Below, one piece after another: positions 1 to 64,000 of a stretch of 64,000 nt of DNA (within the stretch, counting starts at the first letter, position 1; each line of letters opens with the position of its first letter). Below the pieces are notes generated by a model. The model was not told the origin of the DNA. It was given only the letters and a program-made list of their open reading frames with translations, and did no database searches. Position numbers and translations under genes: made by a program. This stretch comes from Antedon mediterranea (Eukaryota > Animalia > Echinodermata), in assembly GCF_964355755.1 (NCBI RefSeq), contig NC_092678.1:21841365-21905364 (forward strand). The letters run 5' to 3'.

Positions 1-216
1 ATGCTGACAAGGCCAAAGAAAAACCCGACAGAGGGGTTGAAGAAAATTTGGCTCAGCTGGAAAACTATTACCAGACCAGAGAACAATAGAGAATGTTTTA
101 CAGGCATAAGTAGGTAGGTAAGTAATAATAGTATAATAATATTATTCGTAAAATTTTAAATTCCATGTGATGTTTAAAATCGTTCTTGTGTCAAGACCAT
201 ACAAGAGATGCCTTAC

Positions 217-3200
217 CTTTTCATAAGGAATTTGAAGAAGTTCCAAGACAACGGCATGTGCTCCCATATTGCGCAACAATCTTTGTTCATGTTTTCGATT
301 CTTTTTACTGTTTGCATTGTGTGAAATACATAGATTCTTCAGATGAATGAGAATCTAAAATAAAATATATTACACCATTAGCACATAACAATCTTGTGAT
401 GATAGTGAGTGATAGTGAGTACAGAATATTATTGGGCTTTACACACTTTCAATACTGGTTTACATTGTTAGACAATATTGTGGAAGTTACAAGATAAAAG
501 ATAACTTTATTGTCAAAATTGTTAACAATTTCGAGATATGTTTTGTACCTGAGTAGAATAAATAATACGGCGTGATAACTATATAAATAAATACAAATGA
601 TACAAGTGACTATCTTGAAAAGTTTTTGTTAAATAAATTGCATGCTTGTACATTGGTGAAAATCTGAAACGGTTTGTGGATATTTTTTCCTGTGTCAGTC
701 TAACCCTTCCTGATCTACTTATAATGATGTCTGAATGTAATGGGTGTAATGGAAGTTGTTGAAGATGTAGCTTGAGCCATAATTTACCACAGGGTGAACC
801 ATATGATGGATAAACATTTCTTTTAAATTTCATATGCATCCAACAGCGAGTAACTCGCCAATTACAGGATTGATCTATATAATAATTTATCATGCTTATA
901 AACTAAGTCTTATTTGAGGCTTAGTGAGTGAAGTTAAAAGAGTCGTGAGTTACAACTCTGGCACTACGTCAGTATTAAACCCTGGATCTTGTCTACAGCC
1001 CATTACATGTACAATGTGAGGATGACCACAAATGACAAGGAAAAAATGAGAATTCAACTGGGAAGATAATGTAAATGGCATGAAGAAGTGGAATGAAGTC
1101 TGGTAACATGGAACAAGTGGACAACAGAGGATGTGATGTCACGTTACTAAAACAAATGATGACGTGGTACGTTGGAATGTTCCCACATGAGGGCGTGGTT
1201 GTGGACTTGTCCATTATGGTCCAGGAGTATCTTAAGCACTCCCTCTGGAGAACACAAGCTATTGTCACAAAATAGACTTAGGAAATGCAGAGATGGTTTA
1301 GCAACTTAAAAAAGATGTGGATTATTGAACAAAGAAAGGCGACACATAAAATGGAAAGAAAGAGGAGACATAACAACACTTTAGAATATCTTACGCTTTG
1401 AATAGTTTTATAATTCTGTATGCTGGCAGGATCCAGAGCAGGACCTTGGTCTAGGTTGGCAACGTCACCATCTGCAACTGTTGTTGGTAAAGGCTGACAA
1501 AGAAACAAATAATTCATATAAAATAAATACTACACTATGAAACTAGTTTGACAAAAAAGTGTGATGTGCTCAAATATGGTTGTGATATGATTTCATTGTG
1601 TCTTTAGATAGTAAACGTTCTATATATCACAAACAACAGTGTGAGAATGATGTCATACAAATTGCTTCTTTCTGATTGGCTAATTTATCAGAAATACTTA
1701 AAATTAACTTATTACTTATTCATGAGGATGATAATATAAGACAAATTGCTTATTTCTGATTGGCTAATTTATCAGAAATACTTAAAATTAACTTATTACT
1801 TATTCATGAGGATGATAATATAAGACAAATTGCTTATTTCTGATTGGCTAATTTATCAGAAATACTTAAAACTAACTTATTACTTATTCATTAGGGTGAT
1901 AGTATAACACAAATTGCTTCTTTGTGATTGGCTAATAGTTGAAAGAATACCAACCAGTAACTTTTTCTTTTTATCTTTCTTCCCTCCATCATCTTTCTTA
2001 TCCTTTTTATCTTTCTTGTCCTTCTTCTTCTTATCTGAATCACTCGATTTGCTCTTGTATACCCACAACTCCGATTTTTCGACCAATAGCCTTAGCTCGT
2101 CCAAATTAGCTTTGATCTGTTTGTAATTTTCGACATCATTGTTCGATACTAGCAACTGGACCTATAAGGAACACAAATTTCATTTCAATAATTTCCAAAA
2201 AATCTACATGTTGAATGAACAACTTATATTTTCCTCCAGCAGTTCTTTTTAAAATGTAATTATTTTTCCAGGAGTTCAAACATAACATGATTTAAATTCA
2301 AACCTGCTTAAATGCGCTTAACACTTCTTGTCGTTGGCTGAAATGTCGGAAGAGCAGTGTGAGGGCGCCAGACACAAGTGGCGGATAGTCATGCATAGTA
2401 AGATGGAGAAGAACACGCAAAAACATTCTGCCGCCGTCGCCGTCTAAATCAAGGTCAGGTCCGTCAACACTAAAACAAAATGTTAGTAATAAGTTTGCGA
2501 AAAAAAATAATATACAAAAATACTCCAATAGTTAAAAAATTTAGAAAAAGGAGATACCAAATAAAACCAAAATAAACCATATGAGTTGATTATAAAATAA
2601 AATGTTACATTACCATTCATAAAGTTTCAAGGTTTCTAAAAATCAAAATATCTTTTTTTAAACTCAATTTTTCTCCAGTTTACAAACCATGTCAAAATGT
2701 TTCTACCTTTAACCCATTTATGCAACTAAAATAATCAATTATTGCAGTAAACAAATGTAGTTACTGCAGTAACTGCAGAATAATCTTGAGATGATTATGT
2801 ACAGAAGCAGTATTAAATGCCTTTACAATTGTAAGGACCTGTTCATGTTGTAAGCACCCATTTCTATATTGGAACTTACCATTCTATTCTTCTTAATAGA
2901 GATTGATCCTTTTAATGAACAGTGATGAGGCCCATCATATTACCTGATCTTCTTAATCATTATACAGTCTACACTCCTAAAACTCAACACTCTTTGTGGG
3001 CCAAAAAGTCTGTCAGGTAATACACTAAGTAGTGTGATAGGCTTGTCACACTATAATGAGTGCTCTTTTGTGGTTGAAAATGAGAGAATAAATTGAAACA
3101 GAATTTGGGAGAATTCACTGTATAATTTGATATTCCATACAATCCAGTTCTCACTACCTTTACTTGACCATCTCAATCATGAGCAAACAACAATTGTATT

Positions 3201-6200
3201 TATAGTAAAATCATAAATCTACTTTAAATTATTCCATCATGCTAAATACATATTATTGCACAACATATAAAGGATACGCATATTCCATATTGAAAATATT
3301 GTCATATGGATACTGTACATGCAAAATAATGATATAAACTTATTATATAGATTATGCTCGCATGAAAATAAAAGATCTGAATAAGATTTAAACCATGACC
3401 TTAACCTACTCATCTTTACATTGTGCCTTCCATTAATACCAGAATTTATTATCGACATGTTTTTGGTTTTTGTTGTTTTCAATTGCACAATGTACGATGG
3501 CAAGACTATGAAACAATATGTAACAATCATGGGTACGTTCTGGGAGTCTATTCTACGACTAAATTTTGAATTGCAGAAGCAATGAAAAGCCTTTGTACTG
3601 CTGATTTGTAGATGATTGTAACATTAATGGTGGTTCGTTGCCTTGGCATCGCTTCTTGCAATCGCAAACTCCTCCCTCCCAATTTTGGTAATATAGCATT
3701 ACTATCACAAAAGTATTTATAATTTACTGCGCTAAAAGCAGGATTTAAAATGAACCATTCCAAGATATATTGTCCCCAAAAACATGACAAAATGAAGATT
3801 ACTAAAATCAGACATTAAATAGGCCATTTTGCAGTTTTAATAAGTTCGTTACTGACTTTTATAGAAAACAAAAGGAAAACAAATTATGATTTCACTTTCA
3901 TAAAAAGACAAACTATTAAAACGGTTTAATTTAACCAAAAACAAAATTTAAATTACAGTTTCTTCAGGAAAATATATTTTTTCAAATCCGTTTTTTGGTC
4001 AAAGATATATTAAAATGACATATTCAACAAAAAAAAACATTTTTTCAGGAGACAATATATCTTTAAACAGAACTAGAACAAAGTATGGGTTGTTTCCACT
4101 CTATATACGGGAAGATATACAAAAAAAAAGTTATATATAAACATACCAACAACAAGTAACCAAATAAAAAAAATAAAAAATCAAACAGACAAAAAACAAC
4201 AAAATAAATAAACATAAATATACATTGAAAGAAAAAAAACAAAAACCTGGGGGCAAGATGCTTCAAAGTAGGATCAAACCTCAACCCCATAATAAATGTA
4301 ACTATCCAGGCAAAGAACAAATCTGATTGCTCGATTTACTCACTGAGGAACAACATCCATGTCTATATACTGATTAAGCACTCCCTGTAAAATTCGCGCA
4401 TCAACGGGCGAAAAATTCAGCGAGTTCAAACGTACATAGAGCTGCTCTTTTAACAAGTCACGGTCTACTGCATCGGAATCCTGAGAGCTGCTCCAGCAGA
4501 GCGGGTAAATTATAAGGTAATTAATGCTAAACAGTATTTATAAACAATTTTACAAATAAGCATATAAAGTGTGAATATGTTTAGAAAAATTAACAATTGA
4601 ATTCTGTAGTTACATTGTAAAAATTATTTGTTTATCAATTAATTTTTTTCAGAAAACATTTTCATAAAACCAACAGTGCTGTTCAAACAACATACAAAAC
4701 ATAGAGTAAATGTTGTATTGAGAAAAAAAAAATGTTTGGTACATACTTTCCCTCAAAAATTGTTTCAGCTTTGTCTCCAATTGCATCTAAGTTGATACCT
4801 AAAACAAAATGTTTAAAAATCGAATGGAGTAAAATTGCAAAAGTATTACTTTCCCACTTCTAAGTCACAATACATTATATTTATTACATTTAATTAATAG
4901 TACATCTACGTTTATTTCAAAACATACCTGGTCCATCAGTGCCGTCAATCAACAGTCCATCATTGTCTTGTTCTTTATTCTCATCAAACTCTCGTTTGAA
5001 GATTGAGAGTAAACAAGATATCCGGAAATCAAGTCTTACATCAAGAATGAACTACAAACAAACAAATGAAAGCAGTCAGAAACTGAGTGAAGTACTTGGC
5101 AAAATATTGCCAAAGAGGGTGCATGTTAAAAGAATACAATTTTTCTTCCTTTTATTTGTGACGTTATTAACCAACAGATTTATAAAAATTACAATAGGCA
5201 TGTTATGTAGGTATATACCTATTTACACTGACAAATTCAGAATGATAACTTAAAAATTGTAGGCACTTCGTGCTAACAAACAACACAAGTAAAAATTGAG
5301 GTTGGAGGTAGAAGATGAACAAGCAAAGACAAAAAAAGATGGAATAAAAATCAGACTGGACGAAAATGATTCGCAAAATAGGATGTGGACATTATTAATT
5401 CGTTAAATTGATGTTAAAGGGGTATTACACAGTACCTTTAAAATTTGAATAATCTTGAGTTTTGTCTCCATAACCTTTTCATCCTCTTTCTTATGGCCTA
5501 GTTTTTCAGGAGATTTTGCTGGGGCCGATCCGCTGACTGGCTCCACTGGGATTGGTAATCCGGTGCCTAGGACCATGTGGGTCATAACATTTCCAACTCC
5601 TTGGATAGAACTTAGGACACTACCTTTACCTCCTACAGAAAAAGATGAAATTGATAGATAACATTTCATGTTATGGAAAACAATGTTTGATTGATTGAGT
5701 AATGATTGTAAGATAATGATGATTATGATAATGATTATTATACTAAAACATTGATAACAATTGATGTTGATGAATATGTTAATGATGAGGAGAATGCAGA
5801 TGATAAAGATGACAATGACGAGGATAAAGATGATGATGACAATCAGAATGCTGATGATATGATGATGATGATGGCAATGATGATGACGGTAATGCTGATT
5901 ATGATGGTAACGATGATGACAATGATGATGATGATGATGATGACAAAGATAATCATAATGCTGATGATGGAAATGATGATAATGATGATAGTGATCAAAA
6001 AGATGATGATGATGATTATGGTAATGATGATGACAAAGATGATAATAATGTTGATGATAATGATGATGGAAGATGACACAGATTATGACAATGATTATGA
6101 ATGCAATGGTGGTATCATATTATTATAGAATTTAAATATTAATATTTATGGTAAAAACATATACATGTTACATATAGACAGACTATACAAATGTAGACAA

Positions 6201-9200
6201 CCATACATAGGCATAGTAAGGAGCAAAGGCAACTTGAAAATGTTTTCTACTAAATTAGATAACCTTATATCCTATAAAAAATGTTAAAATTACCACCACA
6301 ATAGGAATAAAAAGCTGTTAATTAGGAATGAAACACCCACAAGGATATAGTGACACATGTAATAATGAACAAGCAGCTTGATGGGTACTAGAAAGGGTAA
6401 ACAAAATGGTTACAATAATGATCGATCAAAAAGGGGTTTGTTATTTTGAAGGAGATAGGAAGAGGAGGAGAAGGAGAAGGTGGTGGTAACAAGAAGACGA
6501 TTAAACTCAGTAATGAATACCTGATGCTGATAAATAGTGTGGAGAAATATAATTATGAGAACTGTTGATCTAACCCCTAGCCATCAGAGCAAGCTTGGTG
6601 GTCTAGAGGTATGAACAGCCGGCAGGCTAGTGATCTGGAGGTCGTGGGTTCGAGCCCTACCCCAAAAATTACTTGGTGTTCTCAATGTACTTAGTATAAA
6701 GTACAAAATTACGTCAGAATAAGGCAAACATCTTATCAAGAGATGATGATGGAATGTTGATGATGATGGATGAGATTGATAATAATGTTGATAAAGATAA
6801 GATTATGATGACAATGGTGATTACACAGTAATGTAGACATTCATAATGAGGACGTTGAAAATTAATAATGATGATTATGATAGAGCACAGAAAATGGGAC
6901 ATAATTGGTTTTACATGACTGGAGGAGACATTATTAATACACCATGCTTAACTATAATACCGCCACCAAAGCGAAGCCAGTAAACGGGAACCCAACATAA
7001 TACAAGCTGTACAATTTACACAACACAGGTACACAGCAAAGAAGATGACATCATCTTACAGTAAGCGGCAGCTAACTATCCAATCACCTAATATCTTTAC
7101 TTCAACTATGAGAAAATAAATCTCCTGCAGTTACTGCAGTAATTATTCCCAAAATTTTCATTTTATATAAAATTAGTAGATCGATTAAAACAATATACAT
7201 TTTTTGCCTTTAAATAATGAAGTTACTGCAGTAAAACGATAGGACTGCAGCAGATGTAGAATTATTTCAACATAGTCTTTGATGAGGGTTACCCATCTAT
7301 ATGATTTGCCTACCAACAACCAACAAATATAGCCACATGCATGTAACTAAACCACATAATAATAATAAGAGATGATAACAATTATGCAAATGAGATCATT
7401 CACCTGTATTTTCTGCTGGAGGTTCAGGCTCTGGTCAAGGAAACAATTTTAGAACGTTTATCTTTCATCTTCACTTTTAATTTTATAACTTTTACAATAT
7501 CATTAGCGGTGAATGCATTCTGAACATTTCCATGTTAAGCTCTGTCTACACTATCAAACTGTGATGTGCCAAATATGGTAGTGATATACCCATATATGGT
7601 AGTGATATGATGTCATCATGTTCATATATGGGAACATCACACTTTTTTTGTCACATGAAGTTTCATAGTGTAGACAGAGCTTAAGATATGGTTTTGAACA
7701 GTTGGAATTGTAAACATAACAGCAATCTTATGACAATATATGTCTTAGCAAATAAACTCTACAACTTCCTCACAAAAACCTTTTCTACTTGAACTACAAT
7801 GCAACCAAAGCAATGGAACGTCTGTATGCACATGCTCACAAAACAATCGCATTTGCTTTCCTGTTCTTCATACAACCTATGGGTCTATAACACCTTTATC
7901 CAAACATGTATTCTAAAACTTCAAGCTTCATATTGTCAAAATGTTCTTAAATAAGCTATCTTAGTGTTACATCATAGTTATTCACTTTTACCGAATTGTC
8001 AGGCAATCCTTCTTTGTTAAATTTATTTTATCTTTGTTTTAAAGTTAAATAATCTTTATTTGTTATGTTTTTGTGGGAAAATACATCTCTAACAAGTAGT
8101 AATGATCATCAATGAATAATAACCAGAAGTGATAAACAGATTCGCCACTCACTACATATTACAGTAAGCAAACAGTTTGATTAAAACAATAGATGCGACA
8201 AAATAAAACAACCTTATATACAAAATACAACTATTGTACAATACCTAAGTCTGCCTTTCCTGCCATTTTCAGCGGTATCCTTGTATCTGTTGTAAAATCC
8301 AGTATCTTCAAAAGCGTTTCTGTTAATCGGAGTAGCCCACTGAAACTGTAGAAGCCAAAGTAGATAAGATGCTTGGCTAAATTCACCACCTGTATGTTAA
8401 TAAGAAAGAACAAATTATTCAAAACAAGAAACTATGTCCTTCTTCTAATATGATAAAGATATCGAATCACTAAATTGGATAAATAAGAATTTCATTTTTT
8501 TCACCTCATACGTGAGTTTATTCTGTTCAACATCTGCGAATGAATAACGTTCGACAAAACCGTGTCTCAAATATTCCTCCACAAAGTCAATGGTCGCAGC
8601 AAATTTAGGGGTGACGTCGCCTGCATGCTGTCCACCCTCATTATGAGTATCATAGCTGCATGGTAATAAAAATAATACAAATATTTAATTATTATTTAAT
8701 TATTTAATTATAACACTGGCCTTTCGAGGCCATAGGGAAAATTTATTTTGCACCCTAGTGTTGATGTTAATTCTTTTTTCTCCTGAACCTAAAGCCATTT
8801 GTCTGTGATTCTCTTTATGGTAGAAAATAGGCATTAAATAAAAGTACTATAATAATAATAAATACATTAATAACAATAACAATAATAAAATATTAATAAA
8901 AAATAGAAAATTAATTGTTATTATTCTTTCAAACCATAGCATGTATCAAAAGTTGTTAGATGAAGATGGTAGGATTTCATGAAGCAAACAATTATTAAAT
9001 GCAATTTGGGAATTCTAAAATATAATAAACAAACATAAAAATGTTATATATAATTTTTTATACTAATATGCATAATTATACTTTATAAACTTTCTTATTT
9101 ATTTAATATTGATTTCAACAACAAAGATTGTTCACAGTCAGTAATATTCGAATTTATATAAAAAAAGCTTGCACTGATGAAGGACTAGTGTTGCCCGAAA

Positions 9201-12200
9201 GCTCTACTAACTTTTCTGGCTGTTTTACTTATCGTTTTGATTTATCTTTTCGCTTTTTTTTTGTATCTCCATTGAGATCCAGCCACTGATAGTTACCCAC
9301 AGTCTTGTCATTTTTTCACTAATTTGTTTTTGGATTTATAAAAAACGCTTATAAATAAAAGCTTATAAAATTATAATTCAAACTATAATTGAATTGATTT
9401 GTTATGACCTATAGGCAACATAAACGTCTGCATATTATTTCTTATCGTAATATTAATTATGTAAAACAGGTGAATACAATTAAAACTGAACAATATACAA
9501 TAGTTTGCTTTAGCTTCATTTTAAAAATTAGAGAAGTATTAAATGTTAAAGAGCAGTAAAGTATGTTAGTCTAAAAGGTAATCTACAATTTAAAAGAGTC
9601 ATGTCAACATTATTGTACTGCAGTTACTGCAGTAAAACTTAGTTTAATCGTTAATCTGTTATGTAACCAAATTATATAGCAAGAATATCTTTTTTTGAGT
9701 AATCATACAACCAGTTTATTGCAATGACTGGGTCAACAACTAAAATCATTGCAGTAAAAATGTGTGGTTACTGCAGTAACTGCAGTACAATAATGTTAAC
9801 ATGATCTCTAATACAGTCGACTATATGAATACCAAATAAAAAAAAGAATAAATACCTAAATTTGTTACTGTATTTAAAAAGTCAAAAATACTTTATTACT
9901 AAAATAAAAAAGACCTTTCTTATGATTTTGCCCCAGCACAAGGTGTCCACTTTCTTCTTTTGTATCCCAACAAAAATATTTCCTAATTAGTTTTTAATAA
10001 TAATGTTTAGTAAACCTCATAATGCTTAATAAATTCTATCTGTGATTAGGTAAAAGTAATTTTTAGTATATTCTATAATTTAACTTGATAGTTGCAGCAT
10101 GAACAAATCTATATCTTTAATAATATAAAACTTTAAACCTCCTTACTAGTACTAGTAGAGGAGGCAAGGAAAGCCTTGCTTTAAAGCTCTGTCTAAACTA
10201 TCAAACTTTATGTAACAAAAAATGTTATGTGCTCATATATGGACATGATGATGTCACATCACTACCATATTTAGGCATGTCACTACCATATTTGGGCACA
10301 CCACACTTTCTTGTCAAACTAGTTTGATATAGTGTAGACAGAGCTCAAGGGTTACCTCCTTATTTTAAATTTCTTTGATTTTCTTCAGTGATGTATGGTG
10401 AAAAACTAAACAATTACCATATTATTAACTGTACCATATTATAACATAAACATTTTATTTATTAAATCACAGATAAAATCGAGTCTATAAAATAATAACT
10501 AATTTCCATGCACAATTTCTAGCTGCAAAAATGCTGTAAAACTCTAGGCATGTATTATGCAAGAAAGCATGCAGTATCTTACACTTGGTTTTTGGTGGAT
10601 TCATTGTGCCTGGAATAGCTGGAATATGGAAAAGCTAGGCTTGAACAAGCTACAGTACGTAAAACATTTACAGGTGGTGAGGAGAGGTAGAATAGAGAGT
10701 ATACCTGCCACATCGAGTCAACCATACTGTACAAACACACAATACACAGTACTGTACATTTGGTGGTAAAACGGTGTTTTCATAGTGGTTTCGCAGCGCA
10801 TAGTTCTCTAGTGATTTTCCAGGAAAGATACCAGTCATTTATATAACAAACAAACGCAGGCTGTGTGGTGAAAAGTGGGGATTTCAGACGACAATTTGGA
10901 TCTAAGAAAGAGGATAATTTTCAAATGTTTACACTTTCAGCAATTTGAAACCTTCCCAGCAATATTCCGGTCATTCCTCATGTCTAAGGATGTGGGCAGT
11001 AGAACAAATTTGTATAAGGAATAAATGTACAAACGCTCTCTTTTTGGACTGTATCTTGATACTAATTTAAGCACACCTATTACAATAACATTTAACAGAC
11101 ATGTGTTTCATATGATATCTATCTATATAAATGTGGCAGATAAATAAAGAAAAACAGGTTACAATACAAAACAAACAAAAAGACAGGAAACACACAATAT
11201 GAAATAGCAGATGCAATGACATGAAATTAGTTGATGAAATTACAATGAAGGTAGTAACTGAAATGATGAAATAATTAGATAATACTGTAAATAAAATTAA
11301 CTTAAAATTATATCAATATAAATAGTTTAATCCAATTCAATAATTATATTCTTTTTTGTTTTGTAAATTGAATCAGTTGTCTTTTTTTGTTTTTTTGTAT
11401 ACTTTTTGAATCATGTATCGTAAATGATAACTTGTGTAAATTATTTTATAGTAAGTAACGGCCTTGTGAAAACACCAATCTGGTGATTCAAGTGTTGCAT
11501 TCGTTACTAAATAAAGTTGTTATTATTATAATATTATTATTATTTCATTACGGTTTTACAAAATGTTGTGTATTTTAATGTTATACGATAAAGAACTTCT
11601 AGTAGGATTATCTCTCAATAGATTCCCAAATCCATAATTTCTGTACTATGGATTCTATCATGACTGGTAATATCATGTGGACCTGGACTTGTTATTGTTT
11701 TGCCGTTTTTCTGTGATTATTGTTTTTTATGGGGAGTTGTTGATACAGTATTTTTTGCAATTGTAAAAAGCACTATGAAAATAGCGCTGACAATAAATAA
11801 AAGTTAAATAAAAGTTAAATAATAATTATAAACTTACTCTTCAATTGTTATCTGTGTTGGAATCTCCGACCACAGACGCGCATACTTCACTGTCGTCACA
11901 GTTTCTTGCGGATCGCGGTCTACATGCATGTGCAACATAAGACGCGTGAATGATGCACGAAGGTCAAAGGGCAAGCTCTCATCTGACATACATCGTAGTA
12001 TCAAATCAATGTCCAAATCTTTTGATATTTGGTTGATGGCTAGGTATTGCCGGTCCAAACACATTTGAGAAAATAAATCCAATTGGTACCTGAAAAAACC
12101 CGTTTTGCTACCTTAGTAAATTATTTTCTTATACACATATGTAACTATTTATTTACAGTAAAACCCTATTAAACAAATTGTTCCCTGGCTATTCGAGAGG

Positions 12201-15200
12201 CCTACATCCAGAACAAAAGGCAATACTGGGACTATACCCAAGGATATGCCTGTTTACATAATCAGTAGAGGGTGGGATTAGATCTGAAGTGGGATTATAC
12301 CCCAAGATATACGATAGATATAAGAAAAAATATCACAAAGAGATTGGAGTTGTTAGTGGTATCAGCCATGTGCAAAGCTATCTATACTTATACTATGAGC
12401 TACCTATAGTATCGCAGAATCTCTGTATCTTCTCTAATTTTATCCTTAGCACCTTGCGCCAACTCTGCTATTCCTTTCAGACAGTTTTCGTCCCAAATCA
12501 AGAACACCTCTTCCTCTTCGTCTTCCTGAATCGCGATGATCGGATCGCCGTTATCATCGACACCGTCCAGTTCGATTTCCTCTTGCGTGTGTACTGGAAT
12601 CAACCTGAAATTAATTATTGCACAGACGTTTTTTTTTATGTCTTTAGACACATGTTCCCAAAGATTACTAATAGTAAATGAATCACTAATCAGCTAGGTG
12701 TTAATCCCCTGATACAGGGGCTATTTTGTGAACCAGTTCACCAGTGAAACCCCATCCCCCCTTCCTACTTGTCTCGATTGATGAACTGGTGAACACCATT
12801 GTACCTAAATAAGTAAGTAACATGTATTGCTTTCCAAGAACAGTACAATTTATGCAACAGAATAAAATATGAATGAAAATAAATACATAGAATAATATAG
12901 AAAGACTTAAGAAAAAAAACATGGAAAGCAGGTGATAACCCTTTAAGCCCAAAAGCTTGTTTCCAAAGGGGTCCCCAACTTTGGTTTATAGTCCTTATCC
13001 GAGACTTGTTCCACCACAAGAACTAGGAGCAAGTCGGCCTCGAACCCATACGGATATTGTCGGCTCTTTAGGTACGGTAAACGGCACCCCTGCTTTATTT
13101 CCATTTTTTAGACTAGGATTTCATCTTCAACGTTCACTTACTTAGTTTGTACAAGGATATCAGCATTCTTTGGATTCAAAACTGATTTGCAAATTAATTC
13201 TTGTGTTACTGGAATGGCTTGGTTATTGGATACGCACAAATCAGACAAATACTCTAAAAATCTAAACAAAACAAAAGAAAATATTATAAATTAAAAAATA
13301 CATTTATATTTCATAGTTTTACAAATTTAACAATCTGAATCACCATATACAATCATGAGTGTTGATGACCTTTAAACTCTGACCTCAATGTTACTGTACT
13401 ACAAAAAGTAAATAATATTACTATATGAAATAAGATGGATGGAGTACAGCAGAACTATTAAATTAACACATTAACTAAACAAAGTGTTACAATGATGGGT
13501 TCTACTATATCTTGATCATAATGAACTTTAAACTTTGACCTAACAGAATAATAAAGAACTGTCTTACCTGCACTCTTTCTTTTTCCGCACTAAACTGACA
13601 AAGGTTTCAATTTCGTCTTCTCTGATGTGTTGCTCTAAAAGTTTGCGATTGTTGTGAAGCAACGCTGTTATGGTGTCTTCCGCAAGAACGTCGTAACCAA
13701 TCTGCTTCTGCATGAAGCCAAACTGTTTGGCAATGTATTCCTGTGTGTTAATGCAAAAAATACAAATAAATGAAAGAAACTGAGTGCAGTATTTGGTAAA
13801 ATATATCAGGAAAACTATATTTGGAGAGAGAGGGCTCACAACTTGATATTAATGTTAAAAGAATACAGAGTACTATTTAATATATCATAAGGAAGATACA
13901 GGTAAATCAGATTTTAATATAATAAGCTTTTGTGTTGTTACAAATATATCAATTTTCCTGAAAATCAATAGGCATGTTCGGTAAGTATATACTTATGTAC
14001 ACCAACATTTTCAAAATGATAACTTGAAAATTGTAGGCGTTATCATGCTAACAAACATACAAACAAAGAAAGTACTATACTAGGCGTTGAGTAAAGGTAT
14101 ACTCCCACTCCATCTTTTTACCACCAGTAATAATACTCCCCTGGATGACAAAGGAATGCCTTTTGGGTCTTAATCTGTTGGCAAAGCATTAAAGAAAATG
14201 GAAATTAAATGTTTTATGGGAAGGATACCTAACCTGATTTTTTCGATATGCCTGTTGGGAAAGTCTAAGGATTCTGTAACAGAGTCGACATATTGTACGA
14301 TAGTGAGCGTGACGAGCATCCGCAAGATCTTCCATGCGTAGCATCGGCCCTTCTCCGCTATCAGCAAAAGGCGCTTTCAGAATCTTAAAAATCTGTTGAA
14401 AATAAATACATATTGCATAAAAAAAATTATGTTCAGGAAAGGTGACTAACTCATATGGTACTAACTACCTAATATAATACTAATTGATTTCTTGATACCT
14501 GTTTTAATATATCCTGTTCTCTCATTAACTTCTGTCGGTCTCTCTCGGGTGCAGACACTACAACTGCGAATGGATCTCCATTTTGATTGGTCTCTGACGC
14601 AACAAAGAACACCAAGTCGTGGAGAAGTTGGGTCACAAACCTTACAATAAAAACAAAAAGTTAGAGGATTGGTTAAACTCACCAAATGAGATTTTAGTGA
14701 AGACTTCAATATTTGATAAAAATGTATAAAAAGCATAAAAATAATTAGACAATTTTAGACAAACATAGAAATATTTTACCTGCGTTCATTGGGAGTGATT
14801 GACCCTTTCTCAAGTTTGGAAGCAATGGATGACAGCACCTTATTAGCATCATTAGCGAAATCTAAATCACGCACCTCTGTGGGGGAGACAGGTATAATTG
14901 CAAATGCCTCGCGGTCTTCACGCACCTCAGCAGTACCGACCTAAAAGATGATTATATACAGTATACGGTTTGTAATGAATAGTATTTTTGTTTTAGTATT
15001 GAGGTCGCTGGTTCCTATTCTGTAAAATGTAATTTGAATACTGGTGATCGCATTATAAAGACTATTCAAATTTATTTAAAAGTTTTGTTGAATGCAAAAC
15101 ACTCTCTGATCAGATTTTTTGCATTTTCGGAGATAAACTAAACAAGCTGAAATATTGTGCAAGTAGAAAATGTTAATTCAGTAAACTTTCCTAATACTCA

Positions 15201-18200
15201 ACAAGCTTAGGCTTGCCAAATATGTTTGGTTTTCAAGAATTTCTCATATTCTAAATGTATTTTAATGGTAGAAAGAATGTGGTGGAACATTTAGGACTCC
15301 AAGAAAGGTCTGATTTTGGGAGAGTTAGGTTTGGGAGCGAGTCAACAGCATTATTTTCTTCTTACCTTTAGCATAACTGGTCTATCTTCCTCTTTATCAA
15401 ATGGAATAGCTGTACTATGTACCCATGTATTTGAGCACAGATGACGTAACCGAACATATGAATTCCTGTAAATAATGGACAAATTGTGAAACTTATTGGG
15501 AGGATTCTCCCAACACAGACATCGCAGTTACAAAAACAAACATAAAAATATACTGTAGTATTAAACAAAAAACACATTACAACATAGTCCTTGATTGAAT
15601 TCAGAAACACATAATCCAAAAAAGACAATTCACAAGTAGGGAATGATTTAAAAAATACCATGGCTATCAACCAATCAGATAGGTGAATAGAAAGTGCGGT
15701 ATATAAAGGTAAAAGGTCACCAGTACATTGTTTACCAAATAAAGTCATCTGCAACTCTCCTCAAACATTAATGATCAGCAATTAACTGAAATGTCAGCGA
15801 TAACATTCTCAACAACATATAGATTCTTCACATTACACAACATTTGCATATTTACCTTGGAACTAATGAATCCCCTCTTTGTAAAGTGGTAGGATCCAAT
15901 TCAAATATGGAAGCTATGTCATGCCCATGCTCAATAGGTTTCAGATAGCCAACGCGACTACTGCCTCTTAGTTTCTGCCTTGTTGGATCCGCCGCCACAT
16001 CATTATCATCCTACAATTGCAATAGTTAAGATTATTATTTAATCTAATTTAGATCCCAGTAACAAATGTTTTTTTCCTGTTTATTTATTCTGGTATAAAA
16101 CACATATTGCAGTTACAAGTTGGCAGCCAAAGCTGAAATGAGTTACATTACAAAAAAACAATAACAATTGCTAAAATCTGATATAAAACAAATTGTGTGG
16201 TACTATAATATATCCAACTATTACACCATTTTGTTTAAATTATAAAATTGTTTATCTACTCTACATTCATTTTTTTAAATCTTTATATGTGTCTTTAAAA
16301 AATGAATGAACTATACCATATTTGGCCTCTTTGCATTAATTTGATGTCAATTGTCATAATTAATGTATTTACCTCAGCAGCCAAGTACATATCGCTGGCC
16401 AGATGCTTGAACCTGAACAAACTATTCCAGTGGCCAGCACCAGCCCTGCACGGATCATGTTGAACAACCTGCAATAGGTAGACAGACATAAGTAGTAGCA
16501 TGGTCAGGTACTGTATGAGTCTACACTAGCAAACTTTACAAAAATGTTGTTTGGAAACATAGAGTTTGCCCATAATATTGACAAATTGCAAGGGTGCAGT
16601 TTGCCAAAATTTGTCAACTCAGGCAAACTTTGGGAAACCTTTCTTGGCAAATTCAGGAGTTTTGCTCTAGTTTGTAATCAGAAAGGCTTAAATTGCACAG
16701 ACACAGCAACTCTTCCACATCTAATATTAATCATACCATTATATTACATAGCCTATGTAAATACGTGAACGTGATTGGTTGAAACTGCGTCACACGACTA
16801 CCGCTGCGAGGATCGTAAATCGTATATATCCTCGAGAACGATGATATTGACTGAGTAATTTTCGCGTAATTATCGTGTCCCCTGTCATTAATCATATAAA
16901 TTCTTGAGTTCGATGATATTGACTGTGTAATTTTCGTGTGCAACACTCGCGTTTGCCGATAAATAAACAAAAGTCATCTACTGGATCTTGAACTCAGGAT
17001 GGAATTGTCACTCCATCACAAGACAACGCTTCAACCACTGCGCCACGGAACTTGCTTAAGAAATTAATCTTTTAAACTATTTAAGCTATGCATACATAGC
17101 GCCCTCATTTGTTATTAGTTCTCCCTAAATGTGATGAAACACCGTTTGTGATTGGTCAAAACTCACGGTAGTAACTTACTGTAGTAACTAGTACGCGCTG
17201 AACATCCGGCGATTCGGCTCCTCGAAGAGAAGAAGACGAATTGTTTATTCGGCCTACCTGATTATAATATTATTATTAATAGGCTTATTGATGGAAATTC
17301 TTCTGTTAATTTAAACGATCTAGGAGGCCTAAGTGAATATTTTATTGCCAAGGAATCATTAATTAGTAATTATCTGTATATTATTCTTCGCAAGGTAAGG
17401 TGTCTAGGCAGGTTTGTTTACATACAATACAAATACTATAGGAGGCCTAGCCTAGCTTCACCCAACCCAGCAGACTTGTTCTTGGCTATATAATATATAT
17501 AATATATATATATATATATTCTCTCGAACTTAATATCATTCCCTCGGGGAGGTCAAATCTTATATTTAACCTCTAAGCAGTCAATATCTGTATAATGTAT
17601 GTTTAAATTATATGTATTTTAAAATTTTATATTACGTTTTTTTAAATCTTTTGTAAGATCTTTTTTTCTTGGCTAAATAAATGTGAACTTGAGTATTAAA
17701 GTGCTTTACCTCAACTTCCCACAATGCCTTGGAACTCGTTGCAGCAGCGGCTGATGCTCTTGCTGTGGTTCTTAGAAATACATAATTGTCTTTCCTATAG
17801 TCATCTCCTGTTAAAAACTTCTCTTGTTCTGCATGAAACAACCTGACAACATCTCCCTATGAAAAATTGAAGTAAAAATCATTAATAATATAATGTGTTT
17901 GAGGTGTTATGTAGCAGTAGATGTTACTGGTCCATCATTTCTCGTATAAATAGGTTTTCAAAGCAGCTTTTTATTCAGCAGTCATTCCGGCACTGAATGC
18001 TTGTCAGTACACCATACAGGAGTATATGTGAAGCCTTGATTTGTCATTGTTTTTGTTAGTGCTTTATTTATCTGCTTATTTCAGAGCAAACACAATTTGT
18101 ATGTATATTTTATATGATGAATGAATTACAAAATACCGCAGATATGCTATCATAGATTTCTATTTGTTAAATCATCAATATTCTCCGTGGTTTAATGTAA

Positions 18201-21200
18201 CTGAGTGGTCACCAGTTCAAATCCTATCAGATCTATAATTGACATGGAATTACATTAGATAAAAGTGACCACATGATTGTATTTCATAAATTTTTATTTA
18301 CCCCTTTTAAAACATCATCCATATTTTCTCGATCTTCAAGAAATAGTGAAACTTTCCAACATGTGTTACAATTTACTGCGTTCACCTACAGAAAGAAAAT
18401 AAATGATTGAGAAAATTTAGAAAGATGATAAAATCAGCAATATTCAACAAATTGCCTCAAGTGAGATTCAAACTCTGACTCTTCTGCTTGATATTAGGCA
18501 CTTAACCATTATACCGCTATATGTATTATTGGCAAAACAACTTAATAATATGTTTTGCTCTCACCAAAATAACATTCAGTGTCAGAATCATTTGATAAAC
18601 AACTGTTTTATTGGTAAACGCAGCATTTTAATGATAGACGATTTCCTGCGGCTTCTAAACAAATTGATTTATTACACTAATTAAATGTTAAGACGTGTAA
18701 ATAGCTAGTATGTTTTAAAGTTGTACAAATTAAGGAATCTTACTGAAAATGTTATCATAATTTATGTTTACAGTAAATTTATTATTTAATATATGTGCCA
18801 GTAAAATTATAACAAATAAGATTTGTGTTGGGGCTTGTCTTAAATTGTTGAAAACAGATTTTATTATTATTGTTTTGGAATTATTTTAAATTTTAAAAGG
18901 ATTCCAATGGTTAAGGTAATAAGCTTTTTTGCCTATCCTGGAAAATATTTTACAAATGTTATTATTTGGAATGTCAGTAATTTCTGTTTATCATTTTAAT
19001 TTTTTATACAGTCAATTTTCCTAATAAATTCAAATCCAATCAGATATTGTCTAGATGTAAAACTTGATGCCCTGTATTGAGCCAATATTGAGCACTGGCC
19101 CGTAGCAGCTTTTACTAACTAAGGTATGGCTAGTTTTACAGTACAGCACATCAAGTCATACTTTTTGCAGTACATCTAATGTATTATTATTGCTGTACGT
19201 AGTTGAAATAAGGCCAAATCCACTTATTTATTAACTTCAATTTAATCCATTATGACTTTTTAATTTAGAAATGACTTATTGCTAGTTAATATAATACAAA
19301 AGCAGTTTATTGCATCTCATAAAAACAATACTACTGTATTTTGAATTATCTTGGGGTTCATTAAAACATTATTTATATATTTAATTATTTTAATCTGTGT
19401 AACATAGTACTATTAATGATCCAAGATTTAATTTGATTTCAGTTTCTTGAGAAACAAACGGCCAAATAATGTTTAATTCATTTCCAATTGAGAGTGTGCA
19501 ATGCTCCAACGTAATTAAAACTTGGATGACTGTATAGACAGAACCTGGGGTTATTGAGCAATATTAATATTGAACACATGTTATGGGCTTCTAGAGAGGC
19601 TAGGTGACCATAGGTTAAGTCTCAATATGTCAACATCTACAAAAGAATGAATGTTAACCGGGTTAAAGTAGTGTGAGCATGTTCCTTATTTTATACAGCT
19701 ACTGGGGTTCCCAAGAGATGTGGACCAGGTGATGTCTGAACATTTTATAATTGATTTAATTTTAAAAACATAAGCCAAACTGGGATTTAAGTAACTAACT
19801 GTATTATACAGTAACTGAAGTTCCAAAAGAAACATGTTGATTTTAAGTCTTAAGTTTGTTTTAATAACAAAGTGATATTGTAGTTACAATATTGTAATAA
19901 TTATTTGAAATGCCTAAACATTATTCAAAAACTGAATTTTGTGCAATAAACATTTCATAGTGTACCAATATTATCTATTATTATTATTATATTATCACCT
20001 TGGTTTCGATAGAGACCTAGTTTATCTAGTAGATATTTTAAGGTACTGTATGGAATTCAACAAGAAAACAGTTTCTCCATCAACTATATACTAGCACAAT
20101 ATTTAATGTTCTGGTTAAAACTGGTTGAAACTAGTTAAAACTGGTTGGTACTGTATATCGTCAATCTGTCACTCATCATTGAAAACTTTAAGGAGTGTGC
20201 TTACCTCTTTACATCCAGGGTTGTCTACGAGCTCTTGATTGCTGGCATGGAGAGGTTGACCAGCATTTACTGGATTTAGGATTACCTTGTCACCGACAAC
20301 CACCTAAAAATAAAGCAATCACACAAAATATGGAATGTTATGAAACACCTGTGGTTTCAACATATCATACCTTCTGGAACAATGTATAGTTTGTGGTCAT
20401 TTTTGTACCATTAAAGAGCATTTTAAGAGAGAAGAGTGCCATCTTAGGGATATTTCAGCAAGAGTGTCGTTTTAGGGATCTTTTATTCAAGGACAGACGG
20501 CCATCAAGCCCAAAGCCAGGGTCGAACCCCACCTTTCCAGTGCCCTTTTCAAACTCAGACCAGGATCAGCGAAAGTGATAGCAAAAAGGCCTACACTCAT
20601 GGCCATTTTCAATCCTTTAACCATCCAGCAGACAAATTACTTTCATCTACTACTAGACTAGGCCTAAATTTAATTTTCCGTAATAAATCTGGCTTACCCA
20701 TACCTATTTTATTGCAACTTACATTGTCGCCTAATGACCTTAGTTTGTAAAAAGGTTGAATATAAAACCAAGAGCCTTCGTTTCCAGAAGGGTCAAGGGT
20801 CACTCTCATAGCATTTTTCTCAAGCAAAGCTGGTAACCTCTTGTTTACTGTCATATACTTGTTGCTCTTCAAATGAAGAAGCTATAAAAAAAGGAGGAAA
20901 TGGTTGTAATGGTTATTTTTACTGTATTAAGCTGTGACAAAAAAATGTGATATGCCCATATATGGACATGATGATGTCATATCACTACCATATTTAAGCG
21001 TAGCACTACCGTATATGGGCATATCAAACTTTTTTGACACATAAAGTTTGATAGTGTAGACAAGGCTTTAAGCTCTGTCTACACCATCAAACTTTATGTA
21101 ACCAAAAAATGTGACGATGATGATGTCATATTACTGCCATATTTGGGCATAAACAAACAAGTTTGATAGTGTAGACACAGCTTAAGTCTAGCCAGGGAGT

Positions 21201-24200
21201 TGTTCCGCAAATCTCAATTATTTATGTTTTAACCTTTAAATGTGCTTACTTTAATTGTGTTAATTTGATTTTGATAATTTTAGGTTTAATTTTATATTTT
21301 CTTTTGTCCATTTATATACTGTATTTTGTTTACATTTATGTAGTTAAGAACTGAACCACTTTGGAAATCAGTACATTGTATTGAAAGTGTATTTCAGAAT
21401 AAAGAAAGATTAAATAAATAAATAAATAAGATATTTAAACATTTAAAAATCATACCTCAACATTAATACTAGTATCATAAAATCATCACTTATTATCATA
21501 TCATAATATAATTATCATTTATATCTTTATTGTTATCAACATTATCAATATTATCATAATAATTGATATCATCATTATCATAAATCATCAGTATTAGTTA
21601 CCTGAACCACTGTTCCATATTGAATACAGGATCCCATCAACTTTTTATTTTCGGTTTCATTTTGTTTCTTCTCAAGATCAGCAGCATGCTGAAAAATATG
21701 ATATAAATTTAATATAAAAAAAGTTCAAAACAAACATTTCTCTATGATTGTATCTTCAGGAAGAGAGGCCCCTAGGACAAGTATTGAAAAGGGGATTGAA
21801 TGCTGTGGATATACGTAACAGTATTAACATTTTTAGAGGTGGACTTCCAGAAACTTTTCTGAGCCCACAATCGTCACTCCCCTGGTCTCTTGATATACTC
21901 ATTGAAATATGTTTAACAATTATTTTCTTTTAACATTGATATTATATAAAATATTACAAACATATATTCTTTACCGCAATTGAGATATGTTGGCAATTAT
22001 AATCTTTCTTTACTTGAATTTCAGACTAGCATAGTTAAGGATTTGTAAGTTATGTGATGCGGATAAGTAGGATAAGTGGCATGAGAGCTGTTTAAATGCT
22101 TAGAGCTACAAGTCAGACAACATTTCAAGGAATTATAAGTATGCAATAAATATATCTTCCATATCAATTTTCAATATTATATTTAAAAGAACCATTTTTT
22201 AAAGATTATATTGTCCCCCTGAAAAAATGTTTAGAAAACAATGTTTCCCAATCCATTTACAATTTAATGTCACATACTGTCAATGAACTTAATTATTCCT
22301 GAATAAAAACAAAATAAACAAAAAAATAGTAACATTTTCTATAGTGTCAGTGTCAGACATACTTGAGACTTTTTAGTTATTTGTCATTTTATAAAGGGAA
22401 ATCATTATTTTTGGGTTTCTTCCTCGATGAAAGCAAATAAAACTGTAAAATGGCCTATTCAAAGTCTGATTTTATTATTTTTCATTTGTCATGTTTTTGT
22501 GAGACAATATCTTTAAATTTTGCTCTTTTAAAGATGTATTGTCCCTCAAAACAAGAATAAACCTTTGATTGATTGAATTAAATTGCATGACTTGTTGTGG
22601 CAGTTTGAGTACCAGATATATTTAACAATTTTCAGTGATATTTATTACAACCCTGTAAAATCTTAGAATAATAATAACAGTTTAGGGTGTGATTTGGTAT
22701 TACGTTTTATTACTATAAAATTTCCTCAAACAGGTCTGTTGTGATTGGCCAGTTGAATACCAGGGGAGTTTAACAAGTCAACAACTGTAACATGCTGTTG
22801 TGTTTTTCTTGGGAGATTTCATAGAACTACAGTATATTTGGCCTTTACTGGTACTATGGATTGTTACTGACCTATGACCTAATCTTCAGACATATAAATT
22901 CTTGTTATCCGCAGATCAAGTATTACTATTAACAAGAAGATTTAGAAACATTTAATATATCACATCACCTATATCATTATAATTATCGTTTGAAGGTTTG
23001 CATAGCGAAATCAAATGTTGATATAAAGTTTGCGGTACACCACGTATATTAGTTCTGAAAACAACTGTTGAGTTTCTTGACGTTTCGATCAATATGCTTT
23101 GATCGTCCTCAGGAGTGAGCATCCAATATATGGAATATAAGTGGAAAGGGTGGGACTGGTGTGAAAGCCAGAAACAATGGCAAGTTCACACAGTGGAGGG
23201 ATTGAAACTAGCTAATAGCAGAGCTATTTCATGAACAACAGTGAATGGAAACTTGCTAATGAAGAGCATTGTTTCCGATAGGTCTGAAAATATACGTGGT
23301 GTACCGCAAACTTTATATCAACATTATAATTATAATAATAGATATTTTCATGTTTTACTATGCTATGTTATTTTTGTAATAACTTGAGTGCACTTGGGTC
23401 TATTTCTGCTACAAATAAACGATATAAATATAATTTTCAGACCGACCATATTTCTGCTAAATGTTTTCAACCGGTGCTTTCATGCTGCCATTAACCGGTT
23501 ATTGACAATTTGTCCTGTTTCTGTTGCAAAGGATATATTTTTCCTTCAGTAATTATATAATAAAGTAAATGCACTCTAAATTCTAATCAGTTTTTAAGAT
23601 TAATAATTCATATGACGAATTGATTTCCTTTCTGCAGACTTCCATAAAAAATGTCCTGAATTTTGAATCCAATTTTGAATAAAGATCAATGCTAATCATT
23701 TTAATAACTCAGAAAATGAACCTATTGAAGGGATAACCTAGATTATATAATGACAGACAAGTGAAGATTATTACTAATGGCGTGGAGTAGTAAACAAACA
23801 TTCTAAGCCAATATGCATGCAAAAACTTTATTACAATCAATAACTCAACTCTACCAAATGTCACTGTGAAGATATTTATTATATATAATGAATCTTATTC
23901 ATTTCAAAGTCTCAAGCCATCTTTCATATTATAAATATTAACAACTATATTTTAATCTCTGTCTACACTCTATCAAACTAGTGTGATATGCCCAAACATG
24001 ATAGTGATATGCACAAATATGGTACTGATATGACATCACCATATCCATATATGGGCACATCACATTTTTGTCACATAAGGTTTGATAGTGTAGACAGAGC
24101 TTTCAGATTCTTTGATTTTGGAAATTTAAAATTTTTTCTCATGTGTATGGTAATATTTTTGTATGCTATGTAAAATTAATGATGATGAGTGTACGAGGTA

Positions 24201-24399
24201 TTAATAATAAACTTTAGACTGGCTAAAATATTATATCTACTGTAGGCTCGCCACTCAGCTCAAATATTTTTTATCTATGCATGTGGTAGAACTTGGGGGT
24301 ACAGTAGGAGAATTGAAGGTGGGAGTTTGTTCTTTTGGAAAAATATTATTTATACTTTTTAGGGAGAATGTTTCCCATGTTTGTTCTCAATACGTTTTA

Positions 24400-24430
<31 letters not shown>

Positions 24431-27400
24431 GGTGACTCAATCTTCAAAGCAATTATTCAGTTTCACCATTAACAATTCTAATCTCTGTCTACACTATCAA
24501 ACTTTATGTGATGTGCCCATATGGACATGATGATGTCATATCACTACAATATTTGCGCATATCAATTGAACCCCATATTTTGGCATATTACTACCATATT
24601 TGGGCATATCACTACCAAATTTGGGCAAATCGCACCTAGTTTGTAGTGATAGAGTTTTACACTGGTACCTATAGACAGTCATATGATATTACAAACACAT
24701 TTTCCTGAAATAAATAATATTTAAAGTTTGTTTCAATTTAGAAGTTTATGGGGCAGTTATTGTGATAAACAATGTGTAGGTAGGATTAATGAAAAATTGT
24801 TTATTAATAATTGAATAAACAGGTTAAAGCCAAGTTACTGCAGTATCTGCAGTAGGGTAGTTTGACATGGTCCCTAAACACAGTACAATATTTTGAGTTA
24901 AAATGATATCAAGTTGAGATGTAGTTTGGTTTTATAGCCGTCTTGAATATGAATTAGCTCTACTGTCGTAATATATTTGAAATCGTCATTAGAGATTTCT
25001 GAATTTCTGACATGCAACAGCAGAGCATAAAATGTTCTTAAACTGAAATAGGAAGAAGGTTGATATTATTATAACATGCAGCAACATTTCATTTCCTTTC
25101 CTTTACTGCATCAAGTAAACAATCTCTTTCTAATTTTTTTGTTCCTCTTATGAGTGGTATAATATCGGGAAAAAGTGTTTTTTTAACTTCTGAAGGGAAT
25201 GCCTTTTGGAATGATGTTGTAACAGCCTGGAATAATCTGAATCAAAGTAATTACCCAGAAACAAATATAGATATCCCAAGAATATTTTTGTGGGGAAATA
25301 ACGAAATAAAAGTTGCCAATAGGCCAGTTTAAAAAAAAAAATTGGTATGAAAGGGGAATAGTTTATATCAACGATGTATTACGTTCATAAAAAAAATTCT
25401 TTTATGTCATGGGAACATTTCAAAAAACATTATAATATTCAATGTAATTTTTTATAGTACCAAGGTATGTTTAATTCAATAAAACATAGTTACAATATAA
25501 GTAATTTGACTAAACTGCAAACACCAATAATTTCTTTTCACTTAGATATTTTTATTAAAAATCCAACTGGGTGTGAAGCTTTAAACAAATTTAAAGAAAA
25601 TGTTTTTGTCAGACCGAAAAGTATGAGAAAATGGGAAGAAAAAATTAATGTCAATAAAACTGATGAGGAACTGAAACAAATGTACAAACTTCCTTTTAAA
25701 TGTGTCAGACAAACAAACCTACAATGGTTCCAATATAGAATAAATAATAGAATAATTGCAACAAATGTTTTTTTGACAAGAATTGGTATTCGACAAAATG
25801 AAGTATGTACTTTCTGTGACAATGTACCTGAAACACTTCCTCATCTGTTTGTAAGCTGCAAATATGTAAAACCACTATGGTCAAATATAGAACGAAATAT
25901 TAGTATTTCCTTTAAAAAAATAACTTTTACAATTGATTCGATTTTGTTTGGAGATATTTCACAATGTTTTTCTGTTAATACAATTATTATTCTTACAAAG
26001 TATTTAATTTATAAATGTAGAATTGGTAAAACTCTGCCATGTATTAAGGCTTTAAATATTTATTTACGAAATTATTTAATGATGTTAAGGTACAGTATAT
26101 TGCAAGGCAAAATGGAGAATCAAATGATTTTGAGAAACAATGGGTAGACTTTATTAATTTATTGTAATATTAATCTTTTTTACTGATGTTATAGACACGT
26201 CTTTTAGTTTATTTTTTCCTTTTTTTTTTTTGTTTTCCCTCTGTATGAAATATGAATAAATAATTTAAAAAAAAGAAAAAAAAAGTAAACAATGATGAAG
26301 TTAACTATTCATAAAAATTAACAAAGACCAAATATACACAGTGTATAACAAAAACAATGAAGTTACTAAAGAAAAACAAAAAAGAACAATAGCGTTTAAG
26401 GAGTATCATATGTACTCAAATAATATCTCAATCAGAATTTTGTGTGAAAAAATAGGAGAATTATTATGGTAAAATTATTTCATAATCATATCATTATTAG
26501 CACCACATACTGTCTACAAAAAGATAATGTGGAATGATTTATTGGTGGGATTTAAAAGGTGTTTGTCTTAAAGTATATGTGATTACAATGCGACACATAT
26601 TCACATGATCAAACAGCATAACAAATCAATTCATATATTACACAAACCAACAGTGGTGTTGGTAGTCTATGAGTGCTAGCTTACCTGGATAAACCGACAA
26701 TAGCCTTTCTCCTTGAAAAGCGAGATATACCTCGAAAAGTAGAAATTTTCATTGAACACCCCTCTCCACAAATGGTACAGTCCATGAACCATGCCCTTAA
26801 GTGGGAGCCTCCCCACAAACCACCACTTTTCAAGGTATATCTCGCTCTCCTTGAGGAGAAAGGCTATTGTCGGTTTATCCAGGTAAGTTAGGCACGAAAT
26901 AGACTACAGTATGTACTGTAATCAATGCATGCTGTTATCAATGTACTGTAGTCAATAATCAAGTCTTTCGGGCTAGTTAATCTATGTTCATTGAGCCCAA
27001 GAAGTGGGCTACTGTACAGGAAAATGATTTTTCCACCCCGTCAGGAGAGAAAGTACAAAAGGTTAAGCGAAATTATTACAGTCTAAAGGCTATTGTCGGT
27101 TTATCCAGGTAAGCTAGGCACTAAACATAACTAACATTGCAATGTAAGGATTGTAATGCCATCGTGTGACACTGACAGCAATAATTGTAGATATTTCGAG
27201 ATTAATTATACTGTATCATCATCAGAAGTATTTTCATGTTTGAAGTAGTGGACCTTTGGATTAATGTACTGTAGATAAATTCAAGTACTCTTTTATATTT
27301 TTATGCGAGATAAATCACGAAATCATTACAGAATATTTCAAGTGTACATGTCTAAGTATCAGTCGTGATAACATTAATAAATAATTTATTTTTCCTTTAT

Positions 27401-30400
27401 GCTTTTAAGTCAATCATTTGGTAATTATACTTATAGTCTATTGGTTTGTACATGTACTTTTTGTATAGTACATTTGCCTATGCAGCAACATTAATTTTGT
27501 TTTCAATTTCTCTTTTGTTTTTGTATACTGTACTATTGGCCAGTGACCGTATTCACCATTCACACTTACAATAGGTAAACACTAAGTTAAATATTTGCCC
27601 TTAAATAAAAAGAACATCATTTAAAGGAAATAAATAAAGTATTTATTGAGTTAAGTGAAATACTTCATAATAATATTAGGGAAAAATCTCACTTAAGTGT
27701 GATTGATGGCTACTGATCTTGCCCAACCTTGATGCACTGTAAATTGGGTATACTTTCTCTCAGGTTGTATAATGACTGGCTATGTATGTTCCTGCGCTAG
27801 CCTATACTGAGTATTCTTTAGTTCATTGACCCAAAAAAAAATGAACTTTGTAAGTTAATGACCACTACCTATCACCACACCTTAGTAGTGCAGTGTTTTA
27901 GACCAATAACCTATTACCAATATTTGCCCACTACCTAAAGTACCACTACGTATCACCACACCTTAGCAGTGCAGTGTTTTAGACCAATAACCTACTACCA
28001 ATATTTGCCCACTACCTATGTAAAGTACTGAATACCATGACTTGAAATGCGACTGATATTAATAAACATATAATGTCAAGAACAGGTACACTACTGTTAA
28101 TGTTATGTCTAAAGGCTATCTTAAACACAACCTAACTTAAAGCAACTACTGTAGTTGAGCAAGAGCGCTTACAGTATGTCGACTTTGAGCAACTGAATTG
28201 AACTACCGTACAGTAGATGTGCGAGCGCTTATACATGGGCAACTGAAAGCAAGGAAATCTAACAACAGGACACTGAGCTCGCCTTGCCAAGATAGGAACT
28301 CGTAACAGTCTTTTGATCTTATGTCTGGCTGCAAGAAATACCAACACTACTGTACTATGTACATATTCTCTTTGGTAAATAATGTAATATTCTTGTGTTG
28401 AGGGGTGTGGACTACTGTAGATCAAGTCGCAGCCACAGATAAATCCTTTGATCTCCGGAGCTCAGCATCCTGTTGTTAGATTGCCTTGCTGAAAGGAACT
28501 AAGCATTATGTGTTGACATTTTTTATGTGCCTGTCAGTTGCGGTCAGTTACGTCAAGTTGCTTGTTGTAGCTCTTAATGTCGACACAGTTGAGTTAAGTT
28601 CCGTGTCGACATACAGTAAGCGCACCTTAATTACTACTGAATAAAAATGCATCATGCTGTCGTCCATTAGACGAGCAAAAAAAAAAAGTGGTAATCTGTG
28701 TTCATTCAGCGATGATGGTAATTATTAAATTATCATTTCCTTTCTAACAAATATGGATTGTATGACATACTGTAGCAGGACTTGTCTTTTGAAAATCATA
28801 GGTGTGCTACAAATTGTAGATGTGCTGTTTGTATTTTCATGTGTAGAAGTTTACCAAATTAAGGCATGTTTTAAATCGCACTCCTCAAAGGCAGTTCAGG
28901 AGTGTGTTAGGTGAGTGATCGCACTCACCCGCCTTAAAAGACAAGGCCTTACATAGTACAAAAATAGATATATAGTAGTCAAGACTATTATTAATCTTCT
29001 GTTTTCTGTTTATAATAAAGTATAATGTATTGAAAACAATAATATGAGTCTTCTTTGTGTTACTTTTACTACATTTTTTCTGGATAAAATTATTTATATA
29101 GTAGAATAGTATACAAATAATGAATGTTTATGAGTGCAATGGTACAAATAATGGCACGAAGTGAATGATGAAAGGTTATATCAACGAGGCAAAGCCGAGT
29201 TGATATAACCTTTCATCATTCACCAAGTGCCATTATTTGTACCATTACACGAATACAAAACATTCATTATTTGTTTTATATAACATCTAGACGTTTTTTT
29301 TTCGTACACAAAAAGTACTATTTAACGATCGTTGAATAGTGCGTACTATTGCACGCCATGTGACCCACATTCGTCCAATCAAATGACAGGAATTTATATA
29401 GGTGTTATATAATAAGCTATATACTACTACTGTCAATTACATAGTTTACAGTACTAGCTCTCATACTATACTGTACTAATGAATAAGTAGTACTGTAGGG
29501 AGACAAACAAAACTGACCTTGTAAAAAATATTATACTGCTGTTACTGCAGTAAATCCATTTTTGTTTTTGCAATTACTGTATCTAGTTTTGTTGAGCATA
29601 GAGTACACACTGTTTATTGCAGTAAATTTGTTCAAGTAAAATGTAGTTATAATTGTCGGTAACTGCAGTAACTGCAGTACAGTACAGTAAAATAATTTTG
29701 GATTTCCTGCATTACAGTTACTACTAACTGCTACTATTACTAATGCACCATTTAAAAATATCACATACTGTGATAAGTGTGTGTATTTGATTTTAAATGA
29801 CATAATATTGATTGGTACTGTACGTCATTCAACTGGTTTTAATATGAAATCTCATTTACTGAAGTGAAACCTACATGTTTATCGAATGAATGGTGCTCAG
29901 TGGAGTAATGAAAATTTAAGAGATTGTTCGACGCGTTCATCCCATTATGATTGTAATGCAATATTTTATTAAGTTTAGGATTTCAATTCATATTCAGGCC
30001 AATTAATTCTAAATCAAAACTGACTCGGTAGTGATAATTTATTATTACAGAAAAGGACTGGATTTACTGCATCAACCTCTTCCAACCAACCCTTTCCTCA
30101 ATCCACTACAGGGACAGACATGGTCATATAGAAATTTATATGTAATTGCTAAGCACAAATGCCGCAATATAAGCGCAAATGCTACATTATAATAAGTGCA
30201 AATGCTGTGCCAATAAAATAAGCACAAATGCTTCAATATTAAGCACAAATGCCACAATATACTGTAGTCCTAAGTGCAAATGCCACAATATTCTGTAGTC
30301 CTAAGCACAAATGCCATAATATTCTGTAGTTCTAAGCACAAATGCCACAATATTCTGTAGTCCTAAGCACAAATGCCATAATATTCTGTAGTCCTAAGCA

Positions 30401-33400
30401 CAAATGCCACAATATTCTGTAGTCCTAAGTGCAAATGCCACAATATTCTGTAGTCCTACTGTAAGCACAAATGCCACAATATTCTGTACTCCTAAGCACA
30501 AATGCCACAATATTCTGTACTCCAAGCACAAATGCCACAATATTCTGTAGTCCTAAGCACAAATGCCACAATATTCTGTACTCCTAAGCACAAATGCCAC
30601 AATATTCTGTAGTCCTAAGCACAAATGCCACAATATTCTGTACTCCTAAGTGCAAATGCAACAATATTCTGTAGTCCTAAGCACAAATGCCACAGCATTC
30701 TGTACTCCTAAGCACAAATGCCACAATATTCTGTAGTCCTAAGTGCAAATGCCACAATATTCTGTAGTCCTAAGTGCAAATGCCACAATATTCTGTAGTC
30801 CTAAGTGCAAATGCCACAATATTCTGTAGTCCTAAGTGCAAATGCCACAATATTCTGTAGTCCTAAGTGCAAATGCCACAATATTCTGTAGTCCTAAGTG
30901 CAAATGCCACAATATTCTGTAGTCCTAAGTGCAAATGCCACAATATACTGTAGTCCTAAGTGCAAATGCCACAATATTCTGTAGTCCTAAGTGCAAATGC
31001 CACAATATACTGTAGTCCTAAGTGCAAATGCCACAATATTCTGTAGTCCTAAGTGCAAATGCCACAATATTCTGTAGTCCTAAGTGCAAATGCCACAATA
31101 TTCTGTAGTCCTAAGTGCAAATGCCACAATATACTGTAGTCCTAAGTGCAAATGCCACAATATTCTGTAGTCCTAAGTGCAAATGCCACAATATACTGTA
31201 GTCCTAAGTGCAAATGCCACAATATTCTGTAGTCCTAAGTGCAAATGCCACAATATACTGTAGTCCTAAGTGCAAATGCCACAATATTCTGTAGTCCTAA
31301 GTGCAAATGCCACAATATACTGTAGTCCTAAGTGCAAATGCCACAACATTCTGTAGTTCTAAGTGCAAATGCCACAATATTCTGTAGTCCTAAGTGCAAA
31401 TTTATTTATTTTATTTATGGCACAATATACTGTAGTCCTAAGTGCAAATGCCACAATATTCTGTAGTCCTAAGTGCAAATGCCACAATATTCTGTAGTCC
31501 TAAGTGCAAATGCCACCATATTCTGTAGTCCTAAGTGCAAATGCCACAATATACAGTACAGTACCTCTTACTGTACTGTACTATACTGTACAGTACCTCT
31601 TACTGTACTGTACTATACTGTACAGTACCTCTTACTGTACTGTACTATACTGTAGAGTACCTCTTACTGTACTGTACTGTACTGTACTATACTGTAGAGT
31701 ACCTCTTACTGTACTGTACTATACTGTAGAGTACCTCTTACTGTACTGTACTATACTGTACAGTACCTCTTACTGTACTGTACTATACTGTACTGTACAG
31801 TACCTCTTACTGTACAGTACCTCTTACTGTACTGTACTATACTGTACAGTACCTCTTACTGTACTGCGCTGTACTGTACAGTACCTCTTACTGTACTGTA
31901 CTGTACTATACTGTAGAGTACCTCTTACTGTACTGCACTGTACTGTACAGTACCTCTTACTGTACTATTCTGTACAGTACCTCTTACTGTACTGTACTGT
32001 ACTGTACTATACTGTAGAGTACCTCTTACTGTACTGCACTGTACTGTACAGTACCTCTTACTGTACTATTCTGTACAGTACAGTACCTCTTACTGTACTG
32101 TACTGTACTATTCTGTACAGTACCTCTTACTGTACTGTACTGTACTATACTGTACAGTACCTCTTACTGTACTGTACTGTACTATTCTGTACAGTACCTC
32201 TTACTGTACTATACTGTACTATACTATACTGTACAGTACCTCTTACTGTACTATACTGTACTATACTGTACAGTACCTCTTACTGTACTGTACTGTACTA
32301 TACTGTACAGTACCTCTTACTGTACTATACTGTACTGTACTGTACAGTACCTCTTACTGTACTATACTGTACAGTACCTCTTTAGTATAACTTTAATACA
32401 GTAAAGCACTGTGGGCACAATAATGGTTTTTACTGTAGAAGATTGTAAACGCAAAGTTTAAATGTGTATGCTGACACCTACAATAAATGGGTGAATTGAT
32501 ACTGTATGAATAGTTTTCAGTTTATGTAAACTTTTATGGTGTTTTTATCAAAACAACCCAGTTGATAAGAGCAACCTACTACAACAATGCTATCAACCCT
32601 CATGCTGAGTGCTGTTATTACTCTTTCAACTTGACCATACAGAGATAAAGGAATCTATCCTATGCTTGTGTACAATAAACTGTATGAATTTTATAAACAG
32701 TGGTAAAACATACTGTAGTGCTGACGTCAAGTGTGACATCCTTAGATGAGATTGCGGTCAAAAGCCTTCACAAGCCATACCTACATTTGTATGGTTTTGG
32801 TACTGAGTATTAAAGTTACATTTTACTACAGTAGTATAAATAACTATGGAATAATTCTTTTTTACTCCATGCTAATTAACATAAAGAAGCAGTACCAAAA
32901 TCAATATAGAAATTTGTGTATTGAAAAATGTCTAAATTAAACTCGCTCACTGATGAAAGGTACCTTGCCGATCATAAACTATTTCAATTGCGCTAAAGGA
33001 TTTAAAACATGAAACTCCAATTAGACTACCATATCGTCGTATTCCTCCTCATTCTATATCAAGTGTTAAGTCTATGTTACAAGAAATGTTAGACCAAGGA
33101 ATAATTAGGCCGTCCAAAAGCGAATTTGCAAGTCCCATTGTGTTGGTCAAAAAAAAAGACGGGTCTTTGCGCATGTGCGTTGATTATAGGAAGTTGAATT
33201 TCCAAACGTTGAAAGATTCATTTCCCCTACCACGCATTGATGAGGTTCTAGAAGTACTCACTGGGTCTTGTTATTTTTCTATCTTAGATTTATCTCATGG
33301 ATTTTTCCAAATTATAATGGCAGACGAATCTATTAATAAAACTGCATTTAGGGTTCCTTGGGGACTGTATGAATTTGTTCGTATGCCGCAGGGTCTGTCT

Positions 33401-36400
33401 AATAGCCCGGGAACATTTCAACGTGTAATGGAATATGTATTAGGCGACATGAATTTGACTCAGATTGTGTTGTACTTGGATGACATTTTGATATTTTCTT
33501 CTTCGTTTAAACAACATTTATCTAGATTAGAAAATGTGTTGTCCAGATTGTACTGTATAAGTATGGGTTAAAGGTTAAGGGGAAGAAGTGCGATTTCTTT
33601 AAGACGGAGGTAACCTATTTGGGTCATGTTATCTCATCTGCTGGAGTTGCTGTAGACTATGGGAAAATAGAAAAGATACTGACCTGGCCAACGCCAAAAA
33701 GTATTACTGAACTTAAATCATTTCTGGGACTCTCTTCATACTATCGAAAGTTTATTTGTAATTATGCCAAAATTGCTGCGCCCTTGCATTTGGTAACCCG
33801 GTTGTCTGACACACAAGCGGGGAAGGCCCACAGTTTTCGTTGGACTGAAATTGAAGAAGCCGCATTTGTTGAATTAAAAAATGCTTTAACTAAACCCCCA
33901 GTTCTTGTATATCCCAAATTTGATGAACCATTTGTTATTGAAGTAGATGCCAGTTTGAAAGGTTTAGGTGCTTGCTTGTTGCAGGAGTCTAATGGTTCTC
34001 TTCATCCAATTGCTTATGCAAGTAGAAGTCTTCGTGGTGCTGAATGCCGATACCCTGATTTATCGAGTTTTAAGTTAGAGTTGTTGGGGCTAAAATGGGC
34101 AGTGGTGGATAAATTCGCTTCTTACATTCAGGGTTCAAAGGTTACCATTTTTACTGATCATAATCCTTTAGCGCATTTAAAAACTGCAAAGCTTGGCGCT
34201 ACAGAAATGAGATGGGTCTCTCAGTTAGCTATGTTCGATATTGAAATCAAATATAAGCCAGGTTCTAGCAACAAATGTGCCGATACTTTAAGTTGTCGTC
34301 CGATTAGTGTGTGTACGGATTTTAAGTCGGATCTAGGAGTTATCGCTTCATGTCTTAATATATATGTTGATTCTCATCTCTCAATTAATAAGTGTAAACC
34401 ATGTATTGAAATTGATCAATCATCACGTAATATTAACAAAGCATTGTCTATTTTTCCTTCTTACTCCCATGAGCAGTTGGCAGAATGTCAGAAGAAAGAT
34501 AGGGAATTGGGAGAAATCTGGAAATTATGGATAGAAAAATGGTGTCCTGGTGACCGCTACAATACAGATAATTCTAGAATGTTGGGCTGGTTGAGACAGT
34601 GGACAAGTTATAGAGAGATTTGTGGAGTTCTGTATAGAGAGATCAATGAGGATATCCATGGTAAAATTCATCAATTGTTAGTGCCTACTAATTTGCGCAA
34701 TCTTTTTATAGATTTATGTCATGATAAATGGGCTCATCAAGGAGTTCAACGGACTATACAACTTCTAAAGCGTCGATGTTTCTGGCCAGGTATGAATGGT
34801 GATGTACGTACGCATATTTCCAAGTGTTTTAGTTGTGTATCTAGTAAAGTCCCTACTCCAACGGTCAAACCCCCTCTTCGTCATATTCTAGCCTTTCGTC
34901 CCGAAGAGATTCTTGCTATAGATTTCTTAAAGATGGATCGTGGAAAGGGAGGCTATGAGGACATTCTTGTTATGACTGATGTGTTTAGTAAGTTTTCATT
35001 AGCGGTCCCATGTAAAGATCAGACGGCTGATACAGTGGCTCGTGTATTGAGAGATAATTGGTTTTCCCACTATGGTGTGCCAGCACGGTTACATTCGGAT
35101 CAAGGTAGATCCTTTGAGGGTAAAATTATTCAAGGTATATGTAGTCTTTATGGCATGACAAAATCTCGCACTACAGCGTATTGGCCTGCAGGTAATGGGC
35201 AGTGCGAACGTTTCAACAAGACCTTATGCAGTTTATTGCGTTCTTTAAGCCCGAAAGATTGACGCAAATGGCCCGAATTGCTGCAGCATATTGTGTTTAT
35301 GTATAATTCCACCCCTCATACCGTTACAGGTGTAACACCGTATCTTCTTATGTTTGGTCGTGAACCATTAATTCCATTAGATCACTTTATTGGAGGTGCG
35401 GAGCAAGATTGGTCTGAGGATTATTTGACTAAAGAAGCTGATCTCATGAAGAGGGCATATGAAGTGGTTTCACGTAGAATCAAATCAGCAGCAGCTAAAG
35501 AAGAGCATCGTTATAAGTCTTGTTCTCCGACGGAAATATTAGAAATTGGTGATCGGGTTTTACTTCGTCGAAGACATTTTAATACTAGACATAAATTGGC
35601 TAATAAGTTCGAGGAGCACTCGTATATTGTTGAGACTATTAACAAAGAAGCAGACGTTTTTGGTATCCGCTCTGCAGTTGGGGGTCCTTTGAATTATGTT
35701 AACCGCAGACGATTGCGATCGGATCCTAGGAGTGTGGTGGAAGAACTGGTACATTTTGATTGGAATGAGTGGTTGCCGTATGATGGTCTAGAAGTGGATG
35801 TAAATTATAAAGATGAAAGTTGTGAGTCTGAATCGGACGATGATGTTGAAAGTTTTAAGATTGTTGTAGATGTGAATTCTGATCAATCAATAGATGTTGA
35901 GCGTGATGATTCGAGAGTAATTCCAAGGCGATCATCTCGTTTTACAAAAGGTGTTCACAAAAATCGATATCGCTTACCCATGTCCACTCTTAAAAAATAA
36001 ATTTGTTTCGCTCCTTTTGGGTCAAAAGGGCATCCAAGCGGGGAAATTGTAATGGATCGGAAAGCTTCCGAAGTTTCTTATATCTACATTATTGGTGGCG
36101 CAATTTTTCGCATTGCATTGCTATTGTTCACTACTGGTATTCGCGGGCGTATTTGCATATCAGGTGAATGATTATATTGTATAGGCTGCGTGAGCGTTGG
36201 TTCTGCAGAAGTTGTTTTACCGTATATTTCGGTGTATAAGTCGCACTTTTGACACGCAAATTTGACCTCTAAATTAAGGGTGCGTCTTATACACCGAACA
36301 TAAATGCCTCACCACACAGATTGTACATAGGCCTAGGCTATCGTCACCTCGTTTGCTAGGCCTGAGTAGGCTAAGCCTAGCTACAGTAACTAACTAACGT

Positions 36401-39400
36401 AACGGCCCGCGTAACGGCAACCTGCTTCTGCCTAGTTTTCAAGTCATTTTAGCATGATGTTATACTAAATATGATGAAAAGATTTGTTCATTATGGCGCT
36501 CCGATAAAATTTCATTTGTAAACGTTTACGTACGATTGGAATAGTATTTATTTATACAGTAGTTATACGCACGATCGCCGTACCCCAAGCGCAAGCCCTT
36601 CTTTTGGTGGCCACATGGTGTACGGTATTCGACTAGTATATTCTCCAGGTGATTATAGCATGGACCTAGCGTACACACTTCTCGGATACATAGATACTAA
36701 TCGAATACGATTGTCCGTGAAAACGTGCGCCCTCTCGAAATGATCGAGCGAGGCTAGCCCACACACGTGCGTGTTACACACACGGTCATGCACTCGATGT
36801 TGCGGCGAAACTCATGAATAACAAGTTAGAAAGAACTTGTTGAGGCTGGGCGCGGCCGAGCCTAGGTAAGAAAAAACCTAAATAAAGGACGCCGTTGTAG
36901 ATATAACAAAATATATTATTACAATAATATTGATTACAATTTAAAAAAACATTGTTTTGATGAAATATAAGGTGCGTCTTATACATCGACGATATAAAAA
37001 ATACCGATATTTTACTCTCAGTTGGGGGTGCGTCTTATACACAGGTGCGACTTATACACCGAAATATACGGTAGTTGTTGTCTGAGTAAGACATGTTATA
37101 TACTGTATTTCTTTAAAGTGTGGATTCTCGCCAATACTGTGAGTAGATATTTTCTATACAACCATAATGTTTTACAGTATTACTCCATGTGCATAACCGA
37201 GTTAAGTTGTTATCGTTCATTATTTGTAACGACCATGAATTCACTGTTTAATAATTTCTCTTTGATATACAGCTTTGTCTTATTAGATAGCATACATGTT
37301 GAAGTTAGTTGTATAACATGCCATGTTGAAGTTAATTGGATAACTTACCAGGTTGACGTGATTAGTAGTATGAAATTGGTGTATTGGATCCAGGTATAAG
37401 TTCGTTAAATGTTATATACAGTAATATTAATTGATAATTAGTGAAGTGACCATATTGTAGTAAGCTTGCTTGTGATTGTTTTTATTGTTGAATTATATTA
37501 CACTGCTGATGCATAATAATTATGACGTTGTTTTATACAGGGTTTGTTGTTCCTGTTTAGAAAAATAAACGATACAGAGTAAATACAGCCTCATTTTGCG
37601 TATTGTTTCGTTGCATGGGATACATGGCTTCACAAACCAAACCTTAATGGTCTAAACCTAGCAAATCAATATTAAGGATTCCCGAACCACGACAAATTGG
37701 CGTTTTATTTATTTTAACATTACTTTTGGCTATTTTGACCCTAGTGGCTGCCTATAGACATAATACTATAATATCCGTATTCAACAAGTATTTTCCATCG
37801 ATACTGATTTATAAAAATATTCACAAAAATTCTATTTCTTAGATCATTAATTCATGCAAAGGTGTTTTAACAATACTTTTGGTTATTTTGACCCTAATTG
37901 CTGCCCATAGACATAATACTATAATCTGTATTTCAACACAGACATGCATTGTCCATCGATATTGATTTATTGTCATAATAATTACCCGAGATTAATGAAA
38001 ACAAGGAAAACAATACAATGTATTGTTGTTATAACTAACGAGAAATTGTTGATCATGATAGATTAGCAAACGGAATTTGACAATAAAAGTATTTCCATCA
38101 ATATTGATTTTAATTATAACAGTTTAAATACCGGAAACTGGTTATTTTTGGCAATAATAATAAGTACATACAAACAAAAGATTGACAATTTTAAAATAAT
38201 AAATAAACATGCATAATTAAAGCTCCATCCCCTACAATGTATGAACATCGTAAACTAGCTATAGTACAGACATAGCTTGTATACTGTAGTTGCTGCATTC
38301 ATTGTCTTTCTGTTTTTGCCAGAATCTGTTAAATACAAATTTGGAAAATCCCGGTATTTTCACTGAAAAGTTACGATTCTTCCATTTGTTCTGGCCTTGA
38401 CAATCGATCGAATAAGGGTGAATCACAGAAGAAAAGCGAAAATATCAATCTGCCGCACGCAATGCATGTTGGGCTTTATAGCGGGCTGCTTAAATTATTA
38501 GAATCAACTTATTTTTCACATTTTTAACCATTTAGGACCTGACCATAGTATTTACTGTACACATTAACTTGTTTCATAAAATAAGTAAAGTAGGAACAGG
38601 GCTTTAAATAAACGATTATTATTAATCATGCCTAGATTTTTAAAAAACAAAAAAAAATGTATTGAGGGGACATCATCGGGACCAACAAAGTGTCCCATAA
38701 ACAAAATATAGCTGGGCAACTTTCATATAAAAATTCAGCCTTCGTAATTAATCTACAGTACTTACGCAAGGTCGACTAAGACGGAGATGACTGTAACATT
38801 TAGTTGGAAGGCTTGTCTATAATATGTCTTTGCCTTTCCGATCATTTAGCACTTCAAGCGTACAAGTTAATTAATGTTGGAATAAGTGCCTTATAATTGC
38901 ATTATCACAAATGAAAAATACTGCATCACCACAAAGAGCTTTCTTGTTAAGACGTAATTATACTTAAAGTTCTATTGATTTCCATATTAAATTGGTAGCT
39001 AATTGCACCATAGCTGGAGGTATATTTTGAGAAGGTCTTGGTAATTGGAGCTTAGCATTACCAGCCAACAGTACTACTAATACGTTCTACATTTACGCGC
39101 AGTCTTCTGTAGAAAAACTGGAAATATCCAGGGACCATGCAATAACTATTCCACGTAAAAACAGACACAATTTTGCTTTTTTTGGAGACAGGGGAAAGAC
39201 ACAACTTTCAGAAGGGTATTTTCTTACGTTGCGTCACCTAAATCTATGACACTATGATACAGTAGATAGAGGTAGTTTGATTTTGAGAAGAACTCAGTAA
39301 TTGGAACATACAGTACTAATTACGTTCTAAAAACACTGTATTGCAAAAAATATCTGTTAGACTAATTCCACGTACAATCTACGTTCGGACGATCATTTTC

Positions 39401-42400
39401 TTAACTGTACAGTACATTGCGTCACCTAAATTAAAATCTGACACTTATTTTTTTATGTTATTGTTAGTTAAACGAGTCTGGAAACTTTGCTGTTAAAGTG
39501 TTATAATAATAATTATAATATGACCTTGCTTGCGATATGGAAATGTAACTCCATGGATCTCAACATATGTACTGTACAGCACACTAAATTTCTAATAGGA
39601 GATTATACAGTTCTATTCTACTTGTATCTACTGTATCTATTAATGGAATCTACATACTCCTCCTATTGCATTATGGGATATACATTGAGCATGGGATTAT
39701 AATGTACTTTGTCCTACAGTATAGTACTTTAAAGAAGAATCCTAGTACTGTAACTGTAGATATTTTATTGCCGAGAGTTCTAACAGATATTTTTTTGCAA
39801 TACAGTATTTCTTAATAATAAACAGTGATTTAAAATGTGTTCACAGTTTTAAACAGTATGTGTTTTACTCTGAAGGACGGAAGTACTGTAGGGGATAGTC
39901 TTTTAATTTCTAGAACTTTCAACCTCTTTTATGCTAAAGATTAAAAGGAGAGGGATTGCCAAATTGTTGACACAACCTCAATGTACAGTTGATATCAAGT
40001 TAGGCATCACTATTCTTTATCATGCAAATAATTAACAGGAGTTTAAAATAAACAGGGATTACTTTATAGCCTGTACTGAAAGTAATCCCTGTTTATTTCT
40101 TCAAAGTGTCAGAATCAGTGAAATATATATATTTATACTGGGTAACCTCTTCAGTCAAAGACTGGTCTCCCAGAGGGCCCAGTTGGTGATCAGTGGCTGT
40201 GTACTAATACACCGGGGTAACCCCCTACTCGTCTCGAAAGATGTACTAGGTTCTTTAAAGTGCACACGAGCAAGTTGTGTACACTGGACCTACGGTTTAT
40301 AGTCCTTATCCGAGAAGACTCGTTCTACCAGCAGAACCATGGAGTGAGTGAGCCTCGAACCCCTGCCGATGTTATGGCTACGTGATTACGGTTCCACTGT
40401 CTTAACCGCTCGGCCACTCAGTATTTTTTTCTTTGGTGGGTGTGTCCCACATTCTCTTTATAATAATAATATAATACAAGTTTCCTTGTACTGTAAATAC
40501 AGTTAGGCTTAGCCTGTATTGTTATATCATTTTGCAGACCTTGATTTAAAAGGAGCGCCATGGACGCTCCTTGGCGCTCCTGAAAACGATCAAAGGAGCG
40601 CCTAAAATAGCGCTCCCCAACCTGTTACAGTGCGTCATAAAAATATATATAATGATAAGAATATTAACCCTGAATACAACACAGTCTATATATAGTCGCG
40701 CAAACGATCTTTGTTATGGCTACCCCCGATAGGCTAGGCGTGCCTACGATCTTTGATGTTGCAAGAAAAATATCGTAAACAATTCATTCTAAATATAGTA
40801 TCAGAACGTTCAATCGGTCGCTCAAAAAGACTGCCGACAGAAGACTGTAATTATACAGACCTAGTTTTTTTGGTCACATGGCTGCTGGCATGAAACGCGA
40901 TACTCTCTGCTCTGCTCTCTGCTACATCTCACACGAGAGGGTGGCTGCCGACGACGATACCTGGATTTTGTGTCACATGACATGAAACATAATACTCTCT
41001 GATCTGCTCACATTTTTTCCCCTCCAAATTCTGGTCGGGCCTTTTCTTATACACATGTCGTAATGTTAAATCTTATACTATAGTAATTATATATGGAATA
41101 TATATTTATTTTGCATATATTTCGTTGGTGTCCTAGCCTTGGCGTCGTTGTTTTTATAATTCGCTAACCCAAGGTAGGATTAAATAATTTATAGTGTAGG
41201 CCACCGAAACTAGACTAGATAGCCTCGACTCTCTCTCTGCGTGAGCTGAGGTCCACGGACCCGATGTCGTCGCGTCGGCGGATTTCCGTCCAAATTAGGA
41301 TAACCGATGCGTAGGCCTAGCTAGGGTGGCTACAAAAATTGACATTTACTATCTTAAGATAGGATTTTAATTAGTAAACAATACATTGTTTGTTTGCATT
41401 GTCCATGCTTCTAAGGGCGATGACAATGGTGTTTACTAACCCTACGAACCACCCTACGATCGACGCGTAGATAATTATCATAACAATACATCGTATTCGT
41501 AGACTACGTTCAGAGAACAATGACCTACGATCAATTTTACGTGCGAGAGTACCATTTCCGGCCATCTAGGTGTGTCATTTATCAAAATTCGGCTCCCTAC
41601 AGGCCCAACCATGGTGGGCCTGTGCCTCGGATACTTAATCAAAATAATGGCTCTCCTCAACATATTGAGGAGAGCCATTAGGAGCTCTCCTCTTATATTT
41701 ATAAATCAAGGTCTGATTTTGTTTTCTAACTTTAAGTTTTACTTTAATTTACTCTGGACGCACCTTCATTCAAGAAGTGTGCCACTGTTTCAAATGTGTA
41801 GCTTCCAAATAAATTATTATTACTGTATATTATTATAAAATGGTTAGGACACTACTACTAGCATCTAACTACTGTAACTCTTAATACTGTACATTTTCAG
41901 TATATACTTTATTGTACAACATGATAAATTGGAACTATATAGTTTAGTGGATATTATAATATACTGTAGAAAGTCAATGGTACAGTATTTTAAGTGACAC
42001 AGATTAGAAATGAAATAATAATTATTATAAACAATATACAGTAACTGAATAGGAAAATTCACTACAGACTTTGAGACCATGATACTTGTACTGTACATGC
42101 ACTATGTACAGTAATAAAGGACAATGTAGTATTGATACAGATACTAAGACTGTACTATTAAATAGCAAAGATTTATTATGAATTTTTAGTAAATTAGGAA
42201 AATTAATTAGACTTAGGCATTATAAATAAATACTGTAGATATGTACTATTATTAAAATCCTAACAACATGCAGATTCACAGAATTGTGTGTCTTTTTGGT
42301 TCGTTATTCGGATTACGTGTGAATATACCATTTCATGTACCATTAGTTGATCCCATTCATTGGTTAAAGAAATAAAGTAATATTCAATGGGATTGTTACT

Positions 42401-45400
42401 AATCAATGCACTACATAACAGGCCTAGTATAATGCAATATACAGTAACTGAATTAATCTGAGTGCCGCATTTAGCCAGTCTTTTGTAAAATTTATTAAAT
42501 TTTTTTAGGTGAAAGTGGCAGGTTTTGTGTTAAATAACATCACTTGCATTTACTTTGGACCTAATAGGTGTGTTTAAAAAACATATTAATGACTGACCTA
42601 CTGTATGTTTATTAAATGGAGGGAATATCTTTTCTATTTAACTTTATAAACATTCACTGTTCACAACTACAGTACTGTATAGGAAAGGTACAGTAGGCGA
42701 GTTATAAAACAAATAATGTCCTACAATGACCTGTATATTCATTGAATGGAGAGAATATCTTTCCTATATTCAACTTGAAAAACATTCACTGTTCACATTC
42801 AACTACTGTATTGGAAAGGTACAGTAGGCGAGTTATAAAACAAAATGTCCTACAATGACCTGTATATTCATTGAATGGAGAGAATATCTTTCTCTTTCAA
42901 CTCATAACATTCATTATTTGTTCTATTTACCTGTAGCTTGGTAAGCAGGGCAACATCTGATGCTGAATTAATGTGAGGCTTAGCTGCTTTTCTGAATTGT
43001 TTCTGAGCAGCATACCGATTCATAGGCCAAATTTTGAAAAGACAATCTAAAATAAACAATATATTATATTATTTCTCGTCTTATAATTAATAATAATATT
43101 TATTTGGTCACCAATGAAAAATAACGAGGAGTGAGAATAGGATTCTGCACTTAATACTTCATACAATACTGTACAACGGTAATATTAAATACTTTAGAAT
43201 CTTATATACTGTATACTGAGGAAATTAAATAATTGTACAGTATATGGTAAACATTAATAACAAATACTGTAAGTAAATGAAATAAAGTGTTAATAAATAT
43301 TAAATTAAATACAGAGCTGTGGTTTTGTGGTCAAGATGTTTGCCTACCAATACACGGTTCTCGGTTCAAATCCACTCCCAGATTTATGTGAAACAATTTA
43401 ATGCACATTCGACCATGCTAACATTCGTATCATACTGTTGACTGTCGGCACAATTGACCGTGCATACAGTGTACAATACAACTGTGCCTATAGTATAGCT
43501 TCTGAATGAGGAAAGTGATAATAAACTGATGACTATAAAATAAATTTGCTGGTCTCACCTCTAAATTTTTTAGGTGGGTTTCTGATGTCCCCTGCATCTG
43601 GTTGAACAACACATCTGTCATCAACCAACCTACACAAAATAAACATGAAAAACGATGAAGACAAAGTTGATTTGAAGATTTTTTTTAGTCTACTGAACAT
43701 AACATAAAATATATTTTACATTCATAATTCAATAAATGAAATATCAGAAAACTAAAAAAAAAATGTTATTTAATAAACATTTTCAACATGTCTACTTTAT
43801 GTTATGTTATTTATTTATTATTCAAAATTTTTTGTTTTGTTTTTGACAAAGTTCTGTTATTTATTTGTTAATTTTATAGCTTAAGTTAGTTAAGATAAAA
43901 GGTACCAAGCTTGATTACCTCCGGCTATATCTTGGCTACCTTTTGTATTGATTGTTTGATACAGTACAATAAAGAAGAAGAAATGGCCAAGAATAATATT
44001 GAAATCTGTAGTGTAATCTCTTCTACTGTGGACTAATTCAAAATAAACACGCATCCGTGATACAAACGATTTCTTTGTTATGGCATTGCAGAAAAAAAAC
44101 AAATTGTGCCAAAATTACATTTAACATACTGTATATAAAAAAATTTATATAAAAAATTATACAATGTATACAGATATATAAATTCCATTTGATAGCAGTC
44201 CATACATTCAGAAAAATTTGCAGTTAAAATACAACATGAGTTTATTCTCGACATTATTCCACGTGGTAGAGTTTATTATAGTTAATTAACCAAGCCTACT
44301 GTACATATAATAATTATTATATAGTATAATAGTATTTACTGTATACTAAAAATAAAAAATAAAATACCGTATATTTCGGTGTATAAGTCGCACCTGTGTA
44401 TAAGACGCACCCCCTTTAAACTGAGAGTAAAATATCTGTATTTTTTATATCGTCGATGTATAGACGCACTTTATATTTCATCAAAACAATGTTTTTTTAA
44501 ATTGTAATCAATATTATTGTAATAATATATTTTGTTATATCTACAACGGCGTCCTTTATTTAGGTTTTTTCTTACCTAGGCTCGGCTGCGCCCAGCCTCA
44601 ACAAGTTCTTTCTAACTTGTTATTCATGAGTTTCGCACCCGCAACATCGAGTGCATGGATATGATGACCGTGTGTGTAACACGCACGTGTGTGGGCTAGC
44701 CTCGCTCGATCATTTCGAGAGGGCGCACGTTTTCACGGACAATCGTATTCGATTAGTATCTATGTATCCGAGAAGTGTGTACGCTAGGTCCATGCTACTG
44801 TATAATCAACTGGCGAATATACTTTCGAATACCGTACACCATGTGGCCGCCAAGAAGGACTTGCGCTGGGGGTACGGCGGTCGGCGATCGTGAGTATAAC
44901 TATAAATAAATACTATTCCAATCGTAAACGTTTACAAATGAAATTTTATCGGAGCGCCTAAAACAACTCCATATTAAAGCCCCATTCCCTACGTTTTTTA
45001 GATCTAATTTAAGATCACAAACTATATTTAATGTAAAAATAATACTATATGATCCTATTGCGATAACTTTTTTCGTCTTTAAACGGTTAAAAATGTGAAA
45101 AATAAGTCGTTTCTAATAATTATAGCGGCCCGCTATAAATCCCAAAATGCATTGCGCGTGGATTGATATTTTTGTTTTTCACCTGTAATTCGCCCACTTT
45201 TCGATCGATCGTGAGGCCAAAACAAATGGAAGACTCCTAACTTTTCAGCGAAAATACCGGGTTTTCCCCAATTTGTATCAACGGAGTCTGGCAAATATAG
45301 AAAGACAATTAATGCAGCAACTATACAACGTCAGGCTAGGTATATAGGTAGCGTACGATGTTCGTACGTTACCGATGTTTACCAGCTAGGCCTACAAAAC

Positions 45401-47752
45401 TAAGCCTAGCTAGGCTAGGCCTAAGACCGTCCACGAGAGGTCGATCGCCGCGAGCTACTTAGGTAGTGCATTGTTTCTCACTTTTTATCATAATTTACCA
45501 TAAAACGTACATTTAAGACAAGGAATGACATGGTTTAATGTTTTTAAAGTGATATATATGTATTATTTTCCAAAAAACGTCCAAAATTGCAGGGAAGGGG
45601 TCTTTAAATGAAGAAATCTTGTCATCATATTTAGTATAACATCACACTAAAATGCCTAGGCAGAAGCAGGTTGCCGTTACGTTAGTTGATGCATGACACA
45701 AACATTGCATTTTGGAAAAGTGAAATGCTAAGAAAATCGTCACTCCAGACATATTCTCTTATTAAGTCTAATCCGTGCCTTGAAAAATATTTATTGGATT
45801 GCACAGACTTTCTAGGATCTAGCCTCAAATTCAAACTACGTTCTAACACCCCTTCCTTTAGTTCACAGGAGTTGTAAGTGGCTTCCTGAATATGATGGTA
45901 TCTGTAAAATGTGTAAGAATGGGAATAGAAGACATTCAACATTTTCTATTCACATGTAACCAACTCAATGGCATAAGGATTGAAGAATATACCAAATTAG
46001 AATATATGTTAATCGATATCATATCAATCATTTAGATGTATGGGAAAATTTTATCTCTGGTGACCTGAACACCAAATTAAATCTTGTATTAGGTGGAACT
46101 GATAACTACTATCATTATTGTATGACGTCGATTCCATATCAAATGTCTTTGATTGTTACTGTAAGCACTATGTTAAAAGAGCATGGGCACACAGATGTAT
46201 TGTTCTAGGCGAGTAATGTTCATATCAATCAAACTAAAATGATTGATATCTATCTCATTATAGTGTTAGGTCTACATTGTTGTTGCCCAATAGAGAGAAA
46301 TGGCGAACCGCGATGACGTCACTCAAATTTCACCGAGTGGGTATAGATTGTAAACAAACCATTTCGCCACATGTTTTTGTATGGGAAATTCCGATGGGTT
46401 GAGTTAAAAAAGTAGGTAGAAAAGAACGTTTAAAACACACATAATAGCAGTATCTTTTTTTTTTTGCAACCCCATAACAATTTTAATGTTATATGGGCAA
46501 ATCTTAACATATTTTATTTTAATTTGGATTGAATTAAGACGCGTTTTTGTTATATACTGTACCCAGCTCTAGGCCCTAGATAGTTGGCCTGTATATGCTG
46601 TAGTACCTCGAGTACTCGAGCCTAGCACGGATCAGGGATTATCGGTTATTATAATAATAATAATAATAATAATATTGGAAATTCGTTATTGCATACTGTA
46701 CTACTACTACTTTAGCTAGGGTGCTGCTAAGCCTCTCCTAGCTAGGTAGTAAGACTAAATAGAGCATCTCTAGTAGATGTAGGCCTAGCATTAGTTTCAG
46801 CTTGACAACTGCTATTTTGTTATGTGGCTAGTGATGCTTCCTTCCTGCAGGGGGCTATCGCCAGTAATGAATACTTGATAACACCATTCTACTATAATAC
46901 TATAGGCCTAGTCTAATGTAGACCTACAGATATGAGATATTTTTAGGAATATGATTGTGAATGATGGATGACTTTTATACATAACAAGAATTATGAGCGT
47001 TACAGCAACAACATTGGTTAGACGACGCCATGATTCATGGGAAATGTGCCGCCCTCAACGGTTTGTTATGATTTTATACCCACTCGGATTTTAGACGCCG
47101 GTTCGCCATTTCTCTCTATTCATTTTATATTGTACAGTTCCTACCTATTCTATTATTGTTTATTTCTTGTAATTTTGTATTTTTAGGTGTCAGTGGGTTT
47201 CCTGCTGACTGTAGTGTTAATTATCAATGGTATTGTAGTTACTGTAGTTGAATTGTTTTGACATTTTGACCTACGTCGACTTTTTATTGTAATTGTTATT
47301 TACTATATCATGTTGTTTTTTGTTGTACATTTCATTTGGATGCTGCACCTTCCATTTGGTCGAGTGCCACTGTTGTAAAAGTTTAATCTCCAAATAAATT
47401 ATTATTATTATTGTAGCTAGCCCGGCCTAGCCCACTCACTCAGGCCTAGCCAACGAGGTGACGATATGTACAGTCTGTGTGGTGAGGCATTTATGTTCGG
47501 TGTATAAGACGCACCCTTCTTAATTTAGAGGTCAAATTTGCGTGTCAAAAGTGCGACTTATACACCGAAATATACGGTACTGCTTATTTTTCTACTGTAA
47601 TGTATTTTTTGTGTAGTTAGGATTTAAAACAAAAATCTAAATACTGACCCAAGTGTACTGATAAATCCATTAACACTTCCTTCTGCATATAATGAAACAA
47701 TATCTCCAAAATGCAAGAAACTGCTACTGGTGGTGGTCGACAATTCCCCCAT
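217..47752 (-). CDS. ITPR1: Inositol 1,4,5-trisphosphate receptor, 5' half (suppressor domain, MIR/IP3-binding core, RIH/ARM region); gene continues beyond the left edge
   Basis: 27 GT-AG exons in consistent phase: 47752-47649 ([35 protein letters not shown]), 43629-43559 ([23 protein letters not shown]), 43046-42931, 21688-21602, 20881-20723, 20303-20205, 18385-18302, 17856-17710, 16468-16373, 16010-15856, 15465-15366, 14940-14780, 14640-14499, 14392-14234, 13740-13568, 13261-13142, 12604-12404, 12089-11838, 8655-8505, 8389-8245, 5632-5436, 5051-4928, 4798-4747, 2469-2304, 2161-1955, 1493-1395, 354-217 (sum 3705 nt). IP3-contact motifs [14 protein letters not shown] and YRKNQ are present. 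The symbol means ITPR-family ortholog; invertebrates usually have a single gene. Confidence 0.97.
1657..1935. repeat. 84-bp tandem repeat, about 3.3 copies, in an ITPR intron
   Basis: acaaattgctt...tgattggctaa recurs at 1657, 1741, 1825 and 1909. Confidence 0.9.
2965..3120. mobile_element. Possible degenerate Tc1/mariner-pogo (Tigger-like) MITE
   Basis: TA|CAGTctacactcc ... ggagaattcACTG|TA; short imperfect TIRs with TA flanks. Confidence 0.35.
4344..4487 (-). CDS. Candidate 144-nt cassette exon of ITPR (48-aa insert)
   Basis: GC-richer island in an AT-rich intron; CAG acceptor and GTGAGT donor; phase 2-2 matching the host intron; open in ITPR frame: (N)[47 protein letters not shown](H). 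Confidence 0.6.
5695..6110. repeat. Degenerate (GAT/ATG)n trinucleotide microsatellite
   Basis: Long gatgatgat run; explains the spurious poly-M and poly-I ORFs. Confidence 0.95.
6586..6665 (+). mobile_element. tRNA-derived SINE head or tRNA pseudogene
   Basis: A box TGGTCTAGAGG and B box GGTTCGAGCCC at tRNA-like spacing; no clean acceptor stem. Confidence 0.55.
7404..7430 (-). CDS. Candidate 27-nt micro-exon of ITPR (EPEPPAENT)
   Basis: tttccttgacCAG acceptor and CAG|GTGAAT donor; phase 1-1 matching the host intron; no stop codon. Confidence 0.6.
7538..7681. mobile_element. PIF/Harbinger-like MITE (family A)
   Basis: TIR AGCTCTGTCTACACTATCAAACT ... AGTTTCATAGTGTAGACAGAGCT with TTA/TAA flanks; internal 20-21 bp units. 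Confidence 0.85.
9595..9810. mobile_element. MITE with about 40-bp TIRs containing ctgcagttactgcag
   Basis: catgtcaacattattgtactgcagttactgcagtaa ... ttactgcagtaactgcagtacaataatgttaacatg; related motif fragments at about 2740, 7125, 7225, 24835 and 29540-29680. Confidence 0.7.
10185..10345. mobile_element. PIF/Harbinger-like MITE (family A)
   Basis: Same TIRs as 7538-7681, preceded by TAA. Confidence 0.85.
12690..13100 (-). mobile_element. Degenerate, interrupted Deu-domain SINE copy
   Basis: Shares ggtttatagtccttatccgaga and cctcgaaccc (B box on minus strand) with 40121-40420. Confidence 0.5.
20929..21183. mobile_element. Two adjacent family A MITE copies
   Basis: ...agtttgatagtgtagacaaggct followed by agctctgtctacaccatcaaact...agtttgatagtgtagacacagct. 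Confidence 0.8.
23014..23325 (-). mobile_element. Penelope-like (PLE) terminal-repeat fragment with inverted ends
   Basis: Perfect 37-bp inverted repeat (23014-23050 and 23289-23325) enclosing a hammerhead-like motif on the minus strand. Confidence 0.65.
23072..23118 (-). ncRNA. Minimal type I hammerhead ribozyme motif
   Basis: Minus strand reads cactc CUGAGGA c GAUCAA agcaua UUGAUC GAAA CG UC aag: CUGANGA core, 6-bp stem II, GAAA, palindromic ACGU stem III, UC cleavage site; stem I has a mismatch. Confidence 0.65.
23955..24102. mobile_element. Family A MITE
   Basis: tctctgtctacac ... tttgatagtgtagacagagct. Confidence 0.8.
24481..24655. mobile_element. Family A MITE (degenerate right end)
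   Basis: tctctgtctacactatcaaact with internal atcactaccatatttgggcat units. Confidence 0.7.
25124..26282 (+). mobile_element. 5'-truncated L1/Tx1-clade LINE (ORF2 C-terminus, zf-RVT zinc knuckle), decayed
   Basis: ORF 25467-26147 has [10 protein letters not shown] and CTFC[11 protein letters not shown]; upstream frameshifts and stops; AATAAA plus poly(A) tail at about 26255-26284; 11-bp TSD AAGTAAACAAT at 25113-25123 and 26283-26293. Confidence 0.92.
26673..26895. mobile_element. MITE with about 40-bp TIRs
   Basis: gtgctagcttacctggataaaccgacaatagcctttctcct ... aggagaaaggctattgtcggtttatccaggtaagttaggcac; an extra solo TIR at about 27085-27121. Confidence 0.8.
27861..28018. repeat. 81-bp direct tandem duplication
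   Basis: accactac(c/g)tatcaccacaccttag... at 27861 and 27942. Confidence 0.9.
28262..28450. repeat. Dispersed repeat, inverted homolog of about 50960-51105
   Basis: caggacactgagctcgccttgccaagataggaact and gtcgcagccacagataaa match the reverse complement in the SUMF1 intron. Confidence 0.75.
29114..29273. mobile_element. Long palindromic (fold-back) element
   Basis: About 70-bp arms (caaataatgaatgttt...gatgaaaggttatatcaac and gttgatataacctttcatc...aaacattcattatttg) around a central gaggcaaagccga. Confidence 0.8.
30150..31550. repeat. 31-bp minisatellite, roughly 40+ copies
   Basis: Unit aagtgcaaatgccacaatattctgtagtcct; degenerate at the left end; short (ttta)n interruption at about 31401-31418. 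Confidence 0.97.
31551..32382. repeat. Variable-length minisatellite built from TACAGTA/TACTGTA pentamer slippage
   Basis: Units tacagtacctct(tactg)n tactatactg, about 30 bp varying in 5-nt steps. Confidence 0.95.
33074..36000 (+). pseudogene. pol: Gypsy pol pseudogene (one 5-bp frameshift, one in-frame stop)
   Basis: Frameshift at 33551-33557 and TGA at 35260-35262 split a single pol into three ORFs. Confidence 0.92.
36220..37071. mobile_element. 852-bp non-autonomous Tc2/pogo-like (Tc1/mariner superfamily) element inserted in the Gypsy LTR
   Basis: TA|CCGTATATTTCGGTGTATAAGTCGCAC ... GTGCGACTTATACACCGAAATATACGG|TA. Confidence 0.92.
38221..38603. mobile_element. TTAA-flanked MITE (Kolobok-like termini)
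   Basis: TTAA|AGCTCCATCCCCTAC ... GTAGGAACAGGGCT|TTAA; internal homology (inverted) to 44978-45603. Confidence 0.8.
40121..40420 (-). mobile_element. tRNA-headed SINE with Deu/Nin-like central domain
   Basis: Minus strand: A box TGGCCGAGCGG, B box GGTTCGAGGC, then gtcttctcggataaggactataaaccgtaggtcc...ttcgagacgagtagggggttaccccggtgt resembling the Deu-domain consensus as I recall it; (TA)n tail. Confidence 0.8.
40535..41715. mobile_element. Non-autonomous DNA transposon (hAT-like CAG termini) with apparent 6-bp TSD
   Basis: TIR CAGACCTTGATTTA ... TAAATCAAGGTCTG; ATTTTG on both flanks; subterminal ggagcgcc/ggagagcc repeats; no transposase ORF. Confidence 0.85.
42594..42905. repeat. About 130-bp tandem repeat, about 2.4 copies
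   Basis: tgacct..tatattcattgaatggagagaatatcttt and aaacattcactgttcaca...ggaaaggtacagtaggcgagttataaaac recur. Confidence 0.85.
44978..45603. mobile_element. TTAA-flanked MITE (Kolobok-like) nested in the Tc2-like element
   Basis: TTAA|AGCCCCATTCCCTAC ... GCAGGGAAGGGGTCT|TTAA. Confidence 0.82.
45689..47412 (+). mobile_element. 5'-truncated LINE 3' fragment (CR1/L2-like tail), nested
   Basis: Remnant peptide [18 protein letters not shown]...LEKYL...KFKLRS typical of LINE ORF2 C-termini; ends in AATAAA(TTA)n; interrupts the host element cleanly. Confidence 0.65.
46289..47120. mobile_element. MITE with 22-bp TIRs nested in the LINE fragment
   Basis: aatagagagaaatggcgaaccg ... cggttcgccatttctctctatt, plus subterminal inverted ccgagtgggtata and tatacccactcgg. 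Confidence 0.85.
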
Positions 47753-48546
47753 CCTCTCTTCTGGGTCCTAAAAATCCAGGCTTCAATTCAACAAATTGCT
47801 TTCCTTTTTTTATTTTCGTGAATCAATTTTCACTATAATTGTTGTGCCTGATTTATTAATTCCAATCCAAAAGCTGATTTACCATCACATAGTTATATCG
47901 CTGCATAGACTATTGTTCATTAAACGAAAATTAAAGTCACATAATTTTTAGGCTATAATTGTAGGCTGCCCTGCAGACAACAGCAACACTTCCGGGGTGC
48001 ACGCACTGCCACCGAGCTCAAGCAGCCAACAAGTCCTAACAAAATCTAGGTTAGGCCTAAGAAGACCAGGCTTACCTGCGTCAATCCTTTCTTATCTATT
48101 TACCTTGCGTTATACATAAACGAATACAGATACACAAAAGCATTTATATAATGTGCTTAGAAGTTCCTTTACTTTTAGAGATAAAGGAATCGCTATTTAA
48201 TCTCTAAAACAGTCAATCCGTCGACACGATGCACACCGCACACACAATCGCCTGTTGATGCTCTCTAGTCAATCAAAAAAGTAACAACAAACAGCCCACA
48301 TGCGCACGGCGGAATAATCCCACTAACACTATGTTTTTTAATAACTTCAAGTGTCTTTTGAATACGTAAGAAGGACATTCAACAAACGGATAGATTTATT
48401 AGAGTTACACATTTATTCTGAAAGTTTCCATTTTATAAAATAAAAGGTTATTTATTTATTGTTGCTTTTCTAAATGATGTAAATAAAAATATAGTTCCCA
48501 AAACATTACACAGCGCCCTCTTGCTGTAAATAAATTGCAAACAAAG
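47753..48546. promoter_or_regulatory. ITPR/SUMF1 bidirectional promoter and 5' UTR region
   Basis: Divergent start codons under 800 bp apart; probable ITPR 5' UTR intron 47971-48075 (CAG|GTAAG donor, ctgcAG acceptor on the minus strand); CTCF-like motif at 48511-48526. Confidence 0.7.
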
Positions 48547-51500
48547 ATGGCAGCCTCCACGATAAAAGTGAATTTGTTGTTTTCTATATTTTCACTCTGT
48601 TTATTCGTAAATGCTTATTCTTCAGAAGTGCTTACAGATGTCGATGCCACTAATTCAAAAGAAGAACAAGACTGTGGGTGTTCTTCACTGAATCGAGAGA
48701 ATTTAGTAAAGAACCAGGACGAAGTACCTGTTGACCAACATCCTGGCGAGGGACAGGATGAGACATCGGCGGCGAAGGTACAGGACGCTAGGCCCCCTGA
48801 GCATAACATTGGAGAAAATGATGGACCCGAGCTAAACCCAGCCCTAAAGTACAGTTCTGAAGCAAATAAAAATTCAAAAAGATGGAATGAAATGGTTTAT
48901 ATAGAAGGTGGAACATTTACAATGGGTATTGATCGTGCAATCATACCTCTCGACGGCGAAAGTCCTTCTAGAAGGGTTACAGTTGATTCATTTTATACAG
49001 ATATATATGAAACAACTAATTCAGAATTTATGAGGTTTATCCAAGCAACTCAGTATTTAACAGATGTATGTGTGTTACTATTTCATATTTCTTTTTATAT
49101 TAATTTGTTATAATAACTTATGTATATTAGTCACTGGTTGGAGGTACACACCTAATTGGTGACTGGCTTAGGCTGCTTTTGTGCTTTCCTGGCAGCTAGT
49201 AACTATGATTTTATGTTTTCTTTTGCGTTGTGTTTGTTTAATTTTTTGATTTGTATTATATTTTGTAAAATATATCTTTTGCCTGAATAAATAATAATAA
49301 TAATAATAATAGTGTATATAGATACTAATGTAAAGGGACAGACATTAAAACACCATCATTGTTCATTGATTTGACGTACCATCTATGTTTTTGCCCACCC
49401 ATGCGTCAATAATTATTTGTAAATGATGCACCTTTCCCAGGAGTAGTATAGTGGGTCATACAATTGACAAGTGCATAATTGTTGCAGATAGTATGGAATT
49501 AGTCAATGCTGTTTCTAGTAGACATTTAGTATAGTTTTTCTGTATTTCAACTTAATACCATAACGCAGAATCAAAAGGAACGTGCTAGCAATGGCAGACT
49601 GGTACAGTACCGAGTGGCTGCGATTCAGAGTAAATCAGTCTAGGACAGACCGTCATGATGATGCCAAATGTCAAAAATAATTCGTATTTGTATTCCAAAT
49701 TACTATTCATGCAACTTCGCAAACTGATAAGAAAAAATTCAAACAAAATATCTGAAAATACACTATAACCACCACCAGCAACATTTTTAAAGCTCTGTCT
49801 ACGTAACACTATCAAACTTTATGTGACAACAAAATGTGTTGTGCCCATATACCATACTTGGGCATACAGTATCATTACCATACTTGGGCATATCATTACC
49901 ATACTTGGGCATATCATTACCATACTGTACTTGGGCATATCATTACCATACTTGGGCATATCATTACCATACTGTACTTGGGCATATCATTACCATACTT
50001 GGGCATATCATTACCATACTTGGGCATATCATTACCATACTTGGGCATATCATTACCATACTTGGGCATATCATTACCATATTTGGGCACATCACACTTT
50101 TTTGTCAAACTGGTTTGATAGTGTAGACAGAGCATTATTTACAACATACAACACAAGATTCATCATAAATGCCACCACAGAAACAATATTTTTTTTAAAA
50201 CTAAATGTAGATTATTATATTTTATCATTTCAGGCAGAGAGGTTTGGAGATTCTTTTGTTGTGGAAATAGCTTTAAGTGAAGAAACTAAGAAAGATATTG
50301 TGCAAGCAGTAAGTTTGTTTAATATTGGTTCCCACTAAGATGCAACGGAAAGGTGTACTGTAAGGACAACGTAAGCGAGTTGACCAATGACAAGCGACAG
50401 TTCGAATAATCTGTGGTCTGTGATTGATCAAATCACTTATGTTGTGCTTAAGTCCTTGCGTTGCGTCCTAGTGGGAATCAAGCTTGACTCACTCTATTTG
50501 AGGAGACCATAGATTCTAAGATTCATTTCTTTACCTACAGGCATCCATCTTCCCTAGGACACCAGAATTCATTCTGGGCAATTTAGGATCTAGGCTAGGC
50601 CTAAGCTATGGCTATGCCTATACAGTACATAGCCTGGCCAAGCCCATGAACTGACACTACTGGCCCAATGGAATAGCACCACATGCACTTACAAGGTCAT
50701 TACGTCATAATACACTCACTGGCTTGTCGACATGAATGTCCATGTCCAATCAAAACACTCATATATCCGTGGACCAGTCGACTACCACCTACATGGACAT
50801 GAATATAGTGCACGTTCGCCCAAATTGAAAAGTCCCTGACCTGGCGTGGTCATATCCAGTGTGTTGGATAATAATAATATTCTCTTTGGGTGTTGCACGG
50901 TGCAGTAACCACCTTTTTTGCACAACTTCCCAAAATACCACTCATAACAAATGAATGGAAGGGTTTATCTGTGGCTGCGACACGATCAGTGCCCACCCCT
51001 AAACAGACACTGCGCACATACATAGTACAGTACTGTTGGTATTTGTCGCAGCCAATTCAAGGACTGTTACAGTTCCTATCTTGGCAAGGCAAGCTCAGTG
51101 TCCTGGTTTATTATAGTATTATTGTATTTTAGGTTGCAGCAGCCCCATGGTGGCTACCAGTGAAAGGGGCTGACTGGAGACACCCTGAAGGGCCTGATTC
51201 AAACATCACTAAAAGGTATATTTTAGTATATATAATGTTATTACTAGTAATGCTGCAGGAGGCATCTTTTGGGTACATAGACTGACCAGCAACCTAACCT
51301 CTCATCTGAAGAATGAGAAGAGTGAGATTTTTTTAGAAAATACATTTCTTTACATAGGTAATGTCTGTTGTGTTTACTTTCTTTATGTAGACTGAATCAT
51401 CCAGTCACTCACATTTCATGGACCGATGCCAATGAATTCTGTAAGTGGTCTGGAAAAAGGCTACCAACAGAAGCTGAATGGGAGTATGCTGCTAGAGGGG

Positions 51501-53342
51501 GTTTGGAAAACAGGTAAAATTCTCATGATTTTATCGTTTTTTCAAACGATAAATTTCTAAGCCACTTCTAGACCCTTGCGCTACCTGTTTTACTGAAAAA
51601 TACTATGGACTTGAACTACTAAACTACAGGAAAAAGGCAATGCCAGAGGGTTCAATATTTGTACTGGTCTCTCGGGGAATGGAGGCTTTCAGGAGCATGA
51701 TAAACCTCAATAGTTTTATGTGTTACCTTATTTTAACTTTGCAGACTATTTCCTTGGGGAAATAAATTTAATCCAAATAATGATCACATGGCAAACATTT
51801 GGCAAGGAACTTTCCCAACAACAAACACTGCTGAAGATGGCTACATAGGCACATGCCCGGTAAGGTAACAATGTTGTGAGAGGTTTTTGCATTATTTAAA
51901 GACCATGAGTTGCATCTTTTGAATCCTGTCAAATAAGATGTTTCGCGTACCTGCAAAATGTGCGCATCCACAGAATTTATGAAATACATAACATTTTCCC
52001 TAATTAGGCTATCGCTCTCAGTAGAGTGATAGCCTATTATTATTGTCAATCATGATATTTTGGATAATTTGTTGTTGGTTGCAGATCTCTAAAATGGCGA
52101 AAGCAGTTGTGTTGTAACTTAGCCAGCAGATACACATATGTGACAATGATTTACTGACTGTTCATACAATCGTACCATCGTACAAGAGTGCTAGCCTACT
52201 GTAAACTAAGCTAATAAATAGCCTGTGCATGTTACGATGCGTTGTGCGATAGACTAACTCGTCAAAGTGACGAGTTAAAATCTATTTTATTTTTTTAATG
52301 TGTGCATTTTTAAAAGTGTAAAATTTGTGTACATGCATATTATGCAATCCACTTTTTTTATTATTCTTAATGAAGTTTATGAGTATATGGGTAGCAATAT
52401 TTTGGATTGGGACACAATATACAGAAATATCAAAGAAACTTTTATATAATGTGGAAAAAAATGCATTTATTTATTTTCTGTTTCTTTCATAGGTTAATAC
52501 ATTTAAACCAAATGGATTTGGTTTGTACAACACAATAGGGAATGTATGGGAATGGACGTCAGATCGCTGGTCCATTCAGCATACCAATGATTCTGTCAAA
52601 AATCCTGTAAGTTTACAGAAACAGATAAAAGATTACAGAATGTATTGCATAAACGATCACTGCTTTAATAACATGCATGGCAACACTACACAGACTAACC
52701 ATTCGATATGTACATGTACAGTATGAAAGTGCATAATAAAGCAGCCTCAGTTTCTGTGCTATATTGACCATAAAAATGCATATAAACATATGCTTTTGCA
52801 AATAATAATTTTTTAAATGAAAATTGGCAAGTTAATTTCAAAATAACAGTTTATGGATGCCTGAGAAATAGCCATGTATGCGCGAGACCTAAAACACCGG
52901 TTGTAATGCGTGAAACTTGCGAGAACTACTTTTGAATTGGTTCTTCGAATTTTATTTATTGTTGGTATAAAAGTAATTTTTTTACAATTGTATGTTTTTT
53001 AGACTGGTCCTCAAACGGGTGCGAATCGAGTGAAAAAGGGAGGTTCTTTTATGTGCCACGAGGTAAGCTCTAGCTAAATGTACTGGGGTGAATGATTGAT
53101 TTTGCAGGTTAAAAATAAATAATTTAAAGGGGAATCGTTTTCAATGCAAAGGTTATCCAAGTTGGAGTTCATATGGCTCAGTGTGGTGGTTTTGCTTTTA
53201 CAATTTTTCTGTTTTCATCTAGTCGTATTGTTACCGTTATCGTTGTGCTGCTAGAAGCCAAAATGACGAAGAAAGCTCCGCTTACAATCTTGGGGTTCGT
53301 TGCGTAGCTGACCACTTACCAGAAGATGCGACAGAAATTTAG
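48547..53342 (+). CDS. SUMF1: Formylglycine-generating enzyme (sulfatase-modifying factor 1), 402 aa
   Basis: Exons 48547-49065, 50234-50308, 51133-51215, 51391-51513, 51745-51859, 52493-52606, 53003-53062, 53223-53342 (1209 nt). Signal peptide, CGC motif, [63 protein letters not shown] with both catalytic cysteines. Confidence 0.97.
49791..50133. mobile_element. Family A MITE with expanded internal 21-bp tandem array
   Basis: Family TIRs enclosing about 11 copies of atatcattaccatacttgggc. Confidence 0.88.
50326..50481. mobile_element. Short Harbinger-like MITE
   Basis: ttggttcccactaagatgcaacg ... cgttgcgtcctagtgggaatcaa inverted ends. Confidence 0.7.
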
Positions 53343-54200
53343 CATCCCCGGTAATGGACTCATCATAAAAACAAAAACGCAAATTCAATGTCTTCCAAAC
53401 ATTTATTTTTTGTTAGTTACTGTTAAAAGTGTTAACTTATTTAAGACTGTCATAGTTTTTCAAAGACTTAAGTTCACAAAAAGTTTTGCGAACAGTGCTG
53501 AAGTGAAAAGTATTTCTCTGAAAAAATTCATAAAATAATCAGAAAAATTATATAGTAATTATAAGGGGTATTTTTCATGCATCTGAATGTTATTATTTAA
53601 AAAATTGATATTTTATAACAAATTAATTCCAATGTTTTTTATGACAATTACGTGCAATAAGTCTATTCTGGATAGAACAGAAATTGAAATGATCATGTAG
53701 GTAGAACCAAATAATGAATGGTCATGTGACACACTATTTAAACTATAATAATCAACTAAGGAGCTACAATAATGTACATGATATTGATTGTATAGTTTAT
53801 ATTAAGGAATGCTTTTATTGTTAACAATCTCTGTTATGTCTTAAGTTATAAAATCGATTTCAACAAAGGCAATAGAGTGTTTAACTTGGAAACCGTGTAA
53901 CATAGTTATAATGGGTCCGCATAACTCACAACGGATGATATACTCTACTATTGCGTGTCACTATTGAATACGTCTCCCCGCAGGAGCTAGACCAAATAGG
54001 ACCAGCCCATTTATCCTTGGGTAAAAAATGCTATAATATGAGAACATTCAGTTGTATTGTTTTACTTTCTTGATATTTATAATATTATTGACTCTGAAAA
54101 CAATTCATTACTGTAGCAGATTTTAATTTATAAAAATAAAGCTTATACATTGAGTTGTACTGTAGCATAAAACATTTAAATATTATTATAAATCAGTAAT

Positions 54201-55385
54201 TTAAAACGCTAATAAATTATGAGGCAGGTATTTTCGGCATTTGTCACTACCGCAATAACATGGTTTTGAATTTTGTATATTTTGTGTCGGTTCTAAATCA
54301 CCATGGTAACTATAACATAACTCTTCTCGACTGCTGATGTCATATTTGGCGAATAAAGCAGCTCGTGGGATTTCATTATTAACTCGAACCGGAAAAACTT
54401 CTAAATTTGGATTGCATGAGTGGTTTATAAACCGTCCAACATTACCAATGTATGTCGGGTCAATAAACGTAATCTTTGTTTCTTTCCCAGCATGCTCTTT
54501 TAAAATTAACAGATAATTCATATCGTCTATAGTTTTTACATCTGTTCTTGATTTTGCTTCAGAATGTCCTAAAATTTCTCCAGCGTACTCACAGACAAAC
54601 TGCCCTTTTCCAATGTTTTGCAATGCTCGCAGACCCAATCCTTTATTTTCTGTCATAAAAGCTTCGAGCTGGATAGCAATACCATTCTGAACGACGCGGT
54701 TTATGCAAGTGTCACCACAGCGACAAGATCCATTGCATTCAAATATTGGTTTTATGTACGGAAGACTAGAGTTTGATGTTATTGTGAGAAGATGACCTTT
54801 GTCATCATAATTTGGTCCGTATGCTTTAATGCATGTACAACCTGGTCCACATGATAACACTGTACAATTGCATCCCTCAAGGGTAAGTTCAGAGGGCTCA
54901 TGTTGGTACCCCTTTCCTGCCACATTTTCGGAAGTGTACTATAAAAACATAAATTAATACAATTCATACACAAAAATGCTTTCTAGTAATTCTGGAAAAT
55001 ATAGTCTATGGATTATTTCTGTTATGCAAAAAAATATATATAGAATTAGGGTGCTTTAAAATTTACACAAATGAGGCCATGTATGGAATGGCTGGTGGTA
55101 GATAGATGTGGAGGGGATACGGCAACCGATCACCACGATGCACGCTGGCAACAGAGGAAGGGGGGTGATCATTGCTTATGGTTTACCATATATAGGCTCA
55201 CTAGCTAACGATAAATACTATTTTATAGTAATAGTAGTAAGCCTAGCCTAGCTAGCACACAGACACAGTAGTGACAATAATATTATTTAACCTTGATTTA
55301 CCTTAAAAGTAGCACCTTGCTCAAGTAGATAATCTTTTGGAATTTTAACTGGAACATTTTCTAATTCATTAGTAAAGTAAGCCAT
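54201..55385 (-). CDS. SETMAR: SETMAR-like histone-lysine N-methyltransferase (pre-SET, SET, post-SET; no transposase), 273 aa
   Basis: Exon 1 55385-55302 (MAYFTNELENVPV...ATFK, GTAAAT donor); exon 2 54938-54201 (YTSENVAG...GCNC...FECNGSCRCGDTCINRVVQ, KGLGL, FVCEYAGE, GRFINHSCNPN, EELCYSY, CYCGSDKCR). Start codon inferred; position next to SUMF1 supports orthology. Confidence 0.9.
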
Positions 55386-58300
55386 TTCAAAATACCACGT
55401 GAAATATTGAAATGCAGAAAATAAACTTGAAATGATATCCCTTGTAAAGTTGTACAATTGTTTACTGTTTATACCAAACCCACCCATGCGTTACAAATTT
55501 ACACCGCGAGTTCTAAGTTTAGTCAATTGAGGGCGACATTACTATTTTCTTGAATATCAGAAACCACTGACAATCTACTGTCAAACAATCGTACACAAAA
55601 TACAGAAACTGGTTGATTCGATAGATATAAAAACCATTACATAAAAAACTTTCACTTATTCTTCAATACATTTTTATTTCAATATACAAAATATTTTGAT
55701 CAAGTAATTTTATAAGTTACTGAATATTATTCCAATTTATGTTATAATAAGCTTATAAAGAAAACATGTACACGTTAAGATGTATCTAACGTAACTGGTT
55801 GGCCCGACAAAAAAACAAAGCAACGTGTTTCTAAAATACATATTTGTTACTTATTTATAAGACACATAGCATAGTTAATATTATTAAATTAAATGTATTA
55901 TGCATAATAACAGAATAGACAGACAGACAGCATACCTGGTTTGACGATTGATGAAAGTTAAATAGATAAATATAAAATAATTAATTTAATGAAAATACAA
56001 TTTATTTCGCTGACATAATCACGTTAATGTTTGAAAAGTTCAGTTTATGCAAATGTCTAATGAAGTTAATAGTTATTTTACAGAAATGGTTAATTATTCC
56101 GTTTGCGCATGATCAGCATCATCGCCGTCTGCTATCACTTCTTTTTCTTCTGTGTCGTCTGCTCCGTTATGCGTACTTTCCTCATTCGGTGACGTCAATG
56201 CATTTGTAGTGGCACATAATGGTGCGTTGATAACAAGAACGCCATTGTCTTGCAGGTTTGATCTCAACTGGTTGACATCTGCGTCAGACGGCAAGTTAAA
56301 CCATTTCGTAAATTCTTCATGCAAGAAGTGTCCGTCACTCTCCTCAATTTTCTTTGCATGAACTTTCAATTTGTGTTCCTCAATGCTCACATTCACGTGT
56401 TCTGGTTTAAAACGTTTCATTGGCAGTTCAACGTGAAATCCACTCTTGGAGTCCGTTTCTGGTTCCTGATTTTGTGAGGTGGTCATGGCCACGGCATCTT
56501 GTTCAGGAGGGTTGGCAGGTGGCATCTCAGATTGAGATGGTTCGTCCTCCTTTTTGTCGGCATTCTCCATCGAATCACTTTCAGTTGAAATTTTTGCCGA
56601 TTTCGCATCTGACGTAATCGACTCTGGCTCGTTGGTGATTGTCTTAAACGGCGCAATAACATGCAGAGTGCCATCCCGAGACAGACTTGATGTCAACTTG
56701 TCTGTCTCAATATTTTCTGGTAAGCTGTACCATTTGAAAACTTCAGAAGAAGCTGTTTCTGATTTAGCATGGATTTTCAGACGGTCTTCATCTAGTGATA
56801 CGTCAATTTCGTCAGGTTTAAAGTTTGACAAATTTAGTCCAACGTGAAATTTGCCTTCTTCTGTTCGAGGACAGCATGCTGCTTTTTTCTTTTTCAATGC
56901 ATCGTTCTTATGTTGTCTCATTTCTTTCCCATCAAATGTATCCAGAAGAAGAAACGTCGGAACTGAGCTTCTACGAAAATGTCTATCGAATCGGTCGTCT
57001 GATAGGGTCCAGGGATTGTAGAATTGAATGCATGTACAACCTGGTCCACATGATAACACTGTACAATTGCATCCCTCAAGGGTAAGTTCAGAGGGCTCAT
57101 GTTGGTACCCCTTTCCTGCCACATTTTCGGAAGTGTACTATAAAAACATAAATTAATACAATTCATACACAAAAATGCTTTCTAGTAATTCTGGAAAATA
57201 TAGTCTATGGATTATTTCTGTTATGCAAAAAAATATATATAGAATTAGGGTGCTTTAAAATTTACACAAATGAGGCCATGTATGGAATGGCTGGTGGTAG
57301 ATAGATGTGGAGGGGATACGGCAACCGATCACCACGATGCACGCTGGCAACAGAGGAAGGGGGGTGATCATTGCTTATGGTTTACCATATATAGGCTCAC
57401 TAGCTAACGATAAGTACTATTTTATAGTAATAGTAGTAAGCCTAGCCTAGCTAGCACACAGACACAGTAGTGACAATAATATTATTTAACCTTGATTTAC
57501 CTTAAAAGTAGCACCTTGCTCAAGTAGATAATCTTTTGGAATTTTAACTGGAACATTTTCTAATTCATTAGTAAAGTAAGCCATTTCAAAATACCACGTG
57601 AAATATTGAAATGCAGAAAATAAACTTGAAATGATATCCCTTGTAAAGTTGTACAATTGTTTACTGTTTATACCAAACCCACCCATGCGTTACAAATTTA
57701 CACCGCGAGTTCTAAGTTTAGTCAATTGAGGGCGACATTACTATTTTCTTGAATATCAGAAACCACTGACAATCTACTGTCAAACAATCGTACACAAAAT
57801 ACAGAAACTGGTTGATTCGATAGATATAAAAACCATTACATAAAAAACTTTCACTTATTCTTCAATACATTTTTATTTCAATATACAAAATATTTTGATC
57901 AAGTAATTTTATAAGTTACTGAATATTATTCCAATTTATGTTATAATAAGCTTATAAAGAAAACATGTACACGTTAAGATGTATCTAACGTAACTGGTTG
58001 GCCCGGCGACAAAAAAACAAAGCAACGTGTTTCTAAAATACATATTTGTTACTTATTTATAAGACACATAGCATAGTTAATATTATTAAATTAAATGTAT
58101 TATGCATAATAACAGAATAGACAGACAGACAGCATACCTGGTTTGACGATTGATGAAAGTTAAATAGATAAATATAAAATAATTAATTTAATGAAAATAC
58201 AATTTATTTCGCTGACATAATCACGTTAATGTTTGAAAAGTTCAGTTTATGCAAATGTCTAATGAAGTTAATAGTTATTTTACAGAAATGGTTAATTATT

Positions 58301-59226
58301 CCGTTTGCGCATGATCAGCATCATCGCCGTCTGCTATCACTTCTTTTTCTCCTGTGTCGTCTGCTCCGTTATGCGTACTTTCCTCATTCGGTGACGTCAA
58401 TGCATTTGTAGTGGCACATAATGGTGCGTTGATAACAAGAACGCCATTGTCTTGCAGGTTTGATCTCAACTGGTTGACATCTGCGTCAGACGGCAAGGTA
58501 AACCATTTCGTAAATTCTTCATGCAAGAAGTGTCCGTCACTCTCCTCAATTTTCTTTGCATGAACTTTCAATTTGTGTTCCTCAATGCTCACATTCACGT
58601 GTTCTGGTTTAAAACGTTTCATTGGCAGTTCAACGTGAAATCCACTCTTGGAGTCCGTTTCTGGTTCCTGATTTTGTGAGGTGGTCATGGCCACGGCATC
58701 TTGTTCAGGAGGGTTGGCAGGTGGCATCTCAGATTGAGATGGTTCGTCCTCCTTTTTGTCGGCATTCTCCATCGAATCACTTTCAGTTGAAATTTTTGCC
58801 GATTTCGCATCTGACGTAATCGACTCTGGCTCGTTGGTGATTGTCTTAAACGGCGCAATAACATGCAGAGTGCCATCCCGAGACAGACTTGATGTCAACT
58901 TGTCTGTCTCAATATTTTCTGGTAAGCTGTACCATTTGAAAACTTCAGAAGAAGCTGTTTCTGATTTAGCATGGATTTTCAGACGGTCTTCATCTAGTGA
59001 TACGTCAATTTCGTCAGGTTTAAAGTTTGACAAATTTAGTCCAACGTGAAATTTGCCTTCTTCTGTTCGAGGACAGCATGCTGCTTTTTTCTTTTTCAAT
59101 GCATCGTTCTTATGTTGTCTCATTTCTTTCCCATCAAATGTATCCAGAAGAAGAAACGTCGGAACTGAGCTTCTACGAAAATGTCTATCGAATCGGTCGT
59201 CTGATAGGGTCCAGGGATTGTAGAAT
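54828..59226. repeat. 2.2-kb near-identical direct tandem duplication (54828-57024 and 57027-59226)
   Basis: Offset 2199/2202; identical duplicated ORFs in the track; only about 4 differences noticed by eye (three substitutions and one 3-bp indel near 58004). Confidence 0.97.
56094..57584 (-). CDS. Chimeric gene: SETMAR exon 1 and partial pre-SET fused in frame to a double alpha-crystallin sHSP (predicted 375 aa)
   Basis: Exon 1 57584-57501 and exon 2 57137-56094; junction ...GCNCTVLSCGPGCTCI-Q-FYNPWTLSDDRFD... at 57024-57027; splice sites copied intact; no stop codon. Confidence 0.8.
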
Positions 59227-59303
59227 CCAAAGCCTGGTTCCCTTCGCCGACAGCAGCTGTGCACTGGTCTATGAACAAAACTTGGTGAATATAAACTGAA
59301 CAT
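58296..59303 (-). CDS. Small heat shock protein with two alpha-crystallin (HSP20) domains, 335 aa, intronless
   Basis: Two ACDs: FHVGLNLSNFKPDEIDV...YSLPENI...SSLSRDGTLHVIAP and FHVELPMKRFKPEHVNV...FTLPSDADV...LQDNGVLVINAP; ATG (MFSLYSPSF) shared with the paralog. Confidence 0.95.
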   Translation of the reverse strand: MFSLYSPSFVHRPVHSCCRRREPGFGFYNPWTLSDDRFDRHFRRSSVPTFLLLDTFDGKEMRQHKNDALKKKKAACCPRTEEGKFHVGLNLSNFKPDEIDVSLDEDRLKIHAKSETASSEVFKWYSLPENIETDKLTSSLSRDGTLHVIAPFKTITNEPESITSDAKSAKISTESDSMENADKKEDEPSQSEMPPANPPEQDAVAMTTSQNQEPETDSKSGFHVELPMKRFKPEHVNVSIEEHKLKVHAKKIEESDGHFLHEEFTKWFTLPSDADVNQLRSNLQDNGVLVINAPLCATTNALTSPNEESTHNGADDTGEKEVIADGDDADHAQTE

Positions 59304-59384
59304 CTTAACAAATAAATTCACACTGGTAGCTTTTTCTTGGTCGTTTTGTTTGCGATTGATGAAATCCCTGGCTTCGCACTTATC

Positions 59385-59613
59385 TTATATAGTCTGATTT
59401 TACATTCGCCACAATTGTAGAACAATCGGGAACTAGTCGAAGAATCATCACGATTGGTCGAGAATTATAGAGGGCACTATTTTGATCTATTTTTAGATCG
59501 CTTGTAAATCCGCCCTCTATGGTACAGAATATTCTAGATGGTTCTGCCTGGTTCCCGAGTTTTCTGCTGTGTGACGATATTTCTTAATATGGAAGCTGGC
59601 GAGAATATAAATA
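59385..59613. promoter_or_regulatory. Bidirectional heat-shock promoter: two outward TATA boxes and HSE arrays
   Basis: TATATAA (minus, 59385-59391) and TATAAATA (plus, 59606-59613); in-phase nGAAn/nTTCn array aGAAt aTTCt aGAtg gTTCt gcctg gTTCc cGAgt tTTCt at 59526-59565; weaker aGAAc aaTCg gGAAc at 59419-59433. Confidence 0.85.
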
Positions 59614-59711
59614 ACCACAATGAGAAGGGTTAGGCATTAATCGTTAAAACAGAAAAAAGTAAACACAATATTAACAAATTGACTGCAAAGAGAATACTAT
59701 ACATTGGAAAA

Positions 59712-60755
59712 ATGTTCAGTTTATATTCGCCAAGTTTTGTTCAGCGCCGACCAGCAGTGTGTTGCCGACGAGAACCAGAGCTTGGATTCTACAATTCGGC
59801 ATGGAGATCACCATCATCAACAGAAGACTGGCTCGGCTTGGGACGTTTTGCTAACAGGTCGGTTCCAACGTTCCTCCTGATGCTGGATTCATTTGATACA
59901 AATGACAGAAAGAATAACAGAAAACGAAAGAATAATGATACATGTGAGGCGGCGGCAACGAAAAACACAGCATGTCAAAAAAAGGGAGAAACATTTCACG
60001 TTGGTTTCAATTTGTCAGGCTTTAAACCTGACGAAATTAACGTATCACTAGATGAAGACCGTCTAAAGATCCATGCTAAATCAGAAAAAGCTTCTTCTGA
60101 AGTTTTTAAATGGTATAGCTTACCAGAAAACATTGAGACAGACAAGTTGACATCAAGTCTGTCTCGGGATGGCACTCTGCATGTTATTGCACCGTTTAAG
60201 ACAACCACCAAAGAGCCAGAGTCGATTACCTCAGATAGGAAATCGGCAAAAGTATCAATTGAAAGTGATGAGTCGATGGAGAATGCCGACAAAAAAGAGG
60301 ACGAACAATCTCAATCTGACACGATGCCACCTCCTGCAAACCCTGAACAAGAAGATTCAGTGATCATGACCACTACCTCACCACCACCAGAACCAGACTC
60401 CAAGAGTGGATTTCACGTTGAACTGCCAATGAAACGTTTTAAACCAGAACACGTGAATGTCAGCATTGACGAACACAAATTGAAAGTTCATGCAAAGAAA
60501 ATTGAGGAGAGTGACGGACACTTCTTGCATGAAGAAGTTACGAAATGGTTAACCTTGCCGTCTGACGCAGATGTCAACCAGTTGAGATCAAACCTGCAAG
60601 AAAATGGCGTTCTTGTTATCAACGCACCATTATGTGCTACTACAAGTACACTGACGTCACCGAATGAACAAAGTATGAAAACTGGAGCAGACGACACAGA
60701 AAAAAACGAAGTGGTAGTAGACGACGCTGACGCTGATCATGCGCAAACGGAATAA
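59712..60755 (+). CDS. Small heat shock protein with two alpha-crystallin domains, 347 aa, divergent paralog
   Basis: Same two-ACD architecture, near-identical ACDs and the same C-terminus DADHAQTE; ATG at 59712. Confidence 0.95.
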   Translation: MFSLYSPSFVQRRPAVCCRREPELGFYNSAWRSPSSTEDWLGLGRFANRSVPTFLLMLDSFDTNDRKNNRKRKNNDTCEAAATKNTACQKKGETFHVGFNLSGFKPDEINVSLDEDRLKIHAKSEKASSEVFKWYSLPENIETDKLTSSLSRDGTLHVIAPFKTTTKEPESITSDRKSAKVSIESDESMENADKKEDEQSQSDTMPPPANPEQEDSVIMTTTSPPPEPDSKSGFHVELPMKRFKPEHVNVSIDEHKLKVHAKKIEESDGHFLHEEVTKWLTLPSDADVNQLRSNLQENGVLVINAPLCATTSTLTSPNEQSMKTGADDTEKNEVVVDDADADHAQTE

Positions 60756-63700
60756 TGAACTGTGTATAGGCCTATATCCTTAAGTCACTGTATATAATAT
60801 AGACATTATTGTGTTAGAATAGAATTTATACGGAATAGAATATAGGTTAAATGTAAAACACTATAGGCCCTAATTCGAGTTTGATCCTGGTGAGCATTTC
60901 AATACTGTAGTAGAGGGGATATGTAATGATGAGTTTAATTAATTGTAATGATAGATAATGATATCAGCATAGGCCTACATAGATATTATATTTACTTATA
61001 TATTTTAATATTGTGTTAACGATATCATTATTCCATACTTTATATAATGGTATGTATAATATGTCTTATACTTTAGTAATTAAATAAAATATTTAGAACA
61101 GAATATGATTAGGCCAGTAGGCATACACGTGATGATGATACTTATTTTGTTTTAATTAATGTTAACAGCTCATATGGATTATAATGATCTCAACATAGAA
61201 AAATGTATCTTATATGTCAGATTATGACAATCAATTTGTTTGGGGTTTTTTTTCTTGTAGTAAATTGATATTTGTATACGTATATTACACTAGCAAAAGG
61301 TACATTAACGCCGTTGTATATTACTATTGAAATTGCCTTTTATGGTATTAATAGCTTCTATGTATGGTATTGCTTTCAGTATCACTGAATGTTAGATTTT
61401 TTAGAAAGGAACAAAAACTCAAATACGGAATTTATTCTGCGTAAATAACAAATCTATCATGACTGACCTGATTATTGTTTTGTTTATAATTATAATTGCG
61501 ATAGTAGTAAGTAATAAGAATAAAATGTTTTATAAATAAAGTGCATTGTCTTATTTATTTTCTTTCTATTGTAAATTGTTTTGCTGTAGGCCTATATTAA
61601 ATGCCAAGTATATAGTTAAACCATGGGTGTGGAAAAGCATATTTAGAAAGTGTGCTTAATCAAATCCGTGTGTCAAATAAGACGATAAAACCATAATAAT
61701 TATAGGCCCATGTTACCAATGTGGATAGGCCTATTTGTCCGACAGCAGACTTGCCCAAAGTCTAGTTATTGTCTCTTTTTTAAGTTCAATGTACGAACAA
61801 TGAGTTTAATGTCGTTTTTTTTATATTATTATTGGTATTATTAACCACGTGAAACCAAGGCCTTAAAGTCTAATGCAGAGGCAGACAGGGTAGGGTGGGA
61901 GCATCATGCAACAAAAACATTACTACAGACTATGCCAGACGTTAATTTGTATAATTTTTAACAAGACCCTTACCAAAAGAGGAGGGCGGTATGCTAATAA
62001 TTACAAAAGCAACAATTAGTTAGCGTGTTTTGTTATACTTTGTTCAATTCAATTCATCCCACGTGGGGGACAAGTACATTTTGAAAAATACATAGTTAAT
62101 AATCAATTAAAAATACAAAAAAATCAAATCACATTTCAACGTAACATCTTAAATTTACAATATTCATAATTCATAATACTATGGCCCATAAACAAATTTA
62201 TTTGGATCTTTTATTTAACAGTTGTTACCGCAATATGCGATATATCATCTGCTCTGCTGATTGATCGACAATTTTTCACAAAAAATAAATGAAAATATGA
62301 CAACGCATGCGTACACCAATGCATTTGATTTACCTGAATAAAGTCGCTTAGTGGAAAACAAACTTTATGTCGTCATATTGAAAATATGTCAATATTTTAA
62401 TAGTGATTTATTTGTATATTCTATGAATACCGAAACTTGAAATTACAAATTACGTTAGTAAACCGGAAGATAATTGACGAAAAAGAAACACCAAATAAAC
62501 AGTGAAAATGCACTTTTGGTTTCATTCATGATCAATGTAATCATAGATTATGGTGAACTAATAGCATGGAGGTTTGAGCATACATTTAGCTTAGGACGTT
62601 AGGTTCAGTTCAGTTATTTAAACATTATCGCCTCGCCCACTAATTCAAATCCTTGGTCCGCAACTTTAATTAACAAAATAAAATTGTCTATTAATCTATT
62701 CATACTAAACAAAATATCCAAAACGGAAACAAAACCGTTTACCAAGACATTTGACGTGGTATAACATAGAGATATTATATTGTCTCTATTGGTATAATCA
62801 CATATAATGTTTTGTTAGTATATAATTGCACGCTTTAACTTTCATACTACTGACCAAAGTCCATTTGATTGTCTCGGTGCGAATGTATATACAAGGCCTA
62901 CTTATATCAGAAAATTCTCATACTAGAAGTTAACGTCTCCGAATTGGAATGTCCGAAAAGAGGCCTATAGCTAAAATTAGGTGTACCCACGGAAAATATA
63001 GAATCTGGATAATCGTAGTTATGATTCTCACAGTAGGCCTATTTTTTGTTCAATTATTTGTTACAATTAACAGAAATTTGTTTTGAAAACTGGCATATAT
63101 ATCCTATATAACTAAACAGTAAAAATACACAGATAAGCACAGCAACAACACAAACCGTTGATAAAAAGTGGCTAAAATATTAATATAATGTACTATTATT
63201 TTTGTTTTTGAAGTCAGACTCTCTTTTTTTTTTTTGGTAAGGGGTGGGGAGTGTGCTTAAAGTGTGATTTAAACAGTGTAAACCAATTGAGTGCAAAGCT
63301 AGGCTTGTCCACCCCTCCTCATTCAAGGTTTCGACGAAGGGTATAAACAAGCACCCCAAGGACAACCGGATAATCTAAGCATTGTGATTGACCTTAAGTA
63401 AATGCCTTCTATTGTCCACGTTGTATAATAGTACCGTGCCACTCCCTACGATATACGCTAACACACAAGTATAATATATCTTACAATAGTACTCAACAGT
63501 ACTTTGGTATTATTATGCCACGTTGAACAAATAGTGTTTGTCTAGTTTGTCAATAGGTAAGCTGAGATCAGGACACTGAGTCAGAACATGGAGTAAAGAA
63601 CCTTCAGAGTGTGCAATGTTCAGCGGATTGCTTATGATGAAGGAGGATGAAATTAATTAATTTCACTCCTCTCTTGTATTACATTTGTTTGGTCTTTTAG

Positions 63701-64000
63701 TAGCCTAAACGACATAATTTTCAAATCAGCTGCAATTGAGGGTGGAAGGGGTGCCGCGGTTGATTAGTGAGAGGGGGTTATTAATCATGCGAAGATCTTC
63801 AAGTGTGCAGATATGAACTTTATTATTTCAACAACAAAAAAACCAAAGGGGAACTTACTAATATGTAACATTAACAAATTCCAATTACTACAACAATTCT
63901 TCTCAATTGTTTTTATATGAACTTATGGAAATGCCAAAATAAACATTAATAACAAAATCATGCAAATAAGTTTTTATTAAAGTGAAACCGTACCATTTGT

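Follow-up and report, generated by a model that had tools for sequence, protein, structure and literature searches.

The window analyzed here, a 64-kb stretch of DNA whose genes are labelled Antedon mediterranea (feather star) by protein look-ups, contains a real and young chimeric open reading frame (ORF) within a tandem duplication at 54828–59226. The duplication, which carries a 2-nt insertion at its seam, places the start of a SETMAR-like SET gene in front of most of a double alpha-crystallin small heat shock protein (sHSP) gene and leaves both parents intact. The reading judged most probable is that the duplication is likely recent, and likely present on one chromosome copy only, and that the chimera most likely gives a spliced transcript from the SETMAR promoter, with a product that would be a near-neutral by-product rather than an adapted gene.

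The locus and the duplication

The window is AT-rich (GC content of 34%), in keeping with an AT-rich animal genome. From left to right, it contains an inositol trisphosphate receptor gene, SUMF1, the SETMAR-like gene (minus strand), the chimera, the sHSP gene (minus strand), a spacer, and an inverted sHSP paralog (plus strand). The intact SETMAR-like SET gene (54201..55385, minus strand; exons 55302–55385 and 54201–54938) encodes a protein of 273 residues (RefSeq XP_071959983.1) with nine pre-SET cysteines and SET and post-SET domains. The protein is without a transposase and ends at residue 273; its closest solved structure, as the best PDB match, is human SETMAR (PDB code 3BO5, E 1e-71). The gene adjoins SUMF1, and human SETMAR is likewise reported in the neighborhood of SUMF1 (PMC8994322). 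The intact parental sHSP gene (58296..59303, minus strand) is a single exon that encodes 335 residues with two alpha-crystallin domains. The inverted sHSP paralog (59712..60755, plus strand; 347 residues) is older and lies outside the duplication. The homologs of SETMAR and of the sHSP in Anneissia japonica lie on contigs that differ in length (376,676 and 771,543), and the ancestral adjacency of the two genes is seen here within the genus Antedon.

Comparison of the window with itself by BLAST revealed a head-to-tail duplication of 2.2 kb, in which 54825–57024 aligns with 57024–59226 at 99.68% identity over 2203 columns. Unit 1 (54828..57024, 2197 bp) comprises the 5' part of the intact SETMAR gene and the sHSP-derived part of the chimera, and unit 2 (57027..59226, 2200 bp) comprises the SETMAR-derived part of the chimera and the 3' part of the intact sHSP gene. 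The two units differ by three substitutions (55215/57414, 56149/58351 and 56296/58498) and by one 3-nt indel (55805/58004). The boundaries of the duplication fall inside two different, parallel genes, both of which are present as intact ORFs. A sequence-only reading of this DNA had proposed a 2.2-kb tandem duplication with an in-frame join, flanked by both intact parents, and had placed the breakpoints about 37 codons into SETMAR exon 2 and about 26 codons into the sHSP ORF. The self-comparison and the exact limits of the units bear this out: 28 + 37 SETMAR codons are kept, 26 sHSP residues are lost, and the intact ORFs are found on either side.

Two bases that come from neither parent are inserted at the seam (57025..57026), and they put both genes in frame. 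The breakpoint sequences are unrelated to each other, apart from a common 3-nt word, such that the last three SETMAR bases kept are also the first three sHSP bases kept. Had the ends been joined cleanly on this word, the sequence would lack 5 bases and the frame would be lost; it is the inserted bases that make the frame continuous. Junction features of this kind are read as the product of microhomology-mediated or non-homologous repair with templated insertion. The seam may have been made by either type of repair, with a short templated insertion.

The frame of the join was compared with that of random blunt joins between SET exon 2 and the sHSP ORF (736,936 breakpoint pairs). The reading frame is open in 32% of these pairs; therefore, an open frame alone is no evidence of selection. 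Joins that are open and also keep both alpha-crystallin domains make up 8% of the pairs. That the observed form belongs to this smaller class, where the clean microhomology join would be out of frame, favors retention a little.

The chimeric gene and its predicted product

The chimera joins SETMAR codons 1–65 (28 + 37), one junction codon and sHSP residues 27–335, for a total of 375 residues. The predicted product is present in RefSeq (XP_071959985.1, Antedon mediterranea), where it is named "small heat shock protein p36-like", and the separate translations of exon 1 and exon 2 correspond to the prefix and the suffix of this 375-residue model. The gene is on the minus strand. Exon 1 (57501..57584), a copy of SETMAR exon 1 with 28 codons and a GT donor, is preceded by the SETMAR 5' UTR and a short upstream region (57585..57870), in which no HSE-like site is found. 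The intron (57138..57500; 363 nt, GT-AG) is a copy of the SETMAR intron. Exon 2 (56094..57137) contains 37 SETMAR codons, the junction codon, sHSP residues 27–335 and the stop codon, and is followed by an sHSP-derived 3' UTR (55670..56093) with polyadenylation signals ending at 56006 and 55678. The ORF across the seam, therefore, comes with a promoter region, splice sites and 3' signals, all of which are copies of parental ones. On the basis of the copied promoter region, exon 1 and splice sites, the chimera would be transcribed and spliced like SETMAR, and its transcript would escape nonsense-mediated decay because the stop codon is in the last exon.

Contigs of an RNA-like sequencing run from another sample (X5, see below) cover the parental sHSP gene and SETMAR exon 1, consistent with transcription of both parents. 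The RNA status of X5 is a guess, which is backed by a GT-AG joint at 53060–53221 in SUMF1; X5 seems to be a non-carrier of the duplication, and a joint for the SETMAR intron is not found among the joints listed. The contig of SETMAR exon 1 extends to 57722 (equivalent to 55523) and the sHSP contig ends at 55670/57869, with the sHSP 3' end and the SETMAR 5' end 147 nt apart.

The coding differences between the copies consist of two replacements, T-to-N in the chimera (56296) and E-to-G in the parental sHSP, and no silent change, which is what chance gives (P = 0.62). The chimera-specific replacement had been recognized from the sequence, and the one in the parental copy had been missed. Each replacement looks derived in its own copy because the read-derived contigs carry the other allele at each site; the derived letters of both come from the assembly alone.

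The predicted protein contains two HSP20 stretches (Pfam PF00011, 94 bits) and has no SET or Pre-SET Pfam match. Alpha-crystallin domain 1 (about residues 124–192) is encoded at 56646..56852 and domain 2 (about residues 262–333), which holds the T-to-N replacement, at 56223..56438, both on the minus strand. The fold model of the chimera displays two beta-rich domains with block pLDDT values of 75–90, and the closest solved structure, both by sequence and by fold, is Tsp36. The protein is expected to fold both alpha-crystallin domains and could join sHSP oligomers. It cannot methylate, because it has no SET domain. Residues 1–120 have pLDDT values below 50, in a model whose alignment of 6 lacks true homologs of the SETMAR part. 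The model of the parental SETMAR (14 sequences, no zinc) is likewise low in this region, with pLDDT values of 41–65 over residues 1–60. A mixed alignment of SETMAR and sHSP sequences was discarded, as it forced SET residues onto the alpha-crystallin domains.

The SETMAR-derived start of the chimera keeps five of the nine pre-SET cysteines (C51, C53, C58, C62 and C64; 57030..57071, minus strand), which form the first loop of the pre-SET cluster, whereas the second, four-cysteine loop is missing together with the SET domain. The five-cysteine half of the cluster had been predicted from the sequence and is found as described. The three zinc sites of the MSL2 CXC cluster are reported to consist of Cys 1–4, of Cys 1, 5, 6 and 7, and of Cys 3, 6, 8 and 9, in a ligand order described as strictly conserved with SUV39 pre-SET domains (PMC3447885). 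By this order, the retained Cys 1–5 provide every ligand of one zinc but only some of those of the second and third, in agreement with the cysteine-rich N-terminus that had been claimed for the chimera. The five-cysteine first loop is kept in the right spacing of the SUV39-type pre-SET/CXC Zn3Cys9 cluster; unlike that cluster as it is described, the chimera has at most one of three zinc sites with a full ligand set (PMC3447885). The 65-residue extension would be mostly unfolded and unable to build the three-zinc cluster, but may bind one zinc; by this analogy, metal binding by the SETMAR-derived start is possible.

In exchange, the chimera lacks the first 26 sHSP residues, an N-terminal block that is conserved in all five of the non-chimeric crinoid sHSPs aligned. 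In DmHsp27, deletion of the whole N-terminal region is reported to abolish chaperone activity, and removal of a four-residue motif to raise it (PMC5433770). As these deletions act both ways, the effect of the N-terminal swap in the chimera could go either way. The FGFG motif of DmHsp27 resembles letters at the sHSP breakpoint; it was set aside as a parallel, the motif being not conserved in the crinoid alignment.

The two parental genes differ in their upstream regions. The two head-to-head sHSP genes have a common spacer with a cluster of HSE-like sites (59420..59564) and with TATA-like boxes at 59391 (minus strand) and 59606 (plus strand). With at most one mismatch allowed, 13 HSE-like sites are found in the 64-kb window, four of which are in the spacer of about 410 bp; resamples of the spacer contain a mean of 0.09 sites, and none of 2000 reaches four. 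No HSE-like site is found near the start of the chimera in 57138–57870, which covers the upstream region, exon 1 and the intron. As read from the sequence, the promoter swap is real in anatomy. The earlier claim that the sHSP was taken off its HSE promoter and put under SETMAR regulation holds to this extent (four HSE-like sites vs none), but the start codon of the chimera is still only 1836 nt from the HSE cluster, and the intact SETMAR is now 4035 nt away. The chimera occupies the ancestral place of SETMAR, directly behind the HSE-bearing sHSP gene, and heat shock may therefore still affect it. With just 147 nt between the end of the sHSP and the start of SETMAR in the X5 contigs, transcription could read through under heat.

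The seam in sequencing contigs and the state of the allele

Part of the region is covered by nine public sequencing runs, and the contigs of six of them were compared (X3, X4 and X9 were left out). None of the nine is recorded as RNA, which speaks neither for nor against expression. The evidence consists of contigs, not reads, which were built separately from the assembly of the window and represent two informative samples of the species. A seam contig that connects 57023 with 54828, its three junction letters being identical to those of the window at 57024–57026, is present in two runs (X1 and X2) out of a set of four. It probably has only 30 letters on each side, slightly too few to count as bridging, and its depth is 31.1 in X1 and 32.9 in X2. 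The other X1 and X2 contigs stop at both breakpoints, which is what a branching graph would produce. Both runs come from one sample (S1), possibly the assembled animal. The contigs of X5, from another sample of the same organism, are unbroken through both breakpoints (53498–54940 and 57869–59467), and a contig of X7 (organism B, 90–95% alike) is unbroken through the SETMAR breakpoint. X6 (depth 2) has the SETMAR parental continuation only, and X8 has almost no cover of the genes. The X5 and X7 contigs show parental forms and are no proof of the absence of the seam, since contigs drop rare variants.

The possibility that the duplication is an assembly artefact, either a false haplotype duplication or a chimeric read, would accommodate the 99.7% identity of the copies, the presence of the copy-specific substitutions in none of the compared contigs and the origin of both supporting runs from one sample. 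The recovery of the seam, with the same inserted non-parental letters, in contigs of two runs from that sample at a depth of about 31–33 makes this unlikely, and the depth over the unit is raised, not halved; an artefact is thus very improbable, and the junction is genomic, as originally claimed. The depths also bear on whether the duplication is heterozygous or whether it is homozygous in the sequenced animal and common or fixed in the species, with the chimera as an established locus. In X1, the flanks have depths of 45.8 and 44.8 and the duplicated part a depth of 74.8–74.9. A three-copy model predicts a one-copy depth of 29.6 at the seam, close to the value observed, whereas four copies would give 90.6 over the duplicated part and a seam depth of 45 or more. 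The corresponding X1 ratios of 1.65 and 0.69 are above the 1.5 and 0.5 expected for a simple heterozygote and fall between the naive models, and the likelihood ratio of the heterozygous to the homozygous state is 3 when uncorrected and 41 after allowing for heterozygous words, by a rough Poisson estimate; caution is advised in the use of contig depth as copy number, and the depth test is rough. In X2, the ratio of duplicated part to flank is 1.5, yet the seam depth is similar to that of the left flank (30.4), which taken alone fits the homozygous state. Over 874 bp, however, the flanking SETMAR haplotype in X2 differs by 8 substitutions and 4 gaps, the closest of which lies about 400 bp away from the breakpoint; the two units differ from each other by 3 substitutions and 1 indel over 2200 bp. 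With a flanking haplotype so divergent, the second chromosome copy is unlikely to share so young a duplication, and the unbroken X5 contigs also argue against fixation. A homozygous or fixed duplication is, therefore, improbable, and the duplication is very likely a heterozygous, segregating allele. Accordingly, the "newborn gene" of the sequence-only reading is a real young chimeric ORF, but the term is overstated for what is, by the depths and the haplotype, most likely a standing variant, not an established gene.

The role of such an allele can be viewed in several ways. It might be a working new gene, encoding a heat-independent double-domain chaperone whose one-zinc start tunes activity by metal or redox state, and which selection keeps or raises. 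Its expression anatomy is complete, both domains are kept, and so are all Cys 1–4 ligands of one zinc (PMC3447885). There are also precedents in other animals: loss of part of an sHSP N-terminus can raise heat-free chaperone activity, as reported for DmHsp27 (PMC5433770), changed expression is described for 24 of 76 Drosophila chimeras (PMC5460883), and an earthworm double-domain sHSP is reported to carry a foreign THAP domain (PMC13226371). These points are offset by the likely heterozygous state of the duplication, by a seam that is not found in the contigs of the other sample, by the loss of the conserved N-terminal block (five crinoid sHSPs) and of four of the nine cluster cysteines, and by replacements at chance level, one of them in the parental copy. 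A working gene is accordingly considered unlikely, and slightly less credence is given to the specific proposal that the chimera is expressed as a heat-independent double-domain chaperone with the Cys 1–4 zinc as a metal/redox switch, its allele spreading by selection while polymorphic. Conversely, the DNA could be real and the chimera silent, if occluded by sHSP read-through, or harmful, if its product is unstable, with free cysteines, and is either degraded or a poison to sHSP oligomers. The short distance between the sHSP and SETMAR ends would allow occlusion, and Drosophila chimeras are reported at lower frequency than whole-gene duplicates, which is read as a sign of mostly detrimental effects (PMC5460883). 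Against this, SETMAR ancestrally lies just as close behind the sHSP gene, and SETMAR exon 1 is represented in an X5 contig. Moreover, the four differences between the copies imply an allele that either has been around for a while or originated between two distinct haplotypes; with several such differences, the allele is not being removed at once. A silent or harmful chimera is about as improbable as a fixed one, and a segregating chimera with a near-neutral product remains the preferred reading.

Relation to known chimeric genes and proteins

Tandem duplication is a well-described route to chimeric genes, and the crinoid case belongs there. In Drosophila, 78 chimeras in D. yakuba and 38 in D. 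simulans are reported from tandem duplications in 20 lines each (PMC4069613); among tandem duplications that capture genes, about 10% give chimeras, many of which are still segregating (PMC4069613, PMC5460883). The chimeras described by Rogers and colleagues in these two species have the same layout, with duplication boundaries in the coding sequences of two parallel genes, the 5' end and promoter of one gene, the 3' end of another, and both parents intact. Unlike them, as far as they are described in these sources, the present chimera has a crinoid host, a base-resolved seam, and a histone methyltransferase and a stress chaperone as partners, and it is known here from sequence.

The anthropoid SETMAR-Hsmar1 fusion (PMC9062482, PMC6715855) involves the same SET gene family, and there too a foreign C-terminal domain has come under the SETMAR promoter, behind the 5' exons. 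The primate gene is reported to have arisen by transposon insertion, to keep the whole SET domain in its main isoform and to be a fixed replacement of a single gene. The crinoid chimera, in contrast, arose by tandem duplication, has no SET domain, carries HSP20 domains instead of a transposase, coexists with its intact parent and is probably polymorphic. The primate fusion invoked by the sequence-only reading is, thus, itself established according to these sources, but serves as an analogy only, and it was rejected as an explanation in view of its transposon origin and whole SET domain. A nearer architectural parallel is provided by short human SETMAR isoforms, in which a partial pre-SET start is described as joined to the transposase (PMC5354774, PMC8994322).

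Two HSP20 domains per chain, as in the chimera, are described for Tsp36 (Taenia saginata, PDB code 2BOL), for p36/major egg antigen-like proteins and for earthworm double-ACD sHSPs (PMC13226371), and double-domain sHSPs are reported as known in flatworms and annelids (PMC13226371). The chimera differs from such proteins in that its first 26 residues are replaced by 65 of SETMAR, its proximal HSE promoter is lost and an intron is gained. The five-cysteine motif was found in none of 150 sHSP-like representatives (the best 150 of 955), and PF00011 in none of 57 SETMAR homologs (150–478 residues). With residues 1–75 of the chimera as a query, the parent was the sole match, in a weak search with just four candidates. 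No publication on this chimera was found, judging by titles and the openings of abstracts.

The process itself is well known, and the chimera, seen in sequence alone, is a good case study rather than a new principle. It represents the birth of a gene by exon shuffling, resolved to the base in a little-studied class of animals, with both parents intact. What automatic annotation presents at this locus as a "third sHSP" (XP_071959985.1) is in fact a fusion, and probably one that is not fixed. If the zinc-switch reading, which is held to be improbable, were true, this would be a small heat shock protein regulated by zinc, observed at its birth and still polymorphic. Carriers and non-carriers most likely exist within the same species, so that the first phase in the life of a chimeric gene is open to direct tests.

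Gene neighbourhood and repeated sequences

The window places ITPR (exons at about 1900-21000, minus strand), SUMF1 (48487-53340, plus strand) and SETMAR (54201-55385, minus strand) as neighbours. In human, ITPR1 is adjacent to SUMF1/SETMAR as well. SUMF1 and SETMAR are convergent, and a single contig (53498-54940) from X5, an RNA-like sequencing run on another sample of the same species, covers SETMAR exon 2 and extends towards the 3' end of SUMF1; the two 3' ends may therefore overlap. A published account describes human SETMAR as adjoining SUMF1 (PMC8994322).

An LTR-retrotransposon pol region, with reverse transcriptase, RNase H and integrase (32978-36000), adjoins a satellite-like array (about 30150-32400). 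Its coding sequence is interrupted twice: the frame changes near 33526-33571, and a stop occupies 35260-35262. A non-LTR retroelement fragment is recognized by its zf-RVT domain (25458-26147). At 36218-38534 and 44362-47579 lie several pairs of inverted repeats, 180-620 bp long and 81-91% identical, which may represent DNA transposon copies or their termini.

The head-to-head sHSP genes

Two double-domain small heat shock protein (sHSP) genes are arranged head to head (58296-60755). The spacer between them, about 410 bp long and common to both, contains a cluster of heat shock elements along with two TATA-like boxes. The two genes are 93-98% identical in the blocks that encode the alpha-crystallin domains but much more divergent in the N-terminal and linker blocks, a pattern of sequence identity that suggests gene conversion or strong domain constraint. 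The related crinoid Anneissia japonica has three similar double-domain sHSPs (proteins P0003, P0006 and P0007) with consecutive accessions, encoded on contigs of identical length; thus, the sHSP locus seems to have been duplicated repeatedly in crinoids.

Spacing of the sHSP and SETMAR

According to the X5 contigs, only 147 nt separate the 3' end of the sHSP from the 5' end of SETMAR (57722-57869, and also 55523-55670). The tandem duplication relocates the intact SETMAR, formerly behind the heat-shock gene, to a position behind the SETMAR-sHSP chimera, which could shield it against heat-induced read-through.
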